From: a virus
Lineage: Duplodnaviria > Caudoviricetes
Virus record (IMG/VR): IMGVR_UViG_3300008448_013349
Coordinates: 1-53,235 of that record
Length of the DNA stretch: 53,235 nt
Direction: 5' to 3' (one strand)
Position numbers and translations under genes: made by a program. The notes under the pieces are model-generated. The model did not search any database. It was not told where the DNA came from and was given only the letters and a program-made list of their open reading frames with translations. Of this stretch, positions 1 to 53,235 are shown piece by piece; positions within the stretch are counted from its first letter, which is position 1; every line of letters starts with the position of its first letter.

Positions 1-352
1 TATTTAAAAGCTCACCATATTCTTTATCAAATTCAACATACTTCGGATTAATTACTTTACTAATTACGTTACCCTCATCATCTTTAACCTCATTAAACAT
101 CTTAACTAGAATACCACCTTTCTCGTCTTCCTCACCATGTTTTTTGATAAGATCATCTCTTAGTCCGTCTACTTTTCTTCTTTCTTTAGATAAAACTTCA
201 CTAAGTTCTGTTAACTCATATTTTAGAATAATAGTTAAATTTTGCTTCAAAAAACCTTCATAAATTCTTTCTCCAGTTTCTTGGTTTACGAACCCGTTAA
301 TTTCGCTCTCAAGTTGAAGCACATCACCTAATTTAAATTTACTTTTTTCCAT
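1..352 (-). CDS. Hypothetical phage protein, runs off the window edge (3' partial)
   Basis: Not in the ORF track. Read manually: ATG at 352, MEKSKFKLGDVLQLESEINGFVNQETGERIYEGFLKQNL..., open to position 1; preceded by a promoter-like element. Confidence 0.8.
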   Translation of the reverse strand, partial: MEKSKFKLGDVLQLESEINGFVNQETGERIYEGFLKQNLTIILKYELTELSEVLSKERRKVDGLRDDLIKKHGEEDEKGGILVKMFNEVKDDEGNVISKVINPKYVEFDKEYGELLN

Positions 353-372
353 AATTTTAATTCTTGTTTTAT

Positions 373-401
373 AATATATATGTTATTTTTTAAAAAGTGA
401 A
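373..401 (-). promoter_or_regulatory. Sigma70-like promoter TTCACT-N17-TATATT
   Basis: Intergenic; same 17-nt spacing and TATATT -10 hexamer as three other sites in the window. Confidence 0.55.
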
Positions 402-405
402 TAGT

Positions 406-1410
406 TTATAGGATGGTTAAAATTGCAAAAGTTATCATAAGAGATATCCAAACAATTAATGCTTTTAAGTAGGTCATAAATCCAGTATGGAAATACTTTT
501 GACCTATGGGTAAGCACTTATGGGAGGGTGATATCAGATAAGCGGAATACTCTAACGTGAAGAATAGTACAAAATATTCCATACCAAATACTGTTGTTAA
601 TAAGCTAACAATACTAGCATATTTTGCTGATGACCCAAGTAAGAAAGAAGCCATAAACCCAAGCATAGAAACAACCAAGATACTCTCTGGATTTTTATAT
701 TGTTTAATATAGTTTTCAATATCTGAATAATAACTATTGGCTACGTTTCCTATTATAATAACCGCAGCAACAATTAACACCAAGTCCCAATTTATATAGG
801 ATAATAACTTATCCCATAACTTAGAATAACTAATTAAATAAAAGGTGAATACCGTAAATGCTAGAAAGTAATAGTCGGTAAAACAACTAACCAATATCGT
901 CGATAAGAACGGTAAAACCACCAGATATATGTTTTTCCAATTAATCGGTTCATCTTTAACATCAATATCAATCTCATCGTCTTCCAGTGATAAAATATAA
1001 TATGTGATATAAAGACCTGTGATTAATAACAGTGGCCACACATATAACATAAACTTAGAGTATGTCAATCCTAGTACTGCCATAGGAATGATTACAGTCT
1101 TTTCTAATGGGGACCATAGGTAATAATGATGTGTTGCAAGGTAATCGATGATACCAAACTTCTTACGTTTCTTATTATCAACTGGTGCGATACTATTAAG
1201 CATTGATGCGGATAGTGCAACCCTACCAGGAATTGGTAGAACACCACCAAATAATGATACTAAGAAGACAACCATCTTCTTTGATTTAACTTTTTGTTCT
1301 AAAAGTCTAAAAACGTCCATAAGGTATCCTCTTTCTTTGAGGATACCTGTGATGAACATAATGAATATTAAATAGACAAGGAACTCTTGTCCTTTGATTA
1401 AAATCTCCAT
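406..1410 (-). CDS. DUF401-like (ion transporter superfamily) multi-pass inner-membrane protein
   Basis: Many hydrophobic segments; GVLPIPGRVALSASM, HHYYLWSPLEK and SPSHKCL resemble DUF401 motifs (GLLPMPGGALFSAP ... SPxHLCL). Confidence 0.65.
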   Translation of the reverse strand: MEILIKGQEFLVYLIFIMFITGILKERGYLMDVFRLLEQKVKSKKMVVFLVSLFGGVLPIPGRVALSASMLNSIAPVDNKKRKKFGIIDYLATHHYYLWSPLEKTVIIPMAVLGLTYSKFMLYVWPLLLITGLYITYYILSLEDDEIDIDVKDEPINWKNIYLVVLPFLSTILVSCFTDYYFLAFTVFTFYLISYSKLWDKLLSYINWDLVLIVAAVIIIGNVANSYYSDIENYIKQYKNPESILVVSMLGFMASFLLGSSAKYASIVSLLTTVFGMEYFVLFFTLEYSAYLISPSHKCLPIGQKYFHTGFMTYLKALIVWISLMITFAILTIL

Positions 1411-2282
1411 CCGAATATAATTAAGGTTCTTGATTGTTTAGCGTCTTGATTTAAGCCTGGCATGTGCTCAATGTTTAGATAACCTTTGTTACTAAAACGA
1501 TATTGAACTAGTGGACCTAGATACCATTCTTGTGACCCCCCATCAAAATCATTATATCTAAACATGTGTGAGACACCAACGGATAAATCATTGTTAATGA
1601 TGTTAGCATAAGATGCGGTATATGCATACTCAGGTTCTCTTTGCTCTTTAGTACTTGCAAGATTACCTTCATAGATTGCATTAAAGCCCCATATGCCTCT
1701 TTCGCCAATTCTATCACCTAATAATAACTTAGGTTCAATACCCCAGCGACCATCTAACATTTTCATTTCGTAGTAAAGTGTTGGGTTACCCCAGATTTTA
1801 CCCCAATCTGCTAATGCATATCTAAGTTCCCAAGAGAAACCTCTCCATTTAAAAGTTTTGGCGCCATCCAAGCCATCATAAACTGTGTGAGAGTATAAAT
1901 CTAATTGAAGTCTTTTACCCAAACCAAATGTAAATTCATCTCTCATTCTGATTTGTGCTGGTCCGTTTCTTCTTTGTCTAATATCAAACCACTTCTCATA
2001 CATCGCAGTACCAGGAGGATTCATTACATAGACTCTTGTGGATGGAAACATTCTGATGGTAGTCCAAAGTGGTTGGCCATATGGCCCTACTTTGGTCATC
2101 AATGGAACTTTTTTAGCTGTTACAATAATCTCTTGTAACTCGTTTTTAGTTGTGTCCTGAGACTTTTTCAGGGCTTGCTCAGATCCCTGTTTGATCGCGC
2201 TGTTACTATATTGACCGAATGACAATGTAGCAACAAACAATAATGCTAACATTAGCGATAGCATTTTCATTGTTTTCTTCAT
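1398..2282 (-). CDS. Outer-membrane beta-barrel protein with Sec signal peptide
   Basis: Likely start MKKTMKMLSLMLALLFVATLSFG/Q at 2282; LQEIIVTA TonB-box-like segment; alternating aromatic beta-strands; C-terminal IFGWRF beta-signal. Confidence 0.7.
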   Translation of the reverse strand: MKKTMKMLSLMLALLFVATLSFGQYSNSAIKQGSEQALKKSQDTTKNELQEIIVTAKKVPLMTKVGPYGQPLWTTIRMFPSTRVYVMNPPGTAMYEKWFDIRQRRNGPAQIRMRDEFTFGLGKRLQLDLYSHTVYDGLDGAKTFKWRGFSWELRYALADWGKIWGNPTLYYEMKMLDGRWGIEPKLLLGDRIGERGIWGFNAIYEGNLASTKEQREPEYAYTASYANIINNDLSVGVSHMFRYNDFDGGSQEWYLGPLVQYRFSNKGYLNIEHMPGLNQDAKQSRTLIIFGWRF

Positions 2283-2317
2283 CTGTTTTTTTGTTTTTAA
2301 AGAAAGTTTATTACTAT

Positions 2318-2325
2318 CAAATATA
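2318..2325 (-). promoter_or_regulatory. Possible Bacteroidota-type -7 promoter element TATATTTG (TAnnTTTG)
   Basis: Lies in the intergenic gap upstream of the beta-barrel gene, after a T-rich tract; short motif in AT-rich DNA. Confidence 0.35.
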
Positions 2326-2349
2326 AACAAAAAAAACGAAAAAAAGAAC

Positions 2350-3015
2350 CTATTTGCCTATTAAAAATACACCTAATCCGTTCCAAAAATCGTCCGGATC
2401 TTCACCTGATGTGAATATTTGTTTAGAATGAAAAAGATTTAATTTGTTTTTATCTAAGAATTGTTCAAAGGCTCCACTATCCCAGTTCCAATCATCCATA
2501 ATTAAAATAGTTTGATCAGAAATAATTGGTAGCATGTTTGTTAATGCTGTATATTGATCGTGAAATTTTGTTTCCCCATCATAAAATATAATATCAACAT
2601 TTGGTAAGGAGCTAAAGTCAAATGTTTGATAATCAGTTTTATATACTGATATCTTATCTACATCACCGAATTTTTTAACATTATTTAAAAATTCTTCTTG
2701 TGGGATAATGTCAATATTGTGTTTATAATAGTTGCCAATTTTTTGACTAACACCTCTCGGGGTTAAATTTGGGGACATGAAATTATCAATCGCGATGGAA
2801 TAAATGTTGTTACCATATATTGCGGAACAAAATGTGGCACCACGAAAGACACCAACTTCAAGATATGTTGCACCTTCGATATCACAAATATTATTTAAAA
2901 AAGATTTGACTTTGTTACTTGTGATTCCATGTATATCTAAAATATCCTGTGTTAGTTTAGATACTTCAAGTCTACCCCACTCAATAGATTCATCAATATG
3001 TTTAATTAAGTCCAT
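2350..3015 (-). CDS. Class I SAM-dependent methyltransferase (Methyltransf_24-like)
   Basis: YLEVGVFRGAT motif I, DIIFYDG, ILIMDDWNW; likely ATG start at 3015 (MDLIKH). Confidence 0.8.
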   Translation of the reverse strand: MDLIKHIDESIEWGRLEVSKLTQDILDIHGITSNKVKSFLNNICDIEGATYLEVGVFRGATFCSAIYGNNIYSIAIDNFMSPNLTPRGVSQKIGNYYKHNIDIIPQEEFLNNVKKFGDVDKISVYKTDYQTFDFSSLPNVDIIFYDGETKFHDQYTALTNMLPIISDQTILIMDDWNWDSGAFEQFLDKNKLNLFHSKQIFTSGEDPDDFWNGLGVFLIGK

Positions 3016-4039
3016 ATGCTTTTTTCTTATGATCAGCAACAATGTCACAGTAATTACAATCCCAACATTGGAACTTACATTTCTTAATTTTATTTCTCCA
3101 ACCTTTTAATTCTTCATGTGGTATACCATCCAAATATATTTCTGATGTCTTAGATAATATTTCTTTACCTTGAACATATGAGTCAACAATTTCAATAGTT
3201 TCATCTAATCTATTAAAACTGTCTCTTCCATGCATTTTAAAGACATCAATATATTCCAGGAATTCATCAAACTCTTCTTTGAATGGTGGAATTGTTCCGG
3301 TTTTGAAAAAGAATGCGTTGATATCTTTTTCCCACTTGTGTTCACAGGTTACCTTAGATATCTCATGATGAAAATATGGTAACTCGTTGTTTGTTCTTAG
3401 GTTGTTATAAGAATAATGTTCATCCATTACTGGGCATCTACCTAAGCAGCCTTCATTAACAAGTAATGATAGTTTTACGTATCTACCTTTTTCTTCGTAG
3501 TATTTTAATTGTGCTCGCTTAATGTTTTTTAATTCCTCAACGTCTCTCATTAGAATTCGATCAAGATTAATGTAATCAAACCCTTGATCAGCATTGTACC
3601 AAAAATCTTGGCCGGTTGCAACCTTTCTTAAGATAGTGTTTTTAATTTCCATTTCTGGAAAGTGTTTCTTTAACCCCATTGCAACCCAATGTCCATGCGG
3701 AATGGTCATGCATCTTAATCCCTTTTCATATAAAGGTTTAAGGTTATCAACAAATAATTTGTAGTTATCAAACCTAGGAGAAACATTGGTATTATTAAAT
3801 GTTGCGCTCACAGTAATCCCCAAAGCTTTCTGTACAATCATTGCATTATCAAAAACAACATCTCTAAATTCGTCAGAGAACGTTGATCCCATTGCGTCTT
3901 GTGTAAATGGGGGTATTCTACAAGTAAAATAAACATCATAAATCCATTCTTTATTTCTTTCTAAGAATGGATAAAATTTGTTCACAAATACTTCTTCTGA
4001 AAGCATTGGATTAAAAGGGATTGAAAATATTTTTTTCAT
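3002..4039 (-). CDS. U32 'peptidase' family Fe-S protein
   Basis: LLVNEGCLGRCP, VTC and FKMHGRD motifs; C-terminal CxxxCxxCxxC; start at 4039 overlaps the upstream stop (TAATG). Confidence 0.7.
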   Translation of the reverse strand: MKKIFSIPFNPMLSEEVFVNKFYPFLERNKEWIYDVYFTCRIPPFTQDAMGSTFSDEFRDVVFDNAMIVQKALGITVSATFNNTNVSPRFDNYKLFVDNLKPLYEKGLRCMTIPHGHWVAMGLKKHFPEMEIKNTILRKVATGQDFWYNADQGFDYINLDRILMRDVEELKNIKRAQLKYYEEKGRYVKLSLLVNEGCLGRCPVMDEHYSYNNLRTNNELPYFHHEISKVTCEHKWEKDINAFFFKTGTIPPFKEEFDEFLEYIDVFKMHGRDSFNRLDETIEIVDSYVQGKEILSKTSEIYLDGIPHEELKGWRNKIKKCKFQCWDCNYCDIVADHKKKAYGLN

Positions 4040-5040
4040 TACTTTGATCCTTCTAAACATCCACCACAAATTCCGTTGCATTCGGTCTTATAAAAGACAC
4101 AATCTAAACAGCCTTGCGGTATTGTATAATTTTTATGATTTATGGTATAAAGCTCGTCGAACTTATCCCTTAGGTCTAATATACCGTTTTTTCCTGAGAT
4201 TTCCAAAACATTATCGATCTTTACTTTATCTTGTAAAGGGTAACAATGAATTGAGCTACCGTCGGGAAACACATCTAACGGCATAAAGCCACAGATGGTA
4301 TCATATTCTGGTATTTTAAATGTGGCAAAATTTAAAGAATTTTCTAATACAGCTTTCTTGGTTTTACCTTCCCATAAACATGGAGGTACTTGACAATCAG
4401 AAGTAATCTTAATACCGTTATATAACCCGAATTTAAGGATTTTGGTAATCTCGGCACCCATTTCTTTATTGTTAATCAAATACGTGCCAGTAAGATCTAA
4501 ACCAACTCTAATTGCATTTACTTTACCATCCAATTCATGATATAACCATTTTATATAATCATAAAAGTTTCTATCTTTCCAATCTTTTGACATGGTTATA
4601 GCTAAGTAAAGTCTAGGGTTGGTATCAAACCCCCAGGTATTAGCATAGGCTTTATAAATTTCTAGATAGTTCTTTTTAAAAATAACCATCCTGTTTTTTT
4701 CGTTTAATTCTGCAGCATTTGGGAATACCCATCTAATGTTTTTTATATTATCGATTAAATAATCTCTAGTTGTTTTACCAAATAAAAAATTACTAACAAG
4801 ATTTATCTTCATATTTTTACTGAAGATATAATCAAGTATATCAATAAAATTTGGATGTTGTGTTGGTTCACCACCTAGAATGGTAATTTCTTCTTGTGGT
4901 GTGTTTAAACGATAATGGTTGATAATTTTATCAACCATTTCTATTGTCATGTTACCTAAAGTATGTTTTAATCTTGCGTCTTCTTTAGTAAAGCAAAATG
5001 AACACCCTTTAGCGCACGTCCCATTAATTGCTAAATTCAT
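4039..5040 (-). CDS. Radical SAM protein with C-terminal SPASM domain
   Basis: CAKGCSFC, ILGGEPT; C-terminal CGFMPLDVFPDGSSIHCYP...CLDC...CNGICGGC. Confidence 0.9.
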   Translation of the reverse strand: MNLAINGTCAKGCSFCFTKEDARLKHTLGNMTIEMVDKIINHYRLNTPQEEITILGGEPTQHPNFIDILDYIFSKNMKINLVSNFLFGKTTRDYLIDNIKNIRWVFPNAAELNEKNRMVIFKKNYLEIYKAYANTWGFDTNPRLYLAITMSKDWKDRNFYDYIKWLYHELDGKVNAIRVGLDLTGTYLINNKEMGAEITKILKFGLYNGIKITSDCQVPPCLWEGKTKKAVLENSLNFATFKIPEYDTICGFMPLDVFPDGSSIHCYPLQDKVKIDNVLEISGKNGILDLRDKFDELYTINHKNYTIPQGCLDCVFYKTECNGICGGCLEGSK

Positions 5041-5780
5041 TAAAAGTCCATTTTCAGGGTTAAAGGTGTGAATGGCACATTTTCATCTTCTTTTTGTTGC
5101 TTACTCATAGCCACCCCAAATTTCTCATGTTTCAATCTATGGCAATCAGCAATAGTTTGACAAGCTTTAATTCTTTCTTCTAATAATTGTTGTTCTAATA
5201 ACAAGTTTGCTAATTTAGTATTATATGATGTTACGTTGTTAATAATTTTCTGAACAAAAGTTGCTTTGTCGATTCCTCTACCTGTAGATAACACATCTAT
5301 GATCGGTGTTTGATAATCACTATCTGCAGTCCAACCAAAAGCTTCTCTCTTTTGTTCTTCCCAAGTGTCTTTTTCTAATGTGGAAGCGTCAACCATTAGC
5401 TCTTTATATCTTTCAGAAAATCTATCCGCAACAACTTTTTTCATTACTGCTTTGTTGAAAGCAACACCAGCTGCTTTATCTTCATCGGTTAAAAAGTGTT
5501 TTACTTTTTCTTCATCTGTTTCTCCTGATTCAGCTAACTGAGGGATCTCATCCATGATGTGTGAATTTGTTCTAACACTGATATAATCTTTATAGATGTC
5601 AGCAAATACAAACCCTCTAGCAACTTCTGGTGGTATAATAATAGCCCCCATACGGTTGAGCTCTACTCTCATGTCATTATATTCGTCAGCAATTCTTCCA
5701 TAATTGTAGTTTAAGTACATACCCACAACATGAATGTAGCCCGGAACATTACCTTGTAATTTAAAAATAATATGCGTCAT
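5040..5780 (-). CDS. Tail-fibre-associated/assembly-like protein
   Basis: TWEEQKREA...TPIIDVLSTGRGIDKATFVQKI resembles proteins encoded next to phage tail fibre genes; lies downstream of the fibre genes. Confidence 0.45.
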   Translation of the reverse strand: MTHIIFKLQGNVPGYIHVVGMYLNYNYGRIADEYNDMRVELNRMGAIIIPPEVARGFVFADIYKDYISVRTNSHIMDEIPQLAESGETDEEKVKHFLTDEDKAAGVAFNKAVMKKVVADRFSERYKELMVDASTLEKDTWEEQKREAFGWTADSDYQTPIIDVLSTGRGIDKATFVQKIINNVTSYNTKLANLLLEQQLLEERIKACQTIADCHRLKHEKFGVAMSKQQKEDENVPFTPLTLKMDF

Positions 5781-6541
5781 TATAATAATTTTTCTGTTTG
5801 AATATTATTTGGTTTATCTAACTTCAATTGATTTTTTAATGATTCTTCAATTGAAAAGTGATTTGTTGTTGCTTGTGTCATTAATTGATTAATGTTTCTG
5901 TCAATTGAAATAGTATATGATGAAGCTAAAGATAATACTTGTTTTTGTTGTTCAGGATCCATCATTAAAATTGAATCTAGGTTACCCGTTCCAATTCTTC
6001 CATAAGATATCATATCGAGCATCGCTTGCTTAGCCATACGAACAGTCCAATATTCATGCTCATATTTTTCCTCTAATTCATGGTTACCAAATACATCAAT
6101 TAATTTTGTGCCGTCTGGTAAGATTGAGTCCTCGCTTTCTAAAAATTCTTTAATTAAATCAATGAACCCTTGTCTTTCTCTATAAGCGTCTCTTAAATTT
6201 CTTTTGAATTTTCTTAAATCAATTTGTTTATCAGCAATTGTTAAATCGATCATTTCTTTTCTTTTTGGGTCGGCTATAAATTCCTTACTTTCTTCATCCA
6301 TTTGGATTTCTAATTCCGCTTTTCTAACTGTATACTCTAAATGCTCTACAGCATCCTCTCTACCTCTTAATTCCAATAGCCATTGTTTTAATTTTGCGTA
6401 TGGGGTTATTTGTGCTCCACCAACGAAATTATATGCTTTATACTTTGGTAATGCGAAAGACATATTTTCTGAGATTTTCATCAATTTCTCATCGAATGGA
6501 TTATTTAAATTTTTTGCTCTGTCATATTTGTAACCTTCCAT
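5780..6541 (-). CDS. Coiled-coil hypothetical protein
   Basis: Likely start MEGYKYD at 6541 just after a promoter; charged heptad region LLELRGRE...FKRNLRDAYRE. Confidence 0.7.
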   Translation of the reverse strand: MEGYKYDRAKNLNNPFDEKLMKISENMSFALPKYKAYNFVGGAQITPYAKLKQWLLELRGREDAVEHLEYTVRKAELEIQMDEESKEFIADPKRKEMIDLTIADKQIDLRKFKRNLRDAYRERQGFIDLIKEFLESEDSILPDGTKLIDVFGNHELEEKYEHEYWTVRMAKQAMLDMISYGRIGTGNLDSILMMDPEQQKQVLSLASSYTISIDRNINQLMTQATTNHFSIEESLKNQLKLDKPNNIQTEKLL

Positions 6542-6562
6542 AAATAAAATTGTTTTTGTTGT

Positions 6563-6591
6563 AATATAAGTAAAAATTTTCAAATTGTCAA
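6563..6591 (-). promoter_or_regulatory. Sigma70-like promoter TTGACA-N17-TATATT
   Basis: Perfect -35 hexamer (6591-6586), 17-nt spacer, TATATT (6568-6563), 21 nt before the ATG at 6541. Confidence 0.75.
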
Positions 6592-7707
6592 CTATTGCCT
6601 CCAGCCGCAATGTCCTGATGATGTCCCCGAATTTACCGCTGGGTTTAATCCGGTTACACTAGAACTTCCACTATCTGTTGCATAAGTAAATTTCCAGCTA
6701 ACATTATTTTGTCCACCACCGTCATAACAGCCTAACATATATTGCCAATCTTGTCCCATAGTAAAATTCTCTTCCCCGCAGTTAGTGTGAGGTTTTGCCA
6801 CATTACCAATATTGGTATCGCTAGCATTGCTCCATCTTCTTAGATTATACCCACCATTATAACTTCCTTCATTACCTGCATATCCTTTACCATGTTTAGA
6901 GCTAATACCTTTTTGCTGAGCATGTGCACTCCAATGAGTTGATGATGATGGTGTCTCGTTTGAAAAATTAAATTTAATACCGGCACTAGATGTCCAAGCG
7001 TATCCAAAACTTTCATCAAAAAATGCTCCACCTCCATCATTTCCACTGATAGATGTTACAGCAAAACCACTTACATAACTTTCGTTCGATAAATTAAATT
7101 TTTCTATTGTTGTTGATCCTCCGGAAATTAAATAAGCCGCTTCAGTTTCTTTTTGCATAGTCGCAACGTCGCTTCGTGCAATACTAGTATTAAACTTTGA
7201 TTGATGTGCGTAATTGGTATCAGTAATCATATTGATCGCTGAAGTTCTTGTTCCGTGAATACTATCCGGACCTTTCCATGCACCATCATCGTTCACGGAC
7301 CAAACAAAGAAAATAGATTTGTTACAAGCGCCAGATGTATATGATGCTGGGTAATCTAGCAACTCGCCAATATGTGTTGTTTGATCGGTAAGGTTGGTAA
7401 CTTTGTGAACATTCTTCCATGGTGACGCATCTTTATAACCACCAGCCAAATAAGAATAGTTAATAATTTGTCTATATCTAAATGCTGTGGGTTGTGTTTC
7501 TTGTGCCGCAATTCTTTCCCAGCCATTATCGATATTTGAAACGCCAGTATATAACATCAAGTAGTTACTACCACTGGTTGTTGTTTCAAGAAATAATGAA
7601 CCTGAGCTTGGATTAGAGGGTCTGCTTGCTCTTGGCCCTCTTGGTGGTCTGTTAACAACTCTATCAGACCTTAAACTACCACTAACTTCTAAATTCTCGT
7701 ATATCAT
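6592..7707 (-). CDS. Putative tail/virion protein with kelch-like beta-propeller, paralog 3
   Basis: N-terminal VSGSL and PRGPRASRPSNPSSGSLFL fibre-type motif; repeated Y/F-x-x-GG...EKF blades; ends GTSSGHCGWRQ. Confidence 0.6.
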   Translation of the reverse strand: MIYENLEVSGSLRSDRVVNRPPRGPRASRPSNPSSGSLFLETTTSGSNYLMLYTGVSNIDNGWERIAAQETQPTAFRYRQIINYSYLAGGYKDASPWKNVHKVTNLTDQTTHIGELLDYPASYTSGACNKSIFFVWSVNDDGAWKGPDSIHGTRTSAINMITDTNYAHQSKFNTSIARSDVATMQKETEAAYLISGGSTTIEKFNLSNESYVSGFAVTSISGNDGGGAFFDESFGYAWTSSAGIKFNFSNETPSSSTHWSAHAQQKGISSKHGKGYAGNEGSYNGGYNLRRWSNASDTNIGNVAKPHTNCGEENFTMGQDWQYMLGCYDGGGQNNVSWKFTYATDSGSSSVTGLNPAVNSGTSSGHCGWRQ

Positions 7708-7719
7708 TTTTATATCTTT

Positions 7720-8826
7720 TTATGCTCTCCAGCCACAATGACCGGAAGATGTACCGCCATTAACACCAGGTGCCAATCCGCTTACGCTTGTTGTTCCAGT
7801 ATCTGTTGCATAAGTAAATTTCCAGCTTGTATTATTTTGTGCTCCGTCATAGTTTCCAAGCATATATTGGTGGTCTTGCCCCATGGTAAAGTTTTCTTCA
7901 CCACAATTTGGGTGTGGTTTAGCAACGTTACCTAGATTTGTGTCGCTAGCGTTGCTCCATCTTCTTAGATTGTATCCGCCCGAATAACTACCTTCGTTAC
8001 CAGCGTAACCTTTACCTACTTTAGAACTAATGCCTTTTTGTTGTGAGTGTGCCCCCCACATACCGGTTGAAGTAAATGTTTCTGAAGCAAAGCTGAATTT
8101 AATTCCTGCACTAGATGTCCATCCATATCCAAAGTTTTCATCAGAAAAAGCGGATCCACCATCACCACCATCTATTGTTGTTAAGTTATAACCGGTCATT
8201 ATTGATTCGTTGCTTAAATCAAATTTTTCAACATAAGAACTACCACCAGTAAACATGTATGCAAATTCAGTTTCTTTATGCATTGTACCCAAATCACTTC
8301 TTGCTGTTGTTATATTAAATTTTGTTTGGTGTGCATAGTTTGTATCATTTGCCATATTAATTGCTGATGTTCTCACACCATTAACATCTGATGGTCCTTT
8401 AAATGCATTATCGGTATTCACTGACCATACAAAGAAAATGTACTTACTACAAGCACCTGATGTATATGATGCCGGATAATCTAATAGTTCACCAATATGT
8501 GATGTTTGGTCTGTTGAATTAATTGTTTTATGTACGTTCTTCCATGGTGAAGAGTTTTTATACCCTCCGGCCAAATATGAAACAGCAATTATTTGTCTAA
8601 ATTTAAAGCCAACATTTGAATTGACTTGTGAGGATACTCTTACCCATCCACTATCACCATTATCTAACCCAGTATAAACCATGAGAAAACTACCACTAGC
8701 CGCTTGTTCCAAATACAAAGAACCAGTAACAGGACTGCTTGGTCTATTTGCCCTACTTCCTGCTGGTGGTTTTGCAATCCCCTGTGCTCTAAGTGATCCA
8801 CTAATCTCTATGTTATCGTGACGCAT
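7720..8826 (-). CDS. Putative tail/virion protein with kelch-like beta-propeller, paralog 2
   Basis: Colinear with both neighbours (YLAGGYKNSSPWKNVH, CGEENFTMGQDHQYMLG); ends GHCGWRA. Confidence 0.6.
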   Translation of the reverse strand: MRHDNIEISGSLRAQGIAKPPAGSRANRPSSPVTGSLYLEQAASGSFLMVYTGLDNGDSGWVRVSSQVNSNVGFKFRQIIAVSYLAGGYKNSSPWKNVHKTINSTDQTSHIGELLDYPASYTSGACSKYIFFVWSVNTDNAFKGPSDVNGVRTSAINMANDTNYAHQTKFNITTARSDLGTMHKETEFAYMFTGGSSYVEKFDLSNESIMTGYNLTTIDGGDGGSAFSDENFGYGWTSSAGIKFSFASETFTSTGMWGAHSQQKGISSKVGKGYAGNEGSYSGGYNLRRWSNASDTNLGNVAKPHPNCGEENFTMGQDHQYMLGNYDGAQNNTSWKFTYATDTGTTSVSGLAPGVNGGTSSGHCGWRA

Positions 8827-8844
8827 ATTTTATAAATACATTTT

Positions 8845-9978
8845 TTAATTTCTCCAGCCGCAATGCCCCGATGACGTACCACCATTAACCCCTGGAGCTA
8901 GTCCAGCTGGGTTTACGGTTCCCGTATCGGTCGCATAAACAAACTTCCAACTCGTATTATTTTGTAAGCCATCATAGTTTCCAAGCATATATTGATGATC
9001 TTGTCCCATAGTGAAGTTTTCTTCCCCACAATTTCCGTGTGGTTTGGCTACGTTACCTATGTTGGTTTCGTTAAATACATTCCATCTTCTTAAATTATAA
9101 CCTCCATTATATGTGCCCTCATTACCAGCATATCCCTTACCCCATTTTGAGCTAATACCTTTTTGTTGACCGCTTGCACCCCATTGTTGGTTTGTTGTGA
9201 AAGTATCTGTGGCAAAAAACAATTTATTACCACTCTCCGAACCATAACCATAACCATAATTTTCATCTGAAAAACCAGATGCACCAAGAGAACTAGTGAG
9301 GGATGTTTTTAAAGTTAAGTATGGTTGCATATTTGGATAATATACACTATACATAACTTCATTAGTTAAATTAAATTTCTCTACAGTCGCAACACCACCA
9401 CCAAATACCCAAGCAAATTCTGTTTCTTGGAATAATGTACCTAAATCGTCTCTTGCATTTGCTAAATCCCATTTAGATTGGTGTGCATACGCAGTTTCAT
9501 TTACCATATGAACACCTGTTGTATATGTTGAATGTATTTGTGTTGCCGATTTCCATAGACCGTCTGTGTTAGTTGACCATACAAACAATATTGATTTACT
9601 ACACGCACCAGATGTATATGATGCTGGATAGTCCATTAATTCACCTAAGTGAACTGTTTGATCGGTTGCATTTGTTGTGCGGTGTACATTCTTCCATGGT
9701 GAAGAATCTTTATAACCACCGGCCAAGTATGAGAAATTAATAATTTGTCTATATAAAAAACCTATTCTATCTGTATTTTGTGAACCAACTGGCTCCCATC
9801 CATCATCTCTATTTGATGCTGCTGTGTACGTGACAACAAAACTTCCACTACTAGATTCTTCAAGGTAAAGAGATCCTATTTCTGGGCTAGATGGTCTATT
9901 AGCTCTTGGTCCTCTAGGTATTATATATTGTCCACTAACATCTAAAGAGCCACTAACAATTACATTTTCTCTTAACAT
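8845..9978 (-). CDS. Putative tail/virion protein with kelch-like beta-propeller, paralog 1
   Basis: Same conserved blocks as the two downstream genes; ends GHCGWRN. Confidence 0.6.
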   Translation of the reverse strand: MLRENVIVSGSLDVSGQYIIPRGPRANRPSSPEIGSLYLEESSSGSFVVTYTAASNRDDGWEPVGSQNTDRIGFLYRQIINFSYLAGGYKDSSPWKNVHRTTNATDQTVHLGELMDYPASYTSGACSKSILFVWSTNTDGLWKSATQIHSTYTTGVHMVNETAYAHQSKWDLANARDDLGTLFQETEFAWVFGGGVATVEKFNLTNEVMYSVYYPNMQPYLTLKTSLTSSLGASGFSDENYGYGYGSESGNKLFFATDTFTTNQQWGASGQQKGISSKWGKGYAGNEGTYNGGYNLRRWNVFNETNIGNVAKPHGNCGEENFTMGQDHQYMLGNYDGLQNNTSWKFVYATDTGTVNPAGLAPGVNGGTSSGHCGWRN

Positions 9979-9995
9979 ACTTTAATATACGTATT

Positions 9996-12900
9996 TTATC
10001 CGGTAACAACAAGTCTTCCTGTTCTATTTGCAGCAAAAGTTACTGTAACTGTTGTTGATGTTATGTTTATTTCAGAAGGGAAAAACATGTTACCACTACT
10101 ATCAAATACTTGTGCAGTTAAGTTTGCTGTTCCTAAATTATGTGTAAAACTAACACTTGAAACGTTAGAAAATGTTGTTGAGTTACTTAATGCTACTCTC
10201 TTCCATGATTGCCATGTTCCGTTATTTTTACCTCTCGCGTACATTATTCCAGTTCTATAATCACCATAAATTTGATGCTGCCAGCTTGAACTATATACTT
10301 GAGAATAAAGTGCCCCATCTGTTGCATTACCTGTTAAGTTGGTTGAACTACCATCAACGTTGGTAACATATGTTGTACCATTCGCATCTAAACTATTTGC
10401 ATTAACACCTTCGTTTGATCCTGTATTTCTAAATGCTCTGCCTTGTATTTGGCTTACGGTTAAAGAAATTGATGTTGTGCCAGATCCTGACGCATCACCA
10501 CTTATTGATATTGATTGGTTTCCTGTTATGTAACCTGGCCCATTTGTAAGTTGATTTAGATTAGTTAAATTTCCTGAATGATATACACTATATTCGGTTG
10601 TGCCTGTCCCAACCCTAACTTTAACACCATTGGTATCCATTGGGTTAAGTACAATCATATCATCCGCATCATTAGAAACGCCAATAACTAATCGATTCGC
10701 TTCACCACTTGATCCACCAATACCATAAGGATGAAATTGTATAAAACCAAAATCTGATGGGTGATTTATATTTGTTCCGTCTTTTTCAGACTCGAAGAAA
10801 ATACCGCTTACGCCTGAAGAATTACCTTTTAGTACAATATTATCTGCACCTGTTACGTAATTAGATGCTGTGGTATACGTTCCTCTTGAAAGTGACCCAC
10901 CAACGGTTAAACCTCCAGTTAATGTAGCGTCTGCAAATGTTGGGGACGCACTTGTTGCCACTGACTGACCAATAGAAACAGTTACTGCTCCGGTTGTTTG
11001 ATTAACAGAAACACCGGTACCCGCACTCACAGATGTTACTTTTGCGTCGGTATATGCTGTACCAATTGAAGTACCATTCCAAACACCTGTTGTAACAGTG
11101 CCCATATAAACTGTACCATCACCGTAAACTCTTAATAAATTATCTGCCCCCCAATGTCCTAAACTTACATAGTTACTATTAGAACCAGCACTAGACCAAT
11201 TATAACCTAAGTAACCTGCGTTTTTAGTACTACCGGATACCCCAACAACAATTAAATTTGTTTGGCCAGCAGTTGTATTTGCTGCAAATGCTTCTATTGA
11301 ATGATTAAAACTAGAAGCGCTTGAGTTATTAACCCTTAATGTTGGTGCATTTCCAGTACCAGTTCCTGATAATGTTAGACCACCAAATGTTGGTGTTGCG
11401 GCAGTATGTATGCTTTGCGGTAATGAGAATGTTACTGCGCCAGTACTTGCACTAACATTTACTTGGTTTGTAGTGCCGGCTACTGATGTTAATTTTGCGT
11501 CAGTATATGTTGTACTTATCGAACTACCATTCCAAGTACCTGAAGTTATGGTTCCGGTAGATACTGTTAAACCATTTATTGTTCCAGCAAAAGTGGCGCC
11601 AGCAAAATCTAAACTTAAATAATCTTTATATGTTGCATCGTCTCTAAATGCACTGAAAACAAATCTAGCGCTAGTTCCATTTAATGAATTTCTAACTAAA
11701 CGAATATCACCAAGTACTCTACCGCTACCGATTGAGCCCCCTGGATTAATTTGTAATGTTATATTTGAATACTGGCCGGCAGCATTTGTTGTGCTTGTGT
11801 TTTGCATAACAAAGAAACGCCCAGCATCTGTTGGATCCGTGTTAGCTGTATATGTTTGTGTTGAGCCGGTTTGAACTGTTAACACACCTCTACTATCTGT
11901 TCCACCTATTTGTGCTCTACCTGTTATTGTTAAGCTAGCGTGTGTTGGTGAGCTTGTTGTTAATAATGCTTGATCAATATATGTTCCAAAACCTGTTGTT
12001 CCAGTTAATGCTACTTGAGCTGAACCGCTAAATGCCCCAATTGCGTTACCGATTGTTGCCGCGCTTATACTGCCGCCCAATGATGTGGATGTATTAGCAA
12101 TGGTGATTGAGCTATTTGTCAAGGAACTATTACCAATGTTTGATAAAGTATTTGATGCACCACTAATTGTTTTATTAGTTAACGTTTGTGATGTTGTTCT
12201 TAATACAATATCATCTTCTGAACCAAGCACACCTGCAATCCATTTATCACTTGTTGTGTCCCATAATAATGAACCAGATGCGTTTGATGGTGAAGTAGCA
12301 TCTCTAACAACAAGACCAGCATTTGTTGCGCCTGTACCATTCAATTGAATGATATTATCTGCAATATTAACCGTTGTTGAATTTACCGTTGTTGTTGTTC
12401 CCGATACAGTAAAGTTACCTTTCACAGTAACATCGGCACCACTTAAACTAAATGCACTATTAAATGAATTTGTAAAACTATTTAAACTACTTGTTGCAGT
12501 ATGGATTGCATTTATGTTAGTTGTATTAGAGCTAGTATAACTGTTCAATGAACCTGTGCTAGTTTCCAATGCACTTAACCTTCCTCCGGTACTACTTGTA
12601 AAGCTATTTAATGACGCTGTTGTAGCTTCAATAACCCCCAATCTAGTATTATTAGAAGATGTATAAGAATTCAAACTACTTGTTGCAGTATGAATTGCAT
12701 TTATATTGGTTGTATTAGAACTAGTGTACGAATTAAGTGAACTAGTTGATGATTCAATTGAAGTTAATTTACTAGAAGCACTCGATGTAAAAGTATTTAA
12801 TGAGCCGGTTGTACTCTCAATAGAATTAAGTCTATTGTTTTGTGTTGTATTTGTACTATTGTTAGAACTTGTGTAACTATTAAAATCTGTTCTAATACTA

Positions 12901-15900
12901 CTACTTGCACTTTCAAGAGAATTTAATCTTCCGTTCGCACTACTTGTAAATGTATTCAAAGAACTTGTGGTGCTTTCAATAACCCCTAATCTGGTATTAT
13001 TAGAAGATGTATATGAGTTTAATGATCCTGTAGAGGTTTCAACATTTCCGATTCTAGTAACGGCATTGTTAAACTCTGTTTCTCTAACAATTCTTTGTTC
13101 TGAACCTAATTGACCCGCAATCCAATAATCATTCGTTGCGTCCCATAATAATGAACCAGAAACTTGATTTGGTGCTGTGGTATCTTTAACTCTTAATCCA
13201 GCAAATGATGCACCATTACCATTTAAATTAATTAGATTATTATCAACATCAAGTGTTGTTGTATTTACATTTGTTGTTGTTCCTTTAACTAATAAGTTAC
13301 CTTTAATGGTTAAGTTAGATCCAGTTAATTCTATTGCTGTTTGTAAAGAAGATGTGTAAGAATTTAACCTTCCAGTTGCAATTTGAATTGCTGTTATATT
13401 CGGGCTTGTTATATTTTGTGTAACAATAAGTGTTCCTGTAACTTCTGTATTTGAATTAATACTTACCTTGGTTCCAGTATCTGTTATATTACTATCATTT
13501 AAATGCTCAATACCTGTTCCTTTTGGTATACGATTTAAAGTTAAGTAAGATTCTCCACCTAAATTGTTGGTTGTTTGAGGACCCATCAATAAAACTGATG
13601 ATGTTATAGCAGATTGATTTTGATGAACAAAAATCCATTGATCATTTACCGAATCAAATAACATCGATCCAGAAACTTGAGGTGATGAGCCACTATCTAT
13701 TACAGCTAAGCCGCCAAATCTTGTTGATGGATTTTGAGCATTTACTGTAATTAAGTTTGTCCCGATGTTTAATGTACTTTGAGAAACGAAATTAATTGAA
13801 GACGAACCACCCACAATTAAATCTTGTGAGATGTATAATGAGCCGGTGATTGTTTGACTACCCTGAAATACATTACTTCCAGTTGTTGCATAACTACCGG
13901 TTTTCCCTTCTAGCGAATTCAATCTACTATCTTGCCCAGCATCAGTTGTTGCTAAAGATGAACTGAATGTTGAATAACCTGTTGTACTTGATAAAGTTAC
14001 TTGTGCTGAGCCCGATATAACATTCTCAGCATTTAATCTATTCTTAATCGTTGTATTAATTGAACTTGTGAAAGAATTCAACGAAGATGTTGCAGTTTCA
14101 ATTGATGCAATTCTAGTATTAGTACTACTTGTATAAGAATTTAAAGATGATGTTGTTGACTCAATTACACCTAATCTAGTATTTGTAGATGATGTGTAAG
14201 AATTTAATGAAGCAGTTGTTGAATTAACACTATTATTAATTGCACTTTGAGAACTTGTGTAACTATTAAGTGAGCTAGTGCTTGTTTCAATAGCATTTAA
14301 TCTATTGTTTTGTGTTGTATTTGTAGAATCGTTAGAACTTGTGTAACTATTAAAATCTGTTCTAATAGAACCGCTTGCTGTTTCTAAACTAGTTAATTTA
14401 TTATTCGCACTACTTGTAAATGTATTTAATGAGCCAGTAGATGTCTCAATTGCATTCAGTTTTACATTTGTACTTGATGTATATGAATTTAATGATGATG
14501 TAGCAGTATGAATAGCAGATAAGCTATTGTTAACGCTAGTGGTAAATGTATTTAAAGATCCAGTAGAAGTTTCAATTATACCTAATCTTGTATTTGTTGA
14601 AGATGTATAGCTATTAAAATCACTTCTAATAGATGAACTAGCGGTTTCTAATGAACTTAGTTTAGTGTTTGTACTTGAAGTAAAAGTATTTAAACTTGAT
14701 GTTGATATTTCAAGACTATTAAGTCTACTATTGTTGCTAGATGTTACTTCTTGAATACTACTTACTCTTGAATCAATTGAAGTTGAGAAAGTATTATATT
14801 CATTGTTTAAAATTATTCTTTCTTCGGTACCTAGCTGTCCTGCCTTCCAATAATCGGATGTGCTATCCCATAGCAACGAACCGGATGCGGTATTTGGTGC
14901 AGTGGGATCTTGAACCACTAGACCAGCATTATTTGTGCCAGTGCCATTTAATTGAATAATGTTATCACCAATATTAACTGTTGTAGAATCTATTTGTGTT
15001 GTTGTTCCCTTAACTAACAAATTACCCTTAATTGTTAAATTAGATCCGGTAACTTCAACCGCCCCCAATATAGAAGAGCTAAATGAATTTAAACTACTTG
15101 TTGCAGTATGAATTGCATTTATGTTAGTTGTATTTGAACTTGTATAGGAATTCAAACTACTTGTTGCAGTATGAATAGCATTAATATTAGTTGTATTAGA
15201 ACTTGTATAGCTATTTAAACTAGCTGTTGCTTGATTTAAAGCTGTTAAGGGAGTTGCAAAATCCAATAACCCAATTTGTTGATCTGTATAGTTTTTAGAA
15301 TCCAATAATGATCTACTAATTGACTGAGAAATTGATGTACTGAATGATGTAAAATCTGTAGTACCCGTAATAGATATTTGAATAGCACCAGACACCACAC
15401 CGTCCGCATCCATTTTGTTCTTAATTGTTGTGTTAATTGAACTCGTAAATGTGTTTAAAGATCCTGTGGATACTTCTAAAGCAGATACCCTACTATCATT
15501 TGATGATGTATATGTATTAAAAACCGTTTCATCTAATTTACCGGTTCCAATTGGCTGACCATTCAATGATATTGACCCCGTTATATTAACAGAACCAGTA
15601 ACAGATAAAGATCCGCTTATTGTTTGTGAACCAGTTAATGAGTTTGACCCGGTTGTTGCTATTCTGGATGGGTCAATATATACAACATTTCTATCCGCTT
15701 CAAGATTTAATAAATCTGATTGAACAGAAATTCCGCTTCCCATTCCTGGGTGTGATGTGCAGAAATAATATAGCGTTGATGGGGTTGTGTCCGTTACAAC
15801 TATTTGAATATAATCTGGGGTAGCTCCTGTGGTTACACCGGTGCTGTATATAACACCGCCATTGTGTGTACCATCATTTGTAGTTGAGAACCTAAATGGA

Positions 15901-16421
15901 TGGGCTCCAATATTTGGAAATAAGAATTTATATGTGAATCCCTTAACTAGGGTTAGTTGTGGGTTTCTAACATTATCAATGAAATATTTTCCCGCTGAAT
16001 CCGTTACTGATACTGTCACCAATCCATTTGTACCAACATTAATGTTATTAACCTTTAAATTACCTGTAATTTCGGTGTTTGTGTTGATTAATAAACCATT
16101 TGCTTGGGATATAGATGCGGTAGCATTACCTTCGGAAATTTGGCTTAAATTAAGCCCTGTTACCCCACTAGCCGGTATATTGTATAAACCAGACCCGTTA
16201 CCGCTAAAAGAGCCGGTAAATGAACCGGTATTATATGAAGAAGTGAACTGATGAAAGCTAGATGTTAGGGTATAGGAAGCGGCATGCGAAGCTGAAACCG
16301 CATTTTCCGCAGTACCAGAAATAGTGGCAAATAATGTACCTAAAACCGTTAAATCGCCCGAAACTTGGCCGGAGCCCGATACCGACAGCGAGCCGGATAT
16401 TTGTGGATCAAAAATATTCAT
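9996..16421 (-). CDS. Giant Ser/Thr-rich tail fibre-like protein (2141 aa) with N-proximal cupredoxin-like domain
   Basis: 21-residue SLNSYTSS coiled-coil repeats, repeated GNLxVxGTTT...DNIIQLN knobs, C-terminal RGKNNGTWQSW and HNLGT...VTVTF fibre motifs; HPF...YFCTSHPGM near the N-terminus. Confidence 0.8.
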   Translation of the reverse strand: MNIFDPQISGSLSVSGSGQVSGDLTVLGTLFATISGTAENAVSASHAASYTLTSSFHQFTSSYNTGSFTGSFSGNGSGLYNIPASGVTGLNLSQISEGNATASISQANGLLINTNTEITGNLKVNNINVGTNGLVTVSVTDSAGKYFIDNVRNPQLTLVKGFTYKFLFPNIGAHPFRFSTTNDGTHNGGVIYSTGVTTGATPDYIQIVVTDTTPSTLYYFCTSHPGMGSGISVQSDLLNLEADRNVVYIDPSRIATTGSNSLTGSQTISGSLSVTGSVNITGSISLNGQPIGTGKLDETVFNTYTSSNDSRVSALEVSTGSLNTFTSSINTTIKNKMDADGVVSGAIQISITGTTDFTSFSTSISQSISRSLLDSKNYTDQQIGLLDFATPLTALNQATASLNSYTSSNTTNINAIHTATSSLNSYTSSNTTNINAIHTATSSLNSFSSSILGAVEVTGSNLTIKGNLLVKGTTTQIDSTTVNIGDNIIQLNGTGTNNAGLVVQDPTAPNTASGSLLWDSTSDYWKAGQLGTEERIILNNEYNTFSTSIDSRVSSIQEVTSSNNSRLNSLEISTSSLNTFTSSTNTKLSSLETASSSIRSDFNSYTSSTNTRLGIIETSTGSLNTFTTSVNNSLSAIHTATSSLNSYTSSTNVKLNAIETSTGSLNTFTSSANNKLTSLETASGSIRTDFNSYTSSNDSTNTTQNNRLNAIETSTSSLNSYTSSQSAINNSVNSTTASLNSYTSSTNTRLGVIESTTSSLNSYTSSTNTRIASIETATSSLNSFTSSINTTIKNRLNAENVISGSAQVTLSSTTGYSTFSSSLATTDAGQDSRLNSLEGKTGSYATTGSNVFQGSQTITGSLYISQDLIVGGSSSINFVSQSTLNIGTNLITVNAQNPSTRFGGLAVIDSGSSPQVSGSMLFDSVNDQWIFVHQNQSAITSSVLLMGPQTTNNLGGESYLTLNRIPKGTGIEHLNDSNITDTGTKVSINSNTEVTGTLIVTQNITSPNITAIQIATGRLNSYTSSLQTAIELTGSNLTIKGNLLVKGTTTNVNTTTLDVDNNLINLNGNGASFAGLRVKDTTAPNQVSGSLLWDATNDYWIAGQLGSEQRIVRETEFNNAVTRIGNVETSTGSLNSYTSSNNTRLGVIESTTSSLNTFTSSANGRLNSLESASSSIRTDFNSYTSSNNSTNTTQNNRLNSIESTTGSLNTFTSSASSKLTSIESSTSSLNSYTSSNTTNINAIHTATSSLNSYTSSNNTRLGVIEATTASLNSFTSSTGGRLSALETSTGSLNSYTSSNTTNINAIHTATSSLNSFTNSFNSAFSLSGADVTVKGNFTVSGTTTTVNSTTVNIADNIIQLNGTGATNAGLVVRDATSPSNASGSLLWDTTSDKWIAGVLGSEDDIVLRTTSQTLTNKTISGASNTLSNIGNSSLTNSSITIANTSTSLGGSISAATIGNAIGAFSGSAQVALTGTTGFGTYIDQALLTTSSPTHASLTITGRAQIGGTDSRGVLTVQTGSTQTYTANTDPTDAGRFFVMQNTSTTNAAGQYSNITLQINPGGSIGSGRVLGDIRLVRNSLNGTSARFVFSAFRDDATYKDYLSLDFAGATFAGTINGLTVSTGTITSGTWNGSSISTTYTDAKLTSVAGTTNQVNVSASTGAVTFSLPQSIHTAATPTFGGLTLSGTGTGNAPTLRVNNSSASSFNHSIEAFAANTTAGQTNLIVVGVSGSTKNAGYLGYNWSSAGSNSNYVSLGHWGADNLLRVYGDGTVYMGTVTTGVWNGTSIGTAYTDAKVTSVSAGTGVSVNQTTGAVTVSIGQSVATSASPTFADATLTGGLTVGGSLSRGTYTTASNYVTGADNIVLKGNSSGVSGIFFESEKDGTNINHPSDFGFIQFHPYGIGGSSGEANRLVIGVSNDADDMIVLNPMDTNGVKVRVGTGTTEYSVYHSGNLTNLNQLTNGPGYITGNQSISISGDASGSGTTSISLTVSQIQGRAFRNTGSNEGVNANSLDANGTTYVTNVDGSSTNLTGNATDGALYSQVYSSSWQHQIYGDYRTGIMYARGKNNGTWQSWKRVALSNSTTFSNVSSVSFTHNLGTANLTAQVFDSSGNMFFPSEINITSTTVTVTFAANRTGRLVVTG
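12480..15230 (-). repeat. Intragenic 63-nt (21-aa) imperfect tandem repeat arrays
   Basis: aaactacttgttgcagtatg at 15091 and 15154 (63-nt offset), also near 12484 and 12673; gttagaacttgtgtaactattaaaatctgttctaata at both 12861 and 14331. Confidence 0.85.
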
Positions 16422-16446
16422 CTAAATATTGTGTTATTTTATTTAG

Positions 16447-16454
16447 ATAAATAC
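16447..16454 (-). promoter_or_regulatory. GTATTTAT candidate late-promoter motif
   Basis: Intergenic before the giant fibre gene; same octamer before the starts at 8826 (8832-8839) and 20648 (20694-20701). Confidence 0.35.
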
Positions 16455-16478
16455 TTTGTTATCCTTTCTTGGTTACTT

Positions 16479-16985
16479 CTATATTAGGCTTTTTGCCCCA
16501 TTCCGATATTTTTTATTACTATCAATCTTAAATGTAAATTCAGTATCAAGGTACCCTTCTAACTTACTTAAACCGAAAGGGGTATAGTATAATTCATCAT
16601 ATGTTAGAAATAAGCAATCATCACAACTTAATAGGTATTCATTTTCCTTAATAATTGTTTGTTCCATTTCTAAGATTTTAGAATGATTCTCTAATAAAAA
16701 TGATTTTTCAATGGTATATGGTTCAAATTTTTTTTCAACTAAATCCGCGTATACTCTACTTTCAGCTTGATCTTTAATATTATCCCTAGTTAAAACTATC
16801 TTTTTATCAAAATAAGATTGAATTTCATTATATTTTGATTCAGAGGGGGTTATTTTTATGATAATGTCAGTAGGTAAGGGGTAAATTAAGCTACCTCTGT
16901 GGTAATCACAACCATAATGCGCCATTAACAATTGGGCTAATGCTGTGGACCCCGTTCTATGTGTTGTATAAATTAGAATTTTCAT
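16479..16985 (-). CDS. Sulfotransferase-like P-loop protein
   Basis: ILIYTTHRTGSTAL PAPS-binding-loop-like motif; IVLTRDN; LTYDEL. Confidence 0.6.
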   Translation of the reverse strand: MKILIYTTHRTGSTALAQLLMAHYGCDYHRGSLIYPLPTDIIIKITPSESKYNEIQSYFDKKIVLTRDNIKDQAESRVYADLVEKKFEPYTIEKSFLLENHSKILEMEQTIIKENEYLLSCDDCLFLTYDELYYTPFGLSKLEGYLDTEFTFKIDSNKKYRNGAKSLI

Positions 16986-17799
16986 TAATATGTTTTAATA
17001 TACTTTCAGCTATAGATAAATGACCGTCATAACTTGGGTGGTAATCTATGATAGCAGAATTTGTATCATGCATAATTGTATGTTTATCTCTAATAATTTT
17101 TTGTAAAATTCCATCTTCACTTGTAGAGATTAGATTTTTTGGTTTCTCATACATACCTGGCCAATAATCTTCGTGTATTAAATAAATCTGTAATCCTAGT
17201 GAGGTTAAAAAATTAGAAAGTTTAATGAACCTCCAAATTTGTCTTTCATAATATTTTTTAGTTGATAAAAACTCGGTAAAAAAATATTTTATAAGATTAT
17301 ATTTTTCTTTGGTCAATTTTAATTCTTTTTTATTTGTTTCACCTGTAGAAAATGTCAAAGCATCTTCTCCGCCATTTTCATATTCTTTCACAATATTTGT
17401 ACTAAAAACGGTTTTAAAGAAATAGGGTGACTTGTTGTCTGGATCATATATATTATCACGACTATTAACTTCCCAGCCACCAAATAACTTTTTTTCCTTT
17501 ACAAATGGAAAGTCATATCTAGCACTTGTAGAAATTTGAATTACAATAATGTCGTCACTTTTAAATTCACTCAAATTATCAAAAACGTAATCAATAATGT
17601 GGTCGTTACTGATACCATTAACACCATAATTTAAAAGGTTTAAACCAAGTGTTGATGCAACATGTTCAGCCCATATTGGTCTATCTAAATCTATGTAATC
17701 CACATACTTTACATTGAATGTATTATCCAAATTACCGGGAAATTTCCTACACCCATATCCAAAAGTAAAACTATCGCCAAATGTCCAAAGGTTATTCAT
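16957..17799 (-). CDS. SGNH/GDSL-like hydrolase or acyltransferase
   Basis: LWTFGDSFTFG block I; NYGVNG; DYHPSYDGH block V. Confidence 0.65.
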   Translation of the reverse strand: MNNLWTFGDSFTFGYGCRKFPGNLDNTFNVKYVDYIDLDRPIWAEHVASTLGLNLLNYGVNGISNDHIIDYVFDNLSEFKSDDIIVIQISTSARYDFPFVKEKKLFGGWEVNSRDNIYDPDNKSPYFFKTVFSTNIVKEYENGGEDALTFSTGETNKKELKLTKEKYNLIKYFFTEFLSTKKYYERQIWRFIKLSNFLTSLGLQIYLIHEDYWPGMYEKPKNLISTSEDGILQKIIRDKHTIMHDTNSAIIDYHPSYDGHLSIAESILKHINENSNLYNT

Positions 17800-18467
17800 G
17801 ATATGAATTTATAAAAATATTCTGATTGAATCAAGTGTCCCTTTTCACCAAAATGATCATCATTTAATAATCCATTGGTTTCCATTCTAATATCTTCTGC
17901 TCCCAATGAAATTAAATAAGATCTGAGATCGTTATGTTCAGCCCCAATAAATCCAGGTCTATTTAATGTTTGATCAAAAGTCCAATAAAAAAGTTTAAAC
18001 CCCTTTAATTGATGATACCCATTAATTAGATTCATCCAATTATCAATTTCGTTTGCCCATTTTTTATTTACTCTGTTTCTGGATATCTGATTAATTGTTT
18101 CTAATTCAATACCGTTTAATAATCTTGGGGTGTTGGGATTGTTTATTGCGTAAGGTCTTACAGTTATAAAACTTTCTGTATATTCATCATATAACCTATA
18201 GTTTTGAATATTCGCCCATCCAATAATTACTATATCATCTTTTTGAATTTTGTTCGATGCTTTACAAAACCACTCAAAAATATCATAGTTTGATTGACCT
18301 TCAATAGCATAGTTATTTAACTTTAAATTAAGTTTTGATGATAATAACTCTGACCAGGATGGTGGAAAATTATCGTTTCTAAGGCGTCTATAATATTCAT
18401 ATCGCCTCTCTTTAGTTCTACCAAAAATTGAGGATGCATTGTCTCCAAAAACCCAAAGTCTATTCAA
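17796..18467 (-). CDS. SGNH-like protein with the catalytic Ser apparently replaced (GDN)
   Basis: LWVFGDNASS, NYAIEGQSN, DDHFGEKGH; paralog of the downstream gene; TTG start. Confidence 0.55.
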   Translation of the reverse strand: MNRLWVFGDNASSIFGRTKERRYEYYRRLRNDNFPPSWSELLSSKLNLKLNNYAIEGQSNYDIFEWFCKASNKIQKDDIVIIGWANIQNYRLYDEYTESFITVRPYAINNPNTPRLLNGIELETINQISRNRVNKKWANEIDNWMNLINGYHQLKGFKLFYWTFDQTLNRPGFIGAEHNDLRSYLISLGAEDIRMETNGLLNDDHFGEKGHLIQSEYFYKFIS

Positions 18468-18469
18468 AA

Positions 18470-18568
18470 TTAATTAGAATGTTTAGCTCTAATAGCCGCA
18501 AATAAAATTTGTAAAATGTTTAATGATGCTACTTTATCTGCTTCCGTTGCTGCTGTTTTTATCTTCAT
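18470..18568 (-). CDS. Small ORF, 32 aa (MKIKTAATEADKVASLNILQILFAAIRAKHSN)
   Basis: Read manually; fills the gap between flanking genes on the coding strand. Confidence 0.55.
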   Translation of the reverse strand: MKIKTAATEADKVASLNILQILFAAIRAKHSN

Positions 18569-18579
18569 TTCAATATATT

Positions 18580-18789
18580 TTATTTTTTAAACCCTAATTT
18601 TTCCCAAATAATTTTGAATGGGCAAACACCAGTAAGTGCCGCTAATGGTAATATAGTTGGTGGAGCCCAATGCAGCCAACTAACATTTTCAAAACCAGCT
18701 AAACAATTGGCAATAAACACAACAATTCCTACTGATAGAAATGTCATTCTTGCTGACGGTGAGGCATCACCTAAATTAAATAATTTCAT
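18580..18789 (-). CDS. Small two-helix membrane protein, DUF2892/YgaP-like
   Basis: Two hydrophobic segments followed by ALTGVCPF...LG. Confidence 0.6.
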   Translation of the reverse strand: MKLFNLGDASPSARMTFLSVGIVVFIANCLAGFENVSWLHWAPPTILPLAALTGVCPFKIIWEKLGFKK

Positions 18790-18794
18790 AATTT

Positions 18795-20648
18795 TTATTT
18801 TTCTTCATCATAAACTAATATGCCATTAGCATAGAAGTTTTTATTATCTTCAATAAATAAAGTGTATGTTTGAACATCGTTTAACTCTTCGTTAATTGAT
18901 GTTACCTCAACACCTGAGTTATTTTCATCTACACATGTTGTACCAATTGAAAGTTGTGTAACGTCACCTTTATACCATTGCATCGTTTTTTCTGGTAAAT
19001 AAGATGTTAGGCTACCTTCGATGGTATAGTACGGGTGGTCAAATGTATTTTTATTTGTTACACCATTACTAAACCCAACTTCAACAATATCATTATGTAT
19101 TGGCGAAACTACTTGTAAAACTTTTTTAAGTTCTTTAGTTTGTGTTTCAAAATTAAACGACCATACCATGTCACCGACTTTTATGTCTTTGATTAGGACA
19201 TCGCCGTTTTCTGTTGCGACCTTAGTATCTTCAGTAAAACAACAGAAACCAGACCAAGTACATTTGTTGTGTAATAATATGTCACCAACAGTATTTCGGC
19301 TTATTTCGTTTGTTGAGGTTCCAGCAACAAAAACGTCAGCTGGTTCTATATCTAATATTACAACACTACCTGAATACCAAACATTTTCTTTTTTTGTAAC
19401 GGGCAACATTAAATTTTGTGTGGTAATTACCGAGTCGTTTAATGTTGTTTCGTAGGCCGTCTCAAAAGTTATACTACCACTTACTGAACTACTAATAAGT
19501 AAAACTTCAGCACTACCCAATAAGGATGATCCGCTAACTTCATTATTACCATATTCAAGATTAGTTAACCAACCTTGGTAAGGTGTTTTAGTAATGAAAC
19601 GAACGGAAGCCGTTTCGTATGAAATGATATCGCTTAAGCTACCTGTTGCTGACCATTCCAATGTACTCTCCATGGTTGCGTCTACACTTAAATTAGATAA
19701 TCTAGCCGATTTGATTATGTCTCCAGCAACTAGATTCTCTATTGTTGTTGTTTCTTCATTACCTTCACTAACTTTAATAACCTCATAGAAACCAGGAACC
19801 CCCATACCTAATAAATTAGGATTTGAAAAATACATAGCTTTCCACATATTATCTAATTTATTACCAGTATAAGTAATTTTTGATGTGTCTAATGGTAATT
19901 GGTTATTTGTTATTGTTACACCTAGTGGAATAATAGTTTCTACATCTGAAAGTAGAACAATTGTCATTCTAATTACATCACTAATTTGCCCATCAGAGCT
20001 AAGATTATTATTGATCTGATATTCCTGTAACATAACACTGTCTGAGGTGCCTGTTTTTAAATCTGTGAGTTCCTCAGATGTCTGAATATTATAAAAAGCA
20101 GGGAAGTTTAACTTATCGAAATCTGGAAGTATTTTCTTAGCGATAACGTTAGGAGATGGGGCATTACTAATTGGGGTTGTTAAATTATCTAAAATCGATC
20201 CATCCTCACTATATTTTACATATGTTTTAGGTAAAATTGATTGATTACCTGAGTCAAACAATAACTTAACAACTTCAGACTTATCTCTACAATACGTGTC
20301 ATCGATAATCGCAGTAACATCATATGCACATCTTAAATAAAATGCATTTGGTTCTTCGGTGATAGATGGTACTGTAACACTGTTATTCAATATTACAATA
20401 GTTTGTAGTGTGATAGACTTTTCATTACATTTTTCTTGAAATAGATTGATTACATCTTGAGAAATATGCTTTCTTTTATAAATTATAACCAATTTATTGT
20501 ACGAATTTGTCTCCAAAAATGTAAATAATGGGCCCAAATCCAAGTAAGGGATGTCTGGTAAAAATAAGTCAGCATCCGTGTTTATTTCTAGCAATTTATA
20601 CCCATTTTCCAGTTTAAGTATGTCTGCACCAATTAGTACACTTTTCAT
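18795..20648 (-). CDS. Circularly permuted ATP-grasp-like domain fused to two tandem Hint (intein-like) domains
   Basis: GADIL...KLLEINTD, LPKTY, VIAKK, MLQEY; Hint1 IENLVAGDIIKS...LDIEPADVFVAG...ILLHN; Hint2 CFTEDTKV...IKDIKVGD...TFDHPY...NFYANGILVYD. Confidence 0.75.
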   Translation of the reverse strand: MKSVLIGADILKLENGYKLLEINTDADLFLPDIPYLDLGPLFTFLETNSYNKLVIIYKRKHISQDVINLFQEKCNEKSITLQTIVILNNSVTVPSITEEPNAFYLRCAYDVTAIIDDTYCRDKSEVVKLLFDSGNQSILPKTYVKYSEDGSILDNLTTPISNAPSPNVIAKKILPDFDKLNFPAFYNIQTSEELTDLKTGTSDSVMLQEYQINNNLSSDGQISDVIRMTIVLLSDVETIIPLGVTITNNQLPLDTSKITYTGNKLDNMWKAMYFSNPNLLGMGVPGFYEVIKVSEGNEETTTIENLVAGDIIKSARLSNLSVDATMESTLEWSATGSLSDIISYETASVRFITKTPYQGWLTNLEYGNNEVSGSSLLGSAEVLLISSSVSGSITFETAYETTLNDSVITTQNLMLPVTKKENVWYSGSVVILDIEPADVFVAGTSTNEISRNTVGDILLHNKCTWSGFCCFTEDTKVATENGDVLIKDIKVGDMVWSFNFETQTKELKKVLQVVSPIHNDIVEVGFSNGVTNKNTFDHPYYTIEGSLTSYLPEKTMQWYKGDVTQLSIGTTCVDENNSGVEVTSINEELNDVQTYTLFIEDNKNFYANGILVYDEEK

Positions 20649-20659
20649 ATGTTTTTTAA

Positions 20660-21232
20660 TTAAATTATATTCTTTTTATCTGTTTTTTTATATATAAATA
20701 CCTCAAGTTTCTCTTTAGAATCTTGCCCATCATTATAAAATAACATAAATCTGTCCCCAAATTCTTTTTTATAACCCACCATGTTGCTATAAGAAAGATA
20801 CCAGCTATCAATAGTTATGTTATGCGGGTAAGTACGTTCTCTAACCTCAATCCGATCTAAACAAGTTTCTAGATCTGCGTATACCATAATCATAAAAGTC
20901 TGATATCCTCTTTTTTCTAAAAAAGACCTCTGATAAAATATGATCTCCGGGTCCCTCCCAATTGAATCGATTACAATATTATCCTCATTTTCCACAGAAC
21001 TATTGAACTTTTGATCATTAATACCTTTTGATTTTTCAAACAATTCTAATGCTTTTTTACTGTTTTCCGGAGAAAAGTCTTTAATTTTTAGATTAAGGCC
21101 GCACTTTATTAGCTCTTGTTCATATATTAAATCAATATCAATAATTGTGTAGTTTGGAAAATACGTTTTTGCTAAGGTGCTTTTCCCGCTACCCCCACTT
21201 CCACATATGAAATAAGCTTTTTTAGTTTTCAT
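20660..21232 (-). CDS. P-loop kinase (zeta toxin/AAA_33-like)
   Basis: GSGGSGKST Walker A, IVIDS, VYADLETCLDRIEVRER lid. Confidence 0.75.
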   Translation of the reverse strand: MKTKKAYFICGSGGSGKSTLAKTYFPNYTIIDIDLIYEQELIKCGLNLKIKDFSPENSKKALELFEKSKGINDQKFNSSVENEDNIVIDSIGRDPEIIFYQRSFLEKRGYQTFMIMVYADLETCLDRIEVRERTYPHNITIDSWYLSYSNMVGYKKEFGDRFMLFYNDGQDSKEKLEVFIYKKTDKKNII

Positions 21233-21680
21233 TTAAGTAGGATTTTATTAGGGTAATGTCTTCGAGGTGTTTGTCCGGGTTATCCCCATGCTTCATTATA
21301 ATCTCTTTATCAAGCAGGTGAAATTTTGGTGCTAAAATTCTTATATTGTCTTTTAAAACATAGATATTGCTACCATAATTAACAAATAAATGAAATTCGT
21401 TTAATTTGGTCTTTTTGTCAAAACAAGTGTAAACATCATATTCTAGCTCACCGTGTCTAATTTGAATTCCTGGATAAATGCGAAAAGATTTTTCTAATTG
21501 ATTTTTATATGTTAACCAATCGAGATGTAAAATATTGACATCTAAATCATTAACATCTCTTTCTATTATATTTTGCATTTTTAACCCCAAGGACCCACTT
21601 AATATGATTTTACCTTCAGTTATATTGTATAACTGATTAAAAATTTCATTATAAGAGCTTGTTGTTATGTTTTCTATCAC
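21222..21680 (-). CDS. Pol-beta superfamily nucleotidyltransferase-like protein
   Basis: ILSGSLGL...RDVNDLDV (GS + DxD). Confidence 0.55.
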   Translation of the reverse strand: MIENITTSSYNEIFNQLYNITEGKIILSGSLGLKMQNIIERDVNDLDVNILHLDWLTYKNQLEKSFRIYPGIQIRHGELEYDVYTCFDKKTKLNEFHLFVNYGSNIYVLKDNIRILAPKFHLLDKEIIMKHGDNPDKHLEDITLIKSYLNEN

Positions 21681-22170
21681 CTTTTCTTAATGTATTATTA
21701 TTATAACCAAAAATATCTTCATAATACATGATTTTCTGGTCTAATCTTGAGGCGATTACTTTTAATTTATTCTCCCACCTTAAAATTTGATCATAAGATT
21801 CATCATAGTTTGGTGTTTTTTCCCAAAAATATTCAGTCTCAAAATCGAACCCGGGGGTTTCGTTTCTTTTATAATTTAAAAACGCCCAGCTTTCAATACA
21901 TGCATTTATATTTTTTCTGCTTAATAAATAAGTTTTATCAAATTGGCTACTGAAATTTACATACCAATCAACATCAAATTCATCATTAATCAACGTTTTA
22001 ACTATTACATTATCTTTGGTGTAATCTGTGTCAAAATTTTTTAGTTTATTGAATTTAGATGCCATTGGGGCAAATGGTTCGAAAACAAAAGATAATAACT
22101 GTTCTTCAGCTAACTTTTTAGAAAAAGAAGTTGACCCTGTTCTTGGTAATGATAAAACCAGAATTCGCAT
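21649..22170 (-). CDS. Sulfotransferase-like P-loop protein
   Basis: LSLPRTGSTSF, FEPF, LLSRKN, YYEDIF. Confidence 0.65.
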   Translation of the reverse strand: MRILVLSLPRTGSTSFSKKLAEEQLLSFVFEPFAPMASKFNKLKNFDTDYTKDNVIVKTLINDEFDVDWYVNFSSQFDKTYLLSRKNINACIESWAFLNYKRNETPGFDFETEYFWEKTPNYDESYDQILRWENKLKVIASRLDQKIMYYEDIFGYNNNTLRKGDRKHNNKLL

Positions 22171-23393
22171 TAAACTAAATTTTTTGTATATATACCCGAT
22201 TTTCCTTTGTGAATCGTCTGCCAGCTTCCCCAGTTAAAATTAGAAAAGTTTAGATCGTGTGCTAACATTTCTTTTACCTTTAAATTATGTGTTGGGAAAT
22301 TAAAGGCACCTTGTTCATTATAAAGCTTTGCTAATTTATCTGGTAGAGGGGTGTTTTTATAGTCTACCCAAAATTTAGTATCTAATCGATCACATGTATA
22401 ATGGTGTCTAACAAACAACATATTTTGTTCATTGTAATTAAACATTCTTTCGTTGTATAGATCTCTATATTTTTCATCGAAGTTATAATCTAACAACCCC
22501 TTTAAAAACATTATACTTGTCATCATAGATGTCGCTTCCATTGGCTCTAGAAAAGACGACGCTAACCCAACAGCAACACAGTTTTTAACCCAAAACTTTT
22601 TATATGTTCCACTTTTAAATTTAAACTCTTTTACTATGTCAAGTTTTCTACCAAAATATTCCTCCGCTTCGGATAGGACTTCTTCTGTTGTTGTATGTTT
22701 GTCTGAGAATACATAACCAGATCCCCATCTATGTTTTAATGGTGCACCCCATACCCAACCATTTTTCATTGATATTCCCTTAGTCCATGTTTTGGTCTTT
22801 TGAATATCAGGGTTATCTTGTGGTAAGAAAAAAGCAATTGCTGAATTACAAAGTAATTGATCAGCATAAGACACCCATTCAGTTTTAAAATGTTTACCGA
22901 TAACTAATTCTTGAAACCCACTGCAATCAAATACAAAGTCGCATTTAACTATTTCACCATTGTCCAGAATTATTTCATTAATACCATTTTCATTCTCATT
23001 AAACCCTTTGATGATAGCGTCTATGCGTTTTATATTTTTATCTTTTGAAAATTCTTCTAAATATTTTGCCACTAATCTGGCATCAAAATGATATGCATAA
23101 ACCAACTCATTATTTTGAAAGTTATGCTTAAATGATTTCCCATCTCCTCTCCAATTGACAAAATCAATACCATACTTTTTTGTGCATCCGGTTTTCTCCA
23201 TAAAGTCCTCTTCATTTATGTTTAACCTTGATAGAATTGTGGGGAAATTTGGTGTTGTTCCTTCTCCGGCGCCTAATATATCTATTTTTGAACTGGCTAT
23301 TAATGTCACATCGATATTAGCCCAAAATTTTTGAGCAAATAATGCTGTTAGCCAACCAACAGTTCCTCCACCTATTACAACAACTTTTTTCAT
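22170..23393 (-). CDS. Flavin-dependent tryptophan halogenase family protein
   Basis: GGGTVG, GAGEGT, TKKYGIDFVNW (catalytic Lys region), AYHFDA, FDCSGF, GWVWGAP, FLEPMEAT. Confidence 0.9.
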   Translation of the reverse strand: MKKVVVIGGGTVGWLTALFAQKFWANIDVTLIASSKIDILGAGEGTTPNFPTILSRLNINEEDFMEKTGCTKKYGIDFVNWRGDGKSFKHNFQNNELVYAYHFDARLVAKYLEEFSKDKNIKRIDAIIKGFNENENGINEIILDNGEIVKCDFVFDCSGFQELVIGKHFKTEWVSYADQLLCNSAIAFFLPQDNPDIQKTKTWTKGISMKNGWVWGAPLKHRWGSGYVFSDKHTTTEEVLSEAEEYFGRKLDIVKEFKFKSGTYKKFWVKNCVAVGLASSFLEPMEATSMMTSIMFLKGLLDYNFDEKYRDLYNERMFNYNEQNMLFVRHHYTCDRLDTKFWVDYKNTPLPDKLAKLYNEQGAFNFPTHNLKVKEMLAHDLNFSNFNWGSWQTIHKGKSGIYTKNLV

Positions 23394-23920
23394 ATTAACG
23401 AACTAGTATTTTTAATCTTCAGTTTACAAAAAAATGTAAACGTTAACCTTCCATTATTAATGTCACTACCAAAAGATTCTTTCAATGAGTGCCACTCATT
23501 TGAGGGGTAGATGACTAGTCTATTATAAATATTTTCAAGATAATGAATTTCAACCCCCCTGTCATTATAAAAAGAGGTCCCCGATTTAGGTGGTGCCCCT
23601 GGACTTAGATAAAGAACCCCAGCGTAATCTGATTTCTCATCTTTATGGATCATATTTTCATTTCCACCATCCTCACTTAACGTGTAGTGAAAATAATATT
23701 TAAAATCTGAATGGGTAAATTTGGGATCTAAAGTTAATAATCTTTGTTTAATTTTATCCCCTAAATTAGACGCTAATTCGTTCTCTTCTAAACATCTATA
23801 ACCCTTCCACCCCTTACTATCAATTGGCGATTTTGTGTATGATAACAACAACGCCTCTTTTCTAACGTGGTCAACATTATCTAAAAAATCATCAATAATT
23901 ATGAGGTCGTTTTTATTCAT
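23390..23920 (-). CDS. 2OG-Fe(II) oxygenase (DUF6445-like)
   Basis: IIIDDFL, IHKD, AGVLYL, GTSFY, YNRLVIY, WHS, RLT. Confidence 0.75.
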   Translation of the reverse strand: MNKNDLIIIDDFLDNVDHVRKEALLLSYTKSPIDSKGWKGYRCLEENELASNLGDKIKQRLLTLDPKFTHSDFKYYFHYTLSEDGGNENMIHKDEKSDYAGVLYLSPGAPPKSGTSFYNDRGVEIHYLENIYNRLVIYPSNEWHSLKESFGSDINNGRLTFTFFCKLKIKNTSSLI

Positions 23921-24131
23921 TCGTGTCTTTTTTCAACCCAAATTTTATCCATTTATACCAAACTCTTTCATGTAAAAAGTAGATAAGTGGTTTAATACAT
24001 AATTCAACCATACCCATTGATGATGCTATCACAAAATTACCAGTAAAAATATAACCAATAATTGTTGTTTGCAAAGTGCCAACAAGTCTGTACGAAAATG
24101 CTTTTGCTATGTGTCTTTTAACTTGTACCAT
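23913..24131 (-). CDS. DUF2061 small membrane protein
   Basis: RHIAKAFSYR...YFLHERVW...FG. Confidence 0.8.
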   Translation of the reverse strand: MVQVKRHIAKAFSYRLVGTLQTTIIGYIFTGNFVIASSMGMVELCIKPLIYFLHERVWYKWIKFGLKKDTNE

Positions 24132-24754
24132 TATAATAATTTTGTTTTAATTTCAGATAATCTAACCTTTTTTTCGTCTGAAAATACCCACTCTTCAACT
24201 AATTGAGTGTTCATGTTTATTTTTAAGTAATCAAATATTTCTTTTATTGTTTCAATATTTTTATTGACAAAAATATCTTCATAATAATATATTTTTTTAT
24301 TATGATTTTTAGAATAATCAGTTAATGTTTTTTTACTATACGTTACCCGTTCGTCCCATTCATTAATTACGTCTTCCGGTACAGTCGATAATTTATAAAC
24401 TTGTTTGGTGTGCCAAAATTTATTATTACTATGTGTTAGGTATGCAAAACTTTCAATTTGTGATTTTTTATCTATTCTATCTAATAAGATTATTTTATCA
24501 AAAAAACTAAAAATCCACTCTTCAATGAAATCGTCTGTCTTGTCTAATGGTTTTTGATTTGTAATAGTTTTAATTAAAACATCTTTATGCTTCGATATAA
24601 ATTCTAATTGATTTGAATCAATTTCATTAACCCTATTTATTTTTTCGTTAAATGGTTCGGTAATTGTATAGTAATCTTTAGTAAGATGGGTTTTAATTAA
24701 ATTATATAGTGATGTTGAGCCAGCTCTACCAGTTGAAACAATACATATTTTCAT
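24131..24754 (-). CDS. Sulfotransferase-like P-loop protein
   Basis: IVSTGRAGSTSL, TEPFN, ILLDR, YYEDIF; paralog of 21649-22170. Confidence 0.65.
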   Translation of the reverse strand: MKICIVSTGRAGSTSLYNLIKTHLTKDYYTITEPFNEKINRVNEIDSNQLEFISKHKDVLIKTITNQKPLDKTDDFIEEWIFSFFDKIILLDRIDKKSQIESFAYLTHSNNKFWHTKQVYKLSTVPEDVINEWDERVTYSKKTLTDYSKNHNKKIYYYEDIFVNKNIETIKEIFDYLKINMNTQLVEEWVFSDEKKVRLSEIKTKLL

Positions 24755-24758
24755 TTTT

Positions 24759-25121
24759 TTATTCTTTTAAAGTCCCGTCTGGGTTCATTTCTCCGGATCT
24801 AATCGCTGTCCCGCTTATCTTAGAAATATCAGATGGGGGCTCATGATAAATAACCTCATAACCAACACCTCTACCATAGTTTACCGATTCAATATCAGGA
24901 ATAATAGATAAAAGAATCTTATCAAAATTATTTATAAAGAATGGTTCATTTGATAATTCTTTAAGGATTTGCTGTGCAGCCTTAGGGTTGTTTTCATCTT
25001 GCTGAACATCTCGTATTGCTACCCAAACATTTTTACCTTTATCTAATTGTTGGCGAATAAGCCATTCATGGCCAGCATGCCAATTTTGCCATCTTCCGAT
25101 GTACATTGCATATTTCTTCAT
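24759..25121 (-). CDS. Minimal HIGH-superfamily nucleotidyltransferase (cytidylyltransferase-like)
   Basis: IGRWQNWHAGH and ISGTAIR motifs. Confidence 0.75.
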   Translation of the reverse strand: MKKYAMYIGRWQNWHAGHEWLIRQQLDKGKNVWVAIRDVQQDENNPKAAQQILKELSNEPFFINNFDKILLSIIPDIESVNYGRGVGYEVIYHEPPSDISKISGTAIRSGEMNPDGTLKE

Positions 25122-25552
25122 AAGAAAAGCGTATTAAGTAATTTATTAGTGGATTCTTCTATTGATTGATCTGTTGTATTCATATCAAGATACCTTTCTG
25201 TTGGCGGCTCATAGTCATCAACAGCAAAATGTTCTCTACCTCTTGTTTCAGTGGTATGAACATATATTTCTACAACAGAGTTCTCTGATTTAAATTTATC
25301 TCTCTGGTCTTTATATGGTGAAACTAAAGATACAATTACCGAATATCCTTTGGTGTTCAAGAACTTAGCAATATCTTGTGCTCTTTCGATATTCTTTCTG
25401 CGCCCAGCCTCTGAATAATCTTTATTTTTAAACACATCTCTTAGGTGGTCACCATCTATATGTACTGTTGTTGCAGCTGGGAGATGTTTCATTAATTCAA
25501 ATGCCAGCGTTGTTTTACCCGATCCGGGTTGTCCTGTAAACCAATATATCAT
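25118..25552 (-). CDS. cysC: Adenylyl-sulfate (APS) kinase
   Basis: IYWFTGQPGSGKTTLA, IDGDHLR, YSEAGRRKNIER, LVSPY, YEPP. Confidence 0.9.
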   Translation of the reverse strand: MIYWFTGQPGSGKTTLAFELMKHLPAATTVHIDGDHLRDVFKNKDYSEAGRRKNIERAQDIAKFLNTKGYSVIVSLVSPYKDQRDKFKSENSVVEIYVHTTETRGREHFAVDDYEPPTERYLDMNTTDQSIEESTNKLLNTLFL

Positions 25553-25558
25553 AGTATT

Positions 25559-25587
25559 AATATACTAAATTTTATTAGAAAAGTCAA
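25559..25587 (-). promoter_or_regulatory. Sigma70-like promoter TTGACT-N17-TATATT
   Basis: Intergenic; -10 hexamer ends 6 nt before the cysC ATG. Confidence 0.7.
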
Positions 25588-25590
25588 ATT

Positions 25591-26334
25591 TTATATCAGC
25601 TTTACGGGAGTTTGTTTCGGCCCGCCGTCTTGCATATTAAAATTTATTACGCATCTATGTGACTTACCATAAAATGGCTTAACAGAATGTACAATATCAT
25701 ATGGCCATATTATCAACATACCTTTTTTAGGTCTAATAAAATGTGACATACCTCTTAGGTGAAATGTAAATACACCGCTATACGGATGATCAGATAATGG
25801 TTCACCATCTGATAGATAATAACCACCCACAAAATTTAAGCGCGTTTCTTCCTCTGGAGACCATCTACAATGATTATGTTGATTGTGACCTCTACCTTCA
25901 GTTGGTGAGTAGAATTGTATCCAGCTTTCCGTTATTGATGGGTTCTCGTTATTTTTTAGGTATAAACCGTTTAATAACTCAACAAACCCCTCCTCGCATC
26001 TTTTCCGTATTGTTTTAACACATTCTTCTGTTCTATTTAAAAAGTCATTTGGTGGTACTGAAAATCTACTACCGATTGGGTTATATTCGGTAGGTTCAAC
26101 CCATTTGTCTCTTCTGTCATAGTTTATTGTGTATGTCGATTGTCTGATGTGATCATATTGTTCTGGTAACTCTTGTCCCATCAATTTTTGATTTTCATTT
26201 AATTGATTAAACCCTAAATCATAAACCTCATCATGTAAATCATGATCATCATACTGTTTCATGAAAACAGGTACTGGTGCGAGATAAAATAAATTTTCTT
26301 TATTTGATGGGATTAATGGATCGTGAAAATACAT
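25591..26334 (-). CDS. Putative 2OG-Fe(II) oxygenase (TIGR02466-like)
   Basis: ESWIQ, HNQHNH, GGYYL, PKKGMLIIWP..IVHSVKP, RCVINFN. Confidence 0.75.
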   Translation of the reverse strand: MYFHDPLIPSNKENLFYLAPVPVFMKQYDDHDLHDEVYDLGFNQLNENQKLMGQELPEQYDHIRQSTYTINYDRRDKWVEPTEYNPIGSRFSVPPNDFLNRTEECVKTIRKRCEEGFVELLNGLYLKNNENPSITESWIQFYSPTEGRGHNQHNHCRWSPEEETRLNFVGGYYLSDGEPLSDHPYSGVFTFHLRGMSHFIRPKKGMLIIWPYDIVHSVKPFYGKSHRCVINFNMQDGGPKQTPVKLI

Positions 26335-26346
26335 AATAGAATATAC

Positions 26347-27282
26347 TTAAATTAGTTTATTTTTTAAAGGTTTTAATGTTTCCAATTCCACCTTTAATTG
26401 ACTAGTTCTCATTTTTCTAAATTCTTCATTTGTTTTAAATGCGTGTTTACCGAACCAGACGTGTTCATATTCTAAATTTTCAACATGGTTGATTCTATTG
26501 GGGTCTAATACCCAAAATAACCCTTTACCAACTTCTGGTTTTTCTACAGGTAATTCGGGATATGATAAGTACAGTCTGTTTTCTATGGTTTCAACTTTTG
26601 AATTGAACTTTCTCAATGTATATCCTAATATCCCTTGATCAGCAATTAACCACAACCATTCTGGTATGTAATCATATTCTCTATTGATTATGTCTAGATG
26701 TTTTTTCAAATACTCATCTCTTATCTTGATGTCATTCATAAAGATAAATGATGTGTTTGGTATCATCATATTTTGTTGAAAGTCATCAATACCACCTATC
26801 TCATCAATTTTTTGTTTAAAAACAAAAAACTCTCCTCTTTGTATTTCCCATTGAGTGTGGACTAAATCATAGTCCCAGATCCATTTTGGTAATTCACTTC
26901 TAACAATAAAATCTAAATCTAAAAATAGGTATGGTATTGGCTCCTGACCCATAACTATTGATTTACCTGTTGTCCAAAATCTACCTGATTTAATATTTGG
27001 GTGATTTTTATTAAAGTTTTCTAGCACATCAGTATCAATTTCATCCCACAAGTCTAACATGTTCTTTTTCTTGTAAAAATTATAACCAACTAAATCTGTA
27101 TATAATTTAGTTTTACCAATGTGTTTTTTGGCTCTTCTGACCGCTATTTCTTGAATAAGTAATTCGTAATCAACAATATCATATTCATCATCAGGTAAAT
27201 CAAACATTTTTAATTTGTTATACCCTTGAGCATCTTGTTTATAGAAAAAAGGTTTTGTCCAATTAACAAATATTACTTTCAT
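26347..27282 (-). CDS. GT-A-like putative sugar transferase (DUF6734-like)
   Basis: KLYTD, FWTTGK, PYLFLDLDF (DxD), PNTS, ADQGIL. Confidence 0.55.
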   Translation of the reverse strand: MKVIFVNWTKPFFYKQDAQGYNKLKMFDLPDDEYDIVDYELLIQEIAVRRAKKHIGKTKLYTDLVGYNFYKKKNMLDLWDEIDTDVLENFNKNHPNIKSGRFWTTGKSIVMGQEPIPYLFLDLDFIVRSELPKWIWDYDLVHTQWEIQRGEFFVFKQKIDEIGGIDDFQQNMMIPNTSFIFMNDIKIRDEYLKKHLDIINREYDYIPEWLWLIADQGILGYTLRKFNSKVETIENRLYLSYPELPVEKPEVGKGLFWVLDPNRINHVENLEYEHVWFGKHAFKTNEEFRKMRTSQLKVELETLKPLKNKLI

Positions 27283-27851
27283 ATAATGTTTAATAATTTA
27301 AGAACGTATGATAACGCAAGTCCTTCAGCATTATCATACCCAGGATAATTTTGCTGTCTTAATGACATATTTCGAAATATGGGTTGTATGTCTTTCAATT
27401 TTTTAATTATTAATTTTGAATCAATTTCTTTGCTAAAAAATAATTCGGTTTCTCTTATAACTGGTAGAGATTTATAGTCCACATTTTTTTCTTCCCAATA
27501 ATTTATAATCGGCTCAAAAAAATTATATTGAAGGTAGTTTTCAAATATATCTCCATAGGGCCAATGTGATTTATAGTAAAATAATTGATTTTTTGGGAAA
27601 CTTAAATCCACTTCATTTATCTTGGTTACATCGAGATAGAATACATCTTCTTTAAATTTATCGACCAAATCTAAACTAAAGTATAATTTATCGAAATATG
27701 AAAATTTTTCGTTTTCATATTTTTGACAATAAAAAACATCGTCTCTAACTAAATCACTTAGTAAGGATATTTTGTGTGACTTAAACGATTCTATTGCAAA
27801 ATCTAACTTGTTTGTGTATTCTTCGCCGACTGCGACCAATGAAATGATCAT
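27279..27851 (-). CDS. Hypothetical GT-A-like protein, paralog of 49160-49903
   Basis: Shares GEEY, SYxDK and AEGLALS/GEGISMQ blocks with 49160-49903. Confidence 0.45.
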   Translation of the reverse strand: MIISLVAVGEEYTNKLDFAIESFKSHKISLLSDLVRDDVFYCQKYENEKFSYFDKLYFSLDLVDKFKEDVFYLDVTKINEVDLSFPKNQLFYYKSHWPYGDIFENYLQYNFFEPIINYWEEKNVDYKSLPVIRETELFFSKEIDSKLIIKKLKDIQPIFRNMSLRQQNYPGYDNAEGLALSYVLKLLNII

Positions 27852-27853
27852 GT

Positions 27854-27970
27854 TTAATGTTTATAAATAAACGGATCTCTTTTCTGAAGCTCTTTCAATT
27901 TTTTATTGAAACGTCTTTTTTGTTTAAACTCAAATATTTTTTGAGTGATCCACTTAATTATCTTTTTCAT
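27854..27970 (-). CDS. Small basic protein, 38 aa (MKKIIKWITQKIFEFKQKRRFNKKLKELQKRDPFIYKH)
   Basis: Read manually; fills the gap right after the carbamoyltransferase gene. Confidence 0.65.
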   Translation of the reverse strand: MKKIIKWITQKIFEFKQKRRFNKKLKELQKRDPFIYKH

Positions 27971-27973
27971 ATT

Positions 27974-29638
27974 TTACTTGTATATTAAATAATTACCCAT
28001 GACTAATAAATCCATTTCGGTATCTCTGAAAGTATCTATTGCGTCTTTAGGTGTTAGAACCATGGTTTTATCTTTAATATTGAAAGATGTGTTTAATAAA
28101 ATAGGATATCCGCTTACTTTTTCAAATTCACATAACAAGTCATATATTATGGTGTTTTTGTATATTGTTTGCACCCTGGCGCTACCATCAACATGGGTTA
28201 CAGCGGGTAATTTATCGATGTATTCTTTTTTAACTTGAACCACTTGATTCATATATGGTACATCATCTGTTAAATCAAAATAAATGTGTTGTTTTTCTTT
28301 AATTACCATTGGCGCAAATGGTCTGAACCCTTCTCTTTTTTTAATTACTTTATTTATTTTATCTTTCATATTAGGTAACAGTGGACTAGCAAGTATAGAT
28401 CTATTACCGAGTGCTCTAGCACCAAATTCAATGTGCCCCCTATACCATCCAACAACCTTTCCTTTATGTATTAATCTGGCGACATTATCTATCAAACGTT
28501 TTTCTGATGTAAACTTAAAAAATTTTAATCCTTTTGTTTTTTTAATGTAATCATCATAAAAATAACTAGGGCCTAAAAAAGGATTTTTTGTAATTCTACT
28601 CTTTAGATTTTTATTTTTAACTAGATAGTGGATGCACGCCCCTATTGATGAGCCAGCATCTGATGGGGCCATTGGAATCCATAGATTATTAAAGTGTGTG
28701 TTTTTAACAACCTTTCCATTAGCAACCCCATTATAAGCACACCCACCAGATAAACATAAATTACCATTATCATTAATAATACCTATAGACTTTATAACCT
28801 CAAGAAATATTTCTTCGTAACGTTTTTGAATAGCGGCCGCTAAGTCCATGTGATTACCGGTTATTGTTTCATCCGGTGTTCTAGGATCAAGATCTAATAG
28901 TTTACTTAATTTATAGTTAAACATTGATTTTGTTGATCTGTCCCAAGTAAAAACATCCATATCACATATTAGTTTGGTGTTTTTAAAAGTAATAAGTTTT
29001 CTTACTTTTTCGATATAGGTGTTAGGATTACCATATGGGGCTAACCCCATGACTTTATATTCCCCTTCATTAGGTTTAAAGCCAAGGAATGACGTCATTG
29101 CAGAATAAAATAATCCTAATGAATGTGGGTATTCAGCTAAACTTATATAATCAATACCAACATTATCCGCTAATCCAATAGACATTGTATCAAATTCCCC
29201 CACGCCATCGATACACAAACACATTGCATTTTGAAAATTAGATGTGTAAAAAGAATAGTATTGATGCGATTTATGGTGTGTGGAATAAAATATATTTTTC
29301 GAATATTTGGTCAAAATTTTAGATAAAACTATTTTATTTTTAACCGATTCAAGATAAGAACCAATTGTATGTATTGGATTGTTTAAAAAATTTCTTTTTA
29401 AATTGTTAACAACTCTTTTGTGTTTTAAATCGGGGGACTCGTAATAGCAAACAGCTTCTATCTCATTTTCCTTTATTTTAAAGGTTTTTAAGATATATTC
29501 TATTGTTTTATATGGAAAGGATTTATCATGTTTTATACCAGTAAACTTCTCTTCTTCACACGCAAACACCAGCGCCCCATTTTTAAACAGACAAGCAGAT
29601 GAGTCGTGATAAAAAGCAGAAATTCCTAGTATATACAT
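27974..29638 (-). CDS. Carbamoyltransferase, CmcH/NodU family
   Basis: GISAFYHDSSA, HHKSH, IDGVGE, EGEYKVMGLAPYG, EFGARALGNRSILA, KKREGFRPFAP, HVDGSARVQT, LLNTSFN. Confidence 0.95.
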   Translation of the reverse strand: MYILGISAFYHDSSACLFKNGALVFACEEEKFTGIKHDKSFPYKTIEYILKTFKIKENEIEAVCYYESPDLKHKRVVNNLKRNFLNNPIHTIGSYLESVKNKIVLSKILTKYSKNIFYSTHHKSHQYYSFYTSNFQNAMCLCIDGVGEFDTMSIGLADNVGIDYISLAEYPHSLGLFYSAMTSFLGFKPNEGEYKVMGLAPYGNPNTYIEKVRKLITFKNTKLICDMDVFTWDRSTKSMFNYKLSKLLDLDPRTPDETITGNHMDLAAAIQKRYEEIFLEVIKSIGIINDNGNLCLSGGCAYNGVANGKVVKNTHFNNLWIPMAPSDAGSSIGACIHYLVKNKNLKSRITKNPFLGPSYFYDDYIKKTKGLKFFKFTSEKRLIDNVARLIHKGKVVGWYRGHIEFGARALGNRSILASPLLPNMKDKINKVIKKREGFRPFAPMVIKEKQHIYFDLTDDVPYMNQVVQVKKEYIDKLPAVTHVDGSARVQTIYKNTIIYDLLCEFEKVSGYPILLNTSFNIKDKTMVLTPKDAIDTFRDTEMDLLVMGNYLIYK

Positions 29639-30792
29639 TACATCAAATTATTTTTACCTCCATAATATATAGTATCAGGTTTATTTCTTTCTCGCCAAGG
29701 ATCTAAAATAACACTACCTTCTGGGAAGATGGTATCTTTATACACCCCCATATGACCCAATAGGTATATAGCTGGTCCGATTATTTGGTCATAAGAAAGG
29801 TTATAGTTCCATAAATAATCCCCTATTAATTTAGAATATGAACCGTCAACAAGGGATACCCCTGGCTTATAACTTTCCCCTAAAATAACTATGGGTAATG
29901 CGTGTTCATCAGAAAGGTCCATTAATTTTCTAGCAATATTAAACGCTTGTTTTTCTCTTGATTCAATAATACTATCAAACAAATCGTACCCTAATCCAAG
30001 GTCTTTTGCTAACCATCTTAATGCGATATTATCTCTTGGGTGGCAAGACCCACCATCTCCCATCCCTGCTTTCATATAAGCGGAACTGGTTATTCTTTTC
30101 GAGCTTCTTCCTAATGCCCCGGTAATGACATCAGTATTCATATTTCCATTTTTTTCAGCAACATCCATTATCATATTAACCAATGATAATTTTACTGATA
30201 TAAATGTGTTATAAAAAATTTTAATTGCTTCCGCATCGTCCCATGTTCCGATTTCGTATCTAACATTTTCAGTAGTAAAGGTTTTATAAAAATCAATAAG
30301 TAATTTAGCGTCCCCTGTATAATGCCCAGTCTCTGTGCCTATGATAACCATCTCTGGATTAATCATATCTTCTTTAACTGTTCCCATGGCTATTAGATAT
30401 GGGTTATAAATAAATCTAAAATTATTGATTAGAGGGATGAGCTCTTTTCTTGTGGTCCCAGGTAAAACTGTTGAAATTAAAACAACCAATTGTTGTTTTG
30501 TAGTGTATTCGTTTAACTCTTCTAAAATGTTTTTTACTATAGAGTAATCAAAATCTTTTGGCTCTAAATGTGATGTAGCTTTACTACCATCATAATCTGG
30601 GTGATGAGGTGTCGGAATAGCAATAAAGATAATTTCTTTATCTTCACATAGGTCCTTTAAATTATATTTGATTTCAAATTTCGTGTGGAATATAGGTTTA
30701 ATATCATAACCATGCACTTCGTGCCCAGCTTCGCTCATGACTTCAGCGGCCTCTTTACCCAATTTTCCCAAACCTATAAAACCTATTTTCAT
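29638..30792 (-). CDS. UDP-glucose/GDP-mannose dehydrogenase family protein
   Basis: GLGKLG Rossmann motif, IAIPTP, STVLPGTT, YNP, AEAIKIFYN, GGSCHPRD. Confidence 0.9.
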   Translation of the reverse strand: MKIGFIGLGKLGKEAAEVMSEAGHEVHGYDIKPIFHTKFEIKYNLKDLCEDKEIIFIAIPTPHHPDYDGSKATSHLEPKDFDYSIVKNILEELNEYTTKQQLVVLISTVLPGTTRKELIPLINNFRFIYNPYLIAMGTVKEDMINPEMVIIGTETGHYTGDAKLLIDFYKTFTTENVRYEIGTWDDAEAIKIFYNTFISVKLSLVNMIMDVAEKNGNMNTDVITGALGRSSKRITSSAYMKAGMGDGGSCHPRDNIALRWLAKDLGLGYDLFDSIIESREKQAFNIARKLMDLSDEHALPIVILGESYKPGVSLVDGSYSKLIGDYLWNYNLSYDQIIGPAIYLLGHMGVYKDTIFPEGSVILDPWRERNKPDTIYYGGKNNLM

Positions 30793-31547
30793 ATTAGTTT
30801 TTTGTTAAAAAATTTTTTAAAAACAATATCTGCCCAATATTTTTGACCATCCTCACCCCAGTGAGCAAACTCAACATGGGATGGCATTGGTATTTGAGAT
30901 ATTTTACTCATGTGTTCCCAGAAAGTATCCATCTCTTCTTTAAATCCAATGTATCTATTATCTGGAATTTTTTCACATACATAATCATATAGGGCCATAT
31001 AATCATAATATAAAGTATGTGTATTATCTAGCCACTCTTTTTTTAATGGGGCTGTCATTCCATTAATATAATAGTATTTGATTTTGTTATTTTCCAAAAA
31101 CTCAGTAAAGTTAATCATCATCGTTAAAAACTCAAAAGAACTAAATAAAGAATCATGAAAATCTACAATACTTTGTCCTAATCTCACAATTTCTTTACTC
31201 ATTTGAGTTCTAATATATTCTGGTTTACATAATGGATTTACATCATCTAAAATATTTGTATCATGAAAATAGACCTCTTTCCTATCAAATCCAGACCACA
31301 TTATCATTATAGCCACATCTTCTGGTTTATATTTCTTTTTTATTAAAACATTTTTAATTATCCAACTTTGTGTTGTTCTAATTATTCTTTGATTACTCGA
31401 TCCGGCTTTTGCTATATTAAGATGTTCGCAACCCAATCTATCTGCAACAAATTTTGGCCAAGCTTTTTCATAACAGGTTGGTTGATTTTTATATTCTATT
31501 TCGGCCCCTGCTGTATGACTACATCCGTTTACTAATAATAATTTCAT
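30789..31547 (-). CDS. SGNH-like phage protein
   Basis: LLVNGCSHTAG, NIAKAGSSNQRI, IMWSGFDR, HWGEDG. Confidence 0.55.
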   Translation of the reverse strand: MKLLLVNGCSHTAGAEIEYKNQPTCYEKAWPKFVADRLGCEHLNIAKAGSSNQRIIRTTQSWIIKNVLIKKKYKPEDVAIMIMWSGFDRKEVYFHDTNILDDVNPLCKPEYIRTQMSKEIVRLGQSIVDFHDSLFSSFEFLTMMINFTEFLENNKIKYYYINGMTAPLKKEWLDNTHTLYYDYMALYDYVCEKIPDNRYIGFKEEMDTFWEHMSKISQIPMPSHVEFAHWGEDGQKYWADIVFKKFFNKKLI

Positions 31548-34500
31548 ATTAATTTGTTGTTACTAATTGGTATTGATATTTTTTTACTTTTATTTCTGTA
31601 TTGCTCGTGTATTGTTTCTTCAACATAATCTTCGTTTGTTTCCCAGTCTTTAATGTTACCTGAAAAACTAAATGTATCTGAAAAACTCATATCGCCATGC
31701 GTGTTCTCTCTCTCCCATTTGTATACACTTTCAATTTTAGGTGTCATCCCAAAATGTTTGAGTTGATGTCTAATATTATAGTTATAGTTACCAAAATTAT
31801 CAATATCAAATTCAACGACGGCCTCATAATTAACAGAAATACTACCCCAAGATGTGATATCTTTATTTGGATCAAAGATTACCTTTAATTTAAATCCTCT
31901 AAAAATTTTATATAGTCCATAAAAAATTGGTAGGAATTCGTTAGCAACGTTAGTACTCAAAAAAGACGTAGATTTGTCTTCGGTTATTAATGTGAAATTA
32001 ATATTACCTTGCTGAGGCATGTACTCATCGATATTCATATTTTGTGTTTTAAAAACATATGAATCGTATATATCATGATGTCTTTGTGGATTATCGATAA
32101 CACTACCCGCATAGTCTTTTAAAATTTCTAACCATATGTGAAACAGTTTTATTCTAATAAATCTATTTAATTGAGTATTTTTATATCCGTGTGTATACCA
32201 GTTACCTAGAAATTGATTATCCCAAACTCTTTCTTTCCATGCGATTCCATATATATCAAATCGTTCTTGTAAATCACTCAAAACACTAGGACCACAACCC
32301 ATACCCGGACTTAGTTGATGAATATATTTTCTAACATTATAAATTAGAATATTACTATGATAGTAGTCAATATATTTTTCGGTTGGGAACCCAATCAGCC
32401 AATTAACGTGAGTCCAAATTTTATTTGTTGTATATGTGTCGCGTAAATTGTTTTCTATCTCCCAGATTTCGATTTTTTTCCTCATATCGTTAAGGACCTT
32501 CTGACTTCCGGATTCTACCCCATAACTTAAAGCGGTGCACCCTGAATCGGCAACCTTTTGAATAAAGTCTCTACTCATTCTACCATCGCAGCGACTATAA
32601 CTATTCCAACCAATTTCAAGTTTATTTTCAATAATTAAATCCACTAACTTCTCAAAGTTCTTTAAATTACCATTCACAAGACTATCAACAAACCAAAATC
32701 TTTTAACACCGTAGTTGTCAATTTGATATTTCATCTCCTCGATAACTCTTTCTGGTGTCATAGATCTAAATCTCCAGAAATAAGTTTCTGCACAAAAACT
32801 ACATTGTGCGACACATCCTCTTGATGTTTCAATACTAACACCATCTCTATGTAAGTATGAATCCAAATCATAGTCTGAGAAATCAGCATACGGTTTTTCA
32901 TCTAAATTAATTTTACTATTAGTGTCACCAATAAAAATACCATCAATTGGTAAAGGTTTTCTATGAGTTTGATCATTTAGGAATTTAACAAAACTATCTT
33001 CGGCTTCACCCTTGAAAAAATAACTAACATATTTTGAAAATTGTTGACTTAATAACCATGACTCAGTTGCAACAGCTGGCCCACCTAAAACAATTGGTAT
33101 GCTTGGTGCTTTTTCTTTTATTTTTTTAACTAAAAGTAAAGTTGCTTGGCTGTTTGTTGTATACATACTGAACCCAACTAATGTAGGATTGTCTGCAATT
33201 ATTTTTTCTGCAGCTTTATCAATGTATGGTTCGATTTCTTTTAATAAATAATTGTTAAAAAACCACGAGTCTTCCCAGTAGAAGAATTTTTCTGATCTCC
33301 AATAATCTTCTCCTGTACGCTCCATTAAATTATGATATAGCTGAACATTTAAATCATATACTTTACAAGAGAATCCTTCGTGTCTAAGAACACCAACAAT
33401 TTTAGAAAGCCCATATGGTGGGAAAATTACCCCCCAACTAGGACATATCGCCATCACTATTCGTTCTCTACCTGGATTAAAATCTTTAAGTGCTACAGGT
33501 TCATCAAAGTTTTGATATTTTAAAATACCAGTTGGCCCACCAAGATGTGCTGATGCATGATTCATTGGGATTTGTCTAGTGCTTCCTGAATCCCTTTCTA
33601 AAATATGTTTTAATATTAATTGATCTCTATCGCCACTAATATTACTTAGTTGTTCTTTAATTTCAGAATCTAAGATAAGTTCATCAACATACTTACACTC
33701 TGGGTTAAAACCAACAAGAACAGTGTTGTTTGGTAAAGAGTCTTTTAGTTCGTCATAATATTTTACAACATTTTTAAGTCCAATAAATGCATTGGTGTAG
33801 TCTGTTGAAAATATATTTGATACACTAAGGTAGTTACTTTTACCGTCTAACTCATTTATGAGTAATGACGGATTGTTAAATAGATCTACATTAATTAACT
33901 TTAAATTCAACTCTTTAAATCTTCTTATTAGTTCATGGAAATTTTCTTCCCCGCCGAAATATTCAAAAGTTCTGTTTAGACTATCTAAAAAATTATTTGT
34001 AAAGTTTCCGTCCATTCCGAAAACTTTTTGACCCATACCTAAGAAATGAAAGTTGTTATTAAATTCAAATTCTTTGATACTTTTCTTTATATTTTGATCT
34101 GAATTTTCAAGAAAGAAAGATATCCAATTTAAGCTCTTAGGATTAAAATCGTATATAACAACTTTACCATTGTCTCTTAAGAAATTGTTCTTAAGGATAT
34201 CTAGAAATTTAAAACCACCTGCTGGTAACGCAATGACGTCAAATTTAGTTTCTTTATGAAGATAGGTTAATAACATATCTTCGGAATTTAAAACCCATAT
34301 TTGGTTTTTTACTGAGAATTGGCTTTGTAGAAGTTTTACTTGATTGACATTAAGTGTTGTATCCACTTCGCCTGTCTTTAAACAATCTAAAAACTTCTGG
34401 CTATCAGACTCTGGATAGTAATATGTTCTTTTGTTTCTTATCCCCTGGTTCCAATTGATAATATCAAAACCATTTTTTAAAGCTTCGTTTATAAAATTCC

Positions 34501-35047
34501 ACCCTTGTTTTTGGTGGAATCTATTTTCGATTAATCCTGTATTTTTAATCCATAGTGGTGTGTAATCATCATGAAAATTTTCAACACTTCTTTCAATAAC
34601 AACCAAATCATCATTCTTACCTTCCCAACCACCATAAAATGGTTTACCAGCTTTTACCCAATTTTTTGTATTAACTAAAACAAATTGGTGATGTAATTCA
34701 TACCAATTTTCCTTCCATTCCAATATATGACCGGCGGCCATATAATTAGGGGTGTTGAGTATTTCTTTCTCGATATCAAATATTATACTACTATCAAATA
34801 TTCTAACACCAGCGGCCATAAATAATATGTGATCATATTTTTCATGGTTGTTGCTTAATGCGTCGTCTATTGAATTTTCTATAAAAATAGGAATGGAATT
34901 ATTACTGATTTCATTTATTCTATACGCATAGAATTTAGTAAAATCAATCATTCTTTCACTCAACTCATCATTGTGTAATGTGTCTGCATGGAATATACAA
35001 ATCGATAGATTAATATTATTGGAAAAGCTATCATTAATTTTGTCCAT
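31544..35047 (-). CDS. Cobalamin-binding (class B) radical SAM protein fused to a ~470-aa unknown N-terminal region
   Basis: PPYGLSKIVGVLR..KVYDLN, LVGFS, VLGGP, GEAE; ETSRGCVAQCSFC; YGVESGSQKVLNDMRK; NWLIGFPTE. Confidence 0.9.
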   Translation of the reverse strand: MDKINDSFSNNINLSICIFHADTLHNDELSERMIDFTKFYAYRINEISNNSIPIFIENSIDDALSNNHEKYDHILFMAAGVRIFDSSIIFDIEKEILNTPNYMAAGHILEWKENWYELHHQFVLVNTKNWVKAGKPFYGGWEGKNDDLVVIERSVENFHDDYTPLWIKNTGLIENRFHQKQGWNFINEALKNGFDIINWNQGIRNKRTYYYPESDSQKFLDCLKTGEVDTTLNVNQVKLLQSQFSVKNQIWVLNSEDMLLTYLHKETKFDVIALPAGGFKFLDILKNNFLRDNGKVVIYDFNPKSLNWISFFLENSDQNIKKSIKEFEFNNNFHFLGMGQKVFGMDGNFTNNFLDSLNRTFEYFGGEENFHELIRRFKELNLKLINVDLFNNPSLLINELDGKSNYLSVSNIFSTDYTNAFIGLKNVVKYYDELKDSLPNNTVLVGFNPECKYVDELILDSEIKEQLSNISGDRDQLILKHILERDSGSTRQIPMNHASAHLGGPTGILKYQNFDEPVALKDFNPGRERIVMAICPSWGVIFPPYGLSKIVGVLRHEGFSCKVYDLNVQLYHNLMERTGEDYWRSEKFFYWEDSWFFNNYLLKEIEPYIDKAAEKIIADNPTLVGFSMYTTNSQATLLLVKKIKEKAPSIPIVLGGPAVATESWLLSQQFSKYVSYFFKGEAEDSFVKFLNDQTHRKPLPIDGIFIGDTNSKINLDEKPYADFSDYDLDSYLHRDGVSIETSRGCVAQCSFCAETYFWRFRSMTPERVIEEMKYQIDNYGVKRFWFVDSLVNGNLKNFEKLVDLIIENKLEIGWNSYSRCDGRMSRDFIQKVADSGCTALSYGVESGSQKVLNDMRKKIEIWEIENNLRDTYTTNKIWTHVNWLIGFPTEKYIDYYHSNILIYNVRKYIHQLSPGMGCGPSVLSDLQERFDIYGIAWKERVWDNQFLGNWYTHGYKNTQLNRFIRIKLFHIWLEILKDYAGSVIDNPQRHHDIYDSYVFKTQNMNIDEYMPQQGNINFTLITEDKSTSFLSTNVANEFLPIFYGLYKIFRGFKLKVIFDPNKDITSWGSISVNYEAVVEFDIDNFGNYNYNIRHQLKHFGMTPKIESVYKWERENTHGDMSFSDTFSFSGNIKDWETNEDYVEETIHEQYRNKSKKISIPISNNKLI

Positions 35048-35720
35048 ATAAAGAATAGGTCTGTGATATTGATTTTTGAATTAATTCAGGGTTTATGTGT
35101 CCATGCACTATTAAATGATATCTATCTTCGTTTGAGTTATTCCAAACAGAATGTTCTCTACCTAAATCTAAGAATACACCTCTACCTTGTTTAAATGGTA
35201 CAATACCATCATTTTTAAACGCAAATTAGCAACCTTCTGGATTGTTAATTGCAATATTAAATGGACCAAATATTCTACCTTTACCATCTGTATGGGGCAT
35301 TATATAACCGCCGGCTTCCAATTTCATTATTCTAACCCTTCCATAATGTAGATACTCTAAGGATTTAACAAAAGATGTAAGTGTTGGTAAATGTTCACAC
35401 ACCTCAGTCCAATGATAGTTGGCTTCTTCTTCTGATGTAAAACCATACCTATCATAATTCTCTGTTTTATGGGGGTCAATACCATGAAGTGTTACTGCGT
35501 TCCATCCTTCATGAAAATAAGAATTAAGTTTATCTTTATCTCTATGTTTTATGAAGAATGTATTTTCTAATTGTTTAATTTCTTCATGCATCTTTTCAAA
35601 ATCAGCATCAAAATCAATAACAGAATATGGCCATTCACACGCAGAATCAAAAATGTTTTCTGGTATGTTTTTGGGTGTCCATTTATTAGAAGATACCTGA
35701 TCAAAAAACTCTTTTATCAT
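35034..35720 (-). pseudogene. Aspartyl/asparaginyl beta-hydroxylase-like 2OG-Fe(II) oxygenase interrupted by an in-frame TAA at 35226-35228
   Basis: RVRIMKLEAGGYIMPHTD before the stop; same frame continues FAFKNDGIVPFKQGRGVFLDLGREHSVWNNSNEDRYHLIVHG...GQN* to 35034. Confidence 0.8.
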
Positions 35721-35721
35721 A

Positions 35722-36693
35722 CTATTTTATAAATTTTGCCAATTCTGGTTTTCTTTTACTTATTAAAACATCTGTTGCACAATGACAAATGTGCCAAGGG
35801 CACTTTATTGGTTCTTTCGGCCAATTTATTTTATCTAATTCATTAATGTTACCAACGTAAAAACCTAAACAATTACCTCGTTTTATTCCTCCATCAGCAA
35901 AAATGAAAAAAGATTCTAAACCAATATCACACTCCCAACCGAAAAAATCACTAAGTCCTTCATTGATATAATCTACAGCATCACCATTAGCATCAATTGT
36001 ACCATTTTCTAAAATAAAGTTAGATCCAATTTTAGCTGATTCTTTTACTGTTGGTTTAATTGTCATTGTATCAACCCTTGTATCCCCTTTAAACCATTCT
36101 AATTGTTCGTTAGTATAATTTAAGGTTTCTCTATCTTCTTGTTGCCAATCTAAAATTCTTACTGCCTCCATGTTGAAATACTGCATTAGCTCATGGTTTT
36201 TTGTATTATTAAACATTTCAACAGCATGATCCCAATGCTTAGGATCCATCATAATTCTTAATGAACAGTGGCAATTATCAACCGCTGCTTCTATTTTCTC
36301 TAGCACTTTATTTCTATCCCCATATTGTGGATGGTATGAAAAGACGATATAGTTTACATATTTTGATAGTTCTTTGTAATATTCAACATTTCTAGTACCG
36401 TTTGATGTTAAACCAACAGTACTTCCCTTCTCGTGAATCATTTTACATAAATTAAGAAGGAATGGTGACATTGTTGGTTCACCCCCAGCTATTGATACAT
36501 GTATCTTTGGATACCGTTTGAAGATTTCTTCAAAAAATAATTTAACCGCATCCCATTCATAACCGTGGTTAGTTCCAGAGTGTAAATCTGGTACACAATA
36601 ATTACATTTATTTGAACATATTGTGTTTATAACCCAAGTTATCTGAAGGACATCTGGGAAATTATTTACTACTTCTTTTATAGGTACTCTCAT
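35722..36693 (-). CDS. Radical SAM protein with C-terminal twitch-like Cys cluster
   Basis: CSNKCNYC, AGGEPT, TSNG, SYHP; WECDIG...GNC...CPWHICHC. Confidence 0.9.
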   Translation of the reverse strand: MRVPIKEVVNNFPDVLQITWVINTICSNKCNYCVPDLHSGTNHGYEWDAVKLFFEEIFKRYPKIHVSIAGGEPTMSPFLLNLCKMIHEKGSTVGLTSNGTRNVEYYKELSKYVNYIVFSYHPQYGDRNKVLEKIEAAVDNCHCSLRIMMDPKHWDHAVEMFNNTKNHELMQYFNMEAVRILDWQQEDRETLNYTNEQLEWFKGDTRVDTMTIKPTVKESAKIGSNFILENGTIDANGDAVDYINEGLSDFFGWECDIGLESFFIFADGGIKRGNCLGFYVGNINELDKINWPKEPIKCPWHICHCATDVLISKRKPELAKFIK

Positions 36694-37667
36694 TAATCAA
36701 AAATTTCAATTCTTTCGATGCCATTAACTTGTGTGAAAACTTCTCTGTTCCATCTTGTTTTACAACTTTCGTCACCTAGAGCCCAAGCAACAGATGGACC
36801 TGATGGTGTAAACCATTTTGCAATATCTGGTTCAATTTCTTTCATACTATCGTCAATGATAATTCTTCCTAATTTATATCTACCTAAAGATAATTTATGC
36901 ATATTATCAATTGGAACCTTAGCTTGAACATCTGGTGCCAACGTTGTATACCATTCATAAAAACTCTCTCTAATAGTGTTTGTCATATCTGGGCCAAAAT
37001 TCATCCATGTTTCTGGCGCAAATCTAATTTGCGGTCTAACCTCATCACGTGCAATTACCTCCCAATCATTTTCTGGAGCAATTGATAAATAATCCTTTCC
37101 TAATGTATTATAACCACAATAAAGCCCACCCCATTCAAATCTATCTTCTAAAAACAGTTTGTCAACTTCTGTTACTGGTTCATGTAATCCGGCTGGTAAG
37201 AAATCATAAAGACAACTGAAATTTGGGAATTTATGATGTGATCCATGAATTGCTGTTTCAATCATATGGATAAACTCATTTAATGCTAAAAACTTTTCAT
37301 GAAGTTCTTTAGACCATTTCTCAGCTTTTTGAAGTTCCACAATTCTGTCACCATAAACTTCAAACTCTTCATGCAAGTAATTTAAAATAGCGTTATCCAA
37401 TTCTTTAAAGTCAGTAAATGTAGGTAAAACTTTATCATAATTAGCATTTATGAACACAAGAACGTTGTTAATTTGCTCCATCAAATAACCAATATTGTTA
37501 AATTCATTATTTGTGATTCTTGCTTTTATTTCCATTTTATTTCCTAATGACTGCTTTGTCATTTCTATCCATCTATCCACCACTGGATTATTATTGTATA
37601 GATTGTAATGAATGGGTAATAAACCACCGTCTTTTTTAGTCATAACGACTTTTAATACTCGTGCCAT
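36693..37667 (-). CDS. Hypothetical protein within the radical SAM array
   Basis: 324-aa ORF coupled to both neighbours; LNYLHEEFE, LNEFIHMIE and GYNTLGKD motifs. Confidence 0.7.
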   Translation of the reverse strand: MARVLKVVMTKKDGGLLPIHYNLYNNNPVVDRWIEMTKQSLGNKMEIKARITNNEFNNIGYLMEQINNVLVFINANYDKVLPTFTDFKELDNAILNYLHEEFEVYGDRIVELQKAEKWSKELHEKFLALNEFIHMIETAIHGSHHKFPNFSCLYDFLPAGLHEPVTEVDKLFLEDRFEWGGLYCGYNTLGKDYLSIAPENDWEVIARDEVRPQIRFAPETWMNFGPDMTNTIRESFYEWYTTLAPDVQAKVPIDNMHKLSLGRYKLGRIIIDDSMKEIEPDIAKWFTPSGPSVAWALGDESCKTRWNREVFTQVNGIERIEIFD

Positions 37668-38929
37668 AATTGTAATAATTCTTTAAAGGTTTCTTTATGA
37701 TTTAAATTTCTGTATAAATCCATTTTTATAAGATACTCGTCAAATTGATCTAAAAATGATGAGTTGTCTTCAGAGTTCATTAAATTAACCATTTGTAGAA
37801 AATTGGAAACATTCAATGTGTCTTTTTTTGCTTCTACGTAATCTGTTAATTTCTTTGTTATATGGTCCTTTACCTTTTGTGGTAATATTTTGGTGGACAA
37901 ATAATTTGGCCCCCATAAAACACCTGTATGAAATATAGGATCATGTTTTCTATGTACTATGATTTTTTTATAGTTCTGTTGCTCCAACCAATCAGCAAAT
38001 TCAGGTAAATAAAAAATGTTTAATGCTTGGACAGTATATAAAATTTTAAAGGACATATTTTCAGATGAGTTATCATCATACATTCTTAAATTTTTTTCTA
38101 TGATCGAAAATTTAGACGGGTATCTAACATATTCAGTAACTTTATCAATACCATCTATTGAAATAAACAATTCAACTTTCTTGAAGTGTTTCCACAGTTC
38201 CATTAGTTCCGTGTCATATATTGTTCCGTTTGTATGATAGTTAACCTGTATGTTTTTCGCATAACCTCTTTTAACCATCTCTTTAATAATCTCTTTGTGC
38301 TCTTTTATAAGTAATGGTTCTCCGCCAGCAAAAATCATTAAACGCATGCTACCGCAGCTTTCATAAAAGTCTTCGAGGAATTCTTTTCTTTTATACCATT
38401 CAAATTTAGTGATATCTAATTGAGATTTATGTTTCCAGTCCCACTTAGCATTTGTTTCTAGTTCATTAGCAAGTTTCTTTGCTTCATTAAACCATTTAGA
38501 GCTATCTGTTGGTCTACACATAACACAAGCTAAATTACATGTGTTACCTAATCTAAAATCTAAGGTGTATAGTTCATTCTCTATTGTACCATCATCATGT
38601 GTATTTTGAACTAACTCATCAACAAATTCTTTTGTTAAAAGTAAATCCCATAGATGGTTTTCGTTCATTCTGTGACTTTTAACGCCAACACTCTCTTCTC
38701 TCCAACAAACGGAACATCCCTGAAATTTTTCACCATTCAATAAAGACAATCTAGCTTTTTTAAAGTATTCACTATTTTTAACCTCATTGATGGTATTGTG
38801 GTTTAGGTTTAACCCACTATCTGGTTGCGCAACACAACATAGTAATGCTGTACCATCAGTATACGTTGCTGTATGTATCCATGGCAGCACACAGAAGGTT
38901 TCACTTTTATTTCTATCTTTATTTTGCAT
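37652..38929 (-). CDS. Radical SAM protein with N-terminal twitch/SPASM domain
   Basis: FCVLPW...LLCC...CSVCW; GNTCNLACVMC; FAGGEPL; HTNGT. Confidence 0.9.
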   Translation of the reverse strand: MQNKDRNKSETFCVLPWIHTATYTDGTALLCCVAQPDSGLNLNHNTINEVKNSEYFKKARLSLLNGEKFQGCSVCWREESVGVKSHRMNENHLWDLLLTKEFVDELVQNTHDDGTIENELYTLDFRLGNTCNLACVMCRPTDSSKWFNEAKKLANELETNAKWDWKHKSQLDITKFEWYKRKEFLEDFYESCGSMRLMIFAGGEPLLIKEHKEIIKEMVKRGYAKNIQVNYHTNGTIYDTELMELWKHFKKVELFISIDGIDKVTEYVRYPSKFSIIEKNLRMYDDNSSENMSFKILYTVQALNIFYLPEFADWLEQQNYKKIIVHRKHDPIFHTGVLWGPNYLSTKILPQKVKDHITKKLTDYVEAKKDTLNVSNFLQMVNLMNSEDNSSFLDQFDEYLIKMDLYRNLNHKETFKELLQLWHEY

Positions 38930-40232
38930 AGTGTGCTTTTAAATGTTCATTTAATTCGGTACACGCATCTTCAAATGTTTGTTTTCTATTGGCATCTAAT
39001 ATTTTGGTGTACGATTTGAAATTCTCCAGGTAAAGATCTGATCCAGGAATTCGTTCTTCTTTCAATAAATTAAGTATTGCGTAGGTGCTATTTTTGGTCA
39101 TCTCGTGACCTTCAACTTTTTCTTTATTGTTATTAATGTAATTATTAAGTTTATTCCACGCTGCTTCTTTAATTTCTGTTGGTAATATCTTAATATCCAA
39201 ATATCTTGGATGTGTATCAATTAAGAAATCAATAAAGATTTTTCTTTCAAACCTTTCGCTTACGTCCGCAACATAATCTATAATCTTATCCAAATCAAAT
39301 ATATTATAGATTTGAACCACGGGAGAAACACCAAGGTTGATGTTTTTCATGCTTGCTAACTTTTCAAAATTTTGGCTAATCTTATGCCAATGCGATGGGT
39401 ATCTGATATAGTCATTCATACTACCAAACCCATCTAAGCTTGCGTTGATATCTACTCTATCAAACTTGGATAGTACGTTTGTAAATTTCTCAGTTAGATT
39501 TGAACAGTTTGTATTAAAAAACATCACAATGTCTTTGCGACCTCTTTCAATACATTTTTCCATGAAGTAATAATTGTTTTCAATCAATGTGGGTTCGCCT
39601 CCGGTCATATAAACCTTTTTTAAAGTAGGGATCATTGCTTCAACTTGGTCCCATAACATATCACTTTCAAACCAAGTTTCTTGGTTCTTTAAATGAACCG
39701 GGCTTCCACCATATTCAGAAGAATAAACTCGTTTATATTCAGGATCTTTTTCCCATAGATCAAAGTGTTCTTTTGCAATTGCACTTGAACTATATGGGTT
39801 ACACATCCTACATCTGAAATTACAAAGGTTACCTAATCTAAGGTCTAGGTAAACTGGATTTGATTCTATCACCCCGTCTTTCTCCATCGCCTCTTTAACC
39901 AGTGCGTCCATTTTATCCGCCCCTATTCTCCATATCCATTCTCTGGTCATCATATCTCTATAACCTTCTCTACCGATCTTATTTTGGAGATCGCATTTCA
40001 TACAAGCGTCCACTTGTTCCCCAGCGATCATTTTTTTTCTAACGTCCCTTACGGTATCCGAATTCCACGCATCTAGCAAGGTAGCTGTTGTTGCGTGTAG
40101 TGTTTTACCATCTGTTTTTAGATCTGTATTTTGGGCACCACCTTCAGCTATACAGCAATACTTAAATTTACCGTCGCTGTTGACCATTGTACTAACAAAT
40201 GGCATGGCGCAGAATGTTTTTGAATGTTTCAT
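38919..40232 (-). CDS. Radical SAM protein with N-terminal twitch/SPASM domain
   Basis: Likely start MKHSKTFCAMPF at 40232; YCC...CMKC; GNLCNFRCRMC; TGGEPT. Confidence 0.9.
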   Translation of the reverse strand: MKHSKTFCAMPFVSTMVNSDGKFKYCCIAEGGAQNTDLKTDGKTLHATTATLLDAWNSDTVRDVRKKMIAGEQVDACMKCDLQNKIGREGYRDMMTREWIWRIGADKMDALVKEAMEKDGVIESNPVYLDLRLGNLCNFRCRMCNPYSSSAIAKEHFDLWEKDPEYKRVYSSEYGGSPVHLKNQETWFESDMLWDQVEAMIPTLKKVYMTGGEPTLIENNYYFMEKCIERGRKDIVMFFNTNCSNLTEKFTNVLSKFDRVDINASLDGFGSMNDYIRYPSHWHKISQNFEKLASMKNINLGVSPVVQIYNIFDLDKIIDYVADVSERFERKIFIDFLIDTHPRYLDIKILPTEIKEAAWNKLNNYINNNKEKVEGHEMTKNSTYAILNLLKEERIPGSDLYLENFKSYTKILDANRKQTFEDACTELNEHLKAHYAK

Positions 40233-40242
40233 GTGTATCTTA

Positions 40243-40271
40243 AATATATATATTTTATTCGATAAAGTCAA
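40243..40271 (-). promoter_or_regulatory. Sigma70-like promoter TTGACT-N17-TATATT
   Basis: Between the stop at 40276 and the ATG at 40232; exact 17-nt spacer. Confidence 0.7.
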
Positions 40272-40275
40272 CTTT

Positions 40276-41133
40276 TTAAAACATGATTTTACTCATGTAG
40301 GAGGGGTAAAAACCAAAGTTTTTTATAACAAAATCATAAACCAATGGAGCCTCGGTTTTTAACTCTTCAGCTATCTTTTTTCTATTTGCTAGTTCATACC
40401 TAAAACCGGTATAATGGTGACATTTACCAGTATATAAATCCTCCCAACAATAGTAAGGTTCAACATCATATTTTGTTAATTGACCACTAAATAAAAATTG
40501 CTCGAGAAACATTGTCATTAATGGTAATTGATTTAAAAATTTGACATTTTTAATGTAGAAATCAGATATTTTGATATACGATTCTTTTATAATATCTAAT
40601 CTCTTTCCACCATAAATTGACATGTTTATTGAATACTCTTTATTTACATTTTTTAATACCTCTATATCGCCCCCAAGTTCTTTAACCACACTATCATATG
40701 TGGGTAAATAGGTATTCATATATGCACTCTCTTTTGTAAATTCTTTAAATGAAAAAACAAGATCTTTTGTTTTAATTTCATCTAAAAAGTCTTTATCATA
40801 TATTATAAAATCATGATCTATCATTATAAATGGTACATTTTGTTCGGCGGCCACAAAAATTTTATAAATACTATTTTTGTGACAAAATTCATAGGCTTGA
40901 TTTGATAGGTAATTTTCTATATTTGGCACCTCTGTGTATTCATCAAATAGATTGATGTCTTTAAAGTATCCTAAGAACTCTTCGGTTGAATAAAATATGA
41001 TTTTATCTTCTGGTGTTGTTATCTGTTTAAGTTTAACAACACTCAATAATAGTAATATAACATCAATTAAATAAAACTCAGAATCTAATTTCTTGTCATC
41101 ATTTTTCGGCACATATGTATATATAAAGTTCAT
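40276..41133 (-). CDS. GT-A-like putative sugar transferase (DUF6734-like)
   Basis: KIFVAAEQNVPFIMIDHDF (DxD), INMSIYGG, LEQFL; related to 26347-27282. Confidence 0.55.
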   Translation of the reverse strand: MNFIYTYVPKNDDKKLDSEFYLIDVILLLLSVVKLKQITTPEDKIIFYSTEEFLGYFKDINLFDEYTEVPNIENYLSNQAYEFCHKNSIYKIFVAAEQNVPFIMIDHDFIIYDKDFLDEIKTKDLVFSFKEFTKESAYMNTYLPTYDSVVKELGGDIEVLKNVNKEYSINMSIYGGKRLDIIKESYIKISDFYIKNVKFLNQLPLMTMFLEQFLFSGQLTKYDVEPYYCWEDLYTGKCHHYTGFRYELANRKKIAEELKTEAPLVYDFVIKNFGFYPSYMSKIMF

Positions 41134-42485
41134 TAGTTTATTAATTTATTAAAAAATGATTTTGTTGATTTATCTTCCATTAACATGTTAAAGTTGTGAA
41201 TCAACGTTTCTTCCATTTCTGTTAATGTTCTTTTTATTTTATCCGAATCCCATTCTGAAATGTCTTCTAGAACTTCTATTATTTTTTCAAATCTGCTTTG
41301 ATATTTTAACTCGTCATAGCTCTCGTCCCACCATTTATCAAACGTCTTAAACCCATATTCTTTTAGTTTTTTTAAACTGTTTCTGTTACCCACTAAAATA
41401 AATGGTTGCAATGAGAATATTGGTTTTATAATTTTTTCCGAGAAAAATATCAAATTTTCACTGGTGATTGTTTCTGTAACAACATTACAAAAAGTCTTAT
41501 GATGCACGTCCAAGTTAATTCGCACAGATTGTTCTTGTTCCATGGATTCTGTGTCATATAGATAATCTTTATTTGGGTCTAAATTATCTACAAACTCATA
41601 TAGTCTTTCATGACCGTGTTTATAATTTTTATCTATAAATCTTCTAACAGCTTCTCTATGGTTCTGCCCGTTGATCATATTTTGATTACCTAATGTCACT
41701 ATTGTTTTGTCTTTTAATTTTTTGTTTGTTATTATTTCAGCAAACAATGCGACCCTGTGATCATGTGGTTTTCTATTGAAGCATAAGAAGTGTTTTTCTT
41801 TTGGTGTGGCTCTAAGCTTATGTAAATTTTCTACTAAAATATTCTCATACAAGTGTTTTGAACTTTCTTTATGAAAATTTTCTTTAAAAAACCATAACCT
41901 ATGGAAAAAATAATTGAATTCAATTATCTTAAAATTATCAATTATGATTTTTTCTTTAACATATTCATCTTTTACCTCTGGTGCGATTAGATTAGATGAA
42001 ACGAAAATAAAGTTATTGTTATTAAGTTCGTTTTTAGATGAAAAATTAGATAACCATTCATAACAGTGTTGATACATGAACCAGGGTTCGGTTATGTAAA
42101 AAATCACAAACTTACACTTACCTTGTTTTATCTGGTTTTTTACTTTAGGTGGTATATCTAAGTTAATGTCTTTATCAAAAATATCATTATTCCATATTAA
42201 TATTGAATATAAAAAATCTAAATTATTATCGATGTAATAATCAACGGTGTTTATATCAATTTTATAAAGATCTGTATTTAAATTCGAAAAAATACTTTTA
42301 CCGTTTAGAAAAATAAAATCATCTTTATGTATTTGATCAATTTGCGCCGGGAAGCCACCATATTTTTTATTGTATGGCTCAATATCAAATCCATATACGT
42401 CTTTAGAAAACATATTTGGGTATGGTACTAAGAATTGATTGTCTTCACCAACTACAAGGGGGCTATCAAAACCAAAATTAATCAT
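41133..42485 (-). CDS. Putative GT-B glycosyltransferase (GT10-like C-terminus)
   Basis: FLCFNRKPHDHR; NVVTET...FFSEKIIKPI...PFILVG...GFKTF. Confidence 0.5.
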   Translation of the reverse strand: MINFGFDSPLVVGEDNQFLVPYPNMFSKDVYGFDIEPYNKKYGGFPAQIDQIHKDDFIFLNGKSIFSNLNTDLYKIDINTVDYYIDNNLDFLYSILIWNNDIFDKDINLDIPPKVKNQIKQGKCKFVIFYITEPWFMYQHCYEWLSNFSSKNELNNNNFIFVSSNLIAPEVKDEYVKEKIIIDNFKIIEFNYFFHRLWFFKENFHKESSKHLYENILVENLHKLRATPKEKHFLCFNRKPHDHRVALFAEIITNKKLKDKTIVTLGNQNMINGQNHREAVRRFIDKNYKHGHERLYEFVDNLDPNKDYLYDTESMEQEQSVRINLDVHHKTFCNVVTETITSENLIFFSEKIIKPIFSLQPFILVGNRNSLKKLKEYGFKTFDKWWDESYDELKYQSRFEKIIEVLEDISEWDSDKIKRTLTEMEETLIHNFNMLMEDKSTKSFFNKLIN

Positions 42486-43186
42486 AGAATATACTCTTTT
42501 GGTACAAGTTCACAAAAATTAAAATTAGATGATTCATCAAAAACATCTTTTCTTACATTGAGTGTCTCAAAATCGTAGTAACATAAAACGTTTTTATCCT
42601 TCTTATTTATTGTCTTCAACTTTTTAATATTTGTTTCGTTTTTGATTATTGAAAATAAAGAAATCTCTACTTGAGAGAAACATCTATCTTTTGGGTCCGC
42701 TGCACCTGGATTCAAAGCACCTAAAAAAAATGGTGAATTTTTGTATTCATCGATAAAATCACCATTACATTTATAGTACTTAACCAACTTGTCATTTACA
42801 TATATCATAATAATATTATCAATTTTAGTGAATATAAAATTAATCCCACTATCAATTGTGTCAGAATTAATTTTTTCAAAAATCATACAGTTAAACTCTA
42901 CAGGATCTTTTTTTGTTCTGAATTCAAAAACTAACGAATCTATATCACTATCAAAATTTAACCCAAAATTTTGTCCGGATTTCCCGAAAATACCGGCTTT
43001 AGTGTCCTTGATAAATTCTTTTTTTATTCTAAAATTACATAGAATAGCAAAATTATCTCTAAATAAAATATTTTGTAGATCGATATTGTCTCGCTTAGCA
43101 ATATCGGTCTCACTATCAAATTTATTTATATCCCATTTGTATTTTATCCAATATGGTTTTTTATACTCTATGACCATGTTTTTCAA
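42482..43186 (-). CDS. LamG/concanavalin A-like domain protein
   Basis: MIYVNDKLV...PFFLGA...YYDFE...DES, similar to the LamG inserts of the upstream GT7 genes. Confidence 0.5.
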   Translation of the reverse strand: MKNMVIEYKKPYWIKYKWDINKFDSETDIAKRDNIDLQNILFRDNFAILCNFRIKKEFIKDTKAGIFGKSGQNFGLNFDSDIDSLVFEFRTKKDPVEFNCMIFEKINSDTIDSGINFIFTKIDNIIMIYVNDKLVKYYKCNGDFIDEYKNSPFFLGALNPGAADPKDRCFSQVEISLFSIIKNETNIKKLKTINKKDKNVLCYYDFETLNVRKDVFDESSNFNFCELVPKEYIL

Positions 43187-44573
43187 TAAATTTTTCTAAT
43201 TCTGGGAAATAGTCTAAGCAATTCATACCCCTCCTTATTTCATATTCGGTAATAAATTTATTAAAGTTCTTTATGTCCGTATAGTGTTGTGTATTTTTAT
43301 CAACCCCTTTAATAAAGTATTCTTTTAACCTTGTTATTTTTTCAATTTCTTTTAGCGAAAACCCAACATCTTCAATAGATTGAGGTTGGTAAAAATTCAG
43401 GCTTCTGTAACTAGAATTAAATAACATAAATTTTTCAAGCTCAATAAATCTATTAATATCAATAAAATCAATTAATAATTTGAAACTTAAAAAAGATGGG
43501 TATCTTAAATATGATGTATCTAAGATGATCGGAGAATTCCAATACCTCTCTGTGTTAAAATGTTTAATTTTTAAATCTGATATTGTTTTAACCAACCTAT
43601 CATAAGAAAAAATACTGAATATGTTAAATGTGGACATTACAACAACTGTAACCTTGGGTAACTTTTCTAAAATCTTATCAATATTAGAAAATAATTTATC
43701 AAAATTTAATCCGTGTCTAATGTACTCAGCTTGTTTACCATACGTGTCACATGATGTATATATTATACATTCTTTTACTCGTTCTTCCTCAATAATTCTA
43801 TCAAGATTTTCTATTAGCTTATCAATTAGCCCATCTTCAACACCTAGATTGCTGTTGATAGATAATTTTAAGTTTTTATTTGGGGATTCTTTTGATAAAA
43901 TATCATTTAATAAAGCCCAGAAATCTTTTGATAATAACGGCTCTCCTCCGGTAATTCTAAACGTATCTAAGTTTGAATATAGTTTTGGCCACCACTCCCA
44001 AAAAGCGTCAACATAAGGGTTTTGATCTGAATGTTTGTACGGCTTAGTTTTATTTTTTTCGATTTCCGTTAAACCGTTATATTCTGTTGATTGTAATTTG
44101 TACCCACCATACTTATTTACCTCTTCCATCCATTTTGACGAATATATTGGGCCGCAATAAGCACACTTAAAATTACAGATATTGGAAAAACTAACTTCAA
44201 CATATTTTGGCATATAGTTCTCCCTCCAATGCATATCAGTAATCTCTTTAAAATATGGTTCTGACCATGGCTCTGATGATTTAAAAATCCTATCTGAAAA
44301 GGAATCCGAATTATCTTCTATATTCCAGCAATATTGACATTCGCTTGGTCGTTTACCCTCAAGCATCTCTTTTCTGGCTTGTTTTTTTTGCGTGCTGTTG
44401 TGTAGTGCTGTAGGATCTCTTTTAATTTCAGCTAAACTTACTTTATGGGGCGCAGGGTGATGACATGAATGTGTCATTCCATTATGCAGGTGCATAGTAA
44501 CTTGAGTCCATTTGGCTAAACAGAACCCACACCCAATAGCATTAAGCTTTATTTTAGTTTCCTCGAACCCCAT
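43161..44573 (-). CDS. Radical SAM protein with N-terminal twitch/SPASM domain
   Basis: FCLAKW...HSCHH...CQYCW; SNICNFKCAYC; ITGGEPL. Confidence 0.9.
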   Translation of the reverse strand: MGFEETKIKLNAIGCGFCLAKWTQVTMHLHNGMTHSCHHPAPHKVSLAEIKRDPTALHNSTQKKQARKEMLEGKRPSECQYCWNIEDNSDSFSDRIFKSSEPWSEPYFKEITDMHWRENYMPKYVEVSFSNICNFKCAYCGPIYSSKWMEEVNKYGGYKLQSTEYNGLTEIEKNKTKPYKHSDQNPYVDAFWEWWPKLYSNLDTFRITGGEPLLSKDFWALLNDILSKESPNKNLKLSINSNLGVEDGLIDKLIENLDRIIEEERVKECIIYTSCDTYGKQAEYIRHGLNFDKLFSNIDKILEKLPKVTVVVMSTFNIFSIFSYDRLVKTISDLKIKHFNTERYWNSPIILDTSYLRYPSFLSFKLLIDFIDINRFIELEKFMLFNSSYRSLNFYQPQSIEDVGFSLKEIEKITRLKEYFIKGVDKNTQHYTDIKNFNKFITEYEIRRGMNCLDYFPELEKFIEKHGHRV

Positions 44574-45970
44574 TAATTCATTTTTACATTAATAAATTTA
44601 GTATTTGGATACATACTATCATCAATATTGTCGATAGATAGTGTATTCATAATTTGAATTAATCCATCGTTTTTATAATCAATTTTTTTCTGTTGCATCT
44701 GAGTAACAAATCTTTTTTCATTTCTGGCAGTTGTTTCACCTTTTGCCCATGTACCATTAACAAATCCTTCATCAATGTGTGGTAAACAATAAAATCTACT
44801 TTCTCTACGATACGGAATTACGTTTTCAATAACTTCAATATCTTCTTTTGTAAAAAATACGTTTTGATTTATAAATGCTTGGTTGTTAAAATCGCTTTCT
44901 AAAACCAAATTCTCTCTATTGGTTTCCATATCTTTTATATTACTAAAGAATGTGTTGTATATTTTGATATCAGATATTTTACCTTTATAATACACATTTG
45001 AGTGGTTACAAAAACCAATTAAAAATGGTTTAACCGAATCGTGAGTTCTTAAGTCGTTTCTAACCGGGAACGGTAAATTTTGCTTTACCCCATTCATTTG
45101 ACAAATTAATTCGTCATTAACATAGAAATAAACATTCTTTTCTTCACTATTAAACGTCATTGTAACTTGTGTCCATAATCCTTCAAATCTTTTTGCCCAA
45201 TTATAATGATGCATATTATTTCTATCGAACAGCTGCATAGTAACTGCTCTAGAATTGTTAAAAGACATACCCCATGTCCAACTACCGTCTTTTCTTATTA
45301 GTGGATATTCAACAAATACTCTTTGTTGATCACCAACAAGCCAAATGGGTACCTTATCATTTTGTTGTTCAGCATTAAAGGTGATGGTAATTGTGTGATC
45401 CTTGTGTAAACATGAACTTATTTCTCTATTTGTTGGGAACATTAGATACGAGTTGTTTCCATTGAAATTTGCAACAATTTTATCAGATTGTTTTTTAATA
45501 ACCCTACCTGTGGTTAATCCTTCAAAATAACATCTCCAGAAAAGGTCATCATCTTCTTGTCCCCAATCCCAATAATCATTTGAATAACCATTAGATAATT
45601 CTGCTTGTTCTTTGGTAAAAAGAACAACACCACCAAAGTATTGATCATAACCTAAGTTATAACCATATTTCGATAGCTTTGTGGCGATGTGTATTGGGGT
45701 ATCTGTGGGATATGAATAATCAGCTTCCTCGTGTGGCAACATATCAACATCGTGCCACGCTATGTAATCACAACCATCTTCAAAAGCAATGTGCGCGGCA
45801 ATGTTTTTCATTGCCCCTCGATTAAATAATTTATCATCTACTTGATGACCGACATAAAATGTGTGTTCAATTCCTCTTTCATTTAAGTGTTTAGTTAGAT
45901 GAGGAATTAACCTGTCAATATGATCTTTTCTATTCCGATAGGGAATACAAATTCCTAGTTTGTGTTTCAT
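44573..45970 (-). CDS. GT7 (beta-1,4-galactosyltransferase-like) enzyme with LamG insertion
   Basis: IPYRNR, FNRGAMKN, WHDVDMLP, YFGGV, NGYSNDYWDWGQEDDD; LamG block; C-terminal NDGL. Confidence 0.85.
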   Translation of the reverse strand: MKHKLGICIPYRNRKDHIDRLIPHLTKHLNERGIEHTFYVGHQVDDKLFNRGAMKNIAAHIAFEDGCDYIAWHDVDMLPHEEADYSYPTDTPIHIATKLSKYGYNLGYDQYFGGVVLFTKEQAELSNGYSNDYWDWGQEDDDLFWRCYFEGLTTGRVIKKQSDKIVANFNGNNSYLMFPTNREISSCLHKDHTITITFNAEQQNDKVPIWLVGDQQRVFVEYPLIRKDGSWTWGMSFNNSRAVTMQLFDRNNMHHYNWAKRFEGLWTQVTMTFNSEEKNVYFYVNDELICQMNGVKQNLPFPVRNDLRTHDSVKPFLIGFCNHSNVYYKGKISDIKIYNTFFSNIKDMETNRENLVLESDFNNQAFINQNVFFTKEDIEVIENVIPYRRESRFYCLPHIDEGFVNGTWAKGETTARNEKRFVTQMQQKKIDYKNDGLIQIMNTLSIDNIDDSMYPNTKFINVKMN

Positions 45971-47394
45971 ATACCAACATTAACATGTAATATTTTATCT
46001 CTATAAGTTTTACCATGTTCAATAAACTCTAGAGTAGATAATCCATCTGATTTTAATAATTCGTTATTTAAAAAAACTTCATTATGATATCTTAATTGGT
46101 TCCATCTTGTTGCTTGATCCTTCCATTTATTACCTAAAAATCCATTCTCCTCATGTTTTAATGACTTAAAGAGAGATTTTCTTCTATATGGTATCTTAAC
46201 TTCGGTAAACTCATCATATTCTTCATCAATAATTTCGCAATTAACTATCTTACCGTTATTATCATTATTAGTTAAATCGGTCAACTCATAGTTGTCGATA
46301 AAATTTGCATCATAATAAATTTTTAAAGAGTCTTTGGATTTATATTTTCCAAATGATTTATTTAAATAAAATTTATCATTGTTGGATATTTCCTTAATCT
46401 CATCATCATTTAATATTTCATCATAATATGCAAAAGAATCAATTGTACCTTTAAATAAATTAGGTATTTTTTCCCTATTTGGTTTACCAACACCTAAATA
46501 AAAATTGGGTTCTTTTCTGTAAAAATATAGTTTCTTAAATCTTCCAGTTTGGCCAATTAATTCACCGTCTTGATAGACTTTAATTATGTTTTCGCTTTTA
46601 TCTAAAACGATAACCATATTAGTTTTATAATTTGTTTTTATTGGAGAATTAACAAAGTATGGTGTATTATTAGAGTCAAAGGCACAAAAATTATATCTTG
46701 AAAACGAATTATAACAAATACCAAAATCCCAACCAGGGATGCTAAATGCAGTAAATTCATCAGACTCTTTTGTGTGATCTAATACTAATTTTTCGGGATA
46801 AAAAGAAATAAAAAACGTACCATTGTTATTTAAATCGATGGTGTTTTTACATTCAACATATGAATCAACACCATTAAATTTAAGTGACTTACCTTTTCTA
46901 CCGATATTTTTAATATGTAGTTTATCTAAACCTATTCCACTCACCTTGCATCTTAACAATAAATCGGTATCTTCATATCCCCATCCCCAGTATTTGTTTG
47001 AATAGCCATCTATTTTTTCAAAATCTTCGGTAGTAAACATTGTTACACCACCAAAATATTCCTCAAATATTTCCCTGGTTTTTTCTCCCGGCTCTAAAGT
47101 AAAATTAGTAGCTAGGTGTAATGGTTTATCATAGTATGAGTAGTCAACATCAATTGGTAACATATCGACATCGTGAAACACAACATAATCACATTTTAAT
47201 TTTTGTGCATATTTGAAGCCAATGTTTAGCAACATGCCCCTATTAAACTGTTTTGCGTTATCTTGGTCCACAACGATTATCTCATACTTTATTTCTTTTT
47301 TTTTTAGATAATCGGTCATATGTAATAGAAATTTATCTAAATGATTTTTTCTATTTCTATATGGAACAATAATACCTAACTTATGTTTATCCAT
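45967..47394 (-). CDS. GT7 (beta-1,4-galactosyltransferase-like) enzyme with LamG insertion
   Basis: VPYRNR, FNRGMLLNIGF, FHDVDMLP, YFGGV, GYSNKYWGWGYEDTD; LamG block; C-terminal SDGLSTL. ATG at 47394. Confidence 0.85.
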   Translation of the reverse strand: MDKHKLGIIVPYRNRKNHLDKFLLHMTDYLKKKEIKYEIIVVDQDNAKQFNRGMLLNIGFKYAQKLKCDYVVFHDVDMLPIDVDYSYYDKPLHLATNFTLEPGEKTREIFEEYFGGVTMFTTEDFEKIDGYSNKYWGWGYEDTDLLLRCKVSGIGLDKLHIKNIGRKGKSLKFNGVDSYVECKNTIDLNNNGTFFISFYPEKLVLDHTKESDEFTAFSIPGWDFGICYNSFSRYNFCAFDSNNTPYFVNSPIKTNYKTNMVIVLDKSENIIKVYQDGELIGQTGRFKKLYFYRKEPNFYLGVGKPNREKIPNLFKGTIDSFAYYDEILNDDEIKEISNNDKFYLNKSFGKYKSKDSLKIYYDANFIDNYELTDLTNNDNNGKIVNCEIIDEEYDEFTEVKIPYRRKSLFKSLKHEENGFLGNKWKDQATRWNQLRYHNEVFLNNELLKSDGLSTLEFIEHGKTYRDKILHVNVGI

Positions 47395-47590
47395 CAATTG
47401 TTGGGTCTTTTGGTTTTACTGATTTGTGAAATTCATGTAAATAAAACTGAATTCTGTCGCTCCATTCTTGTTTATCGATTTCTTCAAACCAAATAGTTAA
47501 TGCATCTAGCGAATTAGCTATCTTTTCGAGAGCTTTTACTTTTTTTTCTTCTAACTTTAAAAGTTGTTCTTCTTTTTCTGCCTTTGTCAT
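47387..47590 (-). CDS. Small helical hypothetical protein
   Basis: 67 aa, overlaps both neighbours in the operon. Confidence 0.7.
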   Translation of the reverse strand: MTKAEKEEQLLKLEEKKVKALEKIANSLDALTIWFEEIDKQEWSDRIQFYLHEFHKSVKPKDPTIDG

Positions 47591-48438
47591 ATTGATATGA
47601 TTTTTTTTATTAATTTATCCCATTGTCTATATCTTTTGAATTCAGCTTGTCCATCGCTTTTCTCAAACATAAATTCTGGGTTATCTAGATTTATCTTGAA
47701 TCTTGATTTACCTAGTTCTTTATACATTAATCTATATTCTTCAGAGTACGCGTATTCTTGGCTAACACTAGCAACCGCTTTAACTCTATCTATAGAAGTT
47801 TTATCCCACTTAAAATGGTGAACTTGTACATATGAATGTGGATTAATTAATGGGTGATTCCATCCCTGCCATCTCCAGGTTGTTTGGCCATTAATTTTTG
47901 CGTAATGTTGGCCAGCTGTTATTTCAATATAGCCTTTCATTACACAAACTTTATTTGGACAGGCTTTGCTCATCGGGTATCTAAAAAATCCCATGTTAGG
48001 AAATTGTTTAAAAATACTAACGTCATCTTTTAGCTCAGAAAATTCACCGTCTGGGCCTATTCTATCAATAAATCCACCTCTAACTAGATCCCATCCAAAT
48101 TTTTCACAATTACTAATTAATTTTTTTAAATCATCATTTGGATATAGATGAAACTCATCAATATCGGCAATCACCCACCAGTCATTTGGGTTTTTTGATT
48201 TTACCATATTGTACAATGTGGTAACCTTTTCCCAATCAAAAACCCTGTCTTCAATTGTTTTCACAATCTTAACATTTTTGTGATTTTTTATGATTTCTTT
48301 TACTTCTTCAATTAAAGATGGTTGTATAACTGATTGATATACAACGAATTGTATTTCGTCTACATACCGAGAGTAGTGATCAATAAAATGCGGAATTAAA
48401 TTTGTTCCGTGGCCTATAACTGAAAGCGCTCTAATCAT
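47587..48438 (-). CDS. GT2-like (GT-A) glycosyltransferase
   Basis: HFIDHY, WWVIADIDEF, GQH, VHHFKW. Confidence 0.75.
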   Translation of the reverse strand: MIRALSVIGHGTNLIPHFIDHYSRYVDEIQFVVYQSVIQPSLIEEVKEIIKNHKNVKIVKTIEDRVFDWEKVTTLYNMVKSKNPNDWWVIADIDEFHLYPNDDLKKLISNCEKFGWDLVRGGFIDRIGPDGEFSELKDDVSIFKQFPNMGFFRYPMSKACPNKVCVMKGYIEITAGQHYAKINGQTTWRWQGWNHPLINPHSYVQVHHFKWDKTSIDRVKAVASVSQEYAYSEEYRLMYKELGKSRFKINLDNPEFMFEKSDGQAEFKRYRQWDKLIKKIISI

Positions 48439-49163
48439 TTTTTTCGATTAATAATGGTAATACCACTTGACGATGGTTTATCCATTAATATACGAAAATT
48501 ATGCAAATTAATCAAGTTCCAGTCATTGTTTTTCTCAAGTTCTTTTACTAACCTAGATGGCCCGTCAAATTTGTAGAAGTCTTTCTTAGCGTCTTCGGAA
48601 ACAATTAGTGTTTCTTCATAACTTGAGTCGGTGTCGTGAAGAACTATCACACCGTTATCTGATAAAAGTTTAGAGTAAAGATCAAAATCCTGTTTTACTC
48701 CTTCGTACGAGTGATCCCCATCAATAAATAATAAATCTATTTTAATATCTTGTCTAACAAAAAAATTATAATACGCATCGACTGAAGTCGATTTAATAAG
48801 ACGCGGGTAGAATTTGCTACGAAAGAATGAGGATTCGTTTTCAAGGTCGTTAGGGCCACCAACACCATTACATGCATCGACAAGATAAGTGCTACCAATA
48901 TCCCCCCAATTATAATCATTGTTTCCATCAAATATTTTTTGGTTATATAAATCTATTCTTGCTTGTGTCATGATTCTAGGGATATATCCACCTCCAGAGC
49001 CAATACAAACACAAACTTTAGCTCTCATGTGCTGTATAAGAGAATACACAACAATCCCATCTCCCATATGTAAATCTGTTGCCCCATGTGTCCAGCGATA
49101 AGGTACAGATTCATCATTATTGTTAGTGATGTTCTTTCTAATATATTCATTGTTCGTTATCAT
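48435..49163 (-). CDS. Class I SAM-dependent methyltransferase (Methyltransf_24-like)
   Basis: CIGSGGG, IDLLFIDGDHSYEGVKQDF, GVIVLHD. Confidence 0.85.
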   Translation of the reverse strand: MITNNEYIRKNITNNNDESVPYRWTHGATDLHMGDGIVVYSLIQHMRAKVCVCIGSGGGYIPRIMTQARIDLYNQKIFDGNNDYNWGDIGSTYLVDACNGVGGPNDLENESSFFRSKFYPRLIKSTSVDAYYNFFVRQDIKIDLLFIDGDHSYEGVKQDFDLYSKLLSDNGVIVLHDTDSSYEETLIVSEDAKKDFYKFDGPSRLVKELEKNNDWNLINLHNFRILMDKPSSSGITIINRKK

Positions 49164-49903
49164 TTCATCCAGTCTGGCCAGAATTCTGGTCTCGTATATC
49201 TTCTACTTACACTTACCATTTTATCTTTTAATAAATCGTATAGATCCAAATCTCTATTAATTTCAGTTTCAGATAATTTGGCAGCGATCTGCATTGATAT
49301 CCCTTCTCCGGCGCCGTTTATTTCTTTATTCATGGATAAATCAGAAAACTCTTTTGCCAGCTGTAATTTTTCATAGTGTTGATAAAAAGCATCTTGATTA
49401 AATCCATTTTTATTTATTACTAAAAAATATTCCCATATTGTGGCGAAATCGCCATAATTAGGATATATTTTATTTGCATAAGTATGATAAGAATTCCATT
49501 CGGGGTGATTTGCCATAATTAAATCTTTGACCCAAGCTTTTTTACATTTATGGTTTTCTAATGTATCAGTATGACTTATACCCGGTTTAAATGTATAGTT
49601 TTTTAAGTCTTTAATAAATGAATAATCGGTAATATGTGTATCTGCGTCAATCATGACAACAACATCATGATTTTTCAAAATGTATTTTGGTAAGATCATT
49701 TTATCCGCATACGATTTAAATGATCTATTATATTCTATTGTATGTACAAATGATGGGGTGTATTTTTTTTGGAAATATTCGGGGTTTTCAGTTAATACAT
49801 AACAATGGAAACCGTTTTCTAAAATTTTATTGATTTTTTCTGCGGTCCCCTTGTAGTAATATTCTTCGCCAAAACAAAAAAAACCAAAACCTATGTTATT
49901 CAT
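49160..49903 (-). CDS. Putative GT-A glycosyltransferase-like protein
   Basis: YVLTEN, VVMIDAD (DxD); first gene of the glycosyltransferase block. Confidence 0.5.
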   Translation of the reverse strand: MNNIGFGFFCFGEEYYYKGTAEKINKILENGFHCYVLTENPEYFQKKYTPSFVHTIEYNRSFKSYADKMILPKYILKNHDVVVMIDADTHITDYSFIKDLKNYTFKPGISHTDTLENHKCKKAWVKDLIMANHPEWNSYHTYANKIYPNYGDFATIWEYFLVINKNGFNQDAFYQHYEKLQLAKEFSDLSMNKEINGAGEGISMQIAAKLSETEINRDLDLYDLLKDKMVSVSRRYTRPEFWPDWMK

Positions 49904-49922
49904 AGGTAAAATGTAGATAAAA

Positions 49923-50099
49923 TTACTCGGATTGTGTAGAGTTTCTTTCTAATATAATTTCGTTATAAAATTCCTGGGCTGCTAAGTCTGTTTCAAACGT
50001 ATCTTTTTGAGTTTCTCCATTTTCGTCAATATATTCAACAATATAATAACCAGAAAAGTTAGAATTATCTTGATACATGTTAATAAATTGTCTAGCCAT
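49923..50099 (-). CDS. Small acidic protein, 58 aa (MARQFINMYQDNSNFSGLYIVEY...)
   Basis: Read manually; overlaps the stop of the upstream small ORF. Confidence 0.6.
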   Translation of the reverse strand: MARQFINMYQDNSNFSGYYIVEYIDENGETQKDTFETDLAAQEFYNEIILERNSTQSE

Positions 50100-50214
50100 T
50101 GTTTACAACGTTTTGTGCTTCTTGTAATGTGTAATATATACCAATAAGATCTGCACCGTCAAGTACAAACCAACACTGAAGTCCGTCTTTATCTATACCC
50201 TCTTCTATTCTCAT
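50092..50214 (-). CDS. Small protein, 40 aa (MRIEEGIDKDGLQCWFVLDGADLIGIYYTLQEAQNVVNNG)
   Basis: Read manually; ATGA overlap with the upstream gene. Confidence 0.6.
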   Translation of the reverse strand: MRIEEGIDKDGLQCWFVLDGADLIGIYYTLQEAQNVVNNG

Positions 50215-50414
50215 ATACTAAAATCGTTTTCAACTTCACTAAATTCACCAAACAATTGTGATAGTTGTGTGATTGTGTCATTTATTGATTCGGGGGTAAC
50301 CATTTGTTCACCCATATAGTTATAATAACGTCCAGTATTAAATACAGTATTGTTACCGTCAGTTATTGTTATTTCGAATTTCTCCTCATCAATTTTTTTT
50401 AATGATATTTTCAT
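50211..50414 (-). CDS. Small hypothetical protein (67 aa)
   Basis: Coding strand, tightly packed between neighbours. Confidence 0.65.
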   Translation of the reverse strand: MKISLKKIDEEKFEITITDGNNTVFNTGRYYNYMGEQMVTPESINDTITQLSQLFGEFSEVENDFSI

Positions 50415-50425
50415 AATATTATATT

Positions 50426-51196
50426 TTAAACGTCTGTAAAAGATAAAAATATTGCACCATATGGATAATTATCACCACTAGAGCCAGACCAATAAACCGC
50501 GCCACTTTGATCAAAACCAAAATAGTTTCCATCCCAACACGCACCATACCACCAAGGATTATTTGCATAAGAAGTTGAACAGTTTGCACCGTATGCGTCT
50601 TGGTCATTATCATATGTTGTTAACGAATAACCATTTGTTGCATGATACCCATATAGTCCTGGTGTTGATCCTCCTACATCGTTGACAATTCCTCTAGGAT
50701 ATAAAAACGCATATGTGGATGACCAGCCACTAAATTTCCATCTTGATCTCTTACTGTGTGAACCAGATAATCCGGTTGCTGATGATGAAACATATTGACA
50801 AATAGTGTTACCTAGATACGGCCAGTACTGTAATCCAACCCATAGATTAAACCCTAAACTTGAATTATAAGTACCAACAGTATTAATTACAGGATTAGTT
50901 GCATTCGCATATGTTAAACTTCCGACAGCACCAGTTCCTTGTCTGTTTGCAATAACCATTACCCAAGCTCTTGTTGAATCGAAATCAAAATTCACATAAA
51001 ATAAATTAGCACCTAACCCACCTGGATTAAGATAGTACATTCCATTTGTTGAAATTCCTGCATTGAATTTCAAATAGTTAGCTGATGGAGCCGCTTTTTC
51101 TGCTGTAGATCCGTCTAATATCAACGTGTAGTTTGATGTTCCTGAAGAATCAAACGACCTTGTACCTAACTGTGATGAACCGATGTATATTGACAT
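50426..51196 (-). CDS. Fibrinogen C-terminal (FReD)-like domain protein, putative virion adhesin
   Basis: NGMYYLNP...WVMV; NGYSLTTYDNDQD...NCS...PWWYGAC. Confidence 0.75.
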   Translation of the reverse strand: MSIYIGSSQLGTRSFDSSGTSNYTLILDGSTAEKAAPSANYLKFNAGISTNGMYYLNPGGLGANLFYVNFDFDSTRAWVMVIANRQGTGAVGSLTYANATNPVINTVGTYNSSLGFNLWVGLQYWPYLGNTICQYVSSSATGLSGSHSKRSRWKFSGWSSTYAFLYPRGIVNDVGGSTPGLYGYHATNGYSLTTYDNDQDAYGANCSTSYANNPWWYGACWDGNYFGFDQSGAVYWSGSSGDNYPYGAIFLSFTDV

Positions 51197-51199
51197 ATC

Positions 51200-51997
51200 T
51201 TATGCGTATAATGTTACCCCCATTTGGTTAAATAGGTTACTATAATAATTATAGACCTCGTTTATTCTTGTTGAATTTAAATCAACGTTCCATACCATAC
51301 ATGAATGTAGATATCCAACCTCCATGATACCGGTATAACCATTACCTATTTTTACTGTTGATGCTTGTAAAATATTAGTGTCACTTCTACTTGTATAATT
51401 TGAAACCCAACCAGATGATGATGTATAATAAAATCCTGTGCTGTGATTTGCGTTTCCTTTAATTGCAATAAAATTCCACTGATTTAATGTATATGTTTTA
51501 GTGTCAGCATAATCATATGTTCCTTCTTGTCCACCAGCTCTATACCAACTCATAGTGTTCGCAACTTCCCAAGTACACGCCAATTCTTGTTGATATGATG
51601 CATAAGATGTCCCAGATTTATCAAATAAATTATGTCTTGCACTATTAGATGGAAACCAATAAATTAAAACTAATGTAAACGCACCTCTTAAATCAACCCT
51701 ATTATTCATTGTTGAGTTAGCAGATTCCCACCAACTTTGACCATTAAACGCTATTGCTGGCACACTATTAACCCACACTTTCGGTGTTGGGGTAGTAGTA
51801 TAGGGTTCTCCACTATTTCTTGAATTGAAACACATGCCATACACTGAATCACACCAAGTAGATGAACTTCCTTGGTAGTTGTTGGCATTTAAATCCATTA
51901 CCAACCCATCTGTAGGAAAATTATAAAAAGATCTAATTTCTCCACCAGAATTGGCACTTGATGCCGGTATACTATTTCCACCTATTATTAAACTCAT
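51200..51997 (-). CDS. LamG/concanavalin A-like domain protein
   Basis: DGLVMDLNANNY, IAFNG, LNQWNFI, VWNVDLNSTRINEVY. Confidence 0.7.
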   Translation of the reverse strand: MSLIIGGNSIPASSANSGGEIRSFYNFPTDGLVMDLNANNYQGSSSTWCDSVYGMCFNSRNSGEPYTTTPTPKVWVNSVPAIAFNGQSWWESANSTMNNRVDLRGAFTLVLIYWFPSNSARHNLFDKSGTSYASYQQELACTWEVANTMSWYRAGGQEGTYDYADTKTYTLNQWNFIAIKGNANHSTGFYYTSSSGWVSNYTSRSDTNILQASTVKIGNGYTGIMEVGYLHSCMVWNVDLNSTRINEVYNYYSNLFNQMGVTLYA

Positions 51998-53235
51998 TAT
52001 AAACCGAATCTTGCTTTTTGTGTTCTAAAAGCTTGACCTGCTTCGTCTGCAGATAAAACTCTGTTATATACTTTACATAAACCCATTTGTCCATCAATAC
52101 TAAATCCTGTGTTACCTCCCCATGAACCATAAGGATATAATGTAAACACCCCTGCACCAACGTTAGCATTACCTGATGATGGTGCATCACCTGTAATGTT
52201 ATGATTTTGTGAACCACTAAATTCACCACCGTTTATGTAATAACCCATTTGTGATGAATTTGCCCAACAAACAATATGTGTCCAAGTATTATTTGATAAA
52301 TTTCTAGCAAATGATATACTATTGTCGGTAGAACCAGCATACAAATAAAAAGAACCAGGAAATATCCAAATATTATATTGACCTGATCCGTTCCATGGTT
52401 TTGTGAAAAATACACCATTGGTATCTGTTGATTTGACCCACATTTCAATTGTCATTGTTGATCTACCAATTGCACCATTAGGGGACCACGCAAAATCGGG
52501 AGCACTACCACTAAAAATTCCCATACCACCAACACCATCAAAATTAATTATACCCTCATTACTTGAACTATATGAGTATCCATTGTAAAGTGTTAATGTT
52601 CTACTATTACCACTTAAGTCTGTCATGGACGCTCCGCTACCTGGATAAGAAGCCAATGACGCTGGATCAATCCAAGCTTGTAAACCTCTGGTTATTCCAT
52701 GATATTTTTCTCTTGTTGCAAAATAATTTTGTAAAACTTCAGTTGGGGTTAATGCTCTATTATAAATTCTAACTTCAGCAATACTACCACTAAATTGTCT
52801 TGATGAACCTTCTCGTCCTATGGATAAGTTTGATCCGGATGCGCCCCCATTAGTTGTTGTTGCTGTTCCAACAAAAGTTCCATTAACATATTGATACAAT
52901 CTACCAGCTCTACCATCCCAAACAGTACACCAATGGTGCCATGTTTTTCTTGCAGAAGGGCCGTTTGTTTCATGATACCCATCAGCGCTACTACAATACC
53001 AATAGGTTGACAAATATTGATTGGATTTGTTCCAACTCATATATTGTCCGCAGTTTCCTGTTAATAAAATAATTGTTCCTCTGTCTCCTGATGTTACTTC
53101 CGACGCTGCAGCATAAATCCACGCTTCAAAAGTCCCTTGAACATTTGGTTGTGTACCACTATATGTACCAGTAATCCAAGCACCATCAAAATTCATATTA
53201 AATCCTTTAACACCATTAAATGTTGATGTGCTCAT
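51997..53235 (-). CDS. Tandem LamG-domain protein, probably 5' truncated by the window edge
   Basis: TFEAWI...WHH...YVNG...FSGSIAEVRIYNRAL repeated twice; the first copy lacks the GLxxxxD start seen in the second. Confidence 0.8.
   Translation of the reverse strand: MSTSTFNGVKGFNMNFDGAWITGTYSGTQPNVQGTFEAWIYAAASEVTSGDRGTIILLTGNCGQYMSWNKSNQYLSTYWYCSSADGYHETNGPSARKTWHHWCTVWDGRAGRLYQYVNGTFVGTATTTNGGASGSNLSIGREGSSRQFSGSIAEVRIYNRALTPTEVLQNYFATREKYHGITRGLQAWIDPASLASYPGSGASMTDLSGNSRTLTLYNGYSYSSSNEGIINFDGVGGMGIFSGSAPDFAWSPNGAIGRSTMTIEMWVKSTDTNGVFFTKPWNGSGQYNIWIFPGSFYLYAGSTDNSISFARNLSNNTWTHIVCWANSSQMGYYINGGEFSGSQNHNITGDAPSSGNANVGAGVFTLYPYGSWGGNTGFSIDGQMGLCKVYNRVLSADEAGQAFRTQKARFGL

Follow-up and report, generated by a model that had tools for sequence, protein, structure and literature searches.

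The window, a stretch of 53,235 nucleotides, comes from a virus record, the genome of a large aquatic phage. Its minus strand carries a gene for a 617-aa protein in which an ATP-grasp domain is followed by a Hint domain (Hint1), an octapeptide and a second Hint domain (Hint2). The assignment of this gene to a phage in the earlier note thus holds. The features of the locus are as follows:

18470..18568, (-) strand: 32-aa ORF (…ILQILFAAIRAKHSN), conserved syntenic partner downstream of the 617-aa ORF
18795..20648, (-) strand: 617-aa ORF, intact, with ATG start and stop codon at 18795-18797
18798..19241, (-) strand: Hint2, BIL/Hedgehog-type, aa 470-617; Cys1 is C470 (nt 19241-19239), followed by T538-x-x-H541; ends in YDEEK
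19242..19265, (-) strand: octapeptide KCTWSGFC, aa 462-469, between the predicted scissile bonds N461-K462 and C469-C470
19266..19802, (-) strand: Hint1, aa 283-461; Gly at position 1, block-B Thr/His missing, ends in H460-N461 (N461 is nt 19268-19266)
19803..20648, (-) strand: GspS/YgiC-like circularly permuted ATP-grasp domain, aa 1-282, assigned by Foldseek and conserved residues
20660-21232, (-) strand: 190-aa P-loop kinase, upstream (Pfam AAA_18, Zeta_toxin, AAA_33)
21222-21680, (-) strand: 152-aa protein, upstream, overlapping the next gene
22170..23393, (-) strand: flavin-dependent Trp halogenase, 407 aa, three genes upstream (Pfam Trp_halogenase, E 4.8e-93)

When the translation was checked, all motifs listed in the earlier note were found in place: D9, LLEINTD (19-25), LPKTY (139-143), AKK (170-172) and QEY (208-210) in the ATP-grasp domain; G283 and ILLHN (457-461) in Hint1; KCTWSGFC (462-469, nt 19265-19242); and CFTEDT (470-475), TFDH (538-541) and the C-terminus LVYDEEK in Hint2. 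The division into three domains was reproduced by AlphaFold2 and Foldseek, for Hint2 also by sub-threshold Pfam matches. These Hint matches, located on residues 468-612, were the only ones that Pfam returned for the 617-aa protein; it found none on aa 1-461 and no endonuclease domain. The same layout occurs in more than 60 relatives of 615-621 aa. Neither Hint domain is classed as an intein, i.e. as a protein-splicing element, because Hint1 is followed by Lys462, and Hint2 by only 3-5 residues and the stop codon.

The family of the 617-aa protein comprises 312 cluster representatives at E<=0.001. Every family locus recovered was a viral or metagenome contig, and all members that have a name are called 'hypothetical protein'. 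The 227 full-length members used for the counts below were taken from best-hit lists, in which close relatives are over-represented. A tblastn search with the protein against 50,697 phage records gave no match; near relatives are possibly absent from that collection. A fold search of BFVD returned many phage Hint proteins, some of them tandem, and no named ATP-grasp-Hint relative. The literature listings searched held no description of an ATP-grasp/Hint architecture, which is the sole reason for calling the architecture undescribed.

Residues 1-282 had been read in the earlier note as carrying the motif order of circularly permuted ATP-grasp ligases. This order was borne out: a candidate Mg motif, E21-x-N23, stands ahead of K171 and Q208-E-Y210, and Foldseek matched the full-length model to permuted enzymes, namely YgiC (7uk8, E 4.5e-7), YjfC (7uk6, 1.2e-6) and GspS (2io7, 1.7e-5). 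These three were the sole non-Hint fold matches of the full-length model, and they aligned over 303-322 columns, but with a TM of only 0.23-0.37 and an rmsd of 8-9 A. E21, N23 and D116 are each present in 227/227 full-length members, and D9 (226/227), R106 (226/227), R227 (226/227) and K171 (224/227) are almost as invariant. We assume that the ExN motif, the Lys and the other conserved ATP-grasp residues have their usual ATP/Mg-binding roles here. The ESM Atlas gave leads only, to ATP-grasp proteins, at 0.91-0.93. At the sequence level Pfam GSP_synth (PF03738) matched neither the protein (E<=1) nor the window in a six-frame search (E<=10), and a profile of aa 1-461 found nothing significant among PDB sequences (best E 0.1). 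In the best reading of the locus, this domain is predicted to be active as an amidoligase.

According to the earlier note, residues 283-461 form a Hint domain that has lost half of its active site. The fold was checked with an AlphaFold2 model of aa 280-468 (91 sequences; pLDDT 89.7, pTM 0.84), in which the last Hint1 strand has a pLDDT of about 58-68. Among the PDB matches listed by Foldseek for this model, 50/50 were inteins, BIL or Hedgehog Hint domains (E 4e-6 to 5e-3), with a TM on target of up to 0.79 and a TM on query of 0.31-0.61 (at least 0.50 for 49/50 of the matches listed). In addition, a clean Hint HMM, for which a diverse set of members supplied nothing but their C-terminal Hints, recognized the Hint1 region in 45/206 relatives at E<=1e-3 and in 12 at <=1e-5; the best match (2e-10) was colinear over HMM positions 2-145 of 147, and the window's own Hint1 reached only E=0.028. 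An hhalign comparison of Hint1 with Hint2, confined to the close family, was not significant (probability 4%). The modelling supports a Hint fold for residues 283-461.

The active-site residues of Hint1 are as the earlier note described them. Position 1 is Gly (G283) instead of Cys, and aa 283-461 contain no His other than H460, which makes a TxxH motif impossible; among 30 mappable relatives none has Cys at position 1. The terminal His-Asn is kept (H460-N461-K462), with Asn in 227/227 and His in 223/227 full-length relatives, a conservation equal to that of E21, N23 and D116 of the ATP-grasp domain. The block F:13 position is occupied by D438, and across the family by D in 203/227 members and H in 17/227. 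In each of the 227 members the chain continues for one residue or more beyond the Asn, so the scissile bond is always present. By the criteria given in PMC4031507, Hint1 fits neither the class 2 nor the class 3 mechanism of inteins: Lys occupies the +1 position, and Cys is missing from block F. The same text describes Asn cyclisation as slow in many inteins unless it is coupled to upstream steps, which counts against cleavage by a domain without block-B residues, and it contains a precedent for isolated Asn cyclisation (PMC4031507).

Hint2 has the complementary set. Cys1 (C470) and T538-F-D-H541 are present and the chain ends in LVYDEEK without His-Asn, in agreement with the earlier note. Its Pfam matches were all below the gathering cut-off (Intein_splicing 23.3 bits against 35.8, Hint_2 23.3 against 28.4, PT-HINT 21.4 against 27.7); Hints of relatives reach a Pfam E of 4.2e-24. 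The best Foldseek match of the full-length model was BIL2 of Tetrahymena BUBL1 (6y75, E 1.7e-12; TM on target 0.85-0.88; the aligned query residues are not reported), and further matches were BIL 2lwy, mini-inteins and Hedgehog 1at0. The full-length AlphaFold2 model has a pLDDT of about 90 over 470-617 and supports a BIL-like Hint fold for Hint2; at 454-467 the pLDDT falls below 50, and the model therefore gives no geometry for N461 and C470. Inteins with a C-terminal Asp exist, and the YD end of Hint2 might still cleave.

The earlier note had asked whether the reciprocal loss is conserved while the peptide between the Hints varies. Downstream Hints of the family have Cys1 in 143/143 and T..H in 138/143 cases, which, with the Hint1 counts, bears out the reciprocity for Cys1 and Asn. 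The other half of the pattern is narrower: a terminal HN is found in 59/143 downstream Hints, and of the 84 without it about 79 end in YDE.K and belong mostly to the window's own subfamily. Variation of the peptide likewise stood for the family, where 0 to 61 aa precede a downstream Hint, and not for the subfamily, in which the 8-mer is conserved (K-C-x-[W/Y/Q]-x-x-x-C). By the Cys1 and Asn counts the decay is not random, and on this evidence the half-site pattern is under selection.

These counts also bear on the idea that the Hints are inactive relics. Selfish BIL-type elements would have inserted at the 3' end of a gene for an ATP-grasp enzyme, the product would stay intact and the 8-mer would serve as a linker. 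Tandem two- or three-Hint arrays in relatives do resemble selfish expansion, and the window's Hint2 scores below the Pfam thresholds and has lost its terminal HN. We nevertheless consider relics very improbable: catalytic residues have been kept selectively (Cys1, T..H and the Hint1 Asn), Hint1 belongs to the conserved core in all full-length members examined, and Cys463, Cys469 and the aromatic positions of the linker are conserved in the window's subfamily.

A more serious alternative, although a rather unlikely one, is that only Hint2 is active. It would act like a Hedgehog or type B BIL domain, removing itself or transferring the C-terminus of the preceding chain to a nucleophile (e.g. a Lys in a target or in the ..KHS protein of the downstream ORF). 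In the first case the remaining ATP-grasp-Hint1 part would end in ...HNKCTWSGFC as a free acid; Hint1 would be structural or would hold the substrate, its HN being kept for a reason other than cleavage. Hint2 does have the full set for N-terminal cleavage (C470, T538, H541), and Hint1 has no block B. Moreover, the best structural match, BIL2, conjugates its upstream domain to lysines without ATP, as stated in PMC8616854. What is hard to explain without cleavage is that Hint1 has kept its Asn, its His and a D/H at F:13 while losing the other catalytic residues, and that every member has at least one residue after the Asn.

In the subfamily the octapeptide follows the pattern K-C-x-W-S-G-F-C, with the variants KCH[YT]YPYC, KCIYSWWC and xKGCSWC. 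Across the family the segment after the Asn is hypervariable: it consists either of 1-8 residues or of a Cys-rich peptide that can reach about 175 aa, and it ends in a stop codon, in one to three Hints or in a self-cleaving Peptidase_S74 domain. The Cys content is 13-20% in segments of at least 15 aa compared with 0.57% in the core; the relative P0179 has a 35-aa Cys-rich peptide between two complete Hints, and several long tails contain CxxC pairs, which we read as candidate zinc binders. Judged by its variable length and sequence and by its Cys content when long, the segment behaves like a payload. The tail counts given here are approximate, being regex-based, with HN mislocated in four proteins and S74-like C-termini in at least four 'end' entries.

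The three unrelated caps (stop codon, Hint(s), Peptidase_S74) each leave or expose the C-terminus of the segment, and their modular exchange at one position is an evolutionary hint that liberating this C-terminus matters. Peptidase_S74 takes the place of Hint2 in 5/68 relatives at E<=1e-3 (HNKW-SDIRLKEN...). The cap pattern is also compatible with activity of Hint2 alone, where an S74 domain or a stop codon at the same position would merely free the upstream C-terminus. The S74 relatives also suggested a virion fibre, a reading that was set aside; the neighbouring genes encode enzymes.

An excised peptide cannot be the product in every member, because in 28/121 Hint-bearing members the spacer measures 0-5 aa, and 36/99 members without a cap end 1-5 aa after the Asn. 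Such members suit a pro-enzyme, in which Asn cyclisation would shed a disposable or regulatory extension (e.g. a Zn- or redox-sensing Cys knuckle) and switch on the ATP-grasp domain, the released piece having no function. Of the 99 uncapped members 47 would release only 1-8 residues, others would release only Hint domains 0-3 residues apart, the ATP-grasp core is the universally conserved part, and the CxxC pairs of the long tails would fit a knuckle. On the other hand, Cys-rich tails as long as about 175 aa, their hypervariability and the finding that tail Trp and a halogenase tend to occur together (see below) suggest that the tail is a selected product, and a cap that exposes the C-terminus would be needless on a tail to be discarded; a pro-enzyme seems to us distinctly unlikely.

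A conserved head with a hypervariable C-terminal payload behind a Hint is also what a polymorphic toxin looks like. PT-HINT releases the effector in such toxins, and Pfam PT-HINT matches occur in Hint2 and in relatives (38/68 members). In a system of this kind the N-terminal part would be a carrier, an Asn-cleaving Hint would free a Cys-rich effector against hosts or competitors, and the ATP-grasp domain would be unrelated to that task. The payload of the window's protein is only 8 aa, and the ORF comparisons brought to our notice neither an immunity-like gene nor a domain for secretion or trafficking, so that a toxin-like or effector-like function appears improbable.

Several neighbouring genes accompany the family. 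The small downstream ORF was found in at least 41/64 assessable, non-redundant loci, some of them from members that share about 25% identity. Its product has 31-53 aa across the family and ends in ..KH[S/L/T], and synonymous third-position changes combined with a conserved protein sequence point to a coding gene. The ..KHS protein is a candidate substrate, carrier or acceptor. Upstream, the 152-aa and/or the 190-aa gene occurs in the flanks of 6/18 viral loci (L002-L006, L019), all of them relatives with at least 47% identity, and both lie immediately upstream in L002, L003, L005 and L019. Pfam finds nothing in the 152-aa protein, which has what we take to be a nucleotidyltransferase-like motif.

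The best PDB matches of the halogenase were a Trp 5-halogenase (8fov, 9.6e-60) and VirX1 (6qgm, 1.3e-45). Its presence was compared with that of Trp in the tail in 40 non-redundant assessable loci; this set leaves out loci with less than 4 kb of upstream flank and no halogenase in it, genes cut at a contig end, proteins with an incomplete core or an HN that was not found, and identical cores. The tail contains Trp in 16/16 loci with a halogenase and in 4/24 without, i.e. in four loci a tail Trp is present and no halogenase is in the flank. In the 617-aa subfamily, duplicates included, the halogenase accompanies KCxWSGFC in 13/13 and KCH[YT]YPYC in 0/5 assessable loci. On the tree the association amounts to about 4 gains or losses, and a test of 3-4 independent pairs gave about 2 in the same direction and 0 in the opposite one (sign test p 0.5). 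Going by this co-occurrence, W465 is probably halogenated by the neighbouring flavin enzyme. The 617-aa ORF shares its island with the halogenase, with radical-SAM enzymes of the SPASM and B12 kinds and with a 2OG oxygenase.

The locus is best read as encoding a double self-cleavage with release of an activated peptide, a reading whose likelihood we put just short of even. The fusion would then consist of an ATP-grasp amidoligase, a Hint1 that cuts only at its C-terminal side, a short peptide and a Hint2 that cuts only at its N-terminal side. We infer every chemical step of this scheme; the domain identities, conservation, architecture and synteny underneath it were observed. Cys470 of Hint2, assisted by T538 and H541, would convert the C469-C470 bond into a thioester by an N-to-S acyl shift, and Asn461 of Hint1, helped by H460 and D438 (block F:13), would cyclise and break N461-K462. 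Three products would result: ATP-grasp-Hint1 (1-461) with a succinimide at its end, Hint2 on its own, and KCTWSGFC, whose alpha-amine would be free and whose C-terminus would be activated as a thioester. The thioester could then be hydrolysed, or be attacked by the amine of the peptide itself (giving a head-to-tail ring, in the manner of type A BIL aminolysis) or by another nucleophile. The ATP-grasp domain and the small ..KHS protein would act in the same pathway as the peptide.

A wider interpretation, possible but on balance doubtful, is that these phages encode a protease-free RiPP-like factory. Here a 461-aa enzyme, composed of the permuted ATP-grasp domain and the Asn-cleaving half-intein, would be made as one chain with a hypervariable Cys/Trp-rich core and serve as its leader, and a VirX1-type halogenase would modify the core. 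The half-intein would free its N-terminus, and its C-terminus would be exposed or activated by a stop codon, S74 or a thioester-forming Hint. The ATP-grasp domain or the thioester would bring about ligation or cyclisation, with the ..KHS protein as partner, carrier or acceptor. If this is true, the natural substrate of VirX1-type halogenases would have been identified; in any case the peptide is a testable candidate substrate for VirX1-related phage flavin halogenases. If the half-sites work as their conservation suggests, the protein would do in nature what engineered two-intein systems do for the release and cyclisation of peptides, and would be a new route to a modified peptide that needs no leader protease. 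With its 312 cluster representatives, the family is also a large group of phage proteins that had no annotation.

Parts of the protein can be compared with known systems. The ATP-grasp domain shares with GspS, YgiC and YjfC the permuted motif order, ExN before Lys and QEY, and differs from them in being fused to Hints and in lacking sequence-level matches to GSP_synth and the PDB. Peptidase_S74, the C-terminal intramolecular chaperone of phage tail spikes, holds the Hint2 position in some relatives, but the 617-aa protein has no such domain; in the cases known it stands behind a trimeric fibre rather than behind an enzyme whose tail is rich in Cys.

The locus pairs a Trp halogenase with a Trp-tailed gene, as do the RiPP pathways of the peptidyl Trp halogenases SrpE/SrpI and MibH, with the cyanophage enzyme VirX1 as a further relative. 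SrpI brominates the C-terminal Trp of 5-7-residue cores in a leader-dependent manner (PMC12615548); for VirX1 the table in the accessible part of a review gives no associated gene cluster (PMC8407142). Candidate RiPP-like features of the phage system are the variable Cys-rich tail behind a conserved 461-aa head and the tailoring-type enzymes nearby, with few independent Trp-halogenase contrasts. In contrast to RiPP halogenase pathways, the part of the 'leader' would be played by a 461-aa enzyme that carries a half-intein, and the peptide would come free without a protease.

In the engineered TWIN and SICLOPPS systems an upstream C-terminal-cleaving intein and a downstream thioester-forming intein bracket the target peptide. 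The phage protein shares this half-intein logic in a natural version. Its peptide starts with Lys, not Cys, so that native chemical ligation would be inapplicable and cyclisation would need direct aminolysis.

BIL domains are Hints that do not interrupt conserved proteins of the host. They have no +1 nucleophile and act mainly by cleavage; the amine set free in type A is able to attack the thioester (PMC4031507). BIL 2lwy from C. thermocellum ranks among the top structural matches of both the full-length and the Hint1 model. Unlike BIL types A and B, the phage protein splits two complementary half-sites over two domains.

A natural parallel in layout is provided by the BUBL loci of ciliates (BIL - ubiquitin-like domain - BIL), which also have a payload flanked by two Hints. 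There the downstream BIL activates the C-terminus of the payload as a thioester without ATP (PMC8616854). BIL2 of Tetrahymena BUBL1 (PDB 6y75/6tmm), the best match of our full-length model, was also the second-best of Hint1. The phage payload is not a ubiquitin fold but a Cys/Trp peptide of 8 aa, whose counterparts in relatives range from 0 to about 60 aa. The phage Hint1 differs from its BUBL counterpart in lacking Cys1 and block B, and the phage Hint2, in the window's subfamily, in lacking HN. Finally, the phage cassette is fused to an ATP-grasp enzyme and is phage-borne.

The family gene (18795-20648, minus strand) is a single intact open reading frame of 617 aa with an ATG start. Its product had been described in an earlier note as two complementary half-active Hint domains (Hint1, residues 283-461; Hint2, residues 470-617), which bracket the octapeptide KCTWSGFC and are fused to an ATP-grasp-like domain (residues 1-282). 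All motifs reported there were found at their residues in the translated ORF, and the octapeptide is encoded by nt 19265-19242. Pfam gave solely sub-threshold Hint-type matches at residues 468-612 and no match in residues 1-461; the PHROGs matches, to intein-bearing or unknown families only, likewise lay in this C-terminal part. As a virus record the window is linear and estimated to be 21% complete; the full genome would then have about 250 kb.

The whole protein was modelled with AlphaFold2 from an alignment of 66 sequences. The model (mean pLDDT 83.1) was confident except at residues 454-467, and its PDB matches were of two kinds, Hint domains and ATP-grasp enzymes of the glutathionylspermidine synthetase family. 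The Hint matches included BIL2 of the Tetrahymena BUBL1 locus (E 1.7e-12), the C. thermocellum BIL, mini-inteins and Hedgehog; the ATP-grasp matches (YgiC, E 4.5e-7; YjfC; GspS) extended over 303-322 columns with low TM-scores. As a separate test of the disputed middle domain, residues 280-468 were modelled alone from a 91-sequence alignment. This model had a pLDDT of 89.7 and a pTM of 0.84, and 50/50 among the PDB matches listed were inteins, BIL or Hedgehog Hint domains. An HMM built solely from the C-terminal Hints of diverse relatives, and independent of the structure models, matched the middle domain in 45 of 206 relatives (E<=1e-3). The best of these matches (about 1e-10) were colinear over nearly the whole HMM, with terminal HN aligned with HN. 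The window's own Hint1 scored no better than E 0.028, and hhalign gave no significant match within the close family, so at the sequence level its Hint identity leans on homology to better-scoring relatives. Structure models and HMM together indicate that residues 283-461 adopt a Hint fold.

A word-index search found 196 relatives of the 617-aa protein, and a profile of residues 1-461 (the core) detected 312 cluster representatives of 460-906 aa at E<=0.001; where the source supplies a name, it is 'hypothetical protein'. Conservation was counted in 227 full-length members among the 285 proteins matching the core profile. In the ATP-grasp domain E21, N23 and D116 were present in 227/227, D9, R106 and R227 in 226 and K171 in 224; these residues most likely serve Mg/ATP binding. 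The end of Hint1 is conserved to the same degree (N461 227/227, H460 223/227), and the block F:13 position, D438 here, has Asp in 203 and His in 17 of the 227. Position 1 of Hint1 was Cys in none of 30 mappable relatives. Downstream Hints have Cys1 in 143/143 and T..H in 138/143 cases; terminal HN is found in 22/23 internal and 37/120 last Hints, and of the 84 without it about 79 terminate in YDE.K, the ending of the window's subfamily. The reciprocal pattern proposed in the earlier note is thus real and under selection, but universal in just one of its halves. Of the readings considered, that of the Hints as inactive relics is the least probable, and very improbable.

According to PMC4031507, the N-terminal thioester of inteins is formed by Cys1 with the block-B Thr/His, the C-terminal junction is cut by the terminal Asn, aided by the penultimate His and F:13, and in type A BILs the thioester is open to attack by a freed amine. 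Hint1 retains exactly the residue set for C-terminal cutting and Hint2 exactly that for the N-terminal thioester. Double self-cleavage is the best-supported reading, which we hold tentatively, at slightly less than even confidence. Its products would be KCTWSGFC, with its amine free and its C-terminus activated, together with Hint2 and the ATP-grasp-Hint1 enzyme. Several points speak against it: the junction region was modelled at low confidence, Hint1 has no block B, an Asn cyclisation that is not coupled to upstream steps is often slow (PMC4031507), and the halogenase association described below is phylogenetically thin. Processing by Hint2 only is rather unlikely.

At least one residue follows the Hint1 Asn in every full-length member. 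In approximate class counts this tail was followed by a stop in 99 members (of these, 36 have tails of 1-5 residues and 52 tails of at least 15; a few further S74 cases are hidden in this class), by one, two or three Hints in 100, 19 and 2 members, respectively, and by Peptidase_S74 in at least 7, Pfam confirming S74 in 5 of 68 scanned. Across relatives the position after the tail is taken by three unrelated devices, stop, S74 and Hint. Each leaves or exposes the tail C-terminus, which suggests that selection acts on a free or activated tail C-terminus.

The Cys content is 13-20% in long tails and long spacers (spacers being tails ahead of a downstream Hint), as against 0.57% in the core. In the relative P0179 a 35-aa Cys-rich peptide separates two complete Hints; in another, P0126, such a peptide follows the Hint. 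Spacers range from 0 to 61 residues and have 0-5 residues in 28/121 Hint-bearing members. In P0186, P0193 and loci L016-L018 (904-912 aa) the ATP-grasp-Hint1 core is followed by three tandem complete Hints (each C1...HN) merely 0-5 residues apart. The release of merely 0-5 residues predicted in many relatives counts against double self-cleavage. Maturation of a pro-enzyme with a disposable tail would accommodate such short segments; we consider it improbable. Release of an effector is very improbable.

A Lys, either last or followed by 1-3 further residues, closes many of the tails and terminal Hints (HNK-stop, ...GGQK, ...QCAAK, EGFFK), and several short tails have Trp as their last residue (KW, RKNWW, TKSAW, AKQLW). 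These endings may reflect AT-rich codon bias or a recognition feature.

The surroundings of the family gene contain the following features.

6592-16421, minus strand: region of a 2141-aa ORF with coiled-coil-type Pfam matches and the paralogs preceding it
16479-18467, minus strand: GDSL/SGNH-like paralogs (223 aa, 280 aa) and a 168-aa protein of unknown family, downstream
18470-18568, minus strand: conserved small ORF, 32 aa here and 31-53 aa in the family, ending ..[K/E]H[S/L/T](x)
18580-18789, minus strand: 69-aa hydrophobic ORF, an insertion that separates the small ORF from the family gene
20660-21680, minus strand: overlapping pair upstream, a 152-aa protein and a P-loop kinase (Pfam AAA_18, Zeta_toxin, AAA_33)
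21649-22170, minus strand: overlapping upstream gene for a 173-aa protein with an N-terminal LPRTGSTS motif, no Pfam match
22170-23393, minus strand: flavin Trp halogenase, 407 aa, three genes upstream (Pfam E 4.8e-93)
24000-47400, minus strand: dense island of enzyme genes

Across the family, the small ORF, which has an amphipathic C-terminal helix (window sequence ...ILQILFAAIRAKHSN), follows the family gene downstream at a distance of 2-34 nt, or of about 227 nt where the 69-aa ORF is inserted (the window, L002, L031, L036, L040); other loci of the 617-aa form have 12 nt. Syntenic copies occur in relatives' loci L002-L006, L012-L019 and many of L030-L106. The ending pattern found it in 45/64 non-redundant assessable loci, 4 of these matches being doubtful (17-residue ORFs) and at least one true copy being missed, and the matches reach the deepest family branch (~25% identity). 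Because its codons show synonymous third-position changes with the protein sequence conserved, we regard it as a real gene. Its product may serve the ATP-grasp/Hint system as substrate, carrier or acceptor. GspS joins a peptide carboxylate to an amine, and by analogy the ATP-grasp domain could act on the tail or on this small protein.

The 69-aa ORF had no Pfam match and presumably resembles DUF2892/YgaP-like membrane domains. The 152-aa protein had no Pfam match either; we take its GS...DLD motif to be nucleotidyltransferase-like. Both this protein and the kinase are found again in L002-L006 and L019, and the LPRTGSTS protein has matches in 7/18 viral loci. One of the GDSL/SGNH-like paralogs gave a weak Lipase_GDSL_2 match; downstream arrays in relatives contain up to four GDSL/SGNH-like copies and up to two of the 168-aa protein. 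The order of upstream pair, family gene and arrays recurs in relatives with 47-70% identity. Three paralogous ~370-aa proteins of phrog_1417 (unknown function) precede the 2141-aa ORF.

The halogenase matched Trp 5-halogenase (9.6e-60) and VirX1 (1.3e-45) in the PDB. It has 407 aa, as against 497-554 aa in solved homologues, and its main match pairs residues 93-357 with chain residues ~160-432. Judged from this alignment, it appears to lack the C-terminal part of the solved enzymes, and the shortened form might favour a peptide or protein as substrate. Of 40 non-redundant loci flanked by enough sequence, 16 had both halogenase and tail Trp and 20 had neither; Trp alone occurred in 4 and halogenase alone in 0. 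Within the 617-aa subfamily (every assessable locus, duplicates included) the halogenase accompanied KCxWSGFC forms in 13/13 and KCH[YT]YPYC forms in 0/5. A quick maximum-likelihood tree had at least 4 halogenase state changes but gave only 3-4 independent pairs, about 2 in the same direction and 0 opposite (sign test p 0.5); the association is a lead, phylogenetically thin. The island further upstream encodes a 2OG-Fe oxygenase, a carbamoyltransferase, a UDP-glucose dehydrogenase, a 1167-aa B12-binding radical-SAM protein with at least four other radical-SAM proteins (a SPASM domain in one of them), and two fusions of a GT7-type glycosyltransferase to Laminin_G_3.

Among known kinds, the system belongs to the Hint autoprocessing cassettes. 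A search of literature listings returned no account of this architecture. Among artificial systems the two-intein cyclisation cassette comes closest. Its nearest natural counterpart is the ciliate BUBL locus; according to PMC8616854, a ubiquitin-like payload there lies between BIL domains and is conjugated by BIL2 independently of ATP. New here are the division of complementary half-sites between two domains, the tiny or Cys-rich peptide as payload, the fusion to a permuted ATP-grasp, the interchange of Hint with S74, an apparently obligate small partner ORF, and the occurrence in large phages. The chance that the cassette represents a new kind of peptide-maturation system is substantial.
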